A DNA stretch of 64,000 nt from Henriciella sp. GTDB taxonomy: Bacteria; Pseudomonadota; Alphaproteobacteria; Caulobacterales; Hyphomonadaceae. Location: contig OZ244132.1 in assembly GCA_965215955.1 (NCBI GenBank), positions 1,452,323 to 1,516,322 on the forward strand, read 5' to 3'. The notes beneath the pieces are model-generated. The model was not told where the DNA came from, made no database searches, and saw only the letters and a program-made list of their open reading frames with translations. Both the position numbers and the translations under genes were made by a program. The number at the start of each line of letters is the position of its first letter. Position 1 is the stretch's first letter. Of the stretch, positions 1 through 64,000 are shown piece by piece.

Positions 1-978
1 GGTGAGCGCTGGCATATCTGTCAGATAGGCCAGGAAATTCTCTCCCATACCGGTGAAGATCAGAGCGGTTGGCCCGGCAATCACCACGAAGACCAAAAGT
101 CCAAAAGCCACGATCATGTTCAAATTGGAGAGCAGTTTGACGCCGCCATCCATGCCGCGGATCACAGAAATAATGGCCAGGGCGGTCATCGCTGAAATCA
201 ATCCAACCTGGATCCATATATTCGGCTCGAAGTCGAACATATAACCGAGGCCGCTAGCTGCTTGGGTGCCGCCCAGGCCAATCGTTGTGGCGAGGCCGAA
301 AATCGTCGAAACGACTGCAAACAGGTCAATCACATGGCCGGGCCAGCCCCAGACGCGCTCTCCGAGGATCGGGTAAAACGCCGATCGAATGGAAAGCGGC
401 AGACCCTTATTGTGCGCGAAAAAGCCGAGCGAGAGGCCGACCACAGCGTAAATCGCCCAGGGTGCAATTCCCCAGTGAAACAGCGTCGCGCTGAAAGCCA
501 AGCGATCCGCTTCCGGCGTGCCGGGCACGGCATTGAGCGGCATTCCAAACCAATCCGTATGATAGGCGAGGGGTTCAGCCGCGCCCCAGAACATGAAGCC
601 GATGCCAACGCCTGCCGCAAACAACATGGCGATCCATGAATGGACTTTATAATCGGGGCTGGCCGCAGACCCGCCGAGTCGAATTCGACCTAAAGGGGAG
701 ACCGCGAGGATCATGCAAAACGTGAAGACCAACACGGGGGTTGCAGCAAACAGCCAGTCAAACGACTGCAAAGTGTGCGCACGCAGTGAACTTAGAAAGG
801 CGCCAGACGCTTCTGGGAACACCAATGTTGCGCCGCCAAATACAAGCACGAGCGTGGCAGCCAGAAAGAAGACTGGATTGTGGACATCAAGCCCGAGGAC
901 TTCAACATTGTCCTGACCGATTTCGTACTCGGTATCATACTCGGTTTCAGAACCGACGATGTGTTCAGTATCAGGCAT
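1..978 (-). CDS. BCCT (betaine/carnitine/choline) family transporter, 5' part; runs off the window's left edge
   Basis: Not in the ORF track. Manual minus-strand translation from ATG at 978 gives MPDTEHIVGSETEYDTEYEIGQDNVEVLGLDVHNPVFF...SWIAMLFAAGVGIGFMFWGAAEPL...FHWGIAPWAIYA...GVKLLSNLNM. These are BCCT signature segments, and the frame is open to base 1. Confidence 0.92.
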   Translation of the reverse strand, partial: MPDTEHIVGSETEYDTEYEIGQDNVEVLGLDVHNPVFFLAATLVLVFGGATLVFPEASGAFLSSLRAHTLQSFDWLFAATPVLVFTFCMILAVSPLGRIRLGGSAASPDYKVHSWIAMLFAAGVGIGFMFWGAAEPLAYHTDWFGMPLNAVPGTPEADRLAFSATLFHWGIAPWAIYAVVGLSLGFFAHNKGLPLSIRSAFYPILGERVWGWPGHVIDLFAVVSTIFGLATTIGLGGTQAASGLGYMFDFEPNIWIQVGLISAMTALAIISVIRGMDGGVKLLSNLNMIVAFGLLVFVVIAGPTALIFTGMGENFLAYLTDMPALT

Positions 979-1270
979 TTATCACCACAATTAGGACAGT
1001 GTTTCAGTCTCATGCACGAATTGTGTCGATGATCAAAGCATTGCACTGACTCTCGTCGGGGAGCCCCATGTCAGTAAGGGCTGAAACTGGCGTATTTTTA
1101 GCACACATTCGCGTTTTAGATGAGTTTTTCTCATGGAAACGCAGCTGAATTGTTTCAATCGTCGAACTATTTGGTAGGTAGCGGGCACCATCGAGAGATC
1201 GCGATTCTGTGCGCCCTGCGTAATTCGGCGTGGGCCTGCGCGATCTGAGCAAACCCCGAGGGGCAAATAC

Positions 1271-3841
1271 ATGTATCGACTAATGAGTGGCGCTTCACTG
1301 ATCGCCATTACGGGTCTTTTTGGTTTGGGCGCAGTCGCCCAGGAAACAGAAGAATCTGACGCTCGTCGTCTTAAACCAGTCACGGTTACAGCCACCAAGC
1401 GCACCGAAAGCGCGCAGAGCATTCCAGTTGCTGTCAACGCGCTAGGTGAGCAAGAGCTCGAATCGCTCGGCGTGAAAAACTTCACCGACTATCTCGTTCA
1501 ACTGCCTGGCGTGACAGCTGGTGGGTCTGGCCCAGGTCAAAACACAATTTACATTCGCGGACTGGCCTCCACGACACCAAACCTGACGACGGCAGGCGTT
1601 GCGGGTCTGGCGCCAAACGTTGCCTTCTATCTCGACGAGCAACCGCTCGGGCAGCCTGGCCGTAACCTGGACGTCTACGCAGCCGACTTGCAGCGCGTCG
1701 AAGTTCTGTCCGGTCCACAAGGCACGCTTTTTGGGGCGAGCTCTCAGGCCGGTACCGTCCGACTGATCACCAACAAGCCTGATCCGAACGGGGTTTCAGC
1801 CTCCTTGAAAGCTTCAACGGCGTTCACTGATGGCGGCGAAATGAGCAACAGCGTCGAGGCGATGCTGAACGTCCCGGTGTCTGACAAGCTCGCCCTGCGC
1901 GGGGTGGTCTATGTCGATAATCAAGGCGGTTACATCGACAATGTTGGCGGGACCCGAACAGCAGCAGATTCTGCGCGGTTCCGGTCTGCGGGCACGGTTC
2001 GAGACAATGGCGTGGTCGTGTCGTCTGGCCGTGAAGGCTTCCAGGCTGGTGCCGATCTTTCTGCGGTGAACTTCATCGCTGCGAACAATTCGAGCCTCGT
2101 TGAAAATGACTTCAACGATACGCGATATGCGGGCTTCCGTTTGTCAGGGTCTTATGAGTTCAACAGTGACTGGAGCCTGCTCGTGTCGCACGCCCAGCAG
2201 CAGCTGGACAGTGAAGGCGTCTTCTTCGCCGATCCTGAGCTTGATGATTATGACATCGAACGCTTCTCCGATGATGATATCGAAGATAGCTTCCACAATA
2301 CGAATTGGACGCTTGAAGGCCGCCTCGGCATGCTGGAGGCGCTTTACACCGGCGCTTATACAGAGCGGACCACGGATCAGACGGTCGACTACTCAGACTA
2401 TCTCTTCGTCGGCCAATACCTTCCATATTATATCTGTGATGGGTCAGTGACGTATCCAGGAGCAGCCGGTCCTGCCGGAACCTGTCAGGCGCCAAACCTG
2501 TTCGTGCGGTCTTCCACAGAGACCACTGTTCAGACCCATGAATTGCGTTTCAATACGCCGCGTGAAAACCGTCTGCGGGCGACATTCGGCGCGTTTTATT
2601 CTGACCTCGAACTCGCTGAGCTGAACGACTTTACCTATCCAGGGTCAGAGTTGGTTGTTGGATTTAATGGTGTGGTTGGCTTTGGCCCGAACTTCCCGCT
2701 GACCAATACTTCGGTAACGGGGACAATTGGCAACGCTGCCCCTGGCTATTTCAGTGATCCTGGTCCGTTCCCAGAAGGCGTTATTTTCCGAAATGACATT
2801 TTGCGTACGGACGAACAATTGGGTGCATTTGGTGAGGCGACATTCGATCTGACAGATCAATTTGCGATCACTGTCGGTGCGCGCTGGTACGACATTGAGG
2901 TTGATTTGGAAGGCTCGGCGAACTCGTCCTTCGGTAACCTCGGCGCCACAACAGATGCACAGTCATTTGGGACAAACATCTCGGCTCAGTTCGCGCCAGA
3001 CAACACAGTCGGCGCCCCCGACAAAGCGGCGACAGACGGCGTGATCTACAAGTTCACCGGAACCTGGACGCCGAACAGCGATCTATTGTTCTACGCCACA
3101 TATTCTGAGGGCTTCCGTCCCGGACTGCTGAACCGCCCAGGCGGCCGAACCAATCCAGCTGGAAACTACACCGTGCCGTTTGCCGTTGATACGGATGATG
3201 TCCAGAACTACGAGCTCGGTTGGAAAACGGAGCTGTTCGGCAACTCTCTGCGCTTCAATGGCTCTGCCTTCTTCGTCGAGATTGAAGGATTGCAAACGAC
3301 AATTTTCGATCCTTCGATCGTCAACTTGTTCTTCTCAGACAACGCGGCGAACGCGGAGATCCAGGGCCTTGAAGGCGACTTTACCTGGGCACCGTATTCC
3401 GTGGATGGTTTGACCATTGCTGGCGCGTTCTCGCTCCTCGATACCGAAGTGACGGAAGTGCTTGTGCCGACCAATGATGTGGTTGTCGGATCAGACTTGG
3501 CATTCGCGCCAGCCTGGCAGGGTAATATTCGCGCGCGCTATGAGTGGGATTTGGAGCGTCAGATTGACGGTCAGTCTCTCACCGCGCACGTCATGCCCCA
3601 GCTGGTCTTCTCTGATGACTCAGTCAGCGACATTATCGAGATCAACAAGGCAGACGTTGATGGCTATGTGACCCTTGGCGGCACGCTGGGTGTCACGGCG
3701 GATCAGTGGTCCGCAGAGATCTATGCCACCAACCTGACCAATGAATATGCCGAGTTGAGCAACAATTTTGTGTTTGACCGCGAGCGCGTAACACCGCTGC
3801 GTCCACGGACAATTGGTGTTCGGGTTGGGTATGATTTCTAA
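1271..3841 (+). CDS. TonB-dependent outer-membrane receptor (856 aa)
   Basis: Signal peptide, TonB-box-like VTVTATKR, plug motifs (NTIYIRG; VEVLSGPQGTLFGASSQAGTVRLIT), C-terminal RPRTIGVRVGYDF with terminal Phe. Confidence 0.95.
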   Translation: MYRLMSGASLIAITGLFGLGAVAQETEESDARRLKPVTVTATKRTESAQSIPVAVNALGEQELESLGVKNFTDYLVQLPGVTAGGSGPGQNTIYIRGLASTTPNLTTAGVAGLAPNVAFYLDEQPLGQPGRNLDVYAADLQRVEVLSGPQGTLFGASSQAGTVRLITNKPDPNGVSASLKASTAFTDGGEMSNSVEAMLNVPVSDKLALRGVVYVDNQGGYIDNVGGTRTAADSARFRSAGTVRDNGVVVSSGREGFQAGADLSAVNFIAANNSSLVENDFNDTRYAGFRLSGSYEFNSDWSLLVSHAQQQLDSEGVFFADPELDDYDIERFSDDDIEDSFHNTNWTLEGRLGMLEALYTGAYTERTTDQTVDYSDYLFVGQYLPYYICDGSVTYPGAAGPAGTCQAPNLFVRSSTETTVQTHELRFNTPRENRLRATFGAFYSDLELAELNDFTYPGSELVVGFNGVVGFGPNFPLTNTSVTGTIGNAAPGYFSDPGPFPEGVIFRNDILRTDEQLGAFGEATFDLTDQFAITVGARWYDIEVDLEGSANSSFGNLGATTDAQSFGTNISAQFAPDNTVGAPDKAATDGVIYKFTGTWTPNSDLLFYATYSEGFRPGLLNRPGGRTNPAGNYTVPFAVDTDDVQNYELGWKTELFGNSLRFNGSAFFVEIEGLQTTIFDPSIVNLFFSDNAANAEIQGLEGDFTWAPYSVDGLTIAGAFSLLDTEVTEVLVPTNDVVVGSDLAFAPAWQGNIRARYEWDLERQIDGQSLTAHVMPQLVFSDDSVSDIIEINKADVDGYVTLGGTLGVTADQWSAEIYATNLTNEYAELSNNFVFDRERVTPLRPRTIGVRVGYDF

Positions 3842-3865
3842 CCCATAGCAAAATGCTTAAACAGA

Positions 3866-3899
3866 GCAGCGTCTTGATCCGTCAGGACGCTGCCTTTTT
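3866..3899 (+). terminator. Intrinsic terminator-like hairpin between the TonB receptor and the sulfotransferase
   Basis: Stem GCAGCGTCTTGA (3866-3877) / TCAGGACGCTGC (3882-3893), 4-nt loop, followed by CTTTTT. Confidence 0.7.
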
Positions 3900-5924
3900 A
3901 TGAGCCCGATCATGAAAGAAACCACGTCACCTTCACGCGCGGATCAAATCAAGCAAGCGCAAGTGGCTTTGCAGTCCGGGCGGTTTGATAATGCCGCTGC
4001 GCTGGCAGCGGCGCTTCTTTCTCAGGATCGTGAAGATCAAGACGGGCACTATTTGGCGGCGGTCGCGGCGCGCTATCTTGGGCAATCTGATGCTGCGAAG
4101 GATCACATAAACGCCCTGAAACAAATCTCCCCCGATTATGGGCGCGCCTTTCAAGAAGAAGGTCATTTGCTGAGGCAGCTTGCCGACCCTGAAGGCGCTT
4201 TGCGAGCATTTCAGAATGCGACGCGCTGCAATCCGGCGCTGACCGCGAGCTGGCAGGCGCAGGCCGATCTTCTCAACGCGGCGGGCAGAGGACCGGAAGC
4301 GGTGCAAGCGCTGGCGCAACTTGAGCGGATCAAAGCGCTGCCGCGCGAACTTATCGCTGTCACCAACCATCTCTATGAGGGGCGGATATTACGCGCTGAG
4401 GAAATCGCCCGCGCCTTTCTACGAAAGTCACCTCACCACATTGAGGGGATGCGCCTGCTCGCTGAGATCGGCACACGGCTTGGTGTGCATGAAGACGCTG
4501 ATTTCTTGCTGGAAACAGCATTGGAGCTGGAGCCGGAGAACATCCAGCTGCGCATTGATCACATCCAGGTCCTGCGCAAACGCCAAAAATTCTCCGCCGC
4601 GCTCCAGCAAGCCAAAGCCCTGTTGGAGCGCGACCCTCAGAATCCGGTGTTTCTGTCGCTGTTTGCCATTGAGAGCATGCAGGCAGGGCAATATGAAACG
4701 GCGCTCGAAGCCTTTGATCAGGTTTTGGCGACCCTGCCAGAAGACCCAGCAACTCTGACGTCGCGCGGGCATGCGTTAAAAACCTATGGGCGATCTGAGG
4801 ATGCCATTGCGTCTTATCGCTCAGCCCTCGAAGCGGCGCCAAATTACGGGGATGCCTGGTACGCTTTGGCGAACTTGAAGACGTTCCGGTTCAGTGATGA
4901 AGAGATCGCGCAAATGCAGGCCTTGCAGACGGCGCCGGATCTCAGCTTCATGTCGCGGATCCACATCGCCTTCGCGCTTGGAAAAGCCTATGAGGATCAG
5001 GGCAATTTCGCGCGCGCCTTTGAGAATTATGAGCACGGTAATCGCTTGAAAAGGCGGCAGACGCGCTACACCACTGAGCAAATGCTGGCTGAGTTTGAGG
5101 CGCAAAAACGCTATGTCACAGCGGATGTGATCGCCCAGCAATCAGGTCAGGGCTGCAACGCGCCCGATCCGATTTTTATCGTCGGGCTCCCCCGCGCTGG
5201 ATCAACCTTGATCGAGCAGATCCTCGCATCGCACAGCCAGGTGGATGGGACGCTCGAGCTGCCAAACATATTGTCGCTCGCGCACCGATTGCGCGGGCGA
5301 AACCTTGTCAGTGATCGCGATCGATATCCGCGCATTTTGTCAGAGCTTTCGGCGGAGGATCTAACCGCCTTAGGAGCTGACTATATCGAGAACACGCGTG
5401 TGCACCGCCAATCTGCACCGTTTTTTACCGACAAGATGCCGAACAATTTCCGGCATATTGGGCTGATCCACTTAATCCTGCCAAATGCAAGAATCATCGA
5501 CGCGCGACGGGCGCCGCTCGATTGTTGTTGGTCTGGCTTCAAGCAATTGTTCGCCGAAGGGCAGGAGTTCACATACGGACTTGCTGAAATTGGTAGCTAC
5601 TATCGCGCCTATGTCGATCTGATGGATCACTGGACGCAGGTCCTTCCGGCCAATCGGGTGCTCAAGGTTCAGCATGAGGATGTGCTGAGCGACCTTGAAG
5701 GGCAGGTGCGGCGGATCCTGGATTATTGTGAATTGCCGTTCGAGCAGGAGTGCGTAAACTTCCACGAAACGCAACGAGCTGTGCGAACCGCGAGCTCTGA
5801 ACAAGTGCGTCAGCCTCTAAACAGAGCCGGACAAAACCAATGGCGAGCTTTTGAGTCTTATCTGACGCCTCTAAAGGAGGCTTTGGGAGATGTGCTCGAA
5901 CAAAATGAAGGGAGCGAGCTATGA
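3900..5924 (+). CDS. TPR-repeat sulfotransferase family protein (674 aa; start may be 3912)
   Basis: N-terminal helical TPR-like repeats. C-terminal PAPS-binding loop IFIVGLPRAGSTLIEQIL, plus FTDKMPNNF, RRAPLDCCWS and VRTASSEQVRQP. No signal peptide seen. Confidence 0.9.
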   Translation: MSPIMKETTSPSRADQIKQAQVALQSGRFDNAAALAAALLSQDREDQDGHYLAAVAARYLGQSDAAKDHINALKQISPDYGRAFQEEGHLLRQLADPEGALRAFQNATRCNPALTASWQAQADLLNAAGRGPEAVQALAQLERIKALPRELIAVTNHLYEGRILRAEEIARAFLRKSPHHIEGMRLLAEIGTRLGVHEDADFLLETALELEPENIQLRIDHIQVLRKRQKFSAALQQAKALLERDPQNPVFLSLFAIESMQAGQYETALEAFDQVLATLPEDPATLTSRGHALKTYGRSEDAIASYRSALEAAPNYGDAWYALANLKTFRFSDEEIAQMQALQTAPDLSFMSRIHIAFALGKAYEDQGNFARAFENYEHGNRLKRRQTRYTTEQMLAEFEAQKRYVTADVIAQQSGQGCNAPDPIFIVGLPRAGSTLIEQILASHSQVDGTLELPNILSLAHRLRGRNLVSDRDRYPRILSELSAEDLTALGADYIENTRVHRQSAPFFTDKMPNNFRHIGLIHLILPNARIIDARRAPLDCCWSGFKQLFAEGQEFTYGLAEIGSYYRAYVDLMDHWTQVLPANRVLKVQHEDVLSDLEGQVRRILDYCELPFEQECVNFHETQRAVRTASSEQVRQPLNRAGQNQWRAFESYLTPLKEALGDVLEQNEGSEL

Positions 5925-6403
5925 CGCGGCGATCTGAGGACGCGCTGATTGCATTGCGCCAAATACAGCGGCGCACCGAGCAGGCCTCGAAACGACTCGC
6001 CGCGATGGCGGGGCTAACCCCTTCGCAACTGCTCGTGATGCAAATCCTGAGTGAGCGCGGTGAGGTGTCTGCCGGTGAGCTCTCAAAAATGACTCAGCTA
6101 AAGCATGCCACGATCACGACGCTTGTCGACAAGTTGGTGACGCGAGGTTTGCTGTCTCGGCGGCGCTGCGATGAGGACCGTCGCCGTGTTTGGCTGACGC
6201 TCTTGCCGGACGGGCAAAAGGCCATCACCGCCGCGCCGGATCTGCTTCAGGATACGTTCGAGACACGGTTCGAAAAACTGCCAGACTGGCATCAAGCGAT
6301 GTTGGTGTCGTCGCTTGAGCGGATCGCGGCATTGCTCGACGCTGAAGACCTGGAGGCTGCACCGATCCTGGATGTTGGCGCCTTGGACGAGCGACCGGCA
6401 TAA
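5921..6403 (+). CDS. MarR-family transcriptional regulator, EctR-like
   Basis: Winged-helix motifs GLTPSQLLVMQIL and DEDRRRVWLTL. The C-terminal LERIAALLDAEDLEAAPIL resembles EctR-type MarR proteins (from recall). ATGA overlap with the sulfotransferase stop. Confidence 0.88.
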   Translation: MTRRSEDALIALRQIQRRTEQASKRLAAMAGLTPSQLLVMQILSERGEVSAGELSKMTQLKHATITTLVDKLVTRGLLSRRRCDEDRRRVWLTLLPDGQKAITAAPDLLQDTFETRFEKLPDWHQAMLVSSLERIAALLDAEDLEAAPILDVGALDERPA

Positions 6404-6514
6404 GCTCTCATGCTAAGCGCGTGATGCTGTTGTCGCTTCGTACGCCATTGATTTATCCGGTTTATTGGTGGACCAGATCATTCGAAGACTGATCGGCGTT
6501 TTGAGGAGAGTCTG

Positions 6515-9500
6515 GTGTCGCCATTGCCATTACCGCTTTCGCACCTGTTCAACCCGCGCCTGACCTCGCTGGGACGCCTCGAGGCGCGCGCAAATTTGCA
6601 GGCGTTTCCAGACCCAGCCGCGCTCCAAGCAGGGACATCGCCTTGGCGTGCTTCGTTAGATGGCGACTGGCGATTCCAACTTGCAGAGCGTCCAGATGCA
6701 GCGCCCGCAGACTGGACCGCATCCGACAAAACCGGAGCGCCGTGGCGGGACATTCAGGTGCCGGGTGTTTGGACCCGGCAAGACACGGGCGACCTTCCAC
6801 ACTATGCGAACTGGCAGATGCCTTTTGAGTGTCAGAAGCCGTCCGCTGTCCCTGAAGGCAATCCAACCGGCTTGTACCGCACCACGATTTCGGTGCCTGA
6901 GGTCTGGCAGGATCGTCGTACAATTCTCCATATCGGAGGGTTTGAGAGCATGGTCCTCGTCTGGTGCAATCAGGTCTTTATCGGGATGGCGAAGGACTCG
7001 CGGCTACCAAGTGAGTTCGACCTTTCAGAAGCGGTACAGCCGGGCGAGAACGAGCTCGCACTGATGGTCGTGCGCTGGTGCGATGCGACCTGGATTGAAG
7101 ATCAAGACCATTGGAACCATGGCGGGCTGCATCGCTCCGTCTGGCTTGAGTCGCGGGGTGCAACGCATCTTGAAGATTTGGTCGTGGAGACTGATTTTGA
7201 CCCGCAATCCCATGCCGGCAGGGCATCTATTCGCGCGGTCGTAAACGGCGACTCGGCGGGTTGGTCTGTGCGCGCGCGCTTAAAGAAGGCGGACAGTGCG
7301 GGGGTGATCGCGGAAGCCGCATCGCCGGTCGAGCAATTCGACACCGCACAACCGGTCGGCGGGCAGTGGGCGCAGTCTTACAGCTTTGAAGGTTATGCGG
7401 CGTCCCTTGGATTGGATCTTTCAAACGCCTCGCCATGGTCTGCGGAGATTCCCAATCGCTACCGGCTGATCACAGAGCTGCTCAATCCGAGTGGCGCTGT
7501 TCAAGAAGTGCATGAGACCGGGATCGGCTTCACACGGATTGAAACAACGGGCCGGCGGCTCTCGGTAAATGGGCGCCCGGTGGTTTTGATCGGGGTCAAT
7601 CGCCACGACCACCATCCCAACAATGGAAAAACCTGCAACCGCGAAGATATCCGCGCCGAATTGGTGACGATGAAGCAACACAATATCAACGCGATCCGAA
7701 CCGCGCATTATCCGAATGATCCAGCTTTGCTCGATCTTGCGGATGAGCTCGGCTTCTACGTGATTGATGAGGCCAATGTCGAATGCCATGCGCGTTGGTC
7801 GGAAGTCGCGCATCAGCCGGATTTTTTGCCTGCCATTGTCGAGCGCACGACCCGAATGATCGCGCGGGACCGCAATCATCCTTGCATCATCGGCTGGTCG
7901 CTCGGGAACGAGGCTGGACATGGCCCCGCCCATGATGCGGCGGCCGCCGCGGCGCGCCATCTCGATCCAACTCGCTTTGTTCATTACGAAGGCGCTGTGT
8001 CTTTGCGCCTGAGCTTTCCTTTTGGGCGATCGCCTGAGACCACTCAGCAAGCCCCGAGCGCTGTAGAGCTCGCAGTGACGGACGTGGTCTGTCCGATGTA
8101 TCCGCCGATTGATCATATCGTCGATTGGGCACGCTGGGCTGAAAAGACCGGCGGCGATGATCGACCGCTAATCCTGTGTGAGTTCTCTCATGCTATGGGC
8201 AACTCGAACGGGTCGCTGAGCGCCTATGTTGAGGCCTTCTTTGATGAACCTGCGCTGGCGGGCGGCTTTGTTTGGGATTGGCGCGACCAAGGGCTCGCAG
8301 AGGCAGATGCGCAAGGTCGTTTCTATTGGTCCTATGGCGGGCACTATGGCGACGAGCCGAATGATGCCAATTTCAGTATTAATGGCCTGGTCGGCCCGGA
8401 CGGTGTGCCGCATCCAGCCCTGCGCGAATATATGTGGGCGGCGCGTCCCGTCACGACCGAGCTGACGGATCAGCAAAGCCTTTGCCTCAGCAATCGACGC
8501 GTCTTCCAAGACACCAGTGATTTAGAGATGCGTTGGCGCCTCTTGAATGATGGCCGGGAGGTTGAAGCTGGCCGCAGCGACGTGCTGATCGACCCTGGAA
8601 GCTCCGTTGAGATTGACCTGCCATTTCGTTCCGATCTCGCATCGTCCGGCGATTGGCATTTAGATGTTTCTTGGCATTTGAAAGCCGATTGCTCATGGGG
8701 TGATGCCGGACAGCAAGTCGCCTGGGATCAACTCGATTTGAGGTCTGCGCAACGCGTTGCGGAGGAAACTCGTGCACCACTGATTGATGCAGGCGTACTC
8801 AAGCATGCGGGGCTAACGGTTGCCGTGTCCGATCATGAGGGCGTCACATCGATTGGCGCGGACAATGGTGAGATTGTCAGCTCGCCAATCTCGCTCTGCC
8901 TCTGGCGCGCACCAACAGATAATGATGGCGGGAAACCTGGATCCCGTCCGCTGTTCAAGAACCGCACGGGCCAGTGGGTAGGGTTCGGACTAAACGCAAT
9001 GCAATCGAGCGCATGTCATCAACGACAAGACGCAAACGGCCTGTCGATTGAGCGCAAATGGGAGGGTGCGGATGGCGTCTTCGCGGAGCACCGAAGTCTT
9101 TGGTCGGTGTCAGACAATGCGATTGTCGTGGATGAGACGATTACCATTCCAGAGGCTTGGATGGATCTACCGCGGATCGGAATCCGGTTTGAGGTGCCGA
9201 GCGCTTTTGACCGGCTGGAGTGGTATGGCCTTGGGCCCGATGAGTCCTATCCGGATCGCCATTTGGCGCAGACCGTTGGGCGCTGGTCATCAACGGTGAT
9301 CCATCAATATCATCCTTATGTGCGTCCGCAGGAATATGGCGCGCATGAGCAGTGTCGATGGTTAAGCCTCACAGATGAGCAGGGGGATGGTTTGAAGATC
9401 ATCCTGCCGAAGCCTTTGAGCTTTACCGCGCGGCCGCACCATGATGCTGATCTAAACGAGGCGGAGACGCTGGCTGAGCTTCGACCCGCGGCAACGACCG

Positions 9501-9634
9501 AGGTCCATATTGATGTAGCGATGCGCGGCCTCGGCACGGGCGCTTGCGGGCCAGATGCCTTGCCGCAATATCGCGTTGGCCCTGGAACCTATACGTTCCG
9601 CTGGATGCTGCAGGCGATCTCGCGCTCGGATTAG
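6515..9634 (+). CDS. lacZ: GH2 beta-galactosidase (LacZ/EbgA-like, 1039 aa), cytoplasmic
   Basis: GVNRHDHHP, NINAIRTAHYPN, acid/base WSLGNE, nucleophile LILCEFSHAMGNS, GGFVWDWRDQ and a small-chain C-terminal domain (WYGLGPDESYPDR). GTG start with GAGGAG RBS. Confidence 0.9.
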   Translation: MSPLPLPLSHLFNPRLTSLGRLEARANLQAFPDPAALQAGTSPWRASLDGDWRFQLAERPDAAPADWTASDKTGAPWRDIQVPGVWTRQDTGDLPHYANWQMPFECQKPSAVPEGNPTGLYRTTISVPEVWQDRRTILHIGGFESMVLVWCNQVFIGMAKDSRLPSEFDLSEAVQPGENELALMVVRWCDATWIEDQDHWNHGGLHRSVWLESRGATHLEDLVVETDFDPQSHAGRASIRAVVNGDSAGWSVRARLKKADSAGVIAEAASPVEQFDTAQPVGGQWAQSYSFEGYAASLGLDLSNASPWSAEIPNRYRLITELLNPSGAVQEVHETGIGFTRIETTGRRLSVNGRPVVLIGVNRHDHHPNNGKTCNREDIRAELVTMKQHNINAIRTAHYPNDPALLDLADELGFYVIDEANVECHARWSEVAHQPDFLPAIVERTTRMIARDRNHPCIIGWSLGNEAGHGPAHDAAAAAARHLDPTRFVHYEGAVSLRLSFPFGRSPETTQQAPSAVELAVTDVVCPMYPPIDHIVDWARWAEKTGGDDRPLILCEFSHAMGNSNGSLSAYVEAFFDEPALAGGFVWDWRDQGLAEADAQGRFYWSYGGHYGDEPNDANFSINGLVGPDGVPHPALREYMWAARPVTTELTDQQSLCLSNRRVFQDTSDLEMRWRLLNDGREVEAGRSDVLIDPGSSVEIDLPFRSDLASSGDWHLDVSWHLKADCSWGDAGQQVAWDQLDLRSAQRVAEETRAPLIDAGVLKHAGLTVAVSDHEGVTSIGADNGEIVSSPISLCLWRAPTDNDGGKPGSRPLFKNRTGQWVGFGLNAMQSSACHQRQDANGLSIERKWEGADGVFAEHRSLWSVSDNAIVVDETITIPEAWMDLPRIGIRFEVPSAFDRLEWYGLGPDESYPDRHLAQTVGRWSSTVIHQYHPYVRPQEYGAHEQCRWLSLTDEQGDGLKIILPKPLSFTARPHHDADLNEAETLAELRPAATTEVHIDVAMRGLGTGACGPDALPQYRVGPGTYTFRWMLQAISRSD

Positions 9635-11076
9635 CCATCCTTCGACCGAACCGGCTCGAACTCATAAAGAGAGATGCCGCGCGCATGCGCATCGAACTTC
9701 AGTTTGCGATTGAGCGGGGCGTGAGCGCGTGAGGCGCAATTCTGTCGGTCGCAAAGGTAGCAGTTCACGCCAATCGGTGTCGGTTTTTGCGAAGCCATAT
9801 CCAAACGATCGAAATAGACCAGGCTATCGGCATAGGCCTTGTCGCAACCAAGGCCGATCGCGACCCGCGCGGGCGGTCGTCCATGATGGCCGCGCGAGCG
9901 ATTGATGGCCTTCGAGATCGAAAGATAAGTTGTGTCATCCGGCATTTGGATTAGCTGCGTGAGGGTTTCACCGGGTTGTTCGAAAGTGCGGTGAATGTTC
10001 CATCGCGGACAGGCGCCGCCGAACTTGGAAAAGTGGAACCGGCCGGCGCTGAAACGTTTTGAGACGTTCCCGGCAGCGTCAATCCGCAAGAAGAAAAATG
10101 GAATGCCCTTCGCGTCTGGTTTTTGAAGCGTGGTCAGGCGGTGGGCGGTTTGTTCGAAACTGGTCCCGAAGCGATGGCTGAGCAGATCGACATCATATCG
10201 CGTATCCTCGCACGCTTTCAGGAAGGCCTTGTACGGCATCAGCATGGCGGCGGCGAAATAGTTGGTCAAAGAGACGCGCACGAGACCGCGGGCGCTTTCT
10301 TCCTTCAGGCCAGACTGTATGACCACATCTTCGATGAGATCGCGATACTCCAAAAGGCCAAGCTGGAAGGCGAGCTGAAATTGCCGCCCAGTTGGATGCA
10401 GCAGTTCGGAAATGTCGATCCCGGACCGGTGGCGATCGAAATAGGTGAACGAGGACGGCATCGCTGAGCTCGGCAGCACGCGAATGCGCAGCTTGTACTT
10501 GTCTTCCAATCGTTCCTGGATCGCGGTCTCGATCGATTTGCGTCCAGCGGTCAGTTCGGCGTTGAAGGCGGACGCGGTTTCATCCAGCGCCGGAAAGTAA
10601 TTGCTTTGCTCATGCAGAAATTGCCGAACCTTCTCGACGGGGCGGGCGCTTTCTTCAAGCAGCTCGACTTTTTCGCGATCTGCAAGAGGGTTTGCATCAG
10701 AATAGGTGCTTAATGCGAGTTCGCGGTAACGTTCGTGCAAGCGAAGGAAGCCTTTGATCGTCTCAGGACTGGCGCCGACCAGGTCTTCGAGTTCGCTTTT
10801 CGGGATTTGCAGCTCTCCAAAAACCGGATCGCGCAGCGCGTTGACGAGCTCATTGACCAGGCCTGCATCCATATCCTGCGCAAGGTCTGCGACATTCACA
10901 TCAAACTCTTCGGCCAGTTTGAGCAATACTGCGGCACTGACCGGGCGCTGATTGCGCTCGATCAAGTTGACATAGGTTGCGGAGACGTCGAGCCGGCGTG
11001 CAAACTCAGCCTGTGTGAGGCCAAGTTGGGTCCGCAGGCGCTTGATACGCGGGCCGATAATGAGCTTTTTCTTCAT
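9631..11076 (-). CDS. ramB: Short-chain fatty acyl-CoA regulator (ScfR/RamB/PrpR family, XRE HTH)
   Basis: N-terminal XRE HTH (GLTQAEFARRLDVSATYVNLIERNQRP), FGTSFEQTAHRLTTLQ, RIDAAGNVSKRFSA and C-terminal Cys motif CYLCDRQNC. Divergent from aceB-aceA. Confidence 0.88.
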   Translation of the reverse strand: MKKKLIIGPRIKRLRTQLGLTQAEFARRLDVSATYVNLIERNQRPVSAAVLLKLAEEFDVNVADLAQDMDAGLVNELVNALRDPVFGELQIPKSELEDLVGASPETIKGFLRLHERYRELALSTYSDANPLADREKVELLEESARPVEKVRQFLHEQSNYFPALDETASAFNAELTAGRKSIETAIQERLEDKYKLRIRVLPSSAMPSSFTYFDRHRSGIDISELLHPTGRQFQLAFQLGLLEYRDLIEDVVIQSGLKEESARGLVRVSLTNYFAAAMLMPYKAFLKACEDTRYDVDLLSHRFGTSFEQTAHRLTTLQKPDAKGIPFFFLRIDAAGNVSKRFSAGRFHFSKFGGACPRWNIHRTFEQPGETLTQLIQMPDDTTYLSISKAINRSRGHHGRPPARVAIGLGCDKAYADSLVYFDRLDMASQKPTPIGVNCYLCDRQNCASRAHAPLNRKLKFDAHARGISLYEFEPVRSKDG

Positions 11077-11088
11077 GCACGCTGACCA

Positions 11089-11207
11089 TTACAACATTTA
11101 CAAACATTACATACAAAAATTTACATAACAAACAATGAAACCCAATAGATTAGGGGGTGGTATGGACGTGGCACGGGTTTTGTAAATACAGGGGGGTAAT
11201 TACAAAA
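11089..11207. promoter_or_regulatory. Candidate RamB/ScfR operator sites in the ramB-aceB divergent spacer
   Basis: TTACA at 11089, 11098, 11107 (9-bp period) and 11121. Inverted repeat TTTTGTAA (11178-11185) / TTACAAAA (11200-11207). Confidence 0.55.
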
Positions 11208-11220
11208 TCAGGAGAACGCC

Positions 11221-12879
11221 ATGTCAGGCACGCTAATTCAAGATGCGGTTCAAGCCGCGAAGCAAACCCCTCGACACCGCCGTCCGGCGGACGTGGTTGG
11301 CACTGTCCCGCCAGAGTATGAGCGGGTTCTGACCCATCGCGCGCTTTTGTTCATTGCAGATCTTGAGCGGCGGTTTGGCGGTCAGCGGAAAATCCTGCTG
11401 GAGAATCGTAGATTGGCACAGATGCGTTTCGACGATGGCGAAATGCCAAGCTTCCCGCTCGAAACGGAACACATTCGTAAATCTGTCTGGGAAGTCGCTC
11501 CGGTTCCAAAAGCGCTGCAAGATCGCCGTGTTGAGATCACAGGTCCTGTTGACCGTAAGATGATGATCAATGCGCTGAACTCTGGCGCCAAAATGTTCAT
11601 GGCGGATTTCGAAGACGCCTCTTCGCCCACCTTCTCCAACATGGTGGAAGGTCAAGCGAACATGATCGACTACGCGGCGGGCAATCTCGCTTTTGATGAC
11701 GAAGCCCGCGGTAAGTCTTACCGTTTGAATGACGAGACGGCGACTATGCTGGTGCGTCCTCGCGGTTGGCACCTGGAAGAGGCTCACGTCACAGTTGATG
11801 GACAGCCAATGTCTGCCAGCTTGTTCGATTTCGGCTTGCACATTTTCCACAATGGCAAGGCGCTGATGGAGCAAGAAAAAGGCCCATTCTACTACTTGCC
11901 GAAAATGGAGAATTACCAGGAGGCGCGCCTTTGGAATGATGTCTTCAACTTCGCCCAAGCGGCCCTCGGTATCCCGAACGGCACGATTAAAGCGACGGTG
12001 CTGATTGAGACGCTGCCAGCGGCGTTCCAAATGGACGAGATCCTCTACGTCATGCGCAATCACATTGTTGGCCTGAACTGTGGCCGCTGGGATTACATTT
12101 TCAGCTATATCAAAACGCTGCGCAATCACCCTGAATATGTCCTGCCGGATCGCGCGCAGGTCGGAATGGATCGCGCCTTCTTGAAAGCCTATTCGCTGAA
12201 GCTGATCCAGACCTGTCACCGTCGCCGCGCCCATGCGATGGGCGGCATGGCAGCGCAAATCCCTGTTAAAGGCGATGAAGCTGCGAACACTGCAGCATTC
12301 GACAAGGTTCGCGCGGATAAGAAGCGTGAAGCACAACAAGGCCACGACGGGACTTGGGTGGCTCACCCGGATCTGGTGCCGGTCGCTATGGAAGTGTTCG
12401 ACGCTGAAATGCCAAACGCCAACCAGGTTCTGAGCCAGCGCCAGTTCCCGAACATTACCGAAGAGTCGCTTCTGACCCCGCACACTGGCGATGTCACTGA
12501 GGCGGGTATCCGGACCAATATCTCTGTTGGTATTGAGTACACAGCCGCTTGGCTGCGTGGCCGCGGCGCGGTGCCGATCCATAATCTGATGGAAGATGCC
12601 GCCACGGCTGAAATCTCTCGCAGCCAGCTTTGGCAGTGGCTCACGCATGGCACTGAATACAAGACCGAAGACGGAAAGTCTGAAGTCTTCACGGCGGCCG
12701 CTTTTGACGCGCTGCTGAATGATGAGCTCGGCAAAATCAAAGCGACGCTCGGCGACAATGCGTATGCCGAGGGCCGCTACCCAGAAGCTACGGAAGTGTT
12801 TGTCAAAACCGCGACGGGCGATGAGCTCGCCGACTTCCTGACCTTGCCCGCCTATGACGTCCTTCGCGGCGCCAACTAA
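11221..12879 (+). CDS. aceB: Malate synthase A (552 aa)
   Basis: DRRVEITGPVDRKMMINALNSGA, MADFED, LVRPRGWHL, YLPKME, GLNCGRWDYIFSYIK, HAMGGMAAQIP, GHDGTWVAHP, LMEDAATAEISRSQLWQW. Confidence 0.97.
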   Translation: MSGTLIQDAVQAAKQTPRHRRPADVVGTVPPEYERVLTHRALLFIADLERRFGGQRKILLENRRLAQMRFDDGEMPSFPLETEHIRKSVWEVAPVPKALQDRRVEITGPVDRKMMINALNSGAKMFMADFEDASSPTFSNMVEGQANMIDYAAGNLAFDDEARGKSYRLNDETATMLVRPRGWHLEEAHVTVDGQPMSASLFDFGLHIFHNGKALMEQEKGPFYYLPKMENYQEARLWNDVFNFAQAALGIPNGTIKATVLIETLPAAFQMDEILYVMRNHIVGLNCGRWDYIFSYIKTLRNHPEYVLPDRAQVGMDRAFLKAYSLKLIQTCHRRRAHAMGGMAAQIPVKGDEAANTAAFDKVRADKKREAQQGHDGTWVAHPDLVPVAMEVFDAEMPNANQVLSQRQFPNITEESLLTPHTGDVTEAGIRTNISVGIEYTAAWLRGRGAVPIHNLMEDAATAEISRSQLWQWLTHGTEYKTEDGKSEVFTAAAFDALLNDELGKIKATLGDNAYAEGRYPEATEVFVKTATGDELADFLTLPAYDVLRGAN

Positions 12880-12926
12880 CCCCTAACGACCCCCAAGACA
12901 AAGTAGAATTAGACGAGGATAAACCT

Positions 12927-14552
12927 ATGACCCAACGTCCAACATACAGTCAGCTGATGGAAGAAACCCTGAAGCGCTACCCGAGTGGCCAAACAAAAGC
13001 CGGGATCAGCGTTGAAGATGTTGTTCAGCTGAAAATTCAGAACACTTACAATACACACCTTGATATTGCGAAAGCGATGTCTGGCGTGATGCGCGAAGAT
13101 ATGGCCGCGTATGAAGCTGACTCTTCAAAGTTCACTCAGTCGCTCGGCTGCTGGTCAGGCTTCCACGCGCATCAGAAAATCAAAGCTGTGAAGCGCATGC
13201 GCGGCACCGCGAAAGGCACATACATCTATCTTTCAGGTTGGATGGTTGCTGGTCTTCGCAACAGCTTCGGTCACCTGCCAGATCAGTCTATGCACGAGAA
13301 AACTGCTGTGACCGATCTCATCAAAGAGATTTACACATCCCTGCGTCAGGCGGATGAAGTTGCTCTGAACGATCTGTTCCAAGAGCTGAACGCAGCGCGC
13401 GAGTCAGGTGCTGACCAAGCTGCAATCGACGAAATCATCTACCGCATCGACACATTTGAGAGCCACGTTGTGCCGATCATCGCCGACATCGATGCTGGCT
13501 TCGGAAACGAGCACGCGACTTACCTGCTCGCGAAAGAGCTGATCCTTGCTGGTGCTTGCTGCTTGCAGATCGAAAACCAAGTGTCTGACGCGAAACAGTG
13601 TGGTCACCAGGACGGTAAAGTGACGGTTCCACGCGAAGACTTCATCACCAAGCTGCGCGCTTGTCGTATGGCGTTTGAAGAGCTCGGCGTTGATGACGGT
13701 GTCATCGTGGCACGGACCGACAGCCTCGGTGCTGGCCTGACCCAGAAGATCCCGGTTTCACTTGAGCCAGGCGATCACGCTGCGGAATACATTAAGTGGG
13801 TTGAGACTGAAGAAGTCACTGATGCGAACCCATTGAAAGAGGGCGAAGTTGCTCTGATGCGGGACGGCAAAGTCACACGCCCAGTGCGGATGCCGAACGG
13901 TCTCTACAAGTTTAAAGACAATACTGGCCGTGAGCGTGTGATCGAAGATTGCATCAGCTCGCTACGTGATGGCGGCGCCGACCTTCTCTGGATTGAAACA
14001 GCGACACCAAATGTCGACGAGATTGCCTCTATGGTGAACGCGATCCGCGAAGTCGTTCCAAATGCGAAGCTGACTTACAACAACTCACCAAGCTTCAACT
14101 GGACGCTGAACCTGCGTAAGCAAGTTCGTGAGCAGTGGATTGCTGAAGGTAAAATCGCGGAAGGCGATTACCCAGAAGGCAACGCTCTGATGTCGCCTAA
14201 GCTTGATGAAACAGAGCTGGGTCTCGAGGCCGATGCGCGTCTGCAAAGCTTCCAGACTGACATTTCAGCGCGCGCTGGCGTGTTCCACAACTTGATCACG
14301 CTGCCGACCTTCCACCTCACTGCGAAGGGTATGGACGAGCTTTCAAACGGCTACTTTGGCGACGAGAAAATGCTTGCCTACGTCAAGAATGTTCAACGTG
14401 AAGAGATCCGCCGCGGCGTTTCTGCGGTGAAGCACCAGCACGAAGTTGGTTCTGACCTTGGCGATACATTCAAGGAAATGGTTGCCGGTGATCGTGCGCT
14501 TAAAGCGGGCGGTGCTCACAACACCATGAACCAGTTCGAGGCTGCTGAATAA
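12927..14552 (+). CDS. aceA: Isocitrate lyase (541 aa, Pseudomonas/alphaproteobacterial long type)
   Basis: IYLSGWMVAG, PDQSMHEKT, IIADIDAGFG, catalytic QIENQVSDAKQCGHQDGK, VARTDS, LLWIET, YNNSPSFNW. Confidence 0.97.
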   Translation: MTQRPTYSQLMEETLKRYPSGQTKAGISVEDVVQLKIQNTYNTHLDIAKAMSGVMREDMAAYEADSSKFTQSLGCWSGFHAHQKIKAVKRMRGTAKGTYIYLSGWMVAGLRNSFGHLPDQSMHEKTAVTDLIKEIYTSLRQADEVALNDLFQELNAARESGADQAAIDEIIYRIDTFESHVVPIIADIDAGFGNEHATYLLAKELILAGACCLQIENQVSDAKQCGHQDGKVTVPREDFITKLRACRMAFEELGVDDGVIVARTDSLGAGLTQKIPVSLEPGDHAAEYIKWVETEEVTDANPLKEGEVALMRDGKVTRPVRMPNGLYKFKDNTGRERVIEDCISSLRDGGADLLWIETATPNVDEIASMVNAIREVVPNAKLTYNNSPSFNWTLNLRKQVREQWIAEGKIAEGDYPEGNALMSPKLDETELGLEADARLQSFQTDISARAGVFHNLITLPTFHLTAKGMDELSNGYFGDEKMLAYVKNVQREEIRRGVSAVKHQHEVGSDLGDTFKEMVAGDRALKAGGAHNTMNQFEAAE

Positions 14553-14576
14553 GTTTCCTCAAACCCAAGCCAAACA

Positions 14577-14614
14577 AAAGCGCGCTGATCAGATCGATCA
14601 GCGCGCTTTCTTTT
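14577..14614. terminator. Bidirectional intrinsic terminator after aceA
   Basis: Perfect 14-bp stem AAAGCGCGCTGATC (14577-14590) / GATCAGCGCGCTTT (14596-14609), with an A-rich 5' flank and T-rich 3' flank, between convergent genes. Confidence 0.85.
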
Positions 14615-14641
14615 GCCCCAAAGGCAACGCCCCCTTTGGCT

Positions 14642-15136
14642 TTAGTCCAGGTCGTTCATCGCTTTCGCGACGCGCTCGAGATCCTCGCTTGAGACATCGT
14701 CTAGAACGCTTTGGCGATAGACGCGGATCCCGGCTTTTTGCTCGCGCATTTTTTGCTCAAGCCGCGCGTAGAAATCCGCAGATCGCGCGTGATATGGATA
14801 GTAGCGGGAATAGTTCTTGCGAGCGTCTCGATTGCCGCGCAGGATTACCCGCATCATAGCATCGGAGGTTTCGCGTGCTTCTTCGGTGTCGCGATTTTGC
14901 AGGATGGACTGAACCTTTCGCTCGGTCGCAAACCGCTGAACGCGTTTCTCGAAAGCTGTTTCTCGATTCTCGCCACCCGCGATAATTAACGGCGTCGTTC
15001 GCGCCTCGCTTGAATAAGTCTTGGATTTACCGCCGCCATAGACGGTAACGCTTTGAGCAAGAGCAGGGGCGGATAGAAGCATAAAAGTCCCCGCAAGTGC
15101 CAGTAAACGTGGGCCATTTTTGTGTGTCTGGCGCAT
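14642..15136 (-). CDS. Hypothetical secreted protein (about 164 aa; likely start 15136)
   Basis: Signal-peptide-like MRQTHKNGPRLLALAGTFMLLSAPALA-QSV. The rest is charged and predicted helical, with no recognisable family. Confidence 0.6.
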   Translation of the reverse strand: MRQTHKNGPRLLALAGTFMLLSAPALAQSVTVYGGGKSKTYSSEARTTPLIIAGGENRETAFEKRVQRFATERKVQSILQNRDTEEARETSDAMMRVILRGNRDARKNYSRYYPYHARSADFYARLEQKMREQKAGIRVYRQSVLDDVSSEDLERVAKAMNDLD

Positions 15137-15302
15137 GAATTCTACTCGCTTTTGCAAAGCCGTTCTGGCTTTGGTTAGTGCGAGTTTGGCAATTTATTTC
15201 GAATTTGCAACAATATACTATGGTTAATACGGTTATTCCCTATTTGCGCGAGTTGGATAGAGTGTATTCCCACACATTCGCTTTGCGTAGGATCTGACCC
15301 GA

Positions 15303-16502
15303 ATGCCAAAAGTGATCATCGTTGGAGGAGGTATAGGCGGGCTTACGGCAGCGCTGGCCTTTCACGCTTTTGGATGGAAAGTCGACGTGCTGGAACGGGC
15401 GGCGGAGCTGTCCGAGGTTGGCGCCGGTATCCAAATCAGTCCGAATGGGATGAAAGTGTTCCGCGCACTCGGCGTCGAAGATCGGATTGCGCGCGATGCT
15501 TTCCAGCCTGAATCTCTCGAAATGTGCTTTGGTCGATCGGGAAAACAAATCTTCGAAATCGAAGCGCGTCAGGCCATCGTTGAGCGATGGGGCGCCCCTT
15601 ATCTGCATCTGTACCGCGCGGACTTGATTGAAGCGCTTTCTGAGTTGCTGCGCGCGCGCCAGCCGCATGCTGTGCGGTTGAACGTGGTGTGCACGGGATA
15701 TGAGAATCGCGGGGCAAAGGTGGTGGCGCATTTGCAGTCAGGCGAGGCGATTGAAGGCGATCTCTTGGTCGGCGCTGATGGGCTGCATTCGAACATTCGC
15801 ACCCAGATGCTCGGACCTGATCAGCCTGACTTTACCGGCAACACAGCCTGGCGCGCCGTGGTGCCGATGGAGCGTCTGGGAGACTTGGCACCGCCGCCCA
15901 AAGCCTGCGTATGGGTTGGAAAGCGGCGCCACGCGGTGACGTATCGCCTGCGCGGAGGCACGCTCGCAAACTTTGTCGGGATTGTCGAAAGTGATGCCTG
16001 GACCTCAGAGTCCTGGACGGAGCAGGGCACGAAGGAAGAGGTCTTGTCGGATTTTGCGGGATGGCACCCGGTCATCACCAATCTGATTGAGCAGGCAGAT
16101 GCGCATTTTAAATGGGCCTTGTTTGACCGAAAACCGCTCAGCAAATGGGTGGACGGGCGAGCGGTGCTCTTGGGCGATGCATGCCATCCGACGCTACCAT
16201 TCCAAGCCCAAGGTGCCGTGATGGCGATCGAAGATGCCTACTTGTTGGCGAAACTCGCGTCGGATGAGGCCGAGGGTATGTCAGCGGCCTTGCAAACCTA
16301 TTTCGAGAGCCGGCAGCCGCGCACGGCAAAAGTTCAGGCCGCCTCGCGGAGCAATGCCAAACTCTTCCACAAGCCGACACCGCTTAGCCGCTTGATGACC
16401 TACGGACCGATGTGGCTCGCCGGAAGGCTTGCACCCGCCATCATCCGGTCACGCCAGGATCCGTTTTACGCTTATGATGTGCGAGAAGAGCCGCTCCGCT
16501 AA
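15303..16502 (+). CDS. FAD-dependent monooxygenase (group A, salicylate/3-hydroxybenzoate hydroxylase-like)
   Basis: VGGGIGG Rossmann motif, LLVGADGLHS (DG motif), LLGDACHPTLPFQAQGAVMAIEDA (GD motif). Confidence 0.9.
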   Translation: MPKVIIVGGGIGGLTAALAFHAFGWKVDVLERAAELSEVGAGIQISPNGMKVFRALGVEDRIARDAFQPESLEMCFGRSGKQIFEIEARQAIVERWGAPYLHLYRADLIEALSELLRARQPHAVRLNVVCTGYENRGAKVVAHLQSGEAIEGDLLVGADGLHSNIRTQMLGPDQPDFTGNTAWRAVVPMERLGDLAPPPKACVWVGKRRHAVTYRLRGGTLANFVGIVESDAWTSESWTEQGTKEEVLSDFAGWHPVITNLIEQADAHFKWALFDRKPLSKWVDGRAVLLGDACHPTLPFQAQGAVMAIEDAYLLAKLASDEAEGMSAALQTYFESRQPRTAKVQAASRSNAKLFHKPTPLSRLMTYGPMWLAGRLAPAIIRSRQDPFYAYDVREEPLR

Positions 16503-17056
16503 GCGCTGCCGCCGGTCATGTGCAAGTGAGCGGGATCAATTCCGATCATGCCGAGCGTTTGCTCCCACTTTTTCGAATGGGCCGATCCGAAAATGATGTC
16601 CTCATGTGGGTCTGAAACCAGCCAAGCATGCTCTGATAGCTCATGTTCCAACTGACCCGGCCCCCAACCGGCATAGCCGAGGGTCATTGTCGCTTGCTGC
16701 GGGGCGCCTTCAGTGGCCATGGCGCGCAGGACATCGCGGGTCGCGGTCATTGAGAAGTCTTCGTCCACTTCAACCGTGGCGCCATCGCTGAAATAGTCTG
16801 TCGAGTGGACGACGAACCCGCGATCTGTGCCAACGGGGCCGCCATTCAGAACATAGGCGTCGGACAGTTGAATGCTCTGCTCAATGCCAAGCTGGGTGAA
16901 GAGTTCGGGCAAAGTGAGGTCGTCTATGGGATTATTGAGCACCAGGCCCATCGTATAGTCTTCGCTATGTGCGCAGACCAGGATCACCGATCGATTGAAT
17001 CTAGGGTCGCCAATGCCTGGCATCGCGACGAGCAGTTTTCCGGTTAAGTCTTGCAC
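16499..17056 (-). CDS. YqgE/AlgH family protein
   Basis: LTGKLLVAMPGIGDPRFNRSVILVCAH, GGPVGTDRGFVVHS, LGYAGWGPGQLEHEL. Confidence 0.92.
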   Translation of the reverse strand: MQDLTGKLLVAMPGIGDPRFNRSVILVCAHSEDYTMGLVLNNPIDDLTLPELFTQLGIEQSIQLSDAYVLNGGPVGTDRGFVVHSTDYFSDGATVEVDEDFSMTATRDVLRAMATEGAPQQATMTLGYAGWGPGQLEHELSEHAWLVSDPHEDIIFGSAHSKKWEQTLGMIGIDPAHLHMTGGSA

Positions 17057-17176
17057 GCATTTTTTTCCTTTTGACCGGGCGACGCTACTTCAACCCATAA
17101 ATTTGGCAAGCTTTTGTCATTGCGGGCGCGCTGCAGCGGATTATGTAGATTAGCGAAGATCACAGGAGACCCTTCG

Positions 17177-17659
17177 ATGACGATTTCAGTAGGCGACAAA
17201 CTACCCGAGGCTACTTTCATGGAAATGACGGCCAATGGGCCTGAGCCGGTTTCAACGGCGGATGTCTTCGCAGGCAAAACCGTCGCCCTATTCGCCGTGC
17301 CTGGCGCATACACACCGACCTGTTCCGCCAAGCATTTGCCAGGCTTTGTTGAGAAGCAAGGCGACCTCGCGGCGAAAGGCATTGATGACATTGTCTGTAC
17401 GTCTGTGAACGATGTCTTCGTGATGGGGGCTTGGGGCAAAGACAATGGCGTCGACGGCAAGGTTCGCATGCTCGCAGACGGCAATGGCACCTTTGCAGCC
17501 GCACTTGGCCTCGAAATGGATGGAAGTGGCTTTGGCATGGGCCAACGCTCGCAGCGCTATTCCATGATCGTCAAAGACGGTACTGTAGCAGAACTAAACG
17601 TTGAGCAGGGCGGCGGCTTTGAAGTTTCAAGCGCTGACTATCTGCTGGGGCAGCTTTAA
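17177..17659 (+). CDS. Peroxiredoxin, Prx5 type (160 aa; likely start 17177)
   Basis: FAVPGAYTPTCSAKHLPGF (peroxidatic Cys), SVNDVFVMGAW, RSQRYSMIVKDG. RBS AGGAG upstream of 17177. Confidence 0.93.
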   Translation: MTISVGDKLPEATFMEMTANGPEPVSTADVFAGKTVALFAVPGAYTPTCSAKHLPGFVEKQGDLAAKGIDDIVCTSVNDVFVMGAWGKDNGVDGKVRMLADGNGTFAAALGLEMDGSGFGMGQRSQRYSMIVKDGTVAELNVEQGGGFEVSSADYLLGQL

Positions 17660-17727
17660 ACCCCATCCATAATATTCTGTTTCGGTTTGAAACACTTGAT
17701 CAGAGTTTCGTAACGGAATCGAGCGAC

Positions 17728-17761
17728 AACGGCGTGTTTCTATGGGAAATACGCCGTTTTT
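17728..17761 (+). terminator. Terminator-like hairpin downstream of the peroxiredoxin gene
   Basis: AACGGCGTGTTTC / GAAATACGCCGTT stem (one G-U pair), followed by a T run. Confidence 0.5.
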
Positions 17762-17832
17762 CGATGAATAATTATTGAAAAACGGCAAAACTCTTCCCAT
17801 GTGAACTATGGTTCAATTCAGGGAGGACCACT

Positions 17833-18792
17833 ATGGAAACCAATTTAATCGTACTCGGCCTGTTAGCGGTTGCGGCTTTGGTGCTGATCACATCGGCTGT
17901 CAAAGTCGTCCCGCAAGGCTTTAATTTTACTGTTGAGAATTTTGGTCGATACACGCGAACACTCGGCCCGGGTCTGCACTTCATCGTGCCGTTCTATCAG
18001 CGCATTGGCCGCAAGATGAATATGATGGAGACGGTGCTCGACATCCCAACCCAGGAAGTGATTACGCGCGACAACGCGCAGGTCTCTTGTGATGCGGTTG
18101 TGTTTATCCAAGTCGTTGACCCTGTGTCGGCGGCCTATGAGGTGAACAATCTCGAAAACGCGATCACCAATCTGTCGTTGACCAATATCCGGACCGTGGT
18201 CGGCTCTATGGACCTGGACGAAGTTCTGTCGAACCGCGACGATATTAACGCGCGGCTGCTTTCTGTGGTCGATGCGGCGACCAATCCGTGGGGTGTGAAA
18301 GTCACCCGGATTGAAATCGCCGACCTGTCACCGCCAGCCGATATTACCGAAGCGATGGCGCGTCAGATGAAAGCTGAACGCTTGAAGCGGGCGGAAATCT
18401 TGACTGCGGAAGGCGACAAGCAGTCTGCCATTCTGAAAGCTGAGGGCCTGAAACAGTCTCAGATCCTTGAGGCCGAAGGCCGCCGCGAGGCCGCATTCCG
18501 CGACGCCGAAGCGCGCGAGCGGGAAGGGGAAGCGGAAGCGAAAGCCACGGCCTTCGTCTCGGAGGCGATCGCCAAAGGTGACGTCAACGCGATCAATTAC
18601 TTCCTTGGTCAGCAATATGTCACGGCGTTTGAGAAACTGGCCTCTGCGGGCGGCAATAAGACCGTCATCATTCCAGCCGAGTTCAGCTCGATCATCGGAA
18701 CGATTGAAGGCATTCGCGGTCTCACCGACTCAGCGAAAGAAGCCGGACAACGTAGCCGCACCGCAGTTCCGCCGGCCGGTAATCGAGACTAG
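17833..18792 (+). CDS. SPFH/band-7 (QmcA/YbbK-like) membrane protein
   Basis: N-terminal TM helix, VPQG...ENFGRY, QEVITRDNA, WGVKVTRIEI, QMKAERLKRA and an AEG coiled-coil repeat region. Confidence 0.93.
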   Translation: METNLIVLGLLAVAALVLITSAVKVVPQGFNFTVENFGRYTRTLGPGLHFIVPFYQRIGRKMNMMETVLDIPTQEVITRDNAQVSCDAVVFIQVVDPVSAAYEVNNLENAITNLSLTNIRTVVGSMDLDEVLSNRDDINARLLSVVDAATNPWGVKVTRIEIADLSPPADITEAMARQMKAERLKRAEILTAEGDKQSAILKAEGLKQSQILEAEGRREAAFRDAEAREREGEAEAKATAFVSEAIAKGDVNAINYFLGQQYVTAFEKLASAGGNKTVIIPAEFSSIIGTIEGIRGLTDSAKEAGQRSRTAVPPAGNRD

Positions 18793-18801
18793 GAGCATCC
18801 C

Positions 18802-19275
18802 ATGGAAGGCTTAGATCTCGTACTTTGGCCCCCAACGGCATGGCATTGGCTAGCCTTGGCGCTGATCCTCTTCTCGGTCGAGATGATGACAGGAACTTGG
18901 GATTTGCTCTGGGTTTCGATCGCGGCGGCCTTGACTTCAGCATTCGCAGCCTTTGCGCCGAGTGGAATGGCAGGATGGGAAGGACAGCTCGTGTTCTTCG
19001 CGATCGCGACTGTGGTCCTGTTCGTCGTCGGGCGCACATTGTTCAAGTCTATGCGTGAGAATATTGAGGAACACCCGACCCTCAATAAGCGTATGGCGGG
19101 AACAATTGGCCAGCGCGGCGTTGTCAGTGACGACTTTTCCGGCGGACTTGGCCGGGTCAAACTTGGCGACACGGTATGGTCCGCGCAAAGCCTGGACGGC
19201 GCGAACCTCGCGAGTGGGACGGCTGTGATCGTCGAACAAACGGAAGGCAACACGCTGAAAGTTCGACCGGCATAG
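18802..19275 (+). CDS. NfeD (YbbJ-like) family membrane protein
   Basis: Three TM segments, LNKRMAGTIGQRG, GRVKLGDTVWSA OB-fold. Canonical partner downstream of an SPFH gene. Confidence 0.9.
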   Translation: MEGLDLVLWPPTAWHWLALALILFSVEMMTGTWDLLWVSIAAALTSAFAAFAPSGMAGWEGQLVFFAIATVVLFVVGRTLFKSMRENIEEHPTLNKRMAGTIGQRGVVSDDFSGGLGRVKLGDTVWSAQSLDGANLASGTAVIVEQTEGNTLKVRPA

Positions 19276-19297
19276 TCACGCTTCCCTGATTAATGAT

Positions 19298-19331
19298 AAA
19301 GAGCCGCTCCGAAACGAGCGGCTCTTTTTTT
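19298..19331 (+). terminator. Intrinsic terminator after nfeD
   Basis: Perfect stem AAAGAGCCGCTC (19298-19309) / GAGCGGCTCTTT (19316-19327) followed by Ts. Confidence 0.88.
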
Positions 19332-19484
19332 GCTTACAGGGCTGGCATTGGTGTTACCCGAAAGCCACCATTCGCTCTGCGCATACCCCCTATGCTCAAT
19401 TTAGCCCTAATCCGAGCGCAATTGCATTCCTATCTCCCTCGTCGAAGCGCCCGGAGTGGCGCGAAAAATGCAAAGGAGCCTCCC

Positions 19485-20033
19485 ATGTTTAGAACAGCGT
19501 TCTTATCCCTCGCCTTGATGACGTCTCTCCCGTTCGCGTCAGCAGGTCAAAATAAGATTGAGACCGCGGAGGCTCTCGTCAGCACGGCGGCCCTGGATAT
19601 CTCTCAGTCAGAGAATACTCGGGTCGCCGATGCGGTTCTTGAACATATCGATATTCGCGCGATTGCGAACTTTACGCTCGGGCGACACGGCCGGACAATT
19701 CCAGCCGACGACAAAACCCGTTTTGTCGCCGCGTTTGAGAGCTTTTTGCGTCGGCAGATCGAAACAAATATCGACCAGTTTAAAGGCGTTGAGGTTGAGG
19801 TCGTTGACACAGCCGCGCGCAACGCACGAGATGCCATCGTCACAACTGAACTGCGCGGCGGTGAGTCACCGCTAAAAGTGCGCTGGCGTGTGATTCAGCG
19901 CAAGGATGCGTGGTCCGTGGTCGATCTCGAAGTTGCTGGAATCTGGCTCGCCATTGAACAGCGTGCGCAAGTCGCTTCAATCCTCTCGCGTCCCGGCGCA
20001 GACATTGACGATGTAATTGCGCAGTTCGGATAA
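19485..20033 (+). CDS. mlaC: MlaC/Ttg2D-family periplasmic phospholipid-binding protein (likely start 19485)
   Basis: Signal peptide, IDIRAIANFTLGRH, VRWRV, WSVVDLEVAGIWLAIEQRAQVASIL. RBS AAGGAG upstream. Confidence 0.82.
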   Translation: MFRTAFLSLALMTSLPFASAGQNKIETAEALVSTAALDISQSENTRVADAVLEHIDIRAIANFTLGRHGRTIPADDKTRFVAAFESFLRRQIETNIDQFKGVEVEVVDTAARNARDAIVTTELRGGESPLKVRWRVIQRKDAWSVVDLEVAGIWLAIEQRAQVASILSRPGADIDDVIAQFG

Positions 20034-20058
20034 AACGGGCTAAGACATTTAGTCAAAG

Positions 20059-20095
20059 AAAGGCGCGGGGCGAGATGATCGCTTCGCGCTTTTTA
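20059..20095. terminator. Bidirectional terminator between mlaC and the aspartic protease gene
   Basis: AAAGGCGCGGGGCGA / TCGCTTCGCGCTTTT stem (G-U pairs) with A and T flanks. Confidence 0.6.
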
Positions 20096-20638
20096 TTGTC
20101 TGATGATCATGCGATCGCCGCGAAACTCGTACGAATAGAGTTCGCGCAGGAAGCTCATTCCCAGAAGGGATTGATCCAGGTCTTTGCGGAGCACCATGGC
20201 ATCGACATTTCGCACATGGACCTGATTGATTTGAATTGAGTCTATGCGCACGCTGGCGCCTTTGGTGATGCCGCCAGCGGTTCGAATTTCCCACTTATAA
20301 TCCAAACTCTCCGGGCGCAGCCCCATTTTTTGCGCGTCTTTGTAGGTCAGCGCGACCACGCTGGCGCCGGTATCCACCATAAACTCAACGCTCGCTTTCT
20401 TGTTGACGAGGGCGCGTGTCCAATAGTGGCCGTCTGGGCGGACGCTGATTGTCGTCGTCCGGCGCGCTGAATTTGTCGTATCCGGCACATCAACAGCAAG
20501 CGCCGCCACATTGGGGGCAGCCTGCTCAGACGTGTTCGCTTCGATATGAGAATTCGTCTTCGGCTCTAAATAGAGCGAAATCATTGCCGCCATCGCGCCA
20601 GCCAATAAAAGGGTCGCTATGATATGAGACGATTTCAT
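20093..20638 (-). CDS. TIGR02281-type clan AA (retropepsin-like) aspartic protease
   Basis: N-terminal anchor, DGHYW, FMVDTGASVVAL, TAGG, SLLGMSFL. Confidence 0.92.
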   Translation of the reverse strand: MKSSHIIATLLLAGAMAAMISLYLEPKTNSHIEANTSEQAAPNVAALAVDVPDTTNSARRTTTISVRPDGHYWTRALVNKKASVEFMVDTGASVVALTYKDAQKMGLRPESLDYKWEIRTAGGITKGASVRIDSIQINQVHVRNVDAMVLRKDLDQSLLGMSFLRELYSYEFRGDRMIIRQ

Positions 20639-20841
20639 CGACCATCCTTCAATTTGCCGAGGGCTCGGAGCCTATCCAAGCGATCTGGCAATTCTTGAAT
20701 AACTGCATCACGGCCTGCATCGTCGAATTGCATCCATCCACCAATCTCTTTCAGCGTTCGGCCGCAGCCGAGGCAAAGACTGGTCTCGCCATCCACGGCG
20801 CAGACCTTGATACAGGGGCTGACAATGTTTGGGCGAACCAT
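20635..20841 (-). CDS. DUF1289 family small Cys-rich protein
   Basis: SPCIKVCAVD...CLGCGRTLKEIGGW. 4-bp overlap with the protease start. Confidence 0.9.
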   Translation of the reverse strand: MVRPNIVSPCIKVCAVDGETSLCLGCGRTLKEIGGWMQFDDAGRDAVIQELPDRLDRLRALGKLKDGR

Positions 20842-20969
20842 GCGAATAGCCTTAATCTGAGAACCTCAAGATATACTTGCGACAGTTTTATCAAATTTCC
20901 AATTCCAGAATTGACTTGCCTAATAAATTCAAGGCGTTTTAGAGGGCTGAAAAGCAATAAGGAATCGCT

Positions 20970-21971
20970 GTGTCACAAGTGGATCAAGCCGCCAGCCCAT
21001 TAGATGACGTACGAGAACTCGCACGTCGACCATCGCCGGCAGATCCAACGGCTGCCAAAAAAGTCTATGACGCCTTGCTCGGAATGGGGCGTGAGGGTGA
21101 TTTTGGTCGGCTCGGGGATGGCGCTGCCTGGTTGGCGGAATGGCAGCAACGCTATCCACCGCGCGTGCAGATGCCGACCCTGGCAGTGTTTGCCGGATCG
21201 CACGGGATTTCCCATCGCGGCGTCACCCTATCCTCGAATGAGAGCACGCGCGAGAAAGTCGACGCTTTGCGCGAAGGGCGCGCGCCGCTGTCTGCAATCG
21301 CAACGCAAGTTGAAGCGAACATTCGCGTGTTTGAGCTCGCGATTGATAAGCCGACGCCAAACATTGCGGAAGAAGCTGCGATGACCGAACGGGAATGCGC
21401 GGCAACCATTGCTTATGGGTTTGAGGCGCTTGAGGGCGAACCGGATCTGGTCGCCTTGGGCGTGATTGGGGCGGGCATCGGCACCGCCGCTGCTGCTGTT
21501 GCGTGTGCACTATATGGCGGCGCGCCGGAGTATTGGGTTAGACCCGGGCCGCAAGTTCCCACTGAAATGAACCAACAACGCGTCGCGATTGTCAGTCAGG
21601 CGCTGAAAACGCATCGCGGGAACCTGTCGGATCCGCTTGAAGCCTTGCGCTGCTTGGGTGGCCGCGAGCTCGCCGCTTGCGTTGGCGCGATCATCGCAGC
21701 GCGCGCGCAGGGCATTCCGGTGCTCGTTGACGGATTTGCGACGACCATCGCCGCTGCCGTCGTGCATGCTTTGAACCCGCTTGGAATTGATCATGTCAAA
21801 GCCGCTCACGTCACGCGTCGCCCGGCACACCAAGCCGCGCTCGAGCGACTTGGAATGACGCCATTGGCCGACTTCGAATTCAATACCGGAGGGGGCATGG
21901 GGTCTGTGGCAGCAATTGGGTTGCTGCGAACCGCTTGCGCGCCATTCATCGCGCAACCGGCGGGCAAATAA
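20970..21971 (+). CDS. cobT: CobT/CobU (nicotinate-nucleotide:DMB phosphoribosyltransferase)-like protein with degenerate active-site motifs
   Basis: Family motifs LAVFAGSHG, LGGRELAACVG, IPVLVDGF and AAHVT are present. The canonical GEMGIGNT reads GVIGAGIGT, and the canonical RLGEG reads NTGGG. Confidence 0.75.
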   Translation: MSQVDQAASPLDDVRELARRPSPADPTAAKKVYDALLGMGREGDFGRLGDGAAWLAEWQQRYPPRVQMPTLAVFAGSHGISHRGVTLSSNESTREKVDALREGRAPLSAIATQVEANIRVFELAIDKPTPNIAEEAAMTERECAATIAYGFEALEGEPDLVALGVIGAGIGTAAAAVACALYGGAPEYWVRPGPQVPTEMNQQRVAIVSQALKTHRGNLSDPLEALRCLGGRELAACVGAIIAARAQGIPVLVDGFATTIAAAVVHALNPLGIDHVKAAHVTRRPAHQAALERLGMTPLADFEFNTGGGMGSVAAIGLLRTACAPFIAQPAGK

Positions 21972-22090
21972 CACTGCCGCGACGGCATATGAGACAAAGT
22001 GACGTTTACGTTCGCGTTAACTTGCAATCCTTGCTATGGCGCGGCAAAACAAGCTGAAGTCAAACAATCATATTGTTGGGAAGATCCGCC

Positions 22091-23287
22091 ATGAATCTTG
22101 AGTTTTCGCCCGAAGAAATTGCGTTTCGCGCCGAAGTCCGCGCGTTTATTGAGGAAAATTATCCGGAAGAGCTAAAGGAAATCGGCTCCCGCGAAGACCT
22201 GACGCGCGATCAGTTCCTGGCTTGGCATAAAGTGCTTGGCAAAAAGGGCTGGGCAGCTCCGGCATGGCCAGAGAAGTATGGTGGTACGGGGTGGACCTCG
22301 ACCCAGCGTTACATCTGGTCAGAAGAAAACGCCCGCGTCGATGCGATGATGCCGCTGCCTTTCGGCGTCTCAATGGTTGCGCCGGTGATCTACACATTCG
22401 GCAATGAAGAGCAGAAAGAGCGCTACCTGCCGAAAATCCTCTCGGGCGAAGAGTGGTGGTGCCAAGGCTATTCAGAGCCGGGCGCGGGTTCCGACCTCGC
22501 GAGCTTGAAAACAACGGCGGTCCGCGATGGCGACCACTATGTCATCAATGGCCAGAAGACTTGGACGACCCTCGCTCAGCACGCTGACTGGGGCTTCTTC
22601 CTGTGCCGCACCGACCCGACTGCATCGAAGCCACAAGAGGGCATCTCCTTCATCCTGGTCGACATGAACACACCGGGCATCGAAGTGCGCCCAATCATCA
22701 CGATTGATGGCGGCCACGAGGTCAACGAAGTGTGGCTGACGGACGTCCGCGTGCCGGTTGAAAACCGCGTTGGCGAAGAGAACCAAGGCTGGACTTATGC
22801 GAAATTCCTGCTCGCTCACGAGCGGTCCGGGATTGCCGGCGTTGCCCGCTCAAAGCGCGGCGTCGAGCGTCTTCGTAACATCGCTTCAACCGAGTTGATT
22901 GACGGCGAGCCACTGATCAAGGACGACTCGTTTGCCCGCAAGATCAGCCAGCTCGAGATTGATCTGACCGCATTGGAGTTCACTGAGCTGCGTACGCTCG
23001 CTCGGGAATCAGAAGGCAAAGGCCCGGGACCAGAAAGTTCCATTCTCAAAGTCAAAGGGACTGAGATCCAGCAGCGTCTGACTGAGCTCACCTTGGAAGC
23101 CGTCGGGACTTATGGTGCGCCAGACTTCCGCGGCTTCCCAGAAGATGGATCCAACGAGTTTCCGATCGGTCCCGACTATGCTCACCATGCCGGGCCGAAC
23201 TATTTCAATTTCCGCAAGACCTCCATCTATGGTGGGTCGAACGAAATTCAGCGCAACATTATCACGAAAATGATCCTGGGCCTGTAA
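22091..23287 (+). CDS. Acyl-CoA dehydrogenase, PimC-like (large/alpha subunit)
   Basis: WCQGYSEPGAGSDLASL, INGQKTWTT, LAHERSG, TSIYGGSNEIQRNII. Confidence 0.92.
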   Translation: MNLEFSPEEIAFRAEVRAFIEENYPEELKEIGSREDLTRDQFLAWHKVLGKKGWAAPAWPEKYGGTGWTSTQRYIWSEENARVDAMMPLPFGVSMVAPVIYTFGNEEQKERYLPKILSGEEWWCQGYSEPGAGSDLASLKTTAVRDGDHYVINGQKTWTTLAQHADWGFFLCRTDPTASKPQEGISFILVDMNTPGIEVRPIITIDGGHEVNEVWLTDVRVPVENRVGEENQGWTYAKFLLAHERSGIAGVARSKRGVERLRNIASTELIDGEPLIKDDSFARKISQLEIDLTALEFTELRTLARESEGKGPGPESSILKVKGTEIQQRLTELTLEAVGTYGAPDFRGFPEDGSNEFPIGPDYAHHAGPNYFNFRKTSIYGGSNEIQRNIITKMILGL

Positions 23288-23316
23288 GGGCAGCCGGGCA
23301 ACAGGAGGGAATATAG

Positions 23317-24474
23317 ATGGACTTCAATTTCACCGAAGAGCAGACCATGATCCGCGACAGCCTGGCACGGCTGATCCGCGAGCAGTACGATTTCGAGACA
23401 CGCATGGGCGTGGTCAAAAGCGAAAGCGGTTGGCGCCCTGAAATGTGGACTCAATTTGCCGAGCTGGGCCTGCTAATGGCGCCGTTCAGCGAAGAAGATG
23501 GCGGTCTTGGTGGCGGCCCAATCGACTCAATGGTCGTGATGGAAGAGTTCGGTAAAGGCCTCGTGGTTGAGCCTTTCGTGCCTAGCGTGGTTTGCGCAGG
23601 CGGCTTCCTGAAGCATGCAGGCAGCGCGGCACAAAAAGAAGAGCACCTCCAGGCGATTATGGGCGGCGCATCGACCTTTGCGTTTGCCTATGCTGAGCCT
23701 CGCGGCCGCTACAATCTTGCCGATCTCGAAACCAGCGCAAAGAAAGACGGCTCTGGTTATGTGCTGAACGGCCACAAGTCAGTTGTGATTGGTGCACCTT
23801 GGGCGGACAAACTGGTCGTCACTGCGCGGACCGGTGGTGATCGCCGTGATGCTGGCGGCATTTCTGTCTTCATCGTCGACAAAGACGCGGATGGCGTAAC
23901 AACTCGCGACTATCCAACAGTCGATGGTCGCCGTGCTTCAGAAGTGTACTTCGAGAACGTGTCTGTTGGAGCTGATGCTCTGATCGGTGCTGAAGGCGAA
24001 GCCTTACCTCTGATCGAGCAAGTTGCAGACGAAGCGACAGCCGCGATCTGTGCGGAAGCTGTTGGCGCCATGGGCGTCGCGCATCAGATGACGGTCGAGT
24101 ATTCGCGTCAGCGTAAGCAGTTCGGCACGCCAATCGGCAAGTTCCAGGTTCTGCAGCACCGTATGGTCGATATGTTCATGGAGCATGAGCAATCGATCTC
24201 CATGACCTATATGGCGACCCTCAAGCTGGGTGAAGATCCGGTTGAGCGCAAGAAAGCTGCGTCTGCAGCCAAGGTTCGCATCGGACAGTCTGGCCGTTTC
24301 GTTGGCCAAGAGTCGATCCAGATCCATGGCGGCATGGGTATGACGGAAGAGCTTGCTGTCGGGCACTATTTCAAGCGCCTGACCATGATCGATAGCGAGT
24401 TCGGCAATGTCGATCACCATATGCGCCGCTACACTGGGCTGAGCGCAACAGATTTGAAGGCTGCGGCTGAGTAA
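23317..24474 (+). CDS. Acyl-CoA dehydrogenase, PimD-like (small/beta subunit)
   Basis: AFAYAEP, LNGHKSVV, RKQFGTPIGKFQVLQHR, QIHGGMGMTEE. Tandem with the previous gene. Confidence 0.92.
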   Translation: MDFNFTEEQTMIRDSLARLIREQYDFETRMGVVKSESGWRPEMWTQFAELGLLMAPFSEEDGGLGGGPIDSMVVMEEFGKGLVVEPFVPSVVCAGGFLKHAGSAAQKEEHLQAIMGGASTFAFAYAEPRGRYNLADLETSAKKDGSGYVLNGHKSVVIGAPWADKLVVTARTGGDRRDAGGISVFIVDKDADGVTTRDYPTVDGRRASEVYFENVSVGADALIGAEGEALPLIEQVADEATAAICAEAVGAMGVAHQMTVEYSRQRKQFGTPIGKFQVLQHRMVDMFMEHEQSISMTYMATLKLGEDPVERKKAASAAKVRIGQSGRFVGQESIQIHGGMGMTEELAVGHYFKRLTMIDSEFGNVDHHMRRYTGLSATDLKAAAE

Positions 24475-24496
24475 GCTTCACCTTAACTAGACATCG

Positions 24497-24536
24497 ATCC
24501 CTGCTGTGCGGTTCCGTGCGGCAGGGATTTTTGTTT
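24497..24536. terminator. Terminator after the acyl-CoA dehydrogenase pair
   Basis: ATCCCTGCTGTGCG / CGTGCGGCAGGGAT stem (several G-U pairs) followed by TTTTGTTT. Confidence 0.6.
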
Positions 24537-24583
24537 GGGGGAAGGGGTGATTTGAAGTTGATTGAAACGGAGCGGCCTTCGAA

Positions 24584-25153
24584 TCAAAGCGTCCAAGCCA
24601 CTTGCGCGCCGAAGGCAAGCAGCTGCAACGCTGCTAGGGCCGCAAATAATATGCGCCACCTCAGGCGCGTGAAGCGCCACCACAGAACACCCGTCGCGAT
24701 CAAGGCGCTCACCGTTTCAATTGCGCCGCCAATCAATCCATTCTGAGCGGGATCCCAATACGAGACGGGCGAGGCAAATCGCCAATCGCTAAGCGGCCAG
24801 AAATGCCTGTGCGCGTCATCGGCATGAAGCGGAAAGTCGAGTGCAATGTGGAGCAGGGCGGCACCGGCGAACACGGCCCAAAGATTCCATTTCTGCCAGG
24901 CGGCGATCGCTAAAAGGGCGCCGAATAAAACGAATGAGTTCGAGGCGGCACCGAACGTCTGCCAAGGTTCGGTCCAGTATTGAACGTTCCAGGTCTCATC
25001 GCCGCTCCATCCTTGCAGACGGCTCCAGGCGAAGAAGACGAACATGGACGCATCCGGGATGAAAGCGCCGCCAATCACCATCCAATTTCGTTTTGGAGCG
25101 TCCTTGCGGGCAAGCGCCGCGGAAGCAATCACCATGTGAGCGATCGTGTTCAT
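24584..25153 (-). CDS. YdjM/DUF457-like membrane metal-dependent hydrolase homolog (likely start 25153)
   Basis: MNTIAH, GAFIPD and LLHIALDFPLHADDAHRHFWPLSDW (conserved His/Asp) with multiple TM segments. Confidence 0.65.
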   Translation of the reverse strand: MNTIAHMVIASAALARKDAPKRNWMVIGGAFIPDASMFVFFAWSRLQGWSGDETWNVQYWTEPWQTFGAASNSFVLFGALLAIAAWQKWNLWAVFAGAALLHIALDFPLHADDAHRHFWPLSDWRFASPVSYWDPAQNGLIGGAIETVSALIATGVLWWRFTRLRWRILFAALAALQLLAFGAQVAWTL

Positions 25154-25245
25154 ACACTCAAACCGCACAGGACTTGCCGCGAAGCAAGTGGTGACACCGC
25201 TCTTCTCGTCTGTAAAAGCAGACCAAAGTTTCCAAGGAGCCCTCA

Positions 25246-26043
25246 ATGTCTGTCATCAAACTCGAAAAGAATGGACCGATCGCAACTCTAACGCTGACAC
25301 GGCCGGAGATGATGAATGCACTTGGCCAGGAAGGCGATGGCGCTGCAGTGGCCGAGGCTTGCGCAGAGATTGAAGCAGATCCAGCGATCCGTGTTGCGAT
25401 CCTAACCGGAGAGGGCCGCGCTTTTTCTGCGGGCGGGGATGTCAAAGCGATGCGCGATCGCACCGGCGCGTTTGCTGGCTCGCCATATAGCGTCCGCGAG
25501 GGTTATCGCCGCAATATCCATCGCATCGTAAAATCGCTCTACAATCTCGAGACGCCCCTGATCGCTGCGGTGAACGGCGCTGCGATTGGGTTGGGCTGCG
25601 ATGTTGCCTGCATGGCAGATGTCCGGATTGCGTCCGATAAAGCGAAATTTGGCGTGACTTTCCTGAAGCTCGGCCTGATCCCCGGTGATGGCGGGGCCTG
25701 GCTCTTGCCGCGCATTATCGGAGCCAGCCGCGCTGCCGAGCTTCTGTTTACGGGTGACGTCATCGATGCAGCGACCGCTGCCGATTGGGGGCTTATTTCT
25801 CGCGCGGTGCCAGGCGAAACCCTGATGGACGAAGCGATGGCGCTTGCGACGCGAATGGCGGGCCAGCCTCCACAGAGCTTGCGCGTCGCCAAAACCTTGC
25901 TGCGCCACGGCACGACCTCCAGCTATGACACGATCATGGAAATGTCGGCGGCAGCTCAGTCGATGATGCACCACACTGAGGATCACATTGAAGGGGTCAA
26001 TGCGATCCTCGAGAAGCGGACGCCAAGCTTCGAAGGTAAGTGA
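25246..26043 (+). CDS. Enoyl-CoA hydratase/isomerase (crotonase) family
   Basis: LTLTRPEMMNAL, GRAFSAGGD, IAAVNGAAIGLG, GLIPGDGG. Confidence 0.93.
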   Translation: MSVIKLEKNGPIATLTLTRPEMMNALGQEGDGAAVAEACAEIEADPAIRVAILTGEGRAFSAGGDVKAMRDRTGAFAGSPYSVREGYRRNIHRIVKSLYNLETPLIAAVNGAAIGLGCDVACMADVRIASDKAKFGVTFLKLGLIPGDGGAWLLPRIIGASRAAELLFTGDVIDAATAADWGLISRAVPGETLMDEAMALATRMAGQPPQSLRVAKTLLRHGTTSSYDTIMEMSAAAQSMMHHTEDHIEGVNAILEKRTPSFEGK

Positions 26044-26463
26044 TTATAGCGCTTGTGAAATGATCAGGGCGGATAAGATAAAGCCGCCGAGATAGGTGCC
26101 GAGCGCGCCGATCGCTTTCAAAATGTGCGGCTTTTCGAGCGTCTTGCAGATCAAAAAGCCGAGCGCGTGGATGAAGCGTGAAACGGTCACGGCGATGATT
26201 GTCCAAGTGACCAGGCCGCCCAGGTCGCGACCGGTATAAGCGAAGCCTGTGACCAGAAATAAAGCGATGAGCAGGCCGGCATATTCGGCTGAATTGCCAT
26301 GCGCGCGCTGCGCTTTCGCCATCGCTGATGTCGGCTCCAGCGGTGCGCCATAGGCGATTGTGTTGCTCGATCCGCGCTGGACGCTGGTCCAGAAGGCGAG
26401 CAGCAGGGTCAGGATCGCAAGCGCGGCGGAGCAGATTAGAATTGTTGTGTGCATCTCGTACAA
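26044..26463 (-). CDS. MAPEG family membrane protein
   Basis: AQRAHGNSAEY motif, SRFIHALG, four TM helices. Confidence 0.85.
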   Translation of the reverse strand: MYEMHTTILICSAALAILTLLLAFWTSVQRGSSNTIAYGAPLEPTSAMAKAQRAHGNSAEYAGLLIALFLVTGFAYTGRDLGGLVTWTIIAVTVSRFIHALGFLICKTLEKPHILKAIGALGTYLGGFILSALIISQAL

Positions 26464-26641
26464 CCTCCCGTAATATCAAGGCAGTGTAGTGTGCTTCGGC
26501 AGATCCTCAAAGAAGGGCGTGGTCTGATGGACATTTCGCCTTTGAGCCCAGATGCCCGCAATTGCGGCAGTCCGAGTAGAAAAGGCAGATTGTGGAGTTT
26601 TACCTACTGACTTTCGGCCATCTCGCATTATCTGCAGCAGC

Positions 26642-28075
26642 ATGCGCTTAATTCGCTCTCCATTGTCCGGCCCGCTGGCGGCCCTTGCCGTCGCAAGCTG
26701 CGCCACGGTTCCTCCAGCACCAGAAGCGCCGGAACCGCTGACCCCAAGTGAGAATTTTACAGCGGTGAACAGCGCGCTCATCTCCCAGGCGCCGGTTGAG
26801 AGTGATTGGTGGGTAAGCTTCTCCGATCCATTGCTCACCGAACTGGTCAATCAAGCGCTGACGGAAAACAAGAGCATCGCGGTTGCCGAGGCAAACATCT
26901 CCGCCGCCAGAGCGGTCCTTGCGAGACAGTCGCTGGGAAGGTCTTTTTCGTCCAGCACGGCCGCCAGCGCAGACCTTGGTCGAGCAGCGCGCGAGGGCGC
27001 GAACACCGAGTTTAGCGCCGATGGGCAATTGGGAGCGAGCTGGGAATATGATGCTTTTGGCCGGATTGAGTCGCAAATCGAAAGCGCTACGTTTCGGGTT
27101 GAACAGCTAGATCAACTTCGCCGCGACGTGGCGGTCACGGTCGCGGCCAATACGGCTTTGGCTTATGTGGATTATCGCGGCAATCAAGTGCGCCTTGCGG
27201 TGGCGCAGCGAAATGCCGAGCTTCAAGGCGAAAGCGTCGAATTGTTGCGCGTCTTGTTTGAAAACGGACGGGCCACGCGCCTCGATGTCGAGCGCGCCGA
27301 GTCGCAATATCGAACGACCTTGGCTTCGTTGCCGCTTCTAGAGATCAATATTCGAACCGCGGCGACCCAATTGGCGGTGTTGACCGGACGAGCTGATTTG
27401 CAGATTGATGAAACCACGTTGAACTCGGAAGGCGGATCAGCAACCATTCCGGTCCCGCCGGATACATTGACGGTTGGCCGGCCTGAAGACCTGATCCGCC
27501 GCCGTCCAGATATTCGCGCTGTTGAAGCAGATATCGCGCGATTGCTGGCGCTCGGAGATGTCGAGCGTGCGAGATTGTTTCCAACTTTAACGTTCAATGC
27601 GAACCTGTTTGCCTTGTTCACCGAAGACAGCACGTTGGATAACAGTTTTGGCTTCGGAATTGGACCAACATTGCGTTGGGACGGGCCTGACTTGCGCCGC
27701 GTTCGGGCCGACATAGACATTGCCGACGCTCAGACGCAAGTCGCGTTCGCAACGTATGAAAACACGGTCATTGAAGCTTTGGGCGAGGTAGAAATCGCCC
27801 TCATCTCCTATGTGCAAGAGCGTGCACGTCGGGGCGACCTGGAAGCCGCCGCGGCATCAGCTGAACGCGCGCTCGAGCTCGCGAGATTGCGATTTGACGA
27901 GGGGTTGGATGATTTCCTAGATGTGATCGACGCCCAACGCACGCTTCTCGACGCCCAAGATCGCCTAGAAATAAGTCGGCTGGCCACAACCAGACAAGCG
28001 ATTGCTGCGTACAGAGCTCTAGGGGGCATTTGGCGGGACGCAATGGTCGTAGATGCGACATCAGAAAGTGAGTGA
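26642..28075 (+). CDS. RND efflux outer-membrane factor (NodT/OprM-like lipoprotein; likely start 26642)
   Basis: Lipobox LAVASC, WWVSFSDPLLTELV, WEYDAFGR, LIRRRPDIRAVE, YRALGGIW. Confidence 0.93.
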   Translation: MRLIRSPLSGPLAALAVASCATVPPAPEAPEPLTPSENFTAVNSALISQAPVESDWWVSFSDPLLTELVNQALTENKSIAVAEANISAARAVLARQSLGRSFSSSTAASADLGRAAREGANTEFSADGQLGASWEYDAFGRIESQIESATFRVEQLDQLRRDVAVTVAANTALAYVDYRGNQVRLAVAQRNAELQGESVELLRVLFENGRATRLDVERAESQYRTTLASLPLLEINIRTAATQLAVLTGRADLQIDETTLNSEGGSATIPVPPDTLTVGRPEDLIRRRPDIRAVEADIARLLALGDVERARLFPTLTFNANLFALFTEDSTLDNSFGFGIGPTLRWDGPDLRRVRADIDIADAQTQVAFATYENTVIEALGEVEIALISYVQERARRGDLEAAAASAERALELARLRFDEGLDDFLDVIDAQRTLLDAQDRLEISRLATTRQAIAAYRALGGIWRDAMVVDATSESE

Positions 28076-28082
28076 GTTCAGT

Positions 28083-29180
28083 ATGTTGAGAATTACGGCA
28101 TTGGCCTTTTTGATCGCGCTCCTCTCGGTTTCTCCGGCCTTTGCGCAACGCGGCGGTCCAGCGAGCGTGTTTGCCGATCCGGTGATCGAGCGTGAATTCT
28201 CAAGAGACATCGAAGCGCTCGGCACGCTTGAGCCGAATGAGCAGGTCGATCTCTCGCTCAATGCCTCGGACCGCATCACAGCTCTGTATTTCGATGATGG
28301 TGAGCGCGTCCGCCGGGGCAAGACGCTTTTATCATTGGCGCAGAGAGAACAATTGGCCTTGGTTGAGTCGGCTGAAGCGAATGTCGAGGAAGCGGCGCGT
28401 CAGTTAGAACGTGTGGTGCGGTTGGCCGACGCTGAGGCCGTTTCCCAGTCTGAGCTTGATCGGGCGCAGCGAGACCTTGATGCTGCGGATGCCAACCTGC
28501 GGGCCCTACAATCGCGGCAAAAGGATCGCGTCCTCGTCGCACCGTTTGACGGCGTACTAGGCTTTCGGCGAGTGAGTGTCGGCTCTTTCGTGCGACCCGG
28601 CGATGTCGTGGCGACCTTGATTGACGACAGCGAAATGAACCTGGACTTTGATGTCCCGTCGATCTTCACTCGATCCATTCAGCCCGGCACAGCGATCATC
28701 GCGGAGACAGACGATCTACCCGGAGAAGTCTTCGAAGGCGTAATTGAGACTCTAGACAATCGCATCGATCCGGTGACGCGCGCTATTCGGGCGCGCGCAA
28801 AGATTCCAAATGCGGACAGATTGCTCCGATCCGGCATGTTCATGCGTGTGACCGTCACCGCCGACCCGCGCACCAGTCTGGCCATTCCCGAGGCGGCGGT
28901 ACAGCCGGTCGGCCCGAAAACCTTCGTCTGGCGTGTGTCGACGGAGGACGGGGTTCCAAAAGCACGACGTGTTGAGGTTGAACTCGGACAGCGCGCGGAT
29001 GGCTTCATCGAAGTCGTCTCCGGTTTGTCGCCGGATGACAAGGTGATATCCGAAGGCATTATTCGCGTGCGAGAAGGCTCAGAAGTGAAGCTGAGAGAGC
29101 GGACCATCCTTTCCCCTGAGGGCACTTTGGCGGGACGTGGGCGCGGCAGCGCGAACGGTACTGCAGGCGCAGCGAACTAA
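28083..29180 (+). CDS. RND efflux periplasmic adaptor (membrane fusion protein; likely start 28083)
   Basis: Lipoyl-like FDDGERVRRG, APFDGVLG, IDPVTRAIRARA, GMFMRV, VVSGLSPDDKVISEG. Confidence 0.93.
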   Translation: MLRITALAFLIALLSVSPAFAQRGGPASVFADPVIEREFSRDIEALGTLEPNEQVDLSLNASDRITALYFDDGERVRRGKTLLSLAQREQLALVESAEANVEEAARQLERVVRLADAEAVSQSELDRAQRDLDAADANLRALQSRQKDRVLVAPFDGVLGFRRVSVGSFVRPGDVVATLIDDSEMNLDFDVPSIFTRSIQPGTAIIAETDDLPGEVFEGVIETLDNRIDPVTRAIRARAKIPNADRLLRSGMFMRVTVTADPRTSLAIPEAAVQPVGPKTFVWRVSTEDGVPKARRVEVELGQRADGFIEVVSGLSPDDKVISEGIIRVREGSEVKLRERTILSPEGTLAGRGRGSANGTAGAAN

Positions 29181-29192
29181 AGGGGCGGGGCG

Positions 29193-32100
29193 ATGCTATT
29201 ATCTGATACTGCCGTCAAGCGACCAGTATTCGCATCTGTGATCGCCTTGATCCTGGTTATTTTGGGGGTCGTGTCGTTCGACCGGCTCAGTCTCCGCGAA
29301 TATCCGGATATTGATGCTCCGATCGTGACCATTGATACGCGCTACCCTGGTGCCTCAGCCAGCGTCGTTGAAACCCGAATTACCCAAATCGTCGAAGATC
29401 GTATCGCAGGGGTTGAGGGGATCCGGTTCATAAACTCGAATTCGAGTGACGGGCGTTCGCGGATCTCTATCGAGTTTGGCGTCAACCAGGATATCGATGT
29501 CGCCGCAAATGATATCCGCGACCGCATTTCCGGCGTGCTGGATAACCTGCCTGAAGACGCCGATCCGCCCGAGGTTGAGAAGGCGGACTCGAATGATGAT
29601 GTCATCATTTGGCTGAATCTCGCGGCCGAAAACATGACGACGCCGGAAATCTCCGACTATGCGCAGCGTTATCTGGTTGATCGCTTCTCGGCCTTGGACG
29701 GGGTGGCCCGCGTGCGTGTCGGAGGATCGAGGGACTATGCCCTGCGCATCTGGATTGACCGGCGATCCTTGGCGGCCCGAAACCTGACCGTCACCGACAT
29801 TGAGCAGGCCTTACGGCGAGAGAATATCGAGGCGCCCGCCGGCAGCATCGAGTCGGATACACGCGCCTACACGGTTCGGATCGACCGCGCGTTCCAAACC
29901 CCAAAAGACTTTGCAGGGCTTGTCGTTGCAGAAGGGGAAGATGGCTATCTCGTTCGATTGGGCGATGTTGCGCGCGTTGAGCGAGGCACGGTCGAAGACC
30001 GGAACATGTTCCGCGGCAATGGCGTGCCGATGGTCGGGCTGGGCATCGTCAAACAGTCGACCGCGAACACAGTGGATGTGGCAAATGCCGCCAAAGCGCT
30101 CGCGGAACAATTGAATCAAACCTTGCCGGACGGCATGGTCATTGCGCGCAGCTTTGATAGCTCCGTCTTCATTTCGGCTTCCATCCGTGAGGTTTACACG
30201 ACCCTGGCGATCGCGGTCGGGTTGGTCACCCTGGTGATCTTCCTGTTTCTCGGAAGCGCCCGTGCCACGATCATCCCGGCGATTACGGTGCCGATTTCGA
30301 TTATCGCAACCTTCATCGTGCTGTTTGCCTTGGGGTTCTCAATCAACCTTCTGACACTACTCGCCATGGTGCTGGCGATCGGTCTGGTTGTCGACGATGC
30401 GATCGTTGTGCTTGAGAACATATCGCGGCGTATGAAAGAGTATGGAGAAACCCCGCTCGTGGCTGCGTTTAAAGGGACACGGCAGGTCGGCTTCGCGGTC
30501 ATCGCCACGACTTTGGTGCTCGTGTCTGTGTTTGTGCCGATTACGTTCCTGCAGGGCGATGTCGGTCGTCTGTTTACCGAATTCGCACTGACGATCGCTG
30601 CGGCCGTTGTGTTCTCCAGTTTGCTGGCGCTGACGCTGACGCCGATGATGGCGTCGAAGCTCTTGAAACCCCATAGCGATAAGTGGACGATTGGTTCATT
30701 CTTGCCGCGTCTGGTCGACAAAGCTTTTGGCCTTGTTCGCATGGCGTATGGCTGGCTGCTCAACATCCTCATTCCGCGACCAATCTTTATGGCGATCCTG
30801 CTTGGCGGCTTGTTCTGGTCGACTTGGGATCTGTCCCAACGCGTCACGGAAGAATATGTGCCTCGCGAAGATCGCGGCGCCTTCTTCGTTGTGATCCGAG
30901 GGCCTGAAGGCGCCTCCTATGCTTATATGGAACGATACATCGACGAAATTGAGCGTCGCTTGATGCCTTACACCGAAAGCCAGGATGGCAAGCCGCCGGA
31001 AGTGAACCGGCTTCTGTTTCGGGCGCCAGGCTTCGGGTCATCTGCATTCAACCAGGCTTTCATCATCGTTGTTCTGAATGATTGGAGTGAGCGGCGGCCT
31101 GCTGATGTCATCATAGCCGAAGCCAATCGCGCGCTCTCAGATTTACCAGGCGTTCGAGGGTTCGCCCGAATGCGGCAAGGCTTGGGAGGTGGAACGGGAA
31201 AACCGGTCCAATTCGTTCTCGGCGGTCCGAGCTATGAGCTGCTGACGGAATGGCGCGAGACGTTCGTCAACGCGCTGGAAGACAGCGATATCGGATTGGT
31301 CGATATCGATTGGGACTATAAGGAAACCCAGCCGCAATATCGTATCCAGGTGGACTATGATCGCGCTGCCGACCTTGGGGTTACGGTCGCCGATATCGGC
31401 TCAACCTTGCAAACGATGCTGGGGTCGCGGCGTGTGACCACATATATCGATGGCGGCGAAGAATATGATGTCATTTTGGAGGGTCTGCGCTCTGATCAGA
31501 ACAATCCGAATGATGTTGAGAATATTTATGTCCGTTCGTCGCGTTCAGGCAGTCTTGTTCCGCTCTCAAGTCTGATGAGTATTGAAGCGATTGCGGATAG
31601 TCCGACACTGAATCGCTACAATCGGGTGCGCGCGATTACGATTGAAGCGGGCCTCGCTGAGGGCGCGTCGCTTGGTGATGTCCTGGACCAGATGCAGACA
31701 ATCGCGCGAGATGTCTTACCGGTTGAGGCGACGATTGATTTCAAGGGCCAATCCCTGGATTTCAAAACCTCGGGCTCATCGATCATGTTCGTTTTTGCGA
31801 TTGGCCTCGCGATTGTATTCCTCGTTCTGGCAGCGCAGTTTGAGAGCTACCGACACCCGATCATTATCATGCTGTGTGTGCCGGCGACGCTAGCAGGTGG
31901 CTTGCTCGGGCTCTGGCTGACCGGCAACAGTCTCAACATCTACACCCAGATCGGCTTGATCATGTTGGTGGGTCTCGCGGCGAAGAACGGTATTTTGATC
32001 GTCGAGTTTGCCAACCAGTTGCGCGATCAGGGAACCGAGTTTCAAGAGGCTTTGAAAGAGGCGTCATTGGCCAGGCTGCGGCCGATCGTGATGACCGGCC

Positions 32101-32330
32101 TAACGACCGCAGCAGGGACATTGCCGCTTATCCTATCCAGCGGCGCTGGCGCAGAGACGCGGGCGGCCATTGGCGTGGTTATCCTGTTTGGCGTAATCGC
32201 GGCGGTTCTGGTCACGGTGCTGTTTGTGCCGACCGCTTATGCTCTGATTGCAAGAGGCTCTGGATCACCGGGCGATGTTGCGCGACAACTCGATGCTGAA
32301 TCAGCAGAAAACGCGGTACCAGCAGAATGA
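29193..32330 (+). CDS. RND efflux permease (AcrB/MexW-like, 1045 aa)
   Basis: Proton-relay motifs GLVVDDAIVVLEN, GLAAKNGILIVEF and RLRPIVMT; 12-TM architecture. Confidence 0.96.
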   Translation: MLLSDTAVKRPVFASVIALILVILGVVSFDRLSLREYPDIDAPIVTIDTRYPGASASVVETRITQIVEDRIAGVEGIRFINSNSSDGRSRISIEFGVNQDIDVAANDIRDRISGVLDNLPEDADPPEVEKADSNDDVIIWLNLAAENMTTPEISDYAQRYLVDRFSALDGVARVRVGGSRDYALRIWIDRRSLAARNLTVTDIEQALRRENIEAPAGSIESDTRAYTVRIDRAFQTPKDFAGLVVAEGEDGYLVRLGDVARVERGTVEDRNMFRGNGVPMVGLGIVKQSTANTVDVANAAKALAEQLNQTLPDGMVIARSFDSSVFISASIREVYTTLAIAVGLVTLVIFLFLGSARATIIPAITVPISIIATFIVLFALGFSINLLTLLAMVLAIGLVVDDAIVVLENISRRMKEYGETPLVAAFKGTRQVGFAVIATTLVLVSVFVPITFLQGDVGRLFTEFALTIAAAVVFSSLLALTLTPMMASKLLKPHSDKWTIGSFLPRLVDKAFGLVRMAYGWLLNILIPRPIFMAILLGGLFWSTWDLSQRVTEEYVPREDRGAFFVVIRGPEGASYAYMERYIDEIERRLMPYTESQDGKPPEVNRLLFRAPGFGSSAFNQAFIIVVLNDWSERRPADVIIAEANRALSDLPGVRGFARMRQGLGGGTGKPVQFVLGGPSYELLTEWRETFVNALEDSDIGLVDIDWDYKETQPQYRIQVDYDRAADLGVTVADIGSTLQTMLGSRRVTTYIDGGEEYDVILEGLRSDQNNPNDVENIYVRSSRSGSLVPLSSLMSIEAIADSPTLNRYNRVRAITIEAGLAEGASLGDVLDQMQTIARDVLPVEATIDFKGQSLDFKTSGSSIMFVFAIGLAIVFLVLAAQFESYRHPIIIMLCVPATLAGGLLGLWLTGNSLNIYTQIGLIMLVGLAAKNGILIVEFANQLRDQGTEFQEALKEASLARLRPIVMTGLTTAAGTLPLILSSGAGAETRAAIGVVILFGVIAAVLVTVLFVPTAYALIARGSGSPGDVARQLDAESAENAVPAE

Positions 32331-32938
32331 AACTTCCGATCGATGTGTCGAAAATCAAAGGCTTTTTAGACCCGGCTGAAGGGGAAGCCTTATACAAGGT
32401 TGCGCTCGCGGAGGCCTCCCATGGGCCCTGCCTGGAGATTGGCGGCTATTGTGGAAAATCATCAGTCTATATCGGGACCGCGTGCCAAGAGCGGGATGAG
32501 CTTCATTTCTCAATCGACCACCATCGCGGCTCTGAAGAGAATCAGCCGGGATGGGAGTATTTCGACGAAGAGGTGTGGGATGCGGACGCCGAAGCCGTCG
32601 ACACGCTGCCTTTCTTCCGGCGTACCATCCACCAAGCTGGACTTGAAGGCACGGTCATTCCAATCATCGGCCGGTCCATCGACATTGCAACGCGTTGGGC
32701 GACGCCGCTGAGCTTCCTGTTCATTGATGGCGGACACACGATGGAACACGCGTTGAATGATTATCGCGGTTGGACGCCGCACATCATGCCTGGCGGCGTA
32801 CTCGCCATCCATGATGTGTTTCCAGATCCAGCCGATGGCGGTCGACCACCTTTTGAGATCTACCAACGCGCCTTGGCGTCAGATCTCTATGTCGAAGAGC
32901 AAGCGGTTAAGAGCTTGCGGATATTGCGGCGGGTTTAA
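32327..32938 (+). CDS. Class I SAM-dependent methyltransferase (Methyltransf_24-like; candidate MeT3-like sugar O-methyltransferase)
   Basis: KGFLDPAEG, CLEIGGYCGKS, IDHHRGSEENQPGWEY, LFIDGGHT, LAIHDVF. ATGA overlap with the RND permease stop. Confidence 0.85.
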   Translation: MKLPIDVSKIKGFLDPAEGEALYKVALAEASHGPCLEIGGYCGKSSVYIGTACQERDELHFSIDHHRGSEENQPGWEYFDEEVWDADAEAVDTLPFFRRTIHQAGLEGTVIPIIGRSIDIATRWATPLSFLFIDGGHTMEHALNDYRGWTPHIMPGGVLAIHDVFPDPADGGRPPFEIYQRALASDLYVEEQAVKSLRILRRV

Positions 32939-33992
32939 GCAGCGACCGGGTGAGGACCTGGCTCGTCGCTGATGTGCCTTGCAAGGCGTCGGCGGCCAGA
33001 ATGACAGCGGCTTGTGTCCAGCTTGGCTGCTCTTTCGGCCAGTAAATGTCTTCGTCTATTTGGTGCCCCATCCAAAACACACCGCGATCGTCGCGAATGT
33101 TCAAAACGGTTTGCAATAGCGTTGTTGCCAGTCCTGTCTTGCTGGCTGACAGGAGCGCCAGGACCAATTCAGCGGTTTCTGCGACCGTTACCCATGGCTC
33201 GTTCGAAACGCAGCGGCAGCCATGTGCTTCAATGACGAACTTGTCCCAAGACTGGTCCAATCTCTGCGCGCCAGTGGCGTCATCAAAGACACCCGCCAGG
33301 ACGGGATAGTACCAATCCATGGCGAACCTTGCGCCAGTTTGCCGCCGGTCGAACAGCTCTGGAGAGGTCTGAAGCGCATTCAGGAGGTTGGAACGCGCCG
33401 TGTGCCAGGTGGGTTTTGCGATATCGAATGCGTTGGCCAAAAACAGCCCGCATTCGAGGCTTTTCAGAATAGAGGCATTGCCCGCAAGCAACGCGTCGTC
33501 TTCATCTGTTCCAACGGCTTCAACGGCCCAGGTAATCGTGCCATCTGGCTTTTGAAGCGTGAGGACAAAATCGAGCGCGTGCTCCACCATGGGCCACCAC
33601 GCTTGCACGCGCTTCGTGTCATCGGTGGCCTTCAAAAAATGCGCGATGCCAACGGCTGGATAGGCGCAAAAGTTTGAATCCAAGAAAGCCGGGGCTGGTT
33701 CGCGGCTGATAAAGTCGCGGTCCACCATGGGCAGGCAATTGCCATACTCCCCAAACCAGGCACCATCGCCGCGTTGTGTCTCTTTCAAATGATCAAAGGC
33801 ATTTGCGGCGGCGTTGAGCTCGCCGGCAACCGTAAGCGCCATTGCGCTTTCGGTGTGGTTCCATGGATCCCAAGGGCCGTTCTCGAACCAGGCAATCGCG
33901 CCATCCGCGGTCTGGATGTCGAGTATACGATCGATCGCAGGACGGAGGTCAGCGATGGAGAGTGCCTCGCCAGATGGAAAAGACCCGTCCAT
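32907..33992 (-). CDS. (alpha/alpha)6-barrel protein usually annotated as prenyltransferase; candidate MmpH-like glycoside hydrolase (likely start 33992)
   Basis: Repeated QxxDGxW-like motifs (QTADGAIAW, QRGDGAW, QKPDGTITW), DPWNHTESAMAL, DSNFCAY, FAMDWYYPVLAG, PWVTVAETAE, EQPSWTQAAVILA. The ATG lies 1 nt after the upstream TAG. Confidence 0.7.
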   Translation of the reverse strand: MDGSFPSGEALSIADLRPAIDRILDIQTADGAIAWFENGPWDPWNHTESAMALTVAGELNAAANAFDHLKETQRGDGAWFGEYGNCLPMVDRDFISREPAPAFLDSNFCAYPAVGIAHFLKATDDTKRVQAWWPMVEHALDFVLTLQKPDGTITWAVEAVGTDEDDALLAGNASILKSLECGLFLANAFDIAKPTWHTARSNLLNALQTSPELFDRRQTGARFAMDWYYPVLAGVFDDATGAQRLDQSWDKFVIEAHGCRCVSNEPWVTVAETAELVLALLSASKTGLATTLLQTVLNIRDDRGVFWMGHQIDEDIYWPKEQPSWTQAAVILAADALQGTSATSQVLTRSLLKPAAISASS

Positions 33993-33993
33993 C

Positions 33994-34719
33994 CTAGCTT
34001 TCACCTTCTTCAAAATACATGACCAGGCTCTTACCCATGAAGGGTGATGTGACGGTGTCGAGGGCGCGTGTGATCCACGGACGCTTCATCAGATCCCAGA
34101 CCAGGAAGTCATGATAGGCTTTGACCATCGGATGATCATCGCGCCGCTCCCAGAACATGCATTTCAGCCACCATAGAGGCGAGTGAATGCCGTGCGCGTG
34201 GTGGCGCTTGAACATCTTGAAGCCGCGGCGCTCAACCGATGCTTTGAGATCGACTTCGTCGAAGATCCGGATATGGCCGCCCGGCTGATACGGGTAGCCG
34301 TTTGGTGGCGGCGCGAGTTGCCAGCAGATCCGCTCTGGCCAGGCATGAGGCACCGTGATGCAAAGCTTGCCGGTCGGTTTCAAAACGCGCCGCATCTCAC
34401 GAATTGCCGTGTCATAGTCGGGAAGATGCTCGAGCACTTCAGAACAAATCACGGCGTCAAACGTATTGTCTTCAAAGCGCAGCGCGGTCGCATCGCCCGT
34501 CTCAAACGTGGTTTTTGTTGCTATGTCGGTGTCTGCATTCGGAAGAAATACGAGACCTTCCTCCGCCTTTTTGAGCGAGGGCTCATCGAGGTCGACGCCG
34601 TAAATGTCGAGCCCGCCCAGCATGTACAGGCCATGCACATGGCGCCCCTCACCACAGCCCAGATCGAGGACTTTGTCGCCAGGCGACAGGCCGAGATGTT
34701 TCAGTCGAGCGGTTAGCAT
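33994..34719 (-). CDS. Class I SAM-dependent methyltransferase (Methyltransf_11-like; candidate MeT1-like)
   Basis: MLT...VLDLGCGEGRH, GDATAL, SEVLEH, WPERICW, GGHIRI, HHAHGIHSPLWWLKC, LVWDLMKRP, GKSLVMY. Confidence 0.85.
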   Translation of the reverse strand: MLTARLKHLGLSPGDKVLDLGCGEGRHVHGLYMLGGLDIYGVDLDEPSLKKAEEGLVFLPNADTDIATKTTFETGDATALRFEDNTFDAVICSEVLEHLPDYDTAIREMRRVLKPTGKLCITVPHAWPERICWQLAPPPNGYPYQPGGHIRIFDEVDLKASVERRGFKMFKRHHAHGIHSPLWWLKCMFWERRDDHPMVKAYHDFLVWDLMKRPWITRALDTVTSPFMGKSLVMYFEEGES

Positions 34720-36008
34720 TGGGCCACCATGGCGTTACGGAAAAAGTCTATATATTTCGGGGCAATACTGTCCCAGTTGAAGTGCGCGTTGGCGCGCTTC
34801 AGGCAAGCTTCGGCAACCTCGGAACGGCGTTCGCGATTCGAGGCAAGACCGTCAATTGCATCGGCGAGTGCGTTGGGATCGCCCTTCGGCACAATGATGC
34901 CAGCGTCGCCCGCAACTTCCGGCAAGGCCCCACCATCGGTCACGATAACCGGTGTGCCACAGCTCATGGCTTCGGCGGCGGGCAGGCCAAACCCTTCATA
35001 AAGAGAGGGGGTCACTGCGACGGTCGCGCTGCGAAACTCGTTGGCGAGCTCTTCGCGTGTGAGGTCGCTCTTAAAGACGACGCGATCTTTCAGACCAAGA
35101 TCAAGGATTGCCCTCCGCGCCTGACCTTTGCGGAGCTTTCCGATCACCACGAGTTCCAGGTCCGGATGCGTGTTTAGAAGTTTGTGATAGGCCTCTACCA
35201 AAATATGGAGCCCCTTCAGCGGGGTATCTGCACTGGCGGTGGTGACGATTTTACCAGGCGCAACTTGGATATTCGGATCGGGGCTAAAAGCCTGCTGATC
35301 AACGCCAAGCGAGATTGGGTGAATGCGCTCGGGGGCCACGCCAAACTCGCTCACAATATCCGCTTTTGCATGCTCGGATGGACACGTGATGGCGGGCAAG
35401 GTTCGAGCGACTTTGATCTGCATTTTGATGAAGGAATACCAGCGCCGGGCGAGCCAGCGATGTTTCCAATCTGTAGCCGCTTCAACAGCTAGCTTGAGAT
35501 CACGGGTGATAGGATGGTGAATGATCGTCGTCAGTGGGAGACCAAGTCGAGCGTGAACGCGTCCAATCCCATGCGCCAGCGTTTGATTGTCCAGGATCAC
35601 ATCATACTTCGCGCGATGGCGTTTCAGATATTGATAGGCGCGCTGGCCAAACGCGAAGGGTTCAACAAATTTGCCAGAGAGATGGCCGAAATACTCATAC
35701 GTATCGGTCGGGCTGAGCAAGTGTTTCGGGCGCAGCGCAAAATGGCCATGATGCGGCTTCGAGAACAGGTCGAGCGATGGCAGTTTGACCAGGTTCACGT
35801 CGGCGCTTAGCTCGGGATAGGGCGGGCCTGAAACGACGTCGACAAGCGCACCAGCTTTCACCAAAGCTTGGCTCAAATAGTCGACATAGACCCCTTGGCC
35901 GCCAACTTTTGGATCGGACCGATAAGACAATATGCAGATGCGCAGCGGCGCACCCTGCGCAGGCAGGTCCGCGCCTTTTTCTTGGCTCTGCTTGGTAACA
36001 TCCAGCAT
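34713..36008 (-). CDS. GT4 glycosyltransferase (candidate ManT-like alpha-1,4-glycosyltransferase)
   Basis: LRICILSYRSDPKVGGQGVY, VSGPPYP, LPSLDLF, DNQTL, TIIHHPITRD, ASADTPLKG, PSLYEGFGLPAAEAMSCGTPV (EX7E). 7-bp overlap with the downstream methyltransferase. Confidence 0.9.
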   Translation of the reverse strand: MLDVTKQSQEKGADLPAQGAPLRICILSYRSDPKVGGQGVYVDYLSQALVKAGALVDVVSGPPYPELSADVNLVKLPSLDLFSKPHHGHFALRPKHLLSPTDTYEYFGHLSGKFVEPFAFGQRAYQYLKRHRAKYDVILDNQTLAHGIGRVHARLGLPLTTIIHHPITRDLKLAVEAATDWKHRWLARRWYSFIKMQIKVARTLPAITCPSEHAKADIVSEFGVAPERIHPISLGVDQQAFSPDPNIQVAPGKIVTTASADTPLKGLHILVEAYHKLLNTHPDLELVVIGKLRKGQARRAILDLGLKDRVVFKSDLTREELANEFRSATVAVTPSLYEGFGLPAAEAMSCGTPVIVTDGGALPEVAGDAGIIVPKGDPNALADAIDGLASNRERRSEVAEACLKRANAHFNWDSIAPKYIDFFRNAMVAQC

Positions 36009-36050
36009 GAAGATTATGCGGTCCCTGTCTTTCGTCTCTCGCTATCCACA

Positions 36051-36070
36051 ATTGGCACCGCGAGTGCAAT
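36051..36070. promoter_or_regulatory. Imperfect palindrome / sigma54-like element upstream of the GT4 operon
   Basis: ATTGGCAC-CGCGA-GTGCAAT. It also fits GG-N10-GC (GG 36054-36055, GC 36066-36067) on the + strand. Confidence 0.35.
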
Positions 36071-36262
36071 CAATAGATGCGAGAAATGCCTGCTAAAAAA
36101 TCGCCCAGCCGCCAAGATTTGCGGCAGCTCTGGTCGCGAAAGCGTGTTTTTCAGATCGGTTTCTATGGGCATCGGTTTGGCTAGCGGGCATGATTGATTT
36201 GCAGTTCCCTTGACTTCCCTAGCGTCTGTCCACCGACCGGATGCAAAAAGTGAGGAAACACC

Positions 36263-37267
36263 ATGAAAGTAGCAGCCGTCAAAAAGCCTGGAGGCCCCGG
36301 TAATCTCATCATCGAAGACCGCCCAGATCCTGTCGCCGGACCGGGCGAAGTCTTGGTGCGCATTCGCGCCTCTTCTCTCAATTATCATGACTTTGTGGTC
36401 GTGATGGGCGGCATCCCAACCGACGATGGACGGATCCCGATGTCAGACGGTGCGGGGGACGTGGTTGCGGTTGGCGATGGCGTCACAAAATTCAAACCCG
36501 GTGACAAAGTCCTCAGCCTGTTCTTCCCAGACTGGCAGAAGGGTGAGATTGATGCGCTTGGCTTTGGCGGTGTTCCCGGCGATGGTGCTGACGGATTTGC
36601 GGCCGAGCTCGTTGCGATGCCAGAAAGCGCGTTCACGCGTATGCCTGAGGGCTATTCCTATACAGAAGCGGCAACATTGCCCTGCGCGGCGCTGACCGCC
36701 TGGCGCGGCATGTTTGTTGAAGGCTCCGTAAAGCCTGGCGATTGGGTGCTGACGCAAGGTACGGGCGGCGTCTCTGTTTTTGCGCTTCAACTCGCCAAAG
36801 CGGCTGGAGCTCGGGTGATCTCGACCTCATCCTCAAATGAAAAGCTTGAGCGGATGAAGGCTTTGGGCGCTGATCATGTGATCAACTACAAAGAGACCCC
36901 GGAATGGGGAAAGAAAGCCCTCGAACTGACGCGTGGACGCGGAGTGGATGAAGTTGTCGAGATTGGCGGGCCTGGGACGATGGCACAGTCGATCCAAGCT
37001 TGCCGTGTGGGCGGCCATATCTCGCTGATCGGTGTGCTAACGGGTGTTTCAGGCGAAGTTCCAACCGCGGCTTTCTTTTCGAAGAATTTGACCATGTCAG
37101 GGATCACGGTCGGTTCAGCCGAGCATCAGGAAGATATGATCGCGGCCATTGAAGCTTCGAATATCAAGCCTGTTCTCGACAAGGATTTTCCGCTCGATGA
37201 AATCGCTGAAGCGTTCGCGCACCAAGCGAGCCAGCAGCATTTCGGCAAAATCACGCTTTCAATCTAG
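36263..37267 (+). CDS. NAD(P)-dependent medium-chain dehydrogenase/reductase (quinone-reductase-like)
   Basis: EVLVRIRASSLNYHD, PMSDGAG, EAATLPCAALTAW, GTGGVS, QHFGKITL. Confidence 0.9.
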   Translation: MKVAAVKKPGGPGNLIIEDRPDPVAGPGEVLVRIRASSLNYHDFVVVMGGIPTDDGRIPMSDGAGDVVAVGDGVTKFKPGDKVLSLFFPDWQKGEIDALGFGGVPGDGADGFAAELVAMPESAFTRMPEGYSYTEAATLPCAALTAWRGMFVEGSVKPGDWVLTQGTGGVSVFALQLAKAAGARVISTSSSNEKLERMKALGADHVINYKETPEWGKKALELTRGRGVDEVVEIGGPGTMAQSIQACRVGGHISLIGVLTGVSGEVPTAAFFSKNLTMSGITVGSAEHQEDMIAAIEASNIKPVLDKDFPLDEIAEAFAHQASQQHFGKITLSI

Positions 37268-37366
37268 TCTCGCGAGGATACGGAGGCGTGCGGCTGACTT
37301 TACGTCGGCGGCCAAATCCGCATTGTAGAAAACAGAATTGATCACGCGCTCAACGGAGCAATTTAC

Positions 37367-39310
37367 ATGACAGACTCAGCTATCTATCCCGTCCCTGCCG
37401 ATTTTGCCTCGAAGGCCAATCTGACGCCAGAAAAGTATCGTGAGATGTATGCAGCCTCGATAGCTGATCCGGAAGCGTTCTGGGGCGAGCATGGCAAACG
37501 CTTGGATTGGTCAAAGCCTTACACGATGGTCAAAGATGTATCGTGGGATAAGTCTGATCTGCATGTGCGCTGGTTCAGCGATGGCGAGCTGAATGTCTCT
37601 TACAATTGCATCGACCGACATCTCGCAACCCGCGGTGACAAAGTTGCTCTGATCTGGGAGGGCGATGATCCGGCCGACGACGCCGAGGTCACTTACAATC
37701 AGCTACACAGCGCCGTCTGTCGGTTCGCGAATGTGCTGAAAGACATGGGCGTCAAAAAGGGTGATCGCGTCACCATCTATATGCCGATGATCCTGGAAGC
37801 GGCCTATGCGATGCTGGCCTGTGCGCGGATTGGCGCAGTGCACTCGATTGTGTTTGGCGGCTTTTCACCTGAGGCGCTGGCCGGCCGGATCACGGATTGC
37901 GACAGCCAGTTCATGATCACCGCCGATGAAGGCATTCGCGGCGGACGGATTGTGCCGCTGAAGAAGAATGCGGACGCGGCCTGCGAGCTTGCGGGCGGGA
38001 TGGTCGAAAAAGTCCTCGTCGTGAAACGCACCGGCAATTCGGTGAACATGCAAGACGGCCGCGATATCTGGCTGCACGAAGCTGGCGCAGATGTCAGCAG
38101 CGATTGTCCGCCTGAGCCGATGAACGCGGAAGACCCACTCTTCATCCTGTATACGTCCGGCTCGACCGGCAAACCGAAAGGCGTTCTGCACACCACCGGC
38201 GGGTATCTGGTCTGGGCGTCGATGACGCATGAATATGTCTTCGATCTGAAAGAAGACGATGTCTATTGGTGCTCGGCCGATGTCGGCTGGGTCACTGGGC
38301 ACAGCTATATCGTCTATGGCCCGCTCGCCAATGGCGCGACCAGTATGATGTTTGAAGGCGTGCCGACCTATCCGGACGCAAGCCGCTTCTGGCAGGCTTG
38401 CGATAAGCATCGCGTCACCATTTTCTACACCGCGCCGACCGCGATCCGCGCCCTGATGCGTGAGGGTGAGGGGCCGGTGAAATCCACCAGCCGGTCGACC
38501 ATCCGTCTGCTTGGCTCGGTCGGTGAGCCGATCAACCCGGAGGCTTGGGAATGGTATTACAAGACCGTCGGCGATAGCCGCTGCCCGATCGTCGACACCT
38601 ATTGGCAAACTGAGACAGGGGCTTGCATGATGGTGCCATTGCCAGGGGCCACGGATCAAAAACCTGGCGCGGCGAGCCATCCTTTCTTTGGGATCGAACC
38701 GAAACTGGTTGATGCTGAGGGTGCAGAGCTCACCGGCGCAACCGAAGGCAATCTGATCATCACCAATAGTTGGCCGGGCCAGATGCGGACCGTCTATGGC
38801 GACCATCAGCGCTTCATCGATACCTATTTCTCAACCTATCCCGGGGCTTACTTCACCGGCGATGGCTGTCGCCGCGATGAAGATGGGTTCTACTGGATCA
38901 CAGGCCGTGTGGATGACGTGATCAATGTCTCGGGCCACCGCATGGGCACTGCGGAAGTGGAAAGCTCGCTGGTCGCGCATGATGCCGTCGCAGAGGCCGC
39001 CGTGGTCGGCTATCCGCACGAGATCAAAGGACAGGGCATCTATGCCTATGTCACCCCGGTCGCGGGCATTGAAGCGGATGATGAGCTGAAAAAGAGCCTC
39101 GTCCAGCACGTACGCACTGAGATTGGCCCAATCGCCAGCCCGGACCTGATCCAGTTCGCCACCGGACTACCGAAAACGCGGTCCGGCAAAATCATGCGCC
39201 GCATCTTGCGCAAGATTGCTGAGGACAGTTTCGAAAATCTCGGCGATACATCCACACTCGCCGAACCTGAAGTCGTTCAAGATCTCATCGATAACCGGCA
39301 GAACCGATAG
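37367..39310 (+). CDS. acs: Acetyl-CoA synthetase (AMP-forming)
   Basis: [68 protein letters not shown]. Confidence 0.97.
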
Positions 39311-39326
39311 GGCTGTGCGGGGCGTA

Positions 39327-40892
39327 CTAGCCCCGCTCCACCCGTACAAAGGTCATGGCGAACGCGGCGAGGCAGAAGCTGACGGCGCCAAATAGAACCG
39401 CGAGCAAGGGTACACCGCCGACTGCTGGTGCGACGCTTGTCTCAAGCGATCTTAAAATTGGGCCCATGGTTCCGCCGACCAGGATCTGTGGGAGCACGAT
39501 GAAGAAATTGAAGATCCCCATATAGATGCCCATTTTCCGAACCGGCAGGGCGTCGGCCAAAATCGCGTAGGGGAGCGCTAAAATAGATCCCCAAGCCATG
39601 CCGAGGCCGATCATCGGGATCAGCAATCCATATTGAGATGAGAACAGGTGATAGCCAATGAAGCCGGCGGCGCCTGCCAGCAGATTGAAGGCGTGGAGGC
39701 TGCGCGGGCCAACGCGTCGAGCGATTCCGGCAATGACAAACGCATACAGCGCTGCAACACCGTTTTGTACGGCGAACATAATCCCAACCCAATCGCCGGC
39801 ATCTTGATAGGCTTTCGAGCTGGCATCTGCGGTTTCCCACGCCTGCAGGGCGACGGCTGGGGTGGTGTAGATCCACATGATGAAGAGCCCCACCCAAGAG
39901 AAGAATTGCACGAAGGCCAGGCGCTTCATCACACTAGGCATCGTCGTCAGGTCGCCCAAAACATCAGATAGGAAATTGCTGGCATTCCGGTCGGTTTTGA
40001 CCAGTTGGCTGTTCCATAAATAAAGTGCGCCCAGGAAGATCAGGCCGCCACCGAGAATGTAGAATTGCTGGTCACCATTTGCGAAATAGACGGCCGCTGT
40101 GAAGGCTGCGCCTATTGCTGCGATGATGAGGCCCCATTTCGAGAAGAAGCTGGCCGCTGGCCGCTCGTCTTTCTCGATGCCACCTTCTTGCTCAAAGATA
40201 TTGTCTTCGTCTTTGCCAAAGGCTTCGAGCTCATCCGGTGAGTATTCTTTGGTTGTAAACACCGTCCACATGACGGCCATGAACAGCGCTGCGCCGCCGA
40301 TATAGAAGGACCATTTCACATTGTCGGGGATGACGCCGTCTGCGGCTTCGTTCGAAACACCGAGCGCGTTGAAAACGAATGGCGCAATCGAAGCGAGCAC
40401 GGCGCCGGCGCCAATGAAGATAGTCTGCATCGAATAGCCGAGCGGGCGCTGTTTACTGGGCAGCATATCACCCACAAAGGCTCGGAACGGCTCCATCGTA
40501 ATGTTTAAGCTGGCGTCCAGGATCCAGAGCGTTCCAGCCGCGACCCAGAGCCAAGGTGAGTTCGGCATGATGAAGAGGGCAAGCGTGGTCAGGATCGCAC
40601 CAACCAGGAAGTAAGGCCGGCGTCGACCAAGTGGCCCCCAGGTCTTGTCACTGAAATAGCCAACAATCGGTTGCATGATCAGGCCTGTGATCGGGCCTGC
40701 AAGCCAGAGCAGGGGCAGGGTGCTCATATCCGCCCCGAGGGTTTGGAAGATCCGGCTGACATTGCCATTCTGGAGCGCGAAACCAATTTGGATCCCGAAG
40801 AATCCGAAGGACATGTTGATAATCTGAAACAGATTGAGCTGGGGCTTTCGACCTGAGTCTTGCGCGCTCACGGCGCCTCCTGAGACTGCCAT
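39327..40892 (-). CDS. MFS/GPH (SLC45/MalY-like) maltose-type transporter
   Basis: NMSFGFFGIQIGFALQNGNVSRIFQTLG, QPIVGYFSDKTW...GRRRPYFL, MEPFRAFVGD, MGIYMGIFNFFIVLPQ. Confidence 0.92.
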   Translation of the reverse strand: MAVSGGAVSAQDSGRKPQLNLFQIINMSFGFFGIQIGFALQNGNVSRIFQTLGADMSTLPLLWLAGPITGLIMQPIVGYFSDKTWGPLGRRRPYFLVGAILTTLALFIMPNSPWLWVAAGTLWILDASLNITMEPFRAFVGDMLPSKQRPLGYSMQTIFIGAGAVLASIAPFVFNALGVSNEAADGVIPDNVKWSFYIGGAALFMAVMWTVFTTKEYSPDELEAFGKDEDNIFEQEGGIEKDERPAASFFSKWGLIIAAIGAAFTAAVYFANGDQQFYILGGGLIFLGALYLWNSQLVKTDRNASNFLSDVLGDLTTMPSVMKRLAFVQFFSWVGLFIMWIYTTPAVALQAWETADASSKAYQDAGDWVGIMFAVQNGVAALYAFVIAGIARRVGPRSLHAFNLLAGAAGFIGYHLFSSQYGLLIPMIGLGMAWGSILALPYAILADALPVRKMGIYMGIFNFFIVLPQILVGGTMGPILRSLETSVAPAVGGVPLLAVLFGAVSFCLAAFAMTFVRVERG

Positions 40893-40904
40893 ATTGATCC
40901 TCCG

Positions 40905-42323
40905 CTACATTTTATCTTTGTTTGAAATCAGAACTTTGCCTTGCCAAGCCTCGAGCGAGCCCTCGCTGCCGAGCGCAAGGGTTTCGGGCGTCCCGGTTAA
41001 GGCATCGACCCATTCGCCTGCGACTGGGCCATCGGTCAATTCATAAGCTGCGCGGGTCGCTGATAGGTTGAAAAGCACGACGACCTGATTGCCGTCTTTT
41101 TCTCTCGAAAAGCTCAGTACCTGACTCGGGTTGTCAGTTGAGACTGGAATGATCCGACCTCCCGCAGCGCCATTGTGGAGCGCGGGATTGGCTTTTTTGA
41201 TCGCGATCAACTGTTTGATCAGCGCGCCATCGGAATGAGAGTAATCGCCCCATACGATTGGATCGCGCTCGAAAAATTCAAGCTGGTTCTGATTGCCAAC
41301 TTCTTGACCATTATGAATCAGCGGAATGCCTTCGCTAACGAATGAGAGCGTCAGCATAGCGTGATAAGCGTCGCCATAAATCGCACCGGTTGAACCGTCC
41401 CAGGCGTTTTGGTCATGGTTCTCCGTGTAGAGCATGCGATAAGCATCGAGCGGCCAAGTGGAGATTTGTTCGCTGAGATATCCACGCAAGTCGCCTGCAT
41501 CCGACTGCCCCTTGGCGATGCGCTGGGCGGCTTCTTTCCAATGCCAGGCATAGGTCGCGTCAAACGCGTTGCGGTGTAGGTCTCTTTGTTGCCACTCGGC
41601 GAGCATGAAAACTGGTTTGATCGTGTTGAGTTCGGCGCGGACGGTTTCCCAAAAATCGAGTGGGACAAAACCGGCCACATCGGCGCGGTATCCATCGACA
41701 TCGAACTTTTCGACCCAATAGCGCAGCGCCCGCGTTTTGTAGGCGCGCAGATCTGGGTTGTCATAGTTGAGGTCAATGATGTCGGCCCAGTCTGTCCAAG
41801 GCGTCGGGTGGAAGTCACCTTTCCAGTCGGTTTCGTACCAATCCGGATGCTGCGTCACGAGGGGATTGTCCCAGGCGGTATGGTTTGCCACCCAGTCCAA
41901 AATCACTTTGAAGCCATGTTCATGCGCGGCGGTGACAAAGGCACGAAACTCTTCTTCGGTTCCAAATTCCGGGTTCACGCCGAAATAATCCTTCACCGCA
42001 TAGGGGCTGCCGAGGCTGCCTTTGCGATTGATCTCGCCAATCGGGTGGATCGGCATTAGCCATAGGATGTCGACCCCCAATTCTTTTAGTCGCGGAAGGT
42101 GAGCTTGTGCCGCTTTGAATGTACCTTCAGGCGTGAATTGGCGCGTATTGATCTGATAGATCACTGCATCACGCGCCCATTCGGCATGTTCGATCTGGAC
42201 ATAGGGTGTCGGCGCATAGGCATTTTGTGAGTCTAAATTTGCATAATTTTGCGAAACGAGAGGAGATTGTGCGCATGCTGCTGTGGCAAAAAGCAAAATC
42301 AACGTGATGGCGCGTGCAATCAT
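40905..42323 (-). CDS. GH13 alpha-amylase family lipoprotein
   Basis: Lipobox ATAAC, IYQINTRQFT, DWVANHT, GYRADVAG (nucleophile), LAEW, YTENHD. Confidence 0.92.
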   Translation of the reverse strand: MIARAITLILLFATAACAQSPLVSQNYANLDSQNAYAPTPYVQIEHAEWARDAVIYQINTRQFTPEGTFKAAQAHLPRLKELGVDILWLMPIHPIGEINRKGSLGSPYAVKDYFGVNPEFGTEEEFRAFVTAAHEHGFKVILDWVANHTAWDNPLVTQHPDWYETDWKGDFHPTPWTDWADIIDLNYDNPDLRAYKTRALRYWVEKFDVDGYRADVAGFVPLDFWETVRAELNTIKPVFMLAEWQQRDLHRNAFDATYAWHWKEAAQRIAKGQSDAGDLRGYLSEQISTWPLDAYRMLYTENHDQNAWDGSTGAIYGDAYHAMLTLSFVSEGIPLIHNGQEVGNQNQLEFFERDPIVWGDYSHSDGALIKQLIAIKKANPALHNGAAGGRIIPVSTDNPSQVLSFSREKDGNQVVVLFNLSATRAAYELTDGPVAGEWVDALTGTPETLALGSEGSLEAWQGKVLISNKDKM

Positions 42324-42467
42324 TCTAACTTATCCTCCCTGTAGCGCTTTTATAATAACGCTATCGTATATTGTCGTATAAAGCCTAGTTTGGCCGCTTT
42401 GGCAATTTTTGCCTTGAATAAATGTCGGTTGACCTGCTGGATATCTTTGGGGAGTATGGTCTACGAA

Positions 42468-42483
42468 TTGCAAAAATTTGCGG
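42468..42483. promoter_or_regulatory. Candidate LacI operator, copy 1 (TTGCAA-N4-TTGC)
   Basis: TTGCAA-AAAT-TTGCGG in the GH13/GH15 divergent spacer. Confidence 0.45.
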
Positions 42484-42493
42484 GAGATGGTGC

Positions 42494-44911
42494 GTGACTG
42501 TGATCCGATCAGTTTTGATGGCGAGCGCTGTGCTGTGCATGGGGGCATGTTCGGGTGGGGCGCCGGTAGCTTCGCAAATGGCGCCGGGCGCGCCTGGGGC
42601 GCCAGCGACATGGTCAAACGCAGAGAAAACCGCGATCGGGACGTCGTACGAGGCTTATGACGCCGAGGGACAATTCTCCGACGAAAGCCTAACGGCCCCC
42701 ATTTCAAAGCTTTGGTTCTCTCTCGGAAAAGATCGAGTGACCGAGGTCATGTGGGGGCTCATCCATGAGGCTCAGATTCGTGAAATCCGCTTCCTGCTCG
42801 CTGGTCCGGATGGGGTGGTTGAGCCGAGTGAAGCGAGAGTTCATGTCGATGGTGAGGTTCTGCCAACTTCGCCAACACCGAGCCTTGAGCTGACCTATCC
42901 TGGAATGGACCAGACGGTAACAATCACGGTTTTTACGGATCCTGACCGAGACGCGTTGATCGTGAATGCGGGACTTGCCCGCGCGCTGCCGGATGGCGTT
43001 CGGTTCTACGCTTACATCGACGCCGCGATGGCCAATACGGGTAGCGGTGATCAGGCACAGGTTGTTGCTGGCGGCCTGCATGCGCACGAAGATAACGCGC
43101 ATCTGTTTGCGCGCCTCGCGGCTGGAGCTGCAACTGAGGCCAGTGTCGGTTACGTCGGATCATCAGATGGCATGGCAGATCTCAGCGATGGTCATCTTGA
43201 TGCGCCTTACTCCGCCGCGTTGGAGGCTGGAAATGTAGCGGGCGTGATCGCGTTCGAATTCGATGAAGGTGGCGCTGTTGAAACGGCGTCTCCTGCGACC
43301 CAGGGGTTGGCGCTGGGTTCAACTCTGGTCATCGGCTTTGGGGAATCGGAGGAGACGGCCAAGGCGGCTGCGGGTGCAGCTGCGGTCGTGCCGATGGCTG
43401 AGATCTACACAAAATACGCTTCGCAATGGCAGGCCTATCTTGAGGGGCTGGAGCATCTGCCGGAACTTGCGTCTGCATCGGGAGATGGCGGTGCGCTCGC
43501 CTACATGTCCGCAATCAATCTCAAGATTATGGAAGATAAAACCCATGCCGGCGCCTTGATCGCGTCACTGTCTAACCCCTGGGGCGAGACCGCCCCGGCG
43601 GATCAGCCTCAAACCGGCTATAAGGCGGTCTGGCCGAGAGATTTCTTCCAAGTCGCCTCAGCGTTCTCCGCGATGGGCGATGAAGAAACGGCCCGCGCTG
43701 CGTATCGCTATCTCCCAACCGTTCAGGTCACGGACGAGACGCCCGGCAATTCTGGGGTTACCGGCTGGTTCTTGCAAAAAACCCATGTCGATGGCGAGGT
43801 TGAGTGGGTCGCGATTCAGCAAGATCAAACGGCGATGCCGATCATGCTCGGTTGGAAGCTATGGCAAGATGGCGTGCTGTCTGACGCGGAGATTGCCGAG
43901 TCTTATCGAACGATGCTGAAGCCTGCCGCAGATTTTCTCGTCAATGGCGGGCGTCCGAACATCCTCTGGAATGCAGAGTTCGAGGCCTCCCTTGGGTATA
44001 CGCAGCAAGAGCGCTGGGAAGAGCAGGAAGGGTATTCGCCTTCGACTGTGGCGGCGGTGATATCTGGGCTGGTGACGGCTGCGGATCTGGCTGAGCGTTT
44101 CGGTGATCCAGCTGATGCTAGGAACTATCTGGACGCGGCAGACAGGCTCGAGGATAATCTCGAAGCTTGGATGTTCACGACCATTGGTGACCTCGGAGGC
44201 GGTGAATATTTCATTCGGATCACGCAGAACTCTGACCCGAATGACAAGGCATCGCTGGGTGACAATAATGGGCGTCCTGGCCTGCCGGAGGATCAGATTG
44301 TCGATGGTGGATTTCTGGAGCTGGTGCGCTACGGCGTTCGGGCCTGGGACGCGCCGAGTATTCAATCGACGCTCGCCGTCCTTGATGCGCCGCACCCTGA
44401 CAATCTTCGCGTGCGGTATGAATTCGAAAACGGCCACGTTGGTTGGCGCCGCTATGGCAATGACGGGTACGGCGAAGATGGCGATACAGGCACGAACTAT
44501 CACGAGATTGATGGCGGCAATACGCCGGGTCAGCGCGGGCGCGTTTGGCCGTTCTTTTCAGGCGAGCGCGCGCATTATGAGATCGCGAAACTTGAAAGCT
44601 TGCTCGAAGTTTTTGGTGCCCAGCATCCGGAGGTGGCTCAGGCTAAGTCCGAAGTGAAGCGTCTGATTTCAAGTATGGAAGCGTTCGCCAATGGTGGCTT
44701 GAGTTTGCCGGAACAAGTTTGGGATGGGGTTGGGTCAAACCCGTTTGGTTATGAGCTGGGAGAGGGGACCAATTCGGCGACGCCGCTGGCCTGGACGCAT
44801 GCCGAATACATCAAGCTTCTAAGGTCCTATGTCGATCAAGCGGTATGGGATCGTTACCCAGTCGTCGAGGAGCGGTTCGAAAACAGCGATGCGAACCGGG
44901 CTCAGGACTAA
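42494..44911 (+). CDS. GH15 glucoamylase/glucodextranase-like lipoprotein (likely GTG start 42494)
   Basis: RBS GGGAG, lipobox CMGAC, N-terminal glucodextranase-like domain, GYKAVWPRD, QERWEEQEGY, YGNDGYGE, LPEQVWDG, PLAWTHAEY. Confidence 0.9.
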   Translation: MTVIRSVLMASAVLCMGACSGGAPVASQMAPGAPGAPATWSNAEKTAIGTSYEAYDAEGQFSDESLTAPISKLWFSLGKDRVTEVMWGLIHEAQIREIRFLLAGPDGVVEPSEARVHVDGEVLPTSPTPSLELTYPGMDQTVTITVFTDPDRDALIVNAGLARALPDGVRFYAYIDAAMANTGSGDQAQVVAGGLHAHEDNAHLFARLAAGAATEASVGYVGSSDGMADLSDGHLDAPYSAALEAGNVAGVIAFEFDEGGAVETASPATQGLALGSTLVIGFGESEETAKAAAGAAAVVPMAEIYTKYASQWQAYLEGLEHLPELASASGDGGALAYMSAINLKIMEDKTHAGALIASLSNPWGETAPADQPQTGYKAVWPRDFFQVASAFSAMGDEETARAAYRYLPTVQVTDETPGNSGVTGWFLQKTHVDGEVEWVAIQQDQTAMPIMLGWKLWQDGVLSDAEIAESYRTMLKPAADFLVNGGRPNILWNAEFEASLGYTQQERWEEQEGYSPSTVAAVISGLVTAADLAERFGDPADARNYLDAADRLEDNLEAWMFTTIGDLGGGEYFIRITQNSDPNDKASLGDNNGRPGLPEDQIVDGGFLELVRYGVRAWDAPSIQSTLAVLDAPHPDNLRVRYEFENGHVGWRRYGNDGYGEDGDTGTNYHEIDGGNTPGQRGRVWPFFSGERAHYEIAKLESLLEVFGAQHPEVAQAKSEVKRLISSMEAFANGGLSLPEQVWDGVGSNPFGYELGEGTNSATPLAWTHAEYIKLLRSYVDQAVWDRYPVVEERFENSDANRAQD

Positions 44912-45858
44912 TCTTCTGCCAGCAAGAATGTGAGGATCTCATCGGCGCGCGCGGCCCAAGCGCCCTCACTGTGGTCTGTCCCAGGATAAGAGCGGAAGAT
45001 CGCTCGGTCTTCCTCCCAGCCATTGTTGCGGAACCAGGTCTCCATTGCGGTGGCATGCGGCGGATAGGCGGCGTCCAGAGTTTCGGTTCCGTGATCAAAC
45101 CAAATCACTTGCCTGCGCGGGTCGAGCGCGCTGGTCGCAAGATAGTCCTGCATCACAGCATCAGCTTGCTTTGAAATCGCGCTGCCTGGATCGGCGAGCG
45201 GCCAGTGAATGGAGACCGCCGCGGCTTTGCTAAACGTGTCCGGATACTCAGCCATGGCGTAGAGGGAGATCAGGCCGCCCATGCTGGATCCCATGATCAT
45301 GGTGTTCTCTCGGTCGGGCAGGGTGGCGTATGTGCGATCTATGAACGGCTTTAGCTCTTCGGTGATAAAGCGCAAATAGGCATCGCCTTTGAGGTCAGGA
45401 GGCGTTTCACCGAGCCATTCCGACGAGGTATCGCCGGTGAGGCGCTCAATCACTTTTTGTGGGGCATATTCCTGCCAGCGTTGGTCGGTGTTCCAGATCC
45501 CGACAATGATGGCGGGTCTCACGTCGCCATCGCGCATGAGGTGGGTCGCGGTTTCATCCAGGCCCCATTCGACGCCGCCATAAGAGTGGCTGGGTTCAAA
45601 CAGGTTTTGCCCATCGTGGGCGTATATCACCGGGTAGCGCTGGTCGCTGTCGGCCTGATAGTTTTCTGGAAGCCAAATCGTGATGTTGCGCGATTTAACG
45701 AACGCGGACTCAAAGTCTGTGTGTTCGATCAGTTGGGCTCGGTTTGTGGGTAGGGGTTGCTCGACAGTGTCGGTTTCTGCGGGCGTCTCGGTGGTCGCAG
45801 ATTGAGAGCAGGCAGCGAGCGCTACGAGTGATCCAAGGATGGGGTAAACAAGTCGCAT
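44908..45858 (-). CDS. Alpha/beta-hydrolase esterase (Fes/IroE-like) lipoprotein
   Basis: Lipobox ALAAC, YPVIYAHDGQNLF, GSSMGG nucleophile elbow, DHGTETLD, HSEGAW. Confidence 0.85.
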   Translation of the reverse strand: MRLVYPILGSLVALAACSQSATTETPAETDTVEQPLPTNRAQLIEHTDFESAFVKSRNITIWLPENYQADSDQRYPVIYAHDGQNLFEPSHSYGGVEWGLDETATHLMRDGDVRPAIIVGIWNTDQRWQEYAPQKVIERLTGDTSSEWLGETPPDLKGDAYLRFITEELKPFIDRTYATLPDRENTMIMGSSMGGLISLYAMAEYPDTFSKAAAVSIHWPLADPGSAISKQADAVMQDYLATSALDPRRQVIWFDHGTETLDAAYPPHATAMETWFRNNGWEEDRAIFRSYPGTDHSEGAWAARADEILTFLLAED

Positions 45859-45860
45859 AT

Positions 45861-47951
45861 TCAGTTCTGCTTTTCTTCGATGGGGCGGAACGAAATTGCC
45901 GCGCCGCCTCCCGGGGCAAGTCTGATAGAGAGCGTCTCGTTTGCTGAGACGATTTGGTCGGAAATCTCATACTCATAAGGGTTGGTGAGCCAGTCCGCGG
46001 ATGCGCCGTCTTGATAAATGCGCGCCTGGTACGTGCCAGCTCCAAGGAAGGTAAGCGGTAGACTCAGGGTGCGCGAGTCCTCATCCGCGACCGCGCCAAC
46101 ATACCAGTTTTCGGAATTGCGATCCTTGCGCGCCATCACTGCGAACGTGCCTGGATATCCGTCGAGCATGATTGACTCGCTCCAGTCCACCGGCACTTGT
46201 TTGATGAACTCAAATGCTTCCGGGCGCGCTTCATAATTGCGCGGCAGGTCAGCCGCCATTTGGATCGGGCTGTGCAGCAACACATAGAGCGCGAGTTGTT
46301 TGGCAAGCGTGGTCTGAACGCGCGGATCTTCCTCCACGGATTTGCCGAAGTTCAGATCAAAGATGCCCGGGGTGAAATCCATCGGTCCGGACAGCATGCG
46401 GGTAAAAGGTAGAATGGTCGTGTGTGCTGGATCATTCGGCGGTTGCCCCCAGGCATTATATTCTTGGCCCCGAGCGCCCTCGCGCGAAAAGGCATTTGGG
46501 TAGGTTCGCCGCAGGCCGGTATCTTTCACCGGTTCGTGGGCATTGATCGCGATCTTATGCTTCGCGGCCAGCTGAAGGGCGCGAAGGTGATGGTTCACGG
46601 CATATTGGCCGTCATGCCATTCCTTGTAGACTTTGCCGTCGGCATCGCGGCGCGTGATTTCTCCGCCATCAGCAACATAGCCGGTCTTGATTGCAGGTAT
46701 GCCGAGCGACTCATAGAGCGCGTAAGCTTCTGCCATTTGTTCTTCATAATTGGTGATGGCGCCGGAGGTTTCGTGGTGTCCGATCAGATAGACGCCGCGC
46801 TCTTTCGCGTATGCGGCGAGGGCTTCAATGTCGAAATCAGAATAGGCTTCGGTGAAGCTGAAGATCTCACCATTCGAGAACCAGTCGCCGTCCCAACCAA
46901 AGTTCCAGCCTTCGACCAGAACGCCGTCAAACCAATGCTCTGCTGCAAAGTCGATATAGGCCTTCGTGCGTTCGGTGGTGGCGCCGTGCTTTTCGCCGGA
47001 GCCCCAGGTGCATTCATTGATGTGCATGCACCACCATATGCCGACATATTTGCTCGGCTTTGCCCACGAAATATCGCCGAGAGCATTGGGTTCGTTGAGG
47101 TTCAAGATCAGGTCTGAATTGGCGAGTCCAGCGGCCGTGTCGGAGACCTGCAGGGTCCGCCAGGGCGTTTTGAAGGCGCCTTTGACTTTGACCTTTGTGC
47201 CATCTGACCAGGGCGCAAGTTCAGCTTCCAGCGTCCCGTGCCGGCGTTGGTTCAGCCACATGCCTGCATAATCCACCAGCGCGGCTTCGTGGATGGACAG
47301 GAACGGGCCTTGGTCGGGGAGTTCCAGCGTGATCGGTGTATGGGCGCGCGGGACAGCTTCAAGCTCGGTCTCGTGGTAGAGTTCTTCGTATCGGTTCCAA
47401 CCTGCGGCTGGAATCCACCAGGTCTTTGCGGCCGGATTGATGCGAAACTCGGTCAGTTCATCGGTGATCTCGCGATGTCCTGTGTCGGGAACTTCGTATC
47501 GAAACCCGAGGCCGTCATCATAGATTCGTGCGCGAAGAATAAATGCGGGAGATCCGTCTTCAAATGTGATTTCCGCGGCCAGCTCATTGTGGTGGTCGCG
47601 AACGAATTGGCGCTCTCCCCAGGGCTGCTCCCAGGTCTCATCGGCGGTCGAGTTTGTGACCGAGGTGATGGACAGGTTCTGGTTTAAGTCTCGCCCGGTT
47701 TTGAAGATGAGGCCGAGCGCAGAAGGTGATATGATTGTCTCGCCGCGCCAGTCTGCTTGCCAGGTCAGTTGACCGCCTTGAGCATTGAGGCTGAAATTGA
47801 GCTCGCCAGACGGGGACGCGGCGCTGGTTGTTTCGATGGTCTGTTGAGGGGTGCTATCGGCGGCTGCGGTGACGGGTGCGGGGGCGTCAATGATGCAAGC
47901 GGCCAAGCTTAGCGCTGCGAGTGTCGCGCCAGCGATCAGAGTCTTTCGCAT
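45861..47951 (-). CDS. GH97 alpha-glucosidase (SusB-like) lipoprotein (likely start 47951)
   Basis: Lipobox SLAAC, KYVGIWW, YIDFAAEH, VEGWN, GHHETSG, AHEP, REGARGQEY, GPMDFTPG. Confidence 0.93.
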   Translation of the reverse strand: MRKTLIAGATLAALSLAACIIDAPAPVTAAADSTPQQTIETTSAASPSGELNFSLNAQGGQLTWQADWRGETIISPSALGLIFKTGRDLNQNLSITSVTNSTADETWEQPWGERQFVRDHHNELAAEITFEDGSPAFILRARIYDDGLGFRYEVPDTGHREITDELTEFRINPAAKTWWIPAAGWNRYEELYHETELEAVPRAHTPITLELPDQGPFLSIHEAALVDYAGMWLNQRRHGTLEAELAPWSDGTKVKVKGAFKTPWRTLQVSDTAAGLANSDLILNLNEPNALGDISWAKPSKYVGIWWCMHINECTWGSGEKHGATTERTKAYIDFAAEHWFDGVLVEGWNFGWDGDWFSNGEIFSFTEAYSDFDIEALAAYAKERGVYLIGHHETSGAITNYEEQMAEAYALYESLGIPAIKTGYVADGGEITRRDADGKVYKEWHDGQYAVNHHLRALQLAAKHKIAINAHEPVKDTGLRRTYPNAFSREGARGQEYNAWGQPPNDPAHTTILPFTRMLSGPMDFTPGIFDLNFGKSVEEDPRVQTTLAKQLALYVLLHSPIQMAADLPRNYEARPEAFEFIKQVPVDWSESIMLDGYPGTFAVMARKDRNSENWYVGAVADEDSRTLSLPLTFLGAGTYQARIYQDGASADWLTNPYEYEISDQIVSANETLSIRLAPGGGAAISFRPIEEKQN

Positions 47952-47987
47952 GTCATCCTCCAGAGTTTTCCGCAGCCTACAGTAAAT

Positions 47988-48003
47988 TTGCAAATCATTG
48001 CAA
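47988..48003. promoter_or_regulatory. Candidate LacI operator, copy 2
   Basis: TTGCAA-ATCA-TTGCAA in the GH97/GH13 divergent spacer. Confidence 0.5.
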
Positions 48004-48132
48004 TTGAATATTTGGACGCGCAACTCTCAGGCTCCGAAATTCATGCAAGCGTAAGAATAAAGCCGGTTGTCAGGTTTGCAAAATAATGAAAACATGCTCA
48101 ACAGAAATTGAATAATGCATCGGGAGAGCGCA

Positions 48133-50040
48133 ATGAAGTTACGGCGAATTGGTCTTGGGAAAAGCCTGCTCAGCCTGTCTTGTGGGGCGCTTTTGACGGC
48201 TTGTGTTGGGGCTGTCGGTGAAGAGGCGGCGCCGAATCCTGTCACGGTCACCGAGACTCAAACCGCGCCTGTGAGTGATCGGCGCATAGAGGATGAGATC
48301 ATCTATTTCGTGCTGCCGGACCGATTTGAAAACGGGGATCCAGCGAACGATCGCGGCGGCATTGAGGGTGGTCGTCTGAAGGATGGCTATGATCCGACGG
48401 ATTTCGGATTCTATCATGGCGGCGACCTGAAAGGGCTGACGCAGAGATTGGATTATATCCAAGGCCTCGGCATGACCGCGATTTGGCTCACGCCGATTTT
48501 TGAAAACAATCCGGTGCAAGGTCCAGAGGGACAAGAGTCGTCCGGGTATCATGGTTATTGGATCACCGATTTCACCAATGTCGACCCGCACATCGGCACG
48601 CGCGAGGACTTTAAGGCCTTGGTCGATGCAGCGCACGCTCGCGGGATGAAAGTCTATATGGACATCATCACCAACCATACCGCTGATATTATCGCGTATC
48701 GTGAATGTCATGATCCAGAGGTTACGGGCGGTCCGACGTTTCGGTGTGATTATCGCTATATCGGAGACTATCCGTGGACCCGCCGCGCGAGTGATGGGGC
48801 AGCGATCAATGAGGGCTTTCTCGGCGATGATGGCGTGCATCAAACCGCGGAGAATTTTGCGAACCTAACGGAGCCAACTTGGGCCTACACGCCGTTCGTG
48901 CCGGAGCGGTTTGAGGGCGTCAAAACTCCGGCTTGGCTGAATGACACGATCTATTACCACAATCGCGGTGAGACAGATTTTGTCGATGAGGATTCGCTCT
49001 ACGGTGACTTTGCTGGGCTCGATGATTTGAACACCGCGCATCCACGCGTCGTCGAGGGCATGATCGAAATCTATAAAGACTGGATCAGTGCCTATAATGT
49101 TGATGGCTTCCGGATCGATACTGCGAAACACGTTCGAGATGAGTTTTGGCAAACCTTCGCGCCAGCAATTCTGGGCCATGCTGCCAATTTGGGAATCGAT
49201 CACTTCCACATGTTTGGCGAGGTCTATGTTGATGGGCAAAAGCCGCAGCATCTTGCGCGCTTCACGACCAATGCAGGTCTGCCAACCGTCTTGGACTTTG
49301 CGTTCCAGTCGAGTGCGCGTGGTTTGATCGTCGACGAGAAGCCGGGGCTTTTCATGGACGAACTTTATCGCGCTGATGTGATCTATGCGAACGGCGCGGA
49401 GACAGCGCGCCAATTGCCCACATTCCTTGGCAATCACGATATGGGGCGGTTCGCGGGTTTCTTGCGTGAGCGTGATCCGGAGATGAGTGATGATGAGCTG
49501 TTTGCGCGTGTGCGTTTGGCGAATGCGCTCATGTTCTTCACGCGCGGTGTGCCGACGGTTTATTATGGCGATGAGCAGGGCTTTGTCTCAGATGGCGGCG
49601 ACCGGCTCGCCCGGGAAAACATGTTCCCGAGCCAGACTGATCTCTACAATGATAATGATTTGATTGCGACGGATGCGACGACGGCTGAAAGCAATTTCGA
49701 CACGGAGCACCCGCTCTATCTGGCGATTAAATCCTTTGCCGACATTCGCTCGCGCGAACCTGCCATTCGGCGCGGCGAGCAGGTCACGCGTCTTGCGCAT
49801 CGCGAAGACAGCCTTTTTGCCTTTTCGCGCATCGATTATGATGCCGGGACCGAAATTGTGGTTGCAATCAATGCCGAAGGAGAGGCCAAGGATATCAATA
49901 TCGCGGTTGATGGCCGCGCATCCGTTTTCTCTGCTTTGCTCGGGCAGTGCCGCGTCAACGCGGCCGCGCCCGGAAGTTATGCGATGACGGTGCCAGCGCT
50001 TGATGTTGTGGTCTGTAAAACTGAGTTTGGGGACGAGTAA
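48133..50040 (+). CDS. GH13 alpha-amylase/cyclomaltodextrinase-like lipoprotein (likely start 48133)
   Basis: Lipobox LLTAC, IYFVLPDRFENGD, YHGGDLKG, DIITNH, GFRIDTAKH, FGEVY, FLGNHD. Confidence 0.92.
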   Translation: MKLRRIGLGKSLLSLSCGALLTACVGAVGEEAAPNPVTVTETQTAPVSDRRIEDEIIYFVLPDRFENGDPANDRGGIEGGRLKDGYDPTDFGFYHGGDLKGLTQRLDYIQGLGMTAIWLTPIFENNPVQGPEGQESSGYHGYWITDFTNVDPHIGTREDFKALVDAAHARGMKVYMDIITNHTADIIAYRECHDPEVTGGPTFRCDYRYIGDYPWTRRASDGAAINEGFLGDDGVHQTAENFANLTEPTWAYTPFVPERFEGVKTPAWLNDTIYYHNRGETDFVDEDSLYGDFAGLDDLNTAHPRVVEGMIEIYKDWISAYNVDGFRIDTAKHVRDEFWQTFAPAILGHAANLGIDHFHMFGEVYVDGQKPQHLARFTTNAGLPTVLDFAFQSSARGLIVDEKPGLFMDELYRADVIYANGAETARQLPTFLGNHDMGRFAGFLRERDPEMSDDELFARVRLANALMFFTRGVPTVYYGDEQGFVSDGGDRLARENMFPSQTDLYNDNDLIATDATTAESNFDTEHPLYLAIKSFADIRSREPAIRRGEQVTRLAHREDSLFAFSRIDYDAGTEIVVAINAEGEAKDINIAVDGRASVFSALLGQCRVNAAAPGSYAMTVPALDVVVCKTEFGDE

Positions 50041-51692
50041 TGGCGGGAATGTCAGAGTCGCAGGAAACGACCATGCAGAGTGTCATGTCGGATTTGCCCT
50101 GGTGGAAAGGGGCGGTCATTTATCAGATCTATCCGCGCAGCTTTCGTGATACCAATGGCGACGGCATTGGCGATTTGCGCGGCGTGTTGGAGGGGCTCGA
50201 TCACATCGCCTCCCTCGGGGTCGACGGCATTTGGATCTCGCCTTTCTTCACTTCGCCAATGGCGGATTATGGGTATGATGTCGCCGACTTTTGCGGCGTA
50301 GACCCAATCTTCGGAACGCTTGAGGATTTCGATGCGGTGGTTGAAAAGGCGCATGCGCTCGGTCTCAAGGTAATCATCGATCAGGTCTATTCGCACACCT
50401 CTGATCACCATGACTGGTTCATTGAGAGTCGGTCGAGCCGGCACAATCCACGCGCTGATTGGTATGTCTGGGCGGATCCGAAATCGGATGGCTCACCACC
50501 GAGCAATTGGCAGTCTGTGTTTGGAGGGCCGAGTTGGGAATGGGATGCGCGGCGCGGCCAATACTATTTCCATAACTTCCTGAAAGAGCAGCCTGATCTC
50601 AATTTGTACAATGAGGAAGTCCAGGCGGCTTTGATTGCGGCGGGACGGTTTTGGCTCGATCGCGGCGTGGATGGGTTTCGTCTTGATGCCCTGAACTTTG
50701 GCATGCATGATCGCACGCTGAGAGACAATCCGCCGTCGGGGGTGCAGGCGCATGAAGCGACGCGGCCCTTCGACATGCAAATCCACAAATACAACATGTC
50801 CCAGCCAGACATTGTCGGCTTCATCGAGTCATTCCGCGATATGCTGAATGAGTATCCCGGCACATTTACGGTGGCTGAAGTGGGCGGGCCGAATCCGATT
50901 GGCGAGATGAAGGCCTTCACCGAAGGCGATGCGCGATTGAATTCAGCGTATAATTTCGACTTCCTATATGCGCCTGAATTGGGGGCGGAGCGTGTTATGC
51001 GGTCTGCGAACCTTTGGGATCAATCCGAGGAAGAAGGCTGGCCAAGTTGGGCGTTCTCGAACCATGACGCACCGCGCGCTGTGACGCGCTGGGCGCCGGG
51101 TGAGCAGCGCGATGAGATGGCGCGGCTGTATATGTTGCTGTTGCTGACGCTTCGCGGAAATCCGATCATTTACCAGGGTGAGGAGCTAGGACTGCCGCAA
51201 GCAAATGTGCCATTCTCGCATCTGAAGGACCCAGAGGCGATCATGAACTGGCCGAAGACGCTTGGGCGCGACGGGGCGCGTACCCCGCTGCCTTGGGAAG
51301 CTGCGAAGCCGCATGCTGGCTTTTCGTCTGCTGAGCCGTGGCTTCCGCTTGATCCCGAGCATGCCAAGCTTGCTGTCGATCAGCAGCAAGGCAATGACAG
51401 CATGCTGCGCTTCACCTCAGAGGCTTTGGCGGTGCGCAAGCGGTTTGAGGCGTTGCTGCACGGTAAAATGACGTTCCATGAAATGGCGCAGGACTCGGCT
51501 CTGATCATTCGCCGCGAGTCAGAAGGCGGGGCGATTATCGCCTTGTTCAATTTCGGCGATGCGCCTGTTGCGATCCCTGAAGGCTTGGTATCGGGCGGCG
51601 ATATGGTGCTGTCTTCAAGGCCTCTTAAGGAAGATTTGCTACAGGATCAGGCTGTTCCGGCGCGCGCCGGTGTATGGGTTCGCGCGCGCTAA
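50040..51692 (+). CDS. GH13 alpha-glucosidase (oligo-1,6-glucosidase subgroup), cytoplasmic
   Basis: WWKGAVIYQIYPRSF, DQVYSHTS, QPDLN, GFRLDALN, VAEV, FSNHD, GRDGARTP. TAATG coupling with the upstream gene. Confidence 0.93.
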   Translation: MAGMSESQETTMQSVMSDLPWWKGAVIYQIYPRSFRDTNGDGIGDLRGVLEGLDHIASLGVDGIWISPFFTSPMADYGYDVADFCGVDPIFGTLEDFDAVVEKAHALGLKVIIDQVYSHTSDHHDWFIESRSSRHNPRADWYVWADPKSDGSPPSNWQSVFGGPSWEWDARRGQYYFHNFLKEQPDLNLYNEEVQAALIAAGRFWLDRGVDGFRLDALNFGMHDRTLRDNPPSGVQAHEATRPFDMQIHKYNMSQPDIVGFIESFRDMLNEYPGTFTVAEVGGPNPIGEMKAFTEGDARLNSAYNFDFLYAPELGAERVMRSANLWDQSEEEGWPSWAFSNHDAPRAVTRWAPGEQRDEMARLYMLLLLTLRGNPIIYQGEELGLPQANVPFSHLKDPEAIMNWPKTLGRDGARTPLPWEAAKPHAGFSSAEPWLPLDPEHAKLAVDQQQGNDSMLRFTSEALAVRKRFEALLHGKMTFHEMAQDSALIIRRESEGGAIIALFNFGDAPVAIPEGLVSGGDMVLSSRPLKEDLLQDQAVPARAGVWVRAR

Positions 51693-51706
51693 GTAGGGAG
51701 TGAGTC

Positions 51707-52726
51707 ATGGAGACCAAGCCGACAACGCGCCTTGAAGATCTTGCCAAGCAGGCGGGGGTTTCGATCTCAACGGCTTCGCGGGCGCTGAATGATAGCCCGG
51801 CGGTCAATGTGCGCACGAAGCAAAAGATCTGGAAGCTGGCGCGCGAGCTCGATTACCCGTTTCGGGCCTATATGCCGGCTGGCCCGATTGGCGCCAACGC
51901 TACCATTTCTATCGTTGTGCCGCGACCGCAAAGCCGCGAAGGTCGCATGGCGGATCCATTCTTTTTCGAATTGCTTGCCGGTATCGGTGACGCGGCTCGC
52001 GAGCGCGGCTGCGATATCCTGCTCAGCTATATCGCGCCATCTTCATATGATGAGCTTGCGACCGCGATGTCGACCAGTCGCTCAGATGGCGTGATCTTCT
52101 TGGGGCAGTCCACTCTACATGAGGCGTTTAATCGATTGGCCGAGGTTGAAGATCGTTTTGTGGTGTGGGGCGCGTCCTTGCCTGAGCAGTCTTATTGTTC
52201 GGTGGGCAGTGACAATATTGCCGGTGGGCGCCGCGCGACCTCGCATCTGGCGCGTCTTGGTCGCAAGAAAATCATCTTTCTCGGCGACTCCGATGCGCCG
52301 GAAATTGGGCAACGCATGCGCGGTTATCGCGAGGGGCTGGAGCTTGCGGGCTTGCCTTATGAGGATCGATTGGTTGTGCCAGCGCACTTCCAGGTCGCGT
52401 CCGCGCGTGCCGTCGTCGAGACTTTGATCTCGGAAAAGGCTGACTTTGATGCGATCTTTGCGGCCAGTGACTTGATTGCGCTCGGGGCAATTCAAGCCAT
52501 TCGCCGGGCAGGGCTGTCCGTGCCGGAGGATGTCGCGATCGTCGGCTACGACAATGTTCCGTTCGGGGTTTATGCCGAAGTGCCATTGAGCACGATTGAT
52601 CAGGACACGAGCAAAGCGGGCCGAGTGTTGGTGTCGAAATTGCTCGACTCATCTGGTCAGCGCGGCCCCGACGATGATCGAATTCCAGCTGAATTGATCG
52701 TCCGAGCTTCTTGCGGCGCGGACTAA
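51707..52726 (+). CDS. LacI-family regulator (MalR/MalI-like)
   Basis: LEDLAKQAGVSISTASRALN HTH, DNIAGG, AIFAASDLIALGAI, VGYDN, LIVRAS. Confidence 0.93.
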   Translation: METKPTTRLEDLAKQAGVSISTASRALNDSPAVNVRTKQKIWKLARELDYPFRAYMPAGPIGANATISIVVPRPQSREGRMADPFFFELLAGIGDAARERGCDILLSYIAPSSYDELATAMSTSRSDGVIFLGQSTLHEAFNRLAEVEDRFVVWGASLPEQSYCSVGSDNIAGGRRATSHLARLGRKKIIFLGDSDAPEIGQRMRGYREGLELAGLPYEDRLVVPAHFQVASARAVVETLISEKADFDAIFAASDLIALGAIQAIRRAGLSVPEDVAIVGYDNVPFGVYAEVPLSTIDQDTSKAGRVLVSKLLDSSGQRGPDDDRIPAELIVRASCGAD

Positions 52727-52746
52727 CACTCGTTCCGCGAGTGGTT

Positions 52747-52782
52747 TTTCATAGATTTTCAGTTCTTTGCAAAATTTTGCAT
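52747..52782. promoter_or_regulatory. Candidate LacI operator array, copy 3
   Basis: TTTCAT, TTTCAG, TTGCAA and TTGCAT at 52747, 52757, 52767 and 52777 (10-bp period). The last pair gives TTGCAA-AATT-TTGCAT. Confidence 0.5.
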
Positions 52783-53024
52783 TGCTTCGCGTGCCGCAAA
52801 TTTTTTGACTTTTTCAGCGTTTTTGAGCGATCGATAGGCAGCTGAAGCGCCTATATGGTAGCGTTCTCAGCATCAAATGATGTATTTTGGTCACGATCCA
52901 CCTGTCAAAGCGCATGGCTTGCATGCGAAAGGGGTTGGCGTTTTCATAAATTTGCAATAAAGAGGACGAGTCAGAAAGTGGCGGAGTGTCACATTTCCTG
53001 TGCGCAAGGTTTAGGGAGGAACAA

Positions 53025-55799
53025 TTGAAGACAACATTCATGAACAAGAAGAGCTGGCTGCTCGGAACGGCTGCTTTGGCGCTTGTCGCGAGTGCGCCTG
53101 TTTACGCTCAAGAAGCATCCGAAGACGCTGAAGATGAGCAAGCGACACTCGATGTGGTGACCGTGACCGGTATCCGGGGATCGATCCAAAACTCATTGAA
53201 CGCAAAGAAGAACGCGACTTCAATTGTCGAAGCGATCTCAGCTGAGGACATTGGTAAGCTTCCAGATCTTTCAATCGCCGATTCGCTCGCGCGCTTGCCG
53301 GGTGTCACAGCGCAACGTGTTCGCGGTCGCTCTCAGCAGATCTCAATTCGCGGCCTTGGCCCGGATTTCTCACTCGCGCTTTGGAATGGCCGCGAAGTCG
53401 TTTCTGCGGGTAACAATCGCGGCGTAGAGTTTGACCAGTTCCCATCTGAATTGGTGGCGCAGGGTGTGGTCTATAAGACCCCGGATGCGACGCTGGCTGC
53501 GACGGGTATCGCTGGCGCGATTGATCTGCGCACCGTTCGCCCACTGGACTATACTGAGCGCAAGCTGAACTTCTCCGGGAAGTATGTGTTCAACGACAAT
53601 GATCAGCCAAACCCGGATTTTGACGAAGACGGTTATCGTCTCTTCGGATCTTACATCGACCAAAACGAGAATGGCACGATTGGTTGGTCGCTTGCGGGAA
53701 CGATCCAGTCGAACCCAACTCAGTTCACGTCTCGTGAGCTGAAAACGAATAGCGGTCAGACCTCTATCGATCCGGCAACAGGACTGGTTTATCCGTCTGA
53801 TAACCCGCGGACGGGTGTTGTGTCTCGTGAGTTTGAGCGGACATCTGTCGCAGGTGCGTTGCAGTTCGAGCCAAACGATCGCTGGCAGACAACGATTGAT
53901 GCGTTCTACACCGATACTGAAGATGCCGGTATCTTCCGCGGTGTTGAAACGCCGATCGCATCTTGGTCATCTGCGCAGTTCCAGGGAACCGCTGGAACCT
54001 CAGGTTTTGCTGATGCGGCTGTCTACAACAATGTCACGACATTCCTCCGGACCGACACTGAAGGCAACACGGCAGAGATTTTCGCGATTGGTTTGAACAG
54101 TTCATACCAAGTCTCAGACCGATTGAAGGTCACCGGTGACTATGCGCGCTCGACGCTCGATCGTAACGACATCGATTATGAGTCTTATGCTGGGACCGGC
54201 TTTGCGGGCTCAGGCCCGACCGACACGCTTGGTTTTGGCTTCGACGATGATGGCGAGTACGCCATTGCGGCCGGTCTTGATTACACCGATCCTGGTGTAG
54301 TTGTGCTCACCGACCCAGGTGGCTGGGGACAAGTCGGCTTTATCAAAGAGCCGAAGATCGAAGACGAGCTGAACCAGCTTCGGCTTGAAGCAGAGTACGA
54401 TATTGGCGGTGAGATCATCACTGGCGTCAAAGCAGGTATTCTGTACACGGATCGTGAGAAGACGTTTGACTCAAACGAGAACTTTATCCGGGCTGGCGCA
54501 AACTTTGTGAATGGCGAGTTTGCGATCCCAAGCAACCGGATCGTCGGTGCGACTGACTCAGGAAATATTGGCCTCGACATCATCGCCTATGATCCATCCA
54601 GCTTCCTGACGGATGGCACCTATTCGCTTGAGAAAGCGACCTTTGATACTGAGTGGGTTGTTGAGGAAGAAATCACAACTTTCTACGCGATGGCTGAGAT
54701 CGACAGCACGTTTAACGGCGTGCCAGTGTTCGGTAATGTTGGCTTCCAGTATCAGGACGTTGATCAGTCATCGACGGCGAATCTGCAGGGCGGCGGTGAG
54801 CGGCAACAAACACTTGGCGACTCAAACACATACTTCCTGCCAAGCGCCAACCTGTCATTTGAGGTCTCACCAGACACCTTCTTGCGGCTCGCTGCTGCCA
54901 AGACGGTAACGAGACCACGGCTCGACAATCTCGCGGCCAACCAAACTGTGTCGATCAACAATCAGGTTTGTGCCGACACGGATGGTGATTTCGTCCCAGA
55001 CTCATTGGTTGGATTTACGATCCCGACCAATCCGTGTTTCAACATCAGTGGAGGTAACCCGCAACTGGAGCCGTACCAGTCGACATCCTTCGATGTGTCA
55101 TTCGAAAAGTACTTTGGACCGACGACCGCGCTTAGCGTCGCTGTGTTCCACAAGGAGCTTTCAGATTGGGTCGAAACCGCGACACGGACGACGGACATCA
55201 CTGAGCAGCTGACATCGATCGGTGTTCCTGCCTTGGATTCTTTCGTCGCTGCGAACCCTCAAGTTGCAACCGCTGTGACAAGCTTCCCAGAGAATATTTC
55301 GGACGGGTCGATCACGGGTATCGAAGCAACATTGCGCATGAGCCTGGATGATTACCTGCCGGCGCAGTTTGAAGGCTTTGGCTTCAATGCAAGCTACACC
55401 TATGCCGATAGCAGCTTGTCCGGAGCGGTCAGCGGAAACGACATCCGTATCCCAGGATATTCTGACAATGTCTGGTCTGGTGATCTCTACTATGAAAACC
55501 ATGGCTGGCGGACGCGGATCAGTGCACGTCATCGCTCAGGCTTCCTGTCAGAGGTGCCTCAGTTTGATGGATCGCTCACAGGTGCGGAAGCTCAGGACGA
55601 AACCATTGTCGATCTGCAGATCGGATATGAATGGGAAGACGGAGCGCTCGAAGGTCTTGGTGTGAACTTCGAAGTGTTCAACCTCACAAATGAGCCATTC
55701 GTGACCGAGGCAGAAACAGCTGACCCAAGCGTGGTCTTCCCAAGCCGACACGAACTTTATGGCACCACCTACAACATCACGGTGTCCAAGAAATTCTAG
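53025..55799 (+). CDS. TonB-dependent receptor, MalA-like (likely TTG start 53025)
   Basis: RBS GGAGG, signal peptide, VVTVTGIRGS, ISAEDIGKLPD, LARLPGVT, VYKTPDA, terminal VSKKF. Located in the alpha-glucan locus. Confidence 0.93.
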   Translation: MKTTFMNKKSWLLGTAALALVASAPVYAQEASEDAEDEQATLDVVTVTGIRGSIQNSLNAKKNATSIVEAISAEDIGKLPDLSIADSLARLPGVTAQRVRGRSQQISIRGLGPDFSLALWNGREVVSAGNNRGVEFDQFPSELVAQGVVYKTPDATLAATGIAGAIDLRTVRPLDYTERKLNFSGKYVFNDNDQPNPDFDEDGYRLFGSYIDQNENGTIGWSLAGTIQSNPTQFTSRELKTNSGQTSIDPATGLVYPSDNPRTGVVSREFERTSVAGALQFEPNDRWQTTIDAFYTDTEDAGIFRGVETPIASWSSAQFQGTAGTSGFADAAVYNNVTTFLRTDTEGNTAEIFAIGLNSSYQVSDRLKVTGDYARSTLDRNDIDYESYAGTGFAGSGPTDTLGFGFDDDGEYAIAAGLDYTDPGVVVLTDPGGWGQVGFIKEPKIEDELNQLRLEAEYDIGGEIITGVKAGILYTDREKTFDSNENFIRAGANFVNGEFAIPSNRIVGATDSGNIGLDIIAYDPSSFLTDGTYSLEKATFDTEWVVEEEITTFYAMAEIDSTFNGVPVFGNVGFQYQDVDQSSTANLQGGGERQQTLGDSNTYFLPSANLSFEVSPDTFLRLAAAKTVTRPRLDNLAANQTVSINNQVCADTDGDFVPDSLVGFTIPTNPCFNISGGNPQLEPYQSTSFDVSFEKYFGPTTALSVAVFHKELSDWVETATRTTDITEQLTSIGVPALDSFVAANPQVATAVTSFPENISDGSITGIEATLRMSLDDYLPAQFEGFGFNASYTYADSSLSGAVSGNDIRIPGYSDNVWSGDLYYENHGWRTRISARHRSGFLSEVPQFDGSLTGAEAQDETIVDLQIGYEWEDGALEGLGVNFEVFNLTNEPFVTEAETADPSVVFPSRHELYGTTYNITVSKKF

Positions 55800-55826
55800 C
55801 TTGCAGTGAGAGTTAGAATCCTCCCG

Positions 55827-55866
55827 GAAGGGGCCTGTTTTCGGACAGGCCTCTTCTTTCGTTTTG
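55827..55866 (+). terminator. Intrinsic terminator after the MalA-like receptor
   Basis: 13-bp stem (55827-55839 / 55844-55856) with a TTCG tetraloop, followed by TTTCGTTTTG. Confidence 0.8.
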
Positions 55867-55912
55867 GGTTTATAGGCTGGGCGAAGGCGTGAAGCCGGAT
55901 TAGGGTTAGCAG

Positions 55913-57421
55913 ATGCAGAGCCAACATATTGAACGCGTTGTGATTGTAGGGGGCGGTACAGCCGGCTGGATTGCAGCGGCGTCGATGGCACGACTCCTTG
56001 GGCCCTCGGTAAAGATCACGCTGATCGAATCTGAAGCCATTGGCACGGTCGGTGTGGGTGAGGCGACGATCCCGCAAATCCGTCGCCTGAATGGTGTGCT
56101 TGGTCTCGATGAGCATGAGTTTGTGCGCGAAACCCGCGGCACCTTCAAGCTCGGCATCGAGTTCAACAATTGGGGCCACATTGGCGAGCGCTATCTGCAC
56201 ACATTTGGCGATGCCGGGATCAATCTCGCGAGCTTGCACTTTCATCACTATTGGTTGCGCAGCCGAGCCGAAGGACAGGCGGCGAGCCTTTGGGATTACT
56301 CGCTTCACCATAAGGCGGCCTATGCAAACAAGTTCGGGCGATTAGACCGCGTCGGCAATACGTCCATGACCGGTCTAGCTTATGCGTTTCACTTCGATGC
56401 TGGGCTCTATGCGCGCTACCTTCGCAAACATGCCGAAGCGAACGGTGTCACGCGGATCGAAGGCAAAGTGGTCGATGTCGCATTGGAGCCTGAGACAGGC
56501 CACATCAACAATTTGACCCTGGAAAGTGGTCAGGCCGTGGCGGGCGATCTTTTTGTCGACTGCTCGGGCTTTCGCGGATTGTTGATCGGGCAAGCGCTCG
56601 GCGTTGGCTATCAGGATTGGTCGAAATGGCTGCCTTGCGATGGCGCCGTCGCCGTCGGGTGCGAGAGTACGCAGCCACTCCTGCCATACACAAAAGCCAC
56701 CGCGCATGATGCGGGCTGGCAGTGGCGTATTCCATTGCAGCATCGGACCGGCAATGGCCATGTTTTCTGCGAACAATTTACCAGCGAAGACAAAGCCACC
56801 GAGACACTGCTTGAAAACCTGGACGGCGCGCCAATGGGAGACCCGAAGCGTCTGCGCTTCACAACCGGAAGACGCGAGAAATTCTGGCACAAGAATTGTG
56901 TCTCGCTTGGGCTCGCGAGTGGGTTTCTGGAGCCCCTGGAATCAACCTCAATCCACCTGATCCAGTCGAACGTCTCGAAACTCATTGAACTGTTTCCGGA
57001 CAAGACTTTCGATGCTTCGAATGAGCGCGAGTATAACCGCCAGGTTAGCCATGAATATGAGCTGATCCGAGACTTCTTGATCCTGCACTATCATCGAACA
57101 GACCGGGAGGATTCGGAGTTCTGGCGGTACTGCAAACACATGTCCGTCCCGGAGAGTTTAACCGAAAAGATGAAGCTCTTTTCGAGCAATGGGCTGCTCT
57201 TCAAAGATGCCGAGGATCTGTTCCGGGAGTCGAGTTGGGTGCAGGTCATGGTCGGGCAGGGGCTTATGCCAAAAAGCTTCCATGCCATGGCCAATCGAGT
57301 ATCGGCTGAGCAGCTGAACAACTTCCTATCGGATGTGAAAAAGCTGATTGCGCGCGCGACAAATGATCTGCCGCAGCACCAGGATTTTATTGAGGCTCAC
57401 TGCAAAGCAGATTTGCAGTAG
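55913..57421 (+). CDS. Tryptophan-halogenase-family flavoprotein, copy 1
   Basis: VGGGTAGW, GVGEATIP, GTFKLGIEF (catalytic Lys position), WQWRIPLQHRTGNG, GFLEPLESTS. Confidence 0.92.
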   Translation: MQSQHIERVVIVGGGTAGWIAAASMARLLGPSVKITLIESEAIGTVGVGEATIPQIRRLNGVLGLDEHEFVRETRGTFKLGIEFNNWGHIGERYLHTFGDAGINLASLHFHHYWLRSRAEGQAASLWDYSLHHKAAYANKFGRLDRVGNTSMTGLAYAFHFDAGLYARYLRKHAEANGVTRIEGKVVDVALEPETGHINNLTLESGQAVAGDLFVDCSGFRGLLIGQALGVGYQDWSKWLPCDGAVAVGCESTQPLLPYTKATAHDAGWQWRIPLQHRTGNGHVFCEQFTSEDKATETLLENLDGAPMGDPKRLRFTTGRREKFWHKNCVSLGLASGFLEPLESTSIHLIQSNVSKLIELFPDKTFDASNEREYNRQVSHEYELIRDFLILHYHRTDREDSEFWRYCKHMSVPESLTEKMKLFSSNGLLFKDAEDLFRESSWVQVMVGQGLMPKSFHAMANRVSAEQLNNFLSDVKKLIARATNDLPQHQDFIEAHCKADLQ

Positions 57422-58911
57422 CGATCGATAAACGCCTCGTGCGACGGCATGGCTTCCACCGCCTGCGACATCGCTTGGCGGATCGCACGCATCCGATCCT
57501 GCACCGGAACATCGCCGCGATGATGGGTCAGCGCCGGTGCGCGCTCTGGGACAATATCCTGGCCGAGATAGACGGCGATCCAGCTCGGATTGTGGAACAG
57601 TTCGCGTTCGTCAGAGACGACCATCCCGTGCGACCGGAAATGATCAATTTTATATTGTAGTCGATCCGGGATCGGCATGTTCGCGCAATAGCGCCAGAAC
57701 TCTGAATCGTCACGCTGGGTTGCGGTATAATGCAGGATCAAGAAGTCTCGGATGCGCTCATACTCGGAAATGGTGAGCGCATTGTATTCATCGGCAAGAA
57801 GCGGTGACATGGTCTTGCTTGGGAACAAAGCCAGTAGCCTCATGATGCCGTATTGGATCAAATGTAGGCTGGTCGATTCCAGGGGCTCCATAAAGCCAGC
57901 TGAGAGGCCGATCGCGACACAATTCTTGTTCCAGAACTTGTTGCGGCGGCCGGTCACAAAACGCAGGTGTTTTGGGTCAGCGGTTGGCGCGCCGTCCAGC
58001 GAAGAGAGCAGGGTGTCTTCCGCCTGATCGGCTTCGAGATACTCGCTGCAATAGACATAGCCATTGCCCGTTCGGTGCTGCAGCGGAATACGCCATTGCC
58101 ATCCGGCACTCTTCGCCGTGGATTTCGTATACGGAAGGATATCGAATGACTTTTCACATGGCACAGCGACCGCGCGATTGCATGGCAGCCAGTGTGACCA
58201 ATCTTCGTAACCGGTCTCAAGTGTTTTTTCGATCAACAGCCCGAAGAAGCCTGAGCAATCGATAAACAGATCCGCTGCAAACTCGCGTCCGTCTTCCATC
58301 GTGACGGACTTCAGAAAACCGTTTTCGGGAAGCTGCTGTGCTGAAGTAACGCGTCCCTCGATGCGGCTCACACCGCGCGCTTCAGCATATTTGCGCAAAT
58401 AGGCGGCATAGAGCGTCGCATCGAAATGGTAGGCATAGTCGAAGCGAGATTGAACGTTGCGTCGATCAGCGAGTGGATGCGAGAACTTTCCGGCCTTCGA
58501 GGCTGCCCAAGCCATCGAATATTCATCGATCGGGATTTGGTCGCCGTTCAGGTGCTCGTGCATCCAATGTTGATAAAAAGGCACGTGGTCAAACTCAGCG
58601 CCGTAATGCCCGAACGGATGGAAATAAGCGTGGCCGATGCGGGACCAGTCAATGAATTCAATGCCGAGCTTGAACGAGCCATGCGTCTCACGAACGAAGG
58701 TGGCTTCGTCGATACCCAAACGTTGGTTGAAGTATCGGATCGGCGGGATGGTCGCTTCACCGACGCCAACCGTGCCGATGGCTTCAGACTCGATCAGAGT
58801 AATCTCACAACTTGTGCCCAAGTCATTAGCGAGCGCAGCAGCCGTCATCCAGCCAGCGGAGCCACCGCCAACGATCACAATTTTCTCTATCTGACTGTTC
58901 TGAATCGCCAT
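57397..58911 (-). CDS. Tryptophan-halogenase-family flavoprotein, copy 2 (likely start 58911)
   Basis: VGGGSAGW, GVGEATIP, GSFKLGIEF, WQWRIPLQHRTGNG, GFMEPLESTS. Confidence 0.92.
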   Translation of the reverse strand: MAIQNSQIEKIVIVGGGSAGWMTAAALANDLGTSCEITLIESEAIGTVGVGEATIPPIRYFNQRLGIDEATFVRETHGSFKLGIEFIDWSRIGHAYFHPFGHYGAEFDHVPFYQHWMHEHLNGDQIPIDEYSMAWAASKAGKFSHPLADRRNVQSRFDYAYHFDATLYAAYLRKYAEARGVSRIEGRVTSAQQLPENGFLKSVTMEDGREFAADLFIDCSGFFGLLIEKTLETGYEDWSHWLPCNRAVAVPCEKSFDILPYTKSTAKSAGWQWRIPLQHRTGNGYVYCSEYLEADQAEDTLLSSLDGAPTADPKHLRFVTGRRNKFWNKNCVAIGLSAGFMEPLESTSLHLIQYGIMRLLALFPSKTMSPLLADEYNALTISEYERIRDFLILHYTATQRDDSEFWRYCANMPIPDRLQYKIDHFRSHGMVVSDERELFHNPSWIAVYLGQDIVPERAPALTHHRGDVPVQDRMRAIRQAMSQAVEAMPSHEAFIDRYCKSALQ

Positions 58912-59041
58912 TCGCTTCCTGTCGCGATTTTCAATTTTTCGCACCTTCTCACTATTGCAAACTGTAGCGGTTTTTTAAAGTGCGATAAGTTGGTAGGCTC
59001 CAGATAAAGAGCTCTGTTTTTATTGGAAATTCACCTTGGGT

Positions 59042-59731
59042 ATGTTTGAGCAGAATTTATCGAAATCCACCCAGACATCGATTGGTGCGGAACGCACGAA
59101 TATCATCCAGGTTTCCGACTTTTTCAAAACACCCGAATTGGTTGTTGAGGCCGCCTCAAGCCATCGTTATGCGCACATCAATCCGCACTATCCGGGTATC
59201 CGCGCGAGTGTTGAGCCCGCTTTGCTTGCTGGACTCTGTGACGCGGTTTCATCCCTCATCGCAGTCGAAGCCGGGACTGAAAAGCACCCCTGGGAGGGGC
59301 AGGCCTGGTACTCAATTGTGACCCACCCGAAAGAGCGGCTGGCCCCGATTCAGCGCTTGCCGCACTTTGATGGGTTTGATGAAGATCAGCTCGCCGTGAT
59401 GATCTATCTAAACAGAACACCGCATGGTGGGACCGGATTTTACCGGCACCTCTCGACCGGGTTTGAGCGGGTCACCGAGGCGCGGTATCCGGGGTACAAA
59501 ACAGCGCTAGAGAGTGACGTTCAAAAGTCTGGCCTACCGCCTGCGAGATACATCGAGGACGGCGCTCCGCATTTTGAAAAATTCTTCGAAAGCGATGCGC
59601 GATTCAACAGCCTCATCCTTTATCCAGGAACAAGCCTGCATAGCGGTGTCATTGACAATCAGGCCGCTTTGCCAGCGGATGCGAAAGCAGGACGTCTAAC
59701 GATCAACGGATTTTTTCGACCAAAGCGATAA
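59042..59731 (+). CDS. DUF6445-like protein, probable Fe(II)/2-oxoglutarate oxygenase fold
   Basis: YPGIRA, IQRLPHFDG (HxD), MIYL...GGTGFYRH, LHSG, GRLTINGFF. Confidence 0.75.
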   Translation: MFEQNLSKSTQTSIGAERTNIIQVSDFFKTPELVVEAASSHRYAHINPHYPGIRASVEPALLAGLCDAVSSLIAVEAGTEKHPWEGQAWYSIVTHPKERLAPIQRLPHFDGFDEDQLAVMIYLNRTPHGGTGFYRHLSTGFERVTEARYPGYKTALESDVQKSGLPPARYIEDGAPHFEKFFESDARFNSLILYPGTSLHSGVIDNQAALPADAKAGRLTINGFFRPKR

Positions 59732-59815
59732 ACTTCTCGCGCTGGAGCCAACTCTACACTTTGCAAGCTAGTCTAATGTGTTAGCGTGCCGCAAAATTGG
59801 TTGGCGGAGGACCCC

Positions 59816-62800
59816 ATGACAGCGTTACGCGGATTGGTCGGAATTTTAATTGCAATGGCTTTGTCATTGCCGGTGTTTGCACAAAGCGACAAAAAGGAAG
59901 ATGACGCGCCATTGTCGAGCGCGACGTTCGAAGCGTTTAAGCTGCGCAATATCGGCCCGGCATTCATGTCCGGTCGGATCGCCGACATTCACATTGTCCC
60001 TGAGCATCCTGCAACTTGGTATGTTGCGGTTGGATCCGGCGGCGTTTGGAAAACCGAAAATGCGGGTACGACGTGGACGTCCTTGTTTGACGGGCAGGGC
60101 TCTTACTCAATCGGCGCGCTCGGCGCGGATCCGTCTGACCCCAACCGCATCTGGGTCGGCACCGGCGAAAATCACGGTGGCCGGCACAATGGCTTTGGCG
60201 ACGGGATCTACAAATCAGATGATGGCGGTGCGACCTGGGAGAAAAAAGGTCTGGACGCGTCAGAGCATATTTCGAAAATCATCGTGCACCCAGAAGACCC
60301 GGATACGCTTTGGGTGGCGTCGCAAGGCCCGCTTTGGTCTCCGGGCGGTGAACGCGGTGTGTTTAAGACAACCGATGGCGGCGAGACTTGGACGAACACT
60401 CTGTCCTCTGGTGAGTATACCGGGGCAACAGACCTTCTGATTGATCCGCGCAATCCAGACCGTCTCTACGCGGCGATGTGGCAGCACCACCGTACCGTCG
60501 CAGCGTATGTTGGCGGCGGCCCCGAAAGTGGCTTGTGGAAATCTGAAGATGGCGGTGAGACTTGGACCGAACTCGAAACAGGCCTGCCAACCGACAATAT
60601 GGGCAAGATTGGCATGGCGATTTCGCCAATCAATCCAGATGTTCTGTACGCTGCCATCGAGCTCGATTTGCGAGAAGGCGGCGTCTGGAAGTCCGTGGAT
60701 CGCGGCGCCAGCTGGGAGAAGATGTCTGACACCGTGAGTGGCGGTACTGGCCCTCACTATTATCAGGAACTATACGCCAGCCCGCACTATTTCGATCGTA
60801 TCTATCTAGTCTCCAATACCAGCCAGATTTCTAATGATGGCGGGGCCACTTGGAGCGATCTGAACAATGAATACAAGCACGTAGATGATCACGCGATTGC
60901 GTTCCGTCCAGATGATCCAGACTATATTATGTTTGGCTCAGATGGCGGGCTATATGAGAGCTACGACCATACAAAGACCTGGCGCTTTATCGACAATCTG
61001 CCGGTGACGCAGTTCTATAAAGTTGCGGTCGATGATGCAGAACCATTCTATAATGTTTATGGCGGCACACAGGATAACAATTCCCAAGGTGGTCCGTCTC
61101 GAACCGACAATGTTCAAGGCATTCGCAACTCAGATTGGTTCGTCACGCTGTGGGGCGATGGTCACCAATCCGCAACGGAACCTGGCAATCCAGATATCAT
61201 GTATGCGCAATGGCAGCAGGGCAATCTGACCCGCGTCGACCGGACCACGGGTGAGTTCGTCTATATCAAGCCGCAACCTCTGCCGGGCGACCCGATTGAA
61301 CGCTGGAATTGGGATGCTCCAATTTGGGTGAGCCAACACGAACCGACACGCCTCTACTTTGCGTCGCAGCGGGTTTGGCGCTCAGACGATCGCGGTGACA
61401 GCTGGACACCGATTTCGGGTGACCTCACGCGCGATGAAGACCGTTTGAAACTTCCCGTTCAAGGCCGTCAGTGGAGTTGGGAAGCGGGCTGGGACATCTA
61501 TGCCATGTCTCAGTACAACACGATCACGTCGCTGGGTGAGTCACCGCTCAACGAAAACCTGATCTATGCCGGCACCGATGATGGCTTGATCCAGGTCACT
61601 GAGGATGGTGGAAGCACGTGGACGCGTCTCGAAGTTGGTCGCCTTCCGGGTGTTCCCGACACAGCCTTCGTCAATGATATTCGGGCTGACTTGTTTGATG
61701 AAAACACGGTCTATATCGCGCTCGATAATCACAAATATGGTGACTACAAACCGTACCTTCTCAAGAGTACCAATCGCGGTCGCACCTGGCGAAGCATTTC
61801 CAGCAATCTTGATGAGCGGAATTTGGTTTGGCGCGTTGTGCAAGACCACGAGAATCCGAATCTGCTGTTCATCGCCACGGAGTTCGGGCTGTTCTTCACG
61901 CTTGATGGCGGTGAAAAGTGGATTGAGCTGACCGGCGATGCGCCCACGATTGCGTTCCGGGATGTCACGATCCAGCGCCGCGAGAACGACCTTGTCGCGG
62001 CGAGCTTCGGACGCGGCTTCTTCATTATCGATGATATCTCTCCGCTCCGCACATTGAGCGAAGAAAGCCTGGAAGAGGAAGCGCTCCTATTCCCTGGCCG
62101 GACGGCGCATTGGTATATTGAGCAGCCATCGCTCGCCTTCTCTGAAGGTGGTTCGCAGGGGCACGGATATTTCCGCGCGCCCAACCCACCATTTGGCGCA
62201 AACTTCACTTACTATTTGGCGGAAGACATTCAGTCGCTTCAAGAAGTTCGCGTCGAAGCAGAAGAGCCGCTGATCGAAAAAGGCGAGGATACTCCTTTCC
62301 CAGGATTCGATGCGATCACCGCCGAATTGCAGGAAACCGAGCCGACCATTTGGCTCACGGTTCGGGACTCCAATGGCGCCGTTGTTCGCCGCTTGAAAGG
62401 ACCAGCCAAGAAAGGCTTCCACCGCGTGAATTGGGATCTGCGTTATCCGTACACCGCATCCGTTGCCATCGACGATAGTGTCGAGGAGGAGCCAACCGGC
62501 TATCTCGTCGCGCCTGGGGAGTACACGGTCTCCATGTCGAAACGCGTCCGCGGTCAAACGACAGAGCTTGTCGGGCAGAAATCGTTCACGGTGAAACGCC
62601 TGCGTGAAGGCGCATTGCCAGCTCGAGGAAATGCGTCCGAATTCTGGGCGGAAGTTTCCGAGTTCGATCGCGCCGTGACGGCGGTTTCTATGACGGTTGG
62701 TCAGCTCGAGAACAAAATCCAACTGCTCGCGCTGGCAACACAGCGCGCTGCGGGCGGAAACCCAGAGACGCTGGACAATCGTTTGCAGCGTATTCTTCAG

Positions 62801-63088
62801 GAAGCCAATGCGGTCTCTGAACTGGTCAATGGCAACGAGGCGCGCAACGCGATCTTTGAACGGACGCAGCCAACGGTTCGTAGCCGCTTGGGATTTGTCA
62901 TGACCGGTGTTGGACGCTCAACTTATGGACCAACGCCGACCCATAGACAGCAATTGGACATTGCAAAATCTGAGTTCGAGGCGATCAAGCAGCGCGTTTC
63001 CACACTCGTTGATGTCACGATCCCAGCGTTCGAAGATGAGTTGATTGCGGCAGGCGCTCCATGGGTGCCAGGGGCGAAAATCCCATAG
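59816..63088 (+). CDS. Large secreted Asp-box/BNR (VPS10/sortilin-like beta-propeller) protein, putative glycoside hydrolase (likely start 59816)
   Basis: RBS GGAGG, signal peptide, about 11 S/T-x-D-G-G-x-T-W-type repeats (e.g. KSDDGGATW, KTTDGGETW, RSDDRGDSW) and a helical C-terminus. Confidence 0.85.
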   Translation: MTALRGLVGILIAMALSLPVFAQSDKKEDDAPLSSATFEAFKLRNIGPAFMSGRIADIHIVPEHPATWYVAVGSGGVWKTENAGTTWTSLFDGQGSYSIGALGADPSDPNRIWVGTGENHGGRHNGFGDGIYKSDDGGATWEKKGLDASEHISKIIVHPEDPDTLWVASQGPLWSPGGERGVFKTTDGGETWTNTLSSGEYTGATDLLIDPRNPDRLYAAMWQHHRTVAAYVGGGPESGLWKSEDGGETWTELETGLPTDNMGKIGMAISPINPDVLYAAIELDLREGGVWKSVDRGASWEKMSDTVSGGTGPHYYQELYASPHYFDRIYLVSNTSQISNDGGATWSDLNNEYKHVDDHAIAFRPDDPDYIMFGSDGGLYESYDHTKTWRFIDNLPVTQFYKVAVDDAEPFYNVYGGTQDNNSQGGPSRTDNVQGIRNSDWFVTLWGDGHQSATEPGNPDIMYAQWQQGNLTRVDRTTGEFVYIKPQPLPGDPIERWNWDAPIWVSQHEPTRLYFASQRVWRSDDRGDSWTPISGDLTRDEDRLKLPVQGRQWSWEAGWDIYAMSQYNTITSLGESPLNENLIYAGTDDGLIQVTEDGGSTWTRLEVGRLPGVPDTAFVNDIRADLFDENTVYIALDNHKYGDYKPYLLKSTNRGRTWRSISSNLDERNLVWRVVQDHENPNLLFIATEFGLFFTLDGGEKWIELTGDAPTIAFRDVTIQRRENDLVAASFGRGFFIIDDISPLRTLSEESLEEEALLFPGRTAHWYIEQPSLAFSEGGSQGHGYFRAPNPPFGANFTYYLAEDIQSLQEVRVEAEEPLIEKGEDTPFPGFDAITAELQETEPTIWLTVRDSNGAVVRRLKGPAKKGFHRVNWDLRYPYTASVAIDDSVEEEPTGYLVAPGEYTVSMSKRVRGQTTELVGQKSFTVKRLREGALPARGNASEFWAEVSEFDRAVTAVSMTVGQLENKIQLLALATQRAAGGNPETLDNRLQRILQEANAVSELVNGNEARNAIFERTQPTVRSRLGFVMTGVGRSTYGPTPTHRQQLDIAKSEFEAIKQRVSTLVDVTIPAFEDELIAAGAPWVPGAKIP

Positions 63089-63150
63089 GCACGGGGCACC
63101 CCTCGCTCTGATCAAACTGACGCAAAGAAAATCTGATCGGTCGATAAAGA

Positions 63151-63678
63151 ATGAAGCTGAATGCAAAGCGCTTGCTGCGCCAAATCCACTATTGGCTATC
63201 GCTTGCGGTGGCTGTGCCCGCGGGGATCATTTTCGTCGCGGGTATCTTTCTGATGCTGAAGAAAGAGATCGCATGGATTCAACCGCCGACCGTGTCTGGG
63301 GTGGTCTCCGATCAATTGCCTGAGGTGAGCTTCGATCAGATGCTGGACGCCGCCCGCGCGCATCCTGAAGCGCAGATTCAAACCTGGTCCGATATCGATC
63401 GGATTGATCTGCGTGTCGGCAAGGGCGTTGCCAAGCTACGAGCGGTTTCGGGCTGGGAAGTCCAGGTCGACACGAACACGGGTGAGGTCTTGAACGTTGC
63501 CTATCGACGATCAGATTTGATTGAGCAGATCCATGATGGATCGTTCTTTTCGGATGCTGTGAAACTCTACATCTTTTTGCCGACAGGGATCTTGCTGATC
63601 CTGATGTGGGGCACAGGACTATATCTGTTTTTCCTGCCGCGTTTTCGAAAGAAGAAGCGTCCGAAGCCGCAAACGTGA
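63151..63678 (+). CDS. PepSY-associated TM-helix protein
   Basis: RQIHYWLS TM1, a periplasmic PepSY-like segment (EVQVDTNTGEVL), DLIEQIHDG, C-terminal TM with a basic tail. Confidence 0.85.
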   Translation: MKLNAKRLLRQIHYWLSLAVAVPAGIIFVAGIFLMLKKEIAWIQPPTVSGVVSDQLPEVSFDQMLDAARAHPEAQIQTWSDIDRIDLRVGKGVAKLRAVSGWEVQVDTNTGEVLNVAYRRSDLIEQIHDGSFFSDAVKLYIFLPTGILLILMWGTGLYLFFLPRFRKKKRPKPQT

Positions 63679-63685
63679 TGGCTGG

Positions 63686-64000
63686 CTAAAGTTTGAACCT
63701 TAGCCGAAACCGCAACTCAAAATCGGCTGCAGCTTCGCTGACACCCGTCAGCGCATTCAGGCGATAGCTGACTTGCTCATTGAGGTTTCCCTTCAACACG
63801 CCGCCAATTGAGTGGCGCTGGGTATTAAATGAGCCAAACTCGGACGTGGTGTTGTATCGGTTGAACGTTTGCGCTCCGGCCCGGCCTCCTGAAGGGAGGC
63901 GCCATGTCGCTTCAAAGCGTGACTCCAGCGCGAGACCAGAGTCGCGGTCGTCGCCGAACTCTCTCGAAGCGAGCCCAATTGCTCTGAGCTCCGGTCCGGT
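63686..64000 (-). CDS. 3' end of a probable outer-membrane beta-barrel protein (runs off the right edge)
   Basis: Not in the ORF track. Open minus frame from 64000: ...SRFEATWRLP...HSIGGVLKG...SYRLNALTGV...DFELRFRLRFKL*. Alternating hydrophobic pattern typical of beta-strands. Confidence 0.55.
   Translation of the reverse strand, partial: TGPELRAIGLASREFGDDRDSGLALESRFEATWRLPSGGRAGAQTFNRYNTTSEFGSFNTQRHSIGGVLKGNLNEQVSYRLNALTGVSEAAADFELRFRLRFKL

Follow-up and report, generated by a model that had tools for sequence, protein, structure and literature searches.

Our analysis indicates that the adjacency between an RND efflux operon and the methyltransferase gene meT1 in this Henriciella genome reflects a recent chance event in gene order, present in two species only among the loci examined, and that the neighbourhood is probably a lineage-specific capture and not an export system. 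The explanation that we consider likely as a whole is that two independent, separately conserved modules came to lie together when the genome was rearranged in the ancestral line of this species and its closest relative. The first module would be an ordinary HAE1-type tripartite efflux operon in the order OMF-MFP-RND, and the second a mycobacterial-type methylmannose-polysaccharide (MMP) set, with manT-pmeT3-mmpH on one strand and meT1 convergent to it. The rearrangement would have wholly removed the former upstream region of meT1, leaving its start to overlap the RND stop. As the most likely consequence, meT1 would owe its transcription to the pump promoter and its translation to termination-reinitiation coupling, and MeT1 would still act in a cytoplasmic MMP-like pathway, where it would cap 3-O-methylmannosides at their reducing end, with the pump outside that pathway. 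The features concerned, numbered within the window (the whole 64,000-nt stretch of DNA that was analysed), are these:

26044 to 26463, minus strand: MAPEG gene, divergent from the OMF gene
26464 to 26641: presumed pump promoter region, between the divergent MAPEG and OMF genes
26642 to 28075, plus strand: OMF, NodT-family lipoprotein (PF02321, 1.1e-35; TIGR01845, 235 bits, over cutoff)
28053 to 29180, plus strand: MFP, periplasmic adaptor (membrane fusion protein; HlyD_D23; TIGR01730 RND_mfp, 231 bits)
29193 to 32330, plus strand: HAE1-type RND permease, 1045 aa (ACR_tran, 960 bits; RND_permease_2, 1062 bits)
32327 to 32330, plus strand: ATGA shared by the RND permease stop and the meT1 start, the same in the closest relative
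32327 to 32938, plus strand: predicted meT1 orthologue, MMP-type 1-O-methyltransferase with a Methyltransf_24 fold (from similarity, model and context)
32907 to 32938: convergent genes meT1 and mmpH, overlapping by 32 nt at their 3' ends
32907 to 34013, minus strand: MmpH-type endo-mannosidase homologue (7qsj (MmpH), E 2.9e-70; start codon uncertain)
33994 to 34719, minus strand: Methyltransf_11 methyltransferase, pMeT3 candidate (from Pfam and its position between manT and mmpH)
34713 to 36008, minus strand: ManT-type GT4 alpha-(1->4)-mannosyltransferase homologue (7qsg, E 4.5e-84; Pfam GT4)

We take 7qsg, an entry itself titled 'D-inositol 3-phosphate glycosyltransferase', to be M. hassiacum ManT. 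The methyltransferase at 32327-32938 had been labelled MeT3-like in the initial annotation, a label that we reject: the protein belongs to Methyltransf_24, its gene lies outside mmpH, and it resembles MeT1. A phmmer comparison matched its residues 8-202 with residues 15-209 of the M. hassiacum MeT1 chain (6g7d; E 6.8e-58), with 48% identity across 195 gap-free residues, and its model (pLDDT 88.5) was aligned by Foldseek to 6G7D and 6G80 with an rmsd of 1.7-1.8 A and E of about 1e-26, both entries being taken as MeT1 from their titles ('MeT1 from Mycobacterium hassiacum'). The next-best Foldseek family reached E 2e-10 at 12-18% identity, which sets MeT1 clearly apart from other cation-dependent O-methyltransferases. 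Judged by sequence and modelled fold, this single-copy gene (one match in its own genome) is the orthologue of M. hassiacum MeT1, the reducing-end-capping 1-O-methyltransferase. The position expected of pMeT3, that of a Methyltransf_11 gene between manT and mmpH as for MHAS_04403, is held by 33994-34719 and not by 32327-32938. A PDB comparison for this pMeT3 candidate found no solved pMeT3 structure, and its position agrees with the locus-tag order MHAS_04402-04405 (PMC9883506).

In M. hassiacum, the MMP cluster manT-pmeT3-mmpH-meT1 corresponds to MHAS_04402-04405 (Maranha 2023, PMC9883506), and MMP is described as intracellular (PMC9883506). Henriciella has full-length homologues of all four proteins in identical order, and the terminal methyltransferase is of the MeT1 type (47-48% identity, TM 0.90). 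The two clusters differ in host, Henriciella being an alphaproteobacterium whose MMP-like product is putative, and in that Henriciella meT1 is joined by ATGA to the end of an RND operon, an arrangement found in 0 of 94 other loci examined. The M. hassiacum gene cluster was reportedly also the subject of a paper by Ripoll-Rozada in 2019. We found no report of MMP-type polysaccharides from Proteobacteria when we searched the literature.

What different phyla have in common is a conserved unit in which meT1 is convergent to mmpH-pmeT3-manT. We surveyed the best 80 of at least 588 MeT1 relatives for their wider context, covering Alpha-, Gamma- and Deltaproteobacteria, Actinomycetota and Chloroflexota, and most of these loci had the layout meT1-> <-mmpH-pmeT3-manT. 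The full GT4-MT11-MmpH set adjoins meT1 in most of the 80 as well as in 14 of 15 relatives' loci, and the presence of MeT1 coincided with that of MmpH in all 26 genomes compared. Transcription apart from the chain-synthesis genes is the ancestral state of meT1, a gene convergent to them in nearly every lineage sampled, and did not come about through the capture, as had been proposed. What varies by lineage is the upstream partner of meT1, which may be a GtrA-like, FtsK, SDR, acyl-CoA dehydrogenase or P450 gene.

Adjacency of the RND gene and meT1, by comparison, was seen in none of the 80 wider loci and in two of the 16 relatives with the methyltransferase gene, namely this genome (G000) and its closest relative (G001); the linkage therefore lacks conservation, which the initial annotation had itself named as counting against its reading. 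Across G000-G015, eight genomes carry both modules, three the pump only, two MeT1 only and three neither. Six further Henriciella genomes with both modules (G003, G004, G007, G008, G009 and G012) keep them apart, at a distance of 130 kb between pump and meT1 in G009, so that the linkage is not conserved even among genomes that hold both. Orthologues of the pump, 89-92% identical, occur elsewhere as a three-gene unit in eight other Henriciella species, where they terminate in ...VPAE-TAA/TAG and have different neighbours in each species. An empty-site search for which module had moved found that the flanks of the pump operon, the MMP module and the quinone oxidoreductase gene differ in every species examined. 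Since Rfam gave no match in 24000-38000 and the 64,000-nt window has no tRNA genes, the locus bears no signs of a mobile element.

The junction itself is exact and old (dS about 1). It reads ...GCA GAA TGA, with the ATG of meT1 at 32327-32329 and the ATGA at 32327-32330 common to both genes, which confirms the overlap described initially; pump and meT1 are on the same strand, and the overlap leaves no space for a terminator between permease and methyltransferase, as had also been noted. The reading frames of permease and methyltransferase differ, which excludes a fusion protein, and alignment with orthologues (eight for the permease) showed that the junction retains the ancestral RND C-terminus, ...VPAE, and the ancestral MeT1 N-terminus. 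Between G000 and G001, dS is 0.9-2.4 and the omega of MeT1 is 0.034, a sign of purifying selection, and meT1 has therefore stayed functional in the linked arrangement. The ATGA overlap alone is unremarkable because such overlaps are common in this genome, where about 201 of the 1,630 adjacent ORF pairs of like orientation could form one (~12%, in a crude ORF set). With its start overlapping the RND stop and its upstream region gone, meT1 is most likely on the pump promoter, and the exactness and age of the junction, coupled with the purifying selection on meT1, suggest that in this lineage the gene probably shares a transcript with the pump and is translationally coupled to it. The earlier idea of a methyltransferase captured under the pump promoter thus fits as a lineage-specific event, but the enzyme captured is the 1-O-methyltransferase MeT1 and not a 3-O-methyltransferase. 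A scan of 26464-26641 for the sigma-70 consensus gave zero matches.

A rival reading is that the capture was selected and not neutral, so that reducing-end capping is tied to the inducers of efflux (hydrophobic or envelope stress) and antisense read-through modulates mmpH-pmeT3-manT. The junction is exact and free of spacer, and its maintenance through near-saturated synonymous divergence (dS of about 1) could reflect selection for coupling instead of neutrality. Likewise, there is no plus-strand terminator-like site between 32938 and 36000, meT1 and mmpH overlap at their 3' ends, both in this genome and in 38 of 68 loci, and MMP has been proposed as a buffer for fatty acyl-CoA (PMC9883506). 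Nevertheless, the arrangement is confined to one small clade, some 12% of the co-oriented ORF pairs in the genome could overlap in the same way, and meT1 lies behind many unrelated genes in other lineages, which fits neutral accretion. We therefore regard selected capture as unlikely, and we are doubtful of its specific form, in which meT1, without a promoter of its own, would be the last cistron of the efflux operon, chain capping would be co-induced with efflux under hydrophobic or envelope stress, and read-through would run antisense to mmpH-pmeT3-manT. If true, it would represent the natural rewiring of a cytoplasmic lipid-buffering glycan into a stress regulon, in which capping would commit MmpH-cut fragments to daughter polymers.

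Another possibility is that meT1 has its own promoter within the 3' part of the RND gene, in which case the overlap would not tie its regulation to that of the pump. A single sigma-70-like match lies inside the RND gene at 31840-31867, and in several relatives meT1 stands beside a divergent upstream gene and is clearly expressed alone. Promoter-like matches are, however, fewer than expected from shuffled sequence (2 against 4.1), synonymous-site conservation shows no increase over the final 450 nt of the RND gene (0.3-0.7, with 0.53 as the mean of the whole gene, in a low-power test on two sequences only, G000 and G001), and no Shine-Dalgarno-like sequence is conserved before the meT1 ATG. We consider an independent promoter quite improbable.

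Export of the methylated glycan by the pump, or of a lipid chaperoned by that glycan, was the first proposal; we consider it very improbable despite the co-orientation and ATGA overlap of the genes, since their linkage is not conserved and pump and methyltransferase are distributed independently in Henriciella (G006 and G011 have the pump but no MMP genes, G002 and G005 have MMP genes but not this pump). No secretion-related family was matched by any of the four MMP proteins, MeT1 and MmpH by eye lack a signal-peptide-like N-terminus, and HAE1 pumps draw their substrates, small amphiphiles, from the periplasm or the outer leaflet and do not handle cytoplasmic glycans of about 2 kDa. A gene for a GtrA-like membrane protein precedes meT1 in some Actinomycetota, and a membrane connection of the pathway is therefore possible in some lineages.

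Capture by rearrangement, our preferred explanation, removes the tempting inference that an ATGA overlap makes the RND pump an exporter of a mycobacterial-type methylmannose polymer, and it comes with a corrected identity for the enzyme, from MeT3 to MeT1. The locus offers a dated, exact case of operon accretion that would have made a cytoplasmic glycan-capping enzyme dependent on an efflux operon. Linked G000 and G001 and unlinked genomes such as G009 form a natural genotype pair with which the weight of separate meT1 control for MMP-like polymers can be tested.

The pump is otherwise a conventional one of the multidrug type. The co-orientation of OMF, MFP, RND permease and methyltransferase genes is confirmed with family assignments for all four, and a 12-TM ACR_tran permease, an MFP and an OMF lipoprotein share one operon, as in HAE1 RND tripartite systems. 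No NCBIfam equivalog score of the pump reaches its cutoff, so that none assigns a substrate. The longest OMF ORF begins at 26552, but the annotated start at 26642 is likelier, since the N-terminus from there, MRLIRSPLSGPLAALAVASC, includes a lipobox (LAVASC) and the resulting length agrees with orthologues of 473-484 aa. Like pumps of the AcrAB-TolC / MexAB-OprM class, it has a full-length ACR_tran permease with AcrB/MexB-class PDB matches (E about 1e-160), an RND_mfp adaptor and a NodT-type OMF lipoprotein. Unlike them, it has the gene order OMF-MFP-RND, an unrelated fourth cistron, meT1, added in this lineage only, and no adjacent TetR/AcrR-type regulator, in keeping with the initial annotation (between about 16.5 kb and 42.3 kb, no named neighbour is of this type). 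The named neighbours encode, upstream, AlgH-like, redoxin, Band 7, MlaC, aspartyl protease and CobT proteins, two acyl-CoA dehydrogenases, a YdjM-like protein, an enoyl-CoA hydratase and MAPEG; downstream, the MMP genes are followed by those for a quinone oxidoreductase, Acs, an MFS transporter and an amylase.

The tripartite efflux operon and the genes around it, in this window from the alphaproteobacterial genus Henriciella (Hyphomonadaceae), are arranged as follows:

26044-26463, minus strand: MAPEG-family membrane protein (PF01124, 5.9e-14), divergent from the outer-membrane factor gene
26642 (likely start; longest ORF start 26552), plus strand: outer-membrane factor (PF02321, NodT subfamily), with a lipobox LAVASC at the 26642 start
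28053-29180, plus strand: membrane-fusion adaptor
29193-32330, plus strand: RND permease, 1045 aa (ACR_tran 960 bits; AcrB/MexB-class PDB matches, E ~1e-160)
32327-32938, plus strand: Methyltransf_24 protein, 203 aa (meT1)
32907-34013, minus strand: 368-aa protein (MmpH homologue), converging on the Methyltransf_24 gene
33994-34719, minus strand: Methyltransf_11 protein
34713-36008, minus strand: GT4 glycosyltransferase

We confirm that the outer-membrane factor, adaptor, permease and methyltransferase genes all lie on the plus strand and that, as the initial annotation stated, no TetR/AcrR gene is found among the neighbours of the pump operon. The ATGA stop/start overlap it described is also real, because the permease gene ends GCA GAA TGA and contains, in a different reading frame, the methyltransferase ATG at 32327-32329. 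In a crude ORF set for this genome, ~12% of adjacent ORF pairs on the same strand could have a 4-nt stop/start overlap of this kind. At its other end, meT1 shares 32 nt (32907-32938) with the 3' end of the 368-aa protein gene. The divergent MAPEG gene and the pump operon have a presumed promoter region of 178 bp in common.

Structure matches and gene order together identify the gene ending the pump operon as the orthologue of MeT1, the reducing-end-capping 1-O-methyltransferase. Its product has a single match among solved structures (6G7D/6G80/6H40, E 6.8e-58; 48% identity over 195 residues without gaps), and its AlphaFold2 model (pLDDT 88.5) superimposes on 'MeT1 from Mycobacterium hassiacum' with TM 0.90 and E ~1e-26; the second-ranked fold family, catechol/CCoA-type O-methyltransferases and TrmR, reaches E 2e-10 at 12-18% identity. 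The convergent 368-aa protein matches the MmpH structure 7QSJ (E 2.9e-70), and the GT4 protein matches 7QSG (E 4.5e-84), which we take to be M. hassiacum ManT. The Methyltransf_11 gene between them, assigned to the set by position, is the pMeT3 candidate. This gene order is identical to that of the M. hassiacum methylmannose polysaccharide (MMP) cluster, namely ManT (MHAS_04402), pMeT3 (04403), MmpH (04404) and MeT1 (04405) (Maranha et al. 2023, PMC9883506). According to the same work (PMC9883506), this polymer is found inside the cell, where it sequesters cytoplasmic acyl-CoA. A MeT3-like identity for the Methyltransf_24 protein is ruled out by these matches and the gene order; apart from that mistaken label, the initial observation holds. 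That Proteobacteria carry an MMP-type gene set at all is of greater interest than its linkage to a pump.

Conservation of the RND-methyltransferase linkage in relatives had been named beforehand as a check on the proposal that the pump exports the methylated glycan or a lipid cargo. Of 40 relatives compared, 16 carry the methyltransferase, and in the 15 loci whose context we read (up to 20 kb each) the pump lies upstream of meT1 only in the closest relative, G001 (MeT1 93% and RND 96% identical). All but one of the others retain the GT4-MT11-MmpH block converging on the methyltransferase, with unrelated genes upstream. A profile scan with one genome per species returned at least 588 MeT1 relatives; the top 80 loci, drawn from Alphaproteobacteria, Gammaproteobacteria, Desulfobacterales, Actinomycetota and one Dehalococcoidia, all lack an RND pump upstream of meT1, and most have the convergent four-gene layout. 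Across the loci examined, the linkage is therefore not conserved and occurs in a single small clade.

The pump also exists as a unit of its own. RND orthologues 89-92% identical, accompanied by outer-membrane factor and adaptor genes, occur in eight further Henriciella species, and all eight operons end ...VPAE, then TAA or TAG, then differing unrelated DNA. In one relative (G009) pump and meT1 lie 130 kb apart on one contig; two others (G006, G011) have the pump with neither MeT1 nor MmpH, and G002 and the same-genus G005 (OZ243114.1, 'Henriciella sp.') have the MMP genes and RND proteins only as 35-40% identical paralogues. MeT1 and MmpH, for their part, coincide in their presence or absence in 26/26 genomes compared. 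Because the linkage is limited to a small clade, the modules occur independently, MMP is described as intracellular, MeT1 and MmpH show no N-terminal signal peptide by eye, and HAE1 pumps capture small amphiphiles present in the periplasm or in the inner membrane's outer leaflet, export of the glycan or its cargo is unlikely, and on the conservation check it is refuted.

At the junction, G001 has the same ATGA overlap. Both genomes keep the ancestral RND C-terminal residues and the ancestral MeT1 N-terminus (MKLP...), the sole change being loss of the spacer, so that the stop is now the TGA within ATGA. From their large synonymous divergence (dS 0.9 for meT1, 1.4-2.4 for neighbours) and a MeT1 omega of 0.034, we conclude that the arrangement is old and meT1 functional within it. 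MmpH is the fastest-evolving product of the block between the two genomes (78% identical; neighbours 87-98%). Gene order is strongly scrambled in Henriciella (L113-L126 and L019-L029 against window 20000-42000): the neighbours of the pump operon, the MMP module and a quinone oxidoreductase gene (36263-37267; orthologues 86-95% identical) differ in nearly all species examined, G001 being the one genome collinear with the window.

No conserved Shine-Dalgarno-like sequence precedes the meT1 ATG, the region has fewer promoter-like matches than shuffled sequence does, and the final 450 nt of the RND gene show unremarkable synonymous-site identity. Most economically, the pump promoter would drive meT1 transcription, with translation by termination-reinitiation coupling. 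Capture under the pump promoter, as initially suggested, is upheld as a lineage-specific rearrangement; the part that fails is separate regulation of a 3-O-methylation step, since the enzyme is MeT1 and, being convergent to manT-pmeT3-mmpH, meT1 is already transcribed apart from them in nearly all lineages. Its upstream partner varies by lineage: FtsK is directly upstream in 12 loci of Desulfobacterales, nine loci have a short-chain dehydrogenase, two Henriciella species have acyl-CoA dehydrogenases and another has a P450, and a same-strand GtrA/DPMS-type membrane protein (PF04138, 5.9e-15) lies upstream in 12 loci from Acidimicrobiia and other actinobacteria (L064, L067, L075, L076, L085, L088, L091, L095, L096, L100, L102, L108), immediately adjoining meT1 in 9/12. 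The pump is one further such partner. An acyl-CoA thioesterase lies farther upstream on the opposite strand in seven loci (five of the 12 GtrA-type loci, L107 and L108). We regard selected co-regulation of meT1 with efflux, or antisense read-through into the convergent operon, as improbable; a scan of 32938-36000 gave no terminator-like site on the plus strand.

Of 68 loci from different phyla (L018-L031, L033-L111), 38 have meT1 and mmpH overlapping by 4 to 72 nt at their convergent 3' ends, and 13 more have these ends no more than 44 nt apart. Transcripts from the two units must therefore overlap, suggesting that an antisense or shared-terminator relationship is conserved. In eight Desulfobacterales loci (L053, L063, L068, L069, L072, L073, L074, L087) meT1 converges on pmeT3-manT and the interval lacks an MmpH homologue; the Dehalococcoidia locus (L065) has a tandem pair of GT4 copies after meT1 and MmpH, and no Methyltransf_11 gene was detected there. 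Acyl-CoA metabolism genes flank the module in the window (22073-26043 and 36263-39310; L019 and L029 compared), encoding pimeloyl-CoA dehydrogenase-like large and small subunits, enoyl-CoA hydratase, an acryloyl-CoA-reductase-like oxidoreductase and acetyl-CoA synthetase, and the gap from the end of an upstream acyl-CoA dehydrogenase gene to meT1 is 16-24 nt in G018 and G005. These surroundings fit the proposed acyl-CoA-buffering role of MMP.

Follow-up and report, generated by a model that had tools for sequence, protein, structure and literature searches.

The window analysed here is a 64,000-nt stretch of the Henriciella sp. genome, with positions counted from its first nucleotide. All four open reading frames that the original prediction placed between 32327 and 36008 were recovered where it had them, as a minus-strand operon for a glycosyltransferase, a methyltransferase and a barrel protein, on which a second methyltransferase gene converges (Table 1). 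Their close packing was also confirmed: the manT stop and the start of the following methyltransferase share 7 nt (34713-34719), a single nucleotide separates the stop of that methyltransferase (33994) from the mmpH ATG (33992), and the 3' ends of meT1 and mmpH overlap by 32 nt (32907-32938). The predicted families (GT4, SAM methyltransferase and Methyltransf_24) are supported by Pfam matches to Glycos_transf_1 and Glyco_transf_4, Methyltransf_11/25, and Methyltransf_24, respectively, and the motifs on which the prediction drew are found here and are common to the mycobacterial proteins. For mmpH, a mechanical ORF list starts at an upstream TTG; we favour the ATG because 12 of the 13 best homologues are 361 aa long. 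Scanning for promoters and terminators yielded nothing informative.

Table 1. Genes of the Henriciella cluster and the adjoining operon, in window coordinates
Feature	Coordinates	Strand	Remarks
manT-like GT4 (GT-B fold) gene, alpha-(1->4)-mannosyltransferase orthologue	34713-36008	-	431 aa; first gene of the minus-strand operon
pMeT3-like SAM methyltransferase gene, putative mannose 3-O-methyltransferase	33994-34719	-	241 aa
mmpH-like (alpha/alpha)6-barrel gene, endo-alpha-(1->4)-mannosidase orthologue	32907-33992	-	361 aa from ATG; 368 aa from TTG at 34013
meT1-like Methyltransf_24 gene, 1-O-methyltransferase orthologue	32327-32938	+	203 aa; converges on mmpH
OMF-MFP-RND efflux operon (context only)	26552-32330	+	Pfam: OEP, HlyD_D23, ACR_tran

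Orthology to the mycobacterial MMP enzymes

The four Henriciella genes and those of the mycobacterial methylmannose polysaccharide (MMP) cluster are true orthologues. In a forward HMMER search, ManT, MmpH and MeT1 each had an M. hassiacum MMP enzyme as an isolated top match in the PDB: ManT matched 7QSG, the M. hassiacum ManT, over residues 17-427 (E 4.5e-84; next match 6.8e-21), MmpH matched the MmpH entry 7QSJ (E 2.9e-70), and MeT1 matched 6G7D/6G80/6H40, the M. hassiacum MeT1, with 48% identity over 194 aa (E 6.8e-58). With E values between 1e-58 and 1e-84 for matches to single PDB entries, chance is excluded as their source. In the reverse direction, tblastn with the mycobacterial proteins as queries was run on the Henriciella genome as a whole; it recovered the window genes (E 1e-56 to 1e-83), all further matches being at 1e-16 or worse, and the proteins are reciprocal best hits. 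Identity of the window proteins to their mycobacterial counterparts is 40-48%, and at alignment positions at least 95% conserved across phyla (family-conserved columns) they agree with the family at 38/38 (MeT1), 45/45 (pMeT3), 47/47 (MmpH) and 64/65 (ManT) positions.

By reciprocal matches and folds, the four proteins thus fall inside the ManT, MeT1, MmpH and MeT3 groups. The ManT and MmpH assignments of the original prediction stand, upheld by 7QSG, 7QSJ and the reciprocal best hits; its two methyltransferases have to change places, as the Methyltransf_24 protein is MeT1 (6G7D) and the Methyltransf_11 protein within the operon is the counterpart of pMeT3. The latter (Pfam Methyltransf_11/25/31) is encoded between manT and mmpH, as pMeT3 is in Mycobacterium loci, and is 41-44% identical over its full length to the proteins in the same position of three such loci (L067, L073 and L083), with which it forms reciprocal best hits. 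Its conserved columns include the C-terminal GGHxRI and HSPxWWLKC motifs, and the best fold matches of its model (pLDDT 93.5) are the sugar O-methyltransferases RebM (3BUS) and AtmM (6UV6). In mycobacteria too, pMeT3 is still a putative 3-O-methyltransferase.

For the mmpH product, the PDB match and the structural model both bear out the predicted (alpha/alpha)6 barrel. The AlphaFold model (pLDDT 88.7) aligns with 7QSJ at TM scores of 0.87/0.91 and an rmsd of 2.6 Å, and a Foldseek search with it placed 7QSJ 20 orders of magnitude ahead of all others (E 9e-8 or worse). GH15 and GH125 (alpha/alpha)6 glycosidases have the barrel fold in common with Henriciella MmpH; fold matches other than MmpH reach TM scores of about 0.6. 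Public records call the Henriciella MmpH homologues prenyltransferase or squalene oxidase repeat proteins. We rejected a prenyltransferase or squalene-hopene cyclase repeat protein as the identity of the mmpH product, which scores 17.2 bits against PF13243 (SQHop_cyclase; cut-off 26.1), the one Pfam hit it has, and 21 against TIGR01787 (cut-off 322.7), and the public label is misleading.

Predicted product and variation at the active sites

The orthology of its genes suggests, as the most likely reading, that the cluster makes a small, polymethylated alpha-(1->4)-mannan in the cytoplasm and also recycles it. We infer the sugar, linkage, methylation pattern, chain length and lipid-binding role of the Henriciella product. 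ManT would add mannose from a nucleotide sugar, probably GDP-mannose, onto oligomannoside primers, the pMeT3-type enzyme would 3-O-methylate the added mannose units, and MeT1 would methylate the free 1-OH at the reducing end. MmpH would then cut mature chains internally, and the resulting oligomers would serve as primers for further chains, as in the partially conservative replication known from mycobacteria. A ManC-type guanylyltransferase is encoded elsewhere in the Henriciella genome, so GDP-mannose can be made. In the cell, the polymer would probably carry or buffer long acyl chains, or act in cold adaptation as in M. smegmatis; regulation of FAS-I, a role proposed in mycobacteria, would be ruled out for Henriciella if FAS-I is absent, as is usual in Proteobacteria.

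Several substitutions bear on whether the same machinery could instead make a chemically different polymethylated intracellular oligosaccharide, with another donor, sugar, chain length or cleavage register, an alternative that we regard as unlikely. Catalytic residues of the mycobacterial enzymes are K240, E313 and E321 in ManT and D47 and E262 in MmpH; E262 is the MmpH base, and the choice between D47 and D50 as the acid was left undecided (PMC9883506). Henriciella ManT keeps G15, H142, K240, E313, G314, F315, L317 and E321, among them the residues that hold the mannosyl group (E313, G314, F315 and L317), which argues against a different product. By analogy with PimA, the guanine of GDP-mannose is bound in ManT by the L291 carbonyl and the D293 side chain, the N2 contact of D293 resting on analogy with PimA D253. 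Henriciella ManT retains L291 and has Arg in place of D293, so that the nucleotide donor is not secured from sequence. Position 293 is Asp in 38/42 actinobacterial rows and variable in every non-actinobacterial clade: Gammaproteobacteria have T or K there, and Desulfobacterota and Natrinema have N or Y. Although this loss of Asp favours a different product, the lack of a consistent replacement is more suggestive of relaxed constraint than of a targeted change in specificity. The sole departure of ManT from the family-conserved columns, A54 where 72/75 rows have His, also speaks for a changed product, as does the precedent of an acetylated variant made by Streptomyces griseus.

In MmpH, D50 is replaced by N and T163 by A, and the loop preceding N101 has 25 aa, compared with 14 aa in M. 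hassiacum. The D50 alanine variant of M. hassiacum MmpH is nearly inactive. D50N occurs in all 22 alphaproteobacterial rows, and in all alphaproteobacterial rows the loop beside the N101/F102 sugar subsite is 11-15 residues longer, an extension modelled at low confidence (pLDDT 59-68). Together, D50N and the longer subsite loop suggest that the substrate length or cleavage pattern of MmpH may differ, in line with a different product. Against this, D50N is also present in 5 actinobacterial rows, and the rest of the subsite (W49, N101, F102, M215, Y219, E262, E265 and W315) is unchanged, as is D47.

Neighbourhood and transcription

The meT1 start codon and the RND permease stop codon overlap in an ATGA, which couples meT1 to the OMF-MFP-RND operon. 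This coupling occurs only in the window and its closest relative (L002/L013); in Zhongshania (L047) an RND operon also abuts the cluster, but without meT1 there. Contigs assembled from metatranscriptomes of three studies cover all four genes at 95-99% identity; they come from close relatives, with DNA carry-over possible. Contigs from these RNA libraries span the RND/meT1 junction at 32327, and the four genes are present at a depth similar to that of their neighbours. No contigs over the region came from X24 and X29, the RNA runs that bear the name of this organism's species. The cluster is apparently transcribed.

Both the coupling, crossed by RNA-library contigs, and the RND operon beside the Zhongshania cluster would fit a surface or exported methylated mannan (O-antigen- or capsule-like) with RND-linked export; a related possibility is that the genes form a catabolic set for environmental methylated mannans. 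We consider either highly improbable, as RND adjacency is absent in other Henriciella species and in nearly all of the 80 loci compared, and the set contains no Wzm/Wzt, Wzx/Wzy or polyprenyl-phosphate glycosyltransferase. The four proteins are soluble, none having a TM-like hydrophobic segment or a signal peptide (maximum KD19 ≤1.30), which fits a cytoplasmic location, and two methyltransferases with a glycosyltransferase indicate synthesis rather than catabolism. RND pumps are not known as polysaccharide exporters. A functional tie of the cluster to the pump was rejected, since the two lie side by side only in the window and its closest relative, apart from the RND operon that adjoins the Zhongshania cluster, and other Henriciella species do not conserve the arrangement. 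Likewise rejected was a tie to neighbouring genes for an alpha-amylase, an MFS sugar transporter and an acetyl-CoA synthetase, as the place of these genes beside the cluster is not conserved beyond the closest relative. In one locus (L014), meT1 is adjoined by an acyl-CoA dehydrogenase gene, an arrangement that recurs in just 5 loci.

Gene order, distribution and phylogeny

In most of the 80 loci, the named Mycobacterium loci among them, manT-pmeT3-mmpH lies on one strand with a convergent meT1. Order and orientation are identical in the window, in Mycobacterium and in Alpha-, Gamma- and Deltaproteobacterial loci; the same gene order is found in Desulfobacterota and Natrinema. No fifth conserved partner gene was found across the 80 loci. 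The view that such a polymer is known only from actinobacteria is right as regards the chemistry and the literature searched, in which we found no report of 3-O-methylmannose from Henriciella or any proteobacterium and no publication on an MMP-type gene set outside Actinobacteria; it does not hold for the gene set, which is widespread beyond that phylum.

Within Alphaproteobacteria, MmpH homologues are present in 29 of 401 sampled species (~7%). In the Henriciella genus, mmpH is intact in 13/25 species and the cluster is missing from 12/25, so that it is dispensable. The concatenated tree follows taxonomy, with Alphaproteobacteria as one clade (99) and Henriciella sister to Robiginitomaculum, which makes the cluster an old resident rather than a recent transfer from mycobacteria. 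Three cluster-less genomes of the genus (G024, G011 and G010) share just a quinone-oxidoreductase gene with the region and no flanking synteny, and comparison with them gave no clear boundary of an insertion or deletion. A WS/DGAT (wax-ester synthase) gene is present in the Henriciella genome; across the genus it shows no association with the cluster (12/13 cluster-positive and 9/12 cluster-negative species).

The patchy distribution and the non-syntenic neighbourhood in cluster-less relatives would suit an inactive relic, kept by chance after an old transfer and making nothing, but this is the least probable of the readings we weighed, given that, besides this genome, 12 other species of the genus carry the four ORFs in intact form (59-93% identity), that all family-conserved residues but one and the tight gene coupling are preserved, and that RNA libraries contain the genes at depths comparable to those of the flanking genes.

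Discussion

The mycobacterial MMP cluster, meT1-mmpH-pmeT3-manT, was reportedly described in M. hassiacum and M. smegmatis by Ripoll-Rozada and colleagues in PNAS in 2019. The Henriciella cluster resembles it in its four families, their order and orientation, the catalytic residues, the MmpH fold and the solubility of the proteins. Differences lie in ManT (an N-terminal extension of ~21 aa besides D293R and A54), in MmpH (D50N, and 11 more residues in the loop that precedes N101), in the 3' ends of meT1 and mmpH, which overlap here and are ~70-100 nt apart in Mycobacterium, and in the junction of meT1 to the end of an RND operon. The Henriciella product is a predicted one, and the host is a marine, Gram-negative alphaproteobacterium, which is not known to have FAS-I or mycolic acids.

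Biosynthesis and recycling by the mycobacterial cluster were treated by Maranha et al. 2023 (PMC9883506). Among related systems, the acetylated MMP of S. griseus is a non-mycobacterial polymer of this type with a homologous ManT (53% identical to M. hassiacum ManT; PMC9883506); S. griseus, however, is still an actinobacterium, and no acyltransferase is conserved beside the Henriciella cluster. Mycobacteria have one more intracellular polymethylated polysaccharide, methylglucose lipopolysaccharide (MGLP), for which acyl-chain binding has been proposed (PMC9883506), but it has another sugar, primer (glucosylglycerate) and gene set, and no window protein matches the MGLP enzymes.

The literature links MMP to FAS-I and mycobacterial lipid metabolism and presents it as peculiar to mycobacteria and a few actinomycetes (PMC9883506). 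The MMP-type polymer is probably not confined to actinobacteria, and an orthologous cluster in Henriciella, other Gram-negative lineages and Natrinema would change this picture. More tentatively, and with considerable doubt on our part, MMP-type polymethylated glycans may be old and widespread cytoplasmic acyl-chain-binding oligosaccharides of marine and anaerobic Gram-negatives and some haloarchaea. The alphaproteobacterial branch would then be chemically distinct, as suggested by D50N and the longer subsite loop of MmpH and by D293R of ManT, and synthesis could start de novo in a naive cell, since patchy spread across phyla of a supposedly primer-dependent system would require the four genes to do so.

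For hundreds of MmpH homologues, the annotation as prenyltransferase/squalene oxidase repeat protein would be corrected, and the natural D50N variant bears on which aspartate is the catalytic acid of MmpH. Fast-growing, non-pathogenic marine hosts would allow study of the putative 3-O-methyltransferase and of the initiation step. If a polymer of this kind is made by Henriciella, it would be separated from mycobacterial physiology and may have a more general role, for example in acyl-chain buffering or cold adaptation.

Four window genes match the mycobacterial enzymes

The original prediction read four open reading frames as a counterpart of the gene set for methylmannose polysaccharide (MMP), the methylated mannose polymer that mycobacteria make with ManT, MmpH, MeT1 and pMeT3. 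The ORF list reproduced their positions exactly, together with the overlaps. The manT- and pMeT3-like genes overlap by 7 nt, and the pMeT3- and mmpH-like genes lie 1 nt apart if the latter starts at its ATG, a start that we favour because most of the closest homologues are 361 aa long (12 of the best 13). The convergent meT1- and mmpH-like genes overlap by 32 nt at their 3' ends. Pfam returned a sub-threshold squalene-cyclase-repeat match for the barrel protein and nothing else; the public name of its Henriciella homologues, [quoted passage not shown], is not supported, as the profile scores fall below thresholds.

Features of the MMP-like cluster and other loci of the genome, with matches to conserved alignment columns
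Feature	Position	Strand	Product and domains	Conserved columns matched
manT-like GT4 gene	34713-36008	-	431 aa; ORF list and Pfam GT4 domains	64/65
pMeT3-like methyltransferase gene	33994-34719	-	241 aa; Pfam Methyltransf_11/25	45/45
mmpH-like barrel gene	32907-34013	-	368 aa from TTG, or 361 aa from ATG at 33992	47/47
meT1-like gene	32327-32938	+	203 aa; Pfam Methyltransf_24	38/38
Shared stop/start ATGA, RND permease and meT1	32327-32330	+		
Sugar transporter and alpha-amylase genes	39327-42323		MFS/GPH-type; lipoprotein-like signal peptide on the amylase	
ManC-type guanylyltransferase gene	C1:506117-507142 (L107:376-2589)		737-aa fusion, NTP_transferase + AGE / GlcNAc-2-epimerase-family domain	
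Wax-ester synthase / DGAT gene	C1:1786912-1787727		PF03007	

We compared each window protein with all PDB sequences using HMMER, finding a single isolated top match for three of the four. The Methyltransf_24 protein matches 6G7D/6G80/6H40 (E 6.8e-58), which are the MeT1 structures from M. hassiacum (Ripoll-Rozada et al. 2019). For the barrel protein the match is 7QSJ, "methylmannose polysaccharide hydrolase MmpH" (E 2.9e-70), and residues 17-427 of the GT4 match 7QSG (E 4.5e-84; runner-up 6.8e-21). The latter is deposited as "D-inositol 3-phosphate glycosyltransferase"; its sequence and residue numbering agree with ManT in PMC9883506, and we read this entry as the ManT structure that Maranha et al. 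(2023) describe for M. hassiacum. For the 241-aa methyltransferase we obtained generic class I matches alone, because no pMeT3 structure exists. This protein is, over its full length, 41-44% identical to the Mycobacterium protein encoded between manT and mmpH, and the family-specific C-terminal motifs GGHxRI and HSPxWWLKC are common to both.

For the reverse search, we ran M. hassiacum MmpH, ManT and MeT1 and three Mycobacterium proteins from the pMeT3 position against the complete 3.39-Mb genome. Every query found the window gene (E 1e-56 to 1e-83), with second-best matches at 1e-16 or worse, or none. When we modelled the barrel protein with AlphaFold (pLDDT 88.7), the result could be laid over 7QSJ at TM 0.87/0.91 and an rmsd of 2.6 A, the next fold match being weaker by 20 orders of magnitude; the nearest structures to the 241-aa methyltransferase model (pLDDT 93.5) are the sugar O-methyltransferases RebM and AtmM, at a TM of about 0.64, a generic class I level. 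The predicted kinship with the mycobacterial enzymes therefore holds in both search directions for ManT, MmpH and MeT1, and in fold for MmpH. Both methyltransferase families are present as predicted, with their roles swapped: the PDB match identifies the convergent Methyltransf_24 protein as MeT1, and position and motifs identify the in-operon enzyme as the pMeT3 counterpart.

The cluster is widespread and follows host lineages

The nearest named relatives are Henriciella MAGs. An MmpH homologue occurs in 13/25 species genomes of the genus and, in the order's other families, in 3 of 16 genomes. In evenly drawn samples it is present in 29 of 401 species for Alphaproteobacteria and in 5 of 401 for Pseudomonadota. 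Scanning one genome for each prokaryotic species with a pattern yielded at least 600 matches, and we compared the best 80 loci. These include Alphaproteobacteria (Henriciella, Robiginitomaculum, Parvibaculum, OCS116, Rhodobiaceae), Gammaproteobacteria (Halieaceae, Spongiibacteraceae, Zhongshania, SAR86), Desulfobacterota (Syntrophaceae, Smithella, Desulfobacteraceae), the haloarchaeon Natrinema and many Actinomycetota, Mycobacterium among them. Most share the arrangement first noted in the window, with manT, pmeT3 and mmpH on one strand and a convergent meT1, and no fifth gene is conserved across the 80.

A quick-method tree of concatenated ManT, pMeT3 and MmpH (LG+G4) placed the Alphaproteobacteria in one clade (support 99), with Henriciella beside Robiginitomaculum of the same family, and the Desulfobacterota and Actinomycetota in separate clades, one unlabelled MAG row being nested in the Actinomycetota. 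Because the tree tracks the lineages, it rules out recent acquisition from mycobacteria, indicating that the cluster is an old, frequently lost component of these lineages.

Several loci depart from the common layout. Two Natrinema loci (L030, L033) carry manT-pmeT3-mmpH homologues at 40-47% identity, fall on the proteobacterial side of the tree and have no meT1 within 6 kb of the cluster. MmpH homologues in Desulfobacteraceae and Thermodesulfobacteriota (L042, L046, L051, L086) lack manT, pmeT3 and meT1 in the fetched flanks and may be stand-alone hydrolases. A conserved pair of extra genes, encoding about 266 and 523 aa, separates mmpH from meT1 in deltaproteobacterial loci and in no other group (L041, L081 and others; for example, L041:6965-9341).

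Functional residues are retained, with lineage-specific substitutions

We checked the positions tested or named by Maranha et al. (PMC9883506), in M. hassiacum numbering. The window MmpH retains D47, W49, N101, F102, M215, Y219, E262, E265 and W315, whereas D50 is replaced by Asn, residue 45 of the window protein, and T163 by Ala; ManT retains G15, H142, K240, L291, E313, G314, F315, L317 and E321, with Arg at D293. When 75-93 homologues spanning several phyla are aligned, the sole mismatch to columns at least 95% conserved is H->A54 in ManT, also found in the closest relative among the loci listed. No hydrophobic segment fit for a signal peptide or membrane helix occurs in any of the four proteins, all predicted to be soluble.

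Among the best loci listed, D50N is found in 22/22 alphaproteobacterial and 5/42 actinobacterial rows, with Asp in Gamma- and Deltaproteobacteria and Natrinema. The loop before the N101/F102 subsite, the lowest-confidence part of the MmpH model, spans 25-29 residues in Alphaproteobacteria versus 14-15 in Actinobacteria, Gamma- and Deltaproteobacteria. ManT position 293 is Asp in 38/42 actinobacterial rows and R, T, K, N, Y, S, Q or F elsewhere. The D50N change, the longer loop and the variation at 293 are lineage traits.

Genomic context and transcripts

On the plus strand, an OMF-MFP-RND efflux operon precedes meT1; the permease stop overlaps the meT1 start, making meT1 the last cistron of the operon. 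Among the loci listed, only the window and its closest relative (L002/L013) have this coupling; in other Henriciella species, different genes adjoin the cluster. In Zhongshania aliphaticivorans (L047:7719-11870), the cluster is directly adjoined by an RND permease gene, with its MFP gene, whose product shares 56% identity with the window permease; no meT1 lies in between, and the gap holds a lone ORF of 128 aa. The adjacency may reflect chance or a transferred block common to both. In another Henriciella species (L014:7683-8873), an acyl-CoA dehydrogenase gene precedes meT1 in the same orientation, at a distance of 16 nt. Its homologues occur near the cluster at five of the loci listed, from four groups (2 Actinomycetota, 1 Deltaproteobacteria, 1 Alphaproteobacteria, 1 unclassified), which only faintly suggests a connection with acyl-CoA metabolism.

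On the other flank are genes for a quinone oxidoreductase, an acetyl-CoA synthetase, an MFS transporter and an alpha-amylase, none conserved with the cluster; the adjoining transporter and amylase genes are probably part of a maltodextrin-use region unrelated to it. No empty site is definable in same-genus genomes without the cluster, because the region is rearranged in them.

Metatranscriptomes of three independent studies contain contigs that share 95-99% identity with the window and cover all four genes at about the depth of the flanking genes, several spanning the RND-meT1 junction. In one RNA library (X18), depth falls to 3 around the intergenic region between the quinone oxidoreductase and acetyl-CoA synthetase genes, versus 26-32 in flanking genes. 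No contigs on the region came from RNA runs assigned to the species of the organism itself. The metatranscriptomic contigs represent close relatives in communities, with possible DNA carry-over, and support expression of the cluster short of proof.

A putative MMP-like cycle in Henriciella

Given the orthology with characterised mycobacterial enzymes, we propose that the same cycle most likely operates in Henriciella. ManT would extend alpha-(1->4)-oligomannoside primers, pMeT3 would methylate O-3 of the added units, MeT1 would cap the reducing-end 1-OH, and MmpH would cut mature chains into oligomers that prime new ones. Our comparisons show orthology, retained residues, shared gene order and soluble proteins, from which we infer the sugar, donor, chain length and physiological role. 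GDP-mannose is plausibly available, since the genome encodes a ManC-type guanylyltransferase, its only one; a KpsF-like SIS+CBS gene adjoins it. The wax-ester synthase / DGAT gene, present in 21/25 species of the genus, points to a probable capacity for neutral-lipid storage in the genus, and its presence in these 25 species shows no correlation with that of the cluster. With ManT 293 and MmpH 50 substituted and the subsite loop longer, a chemically different product of the same machinery is a genuine alternative, though we consider it unlikely beside the MMP-like cycle.

The survey by Maranha et al. (PMC9883506) covers actinobacteria only, with Proteobacteria unmentioned. Searching the full-text literature on methylmannose polysaccharide and 3-O-methylmannose, with the 2019 PNAS paper outside the search, we found neither the cluster nor the polymer reported from Proteobacteria. 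What is new here is the extension of the known MMP cluster to further taxa, with lineage-specific variations, giving a handle on the MmpH catalytic acid, the function of pMeT3 and the initiation of synthesis.
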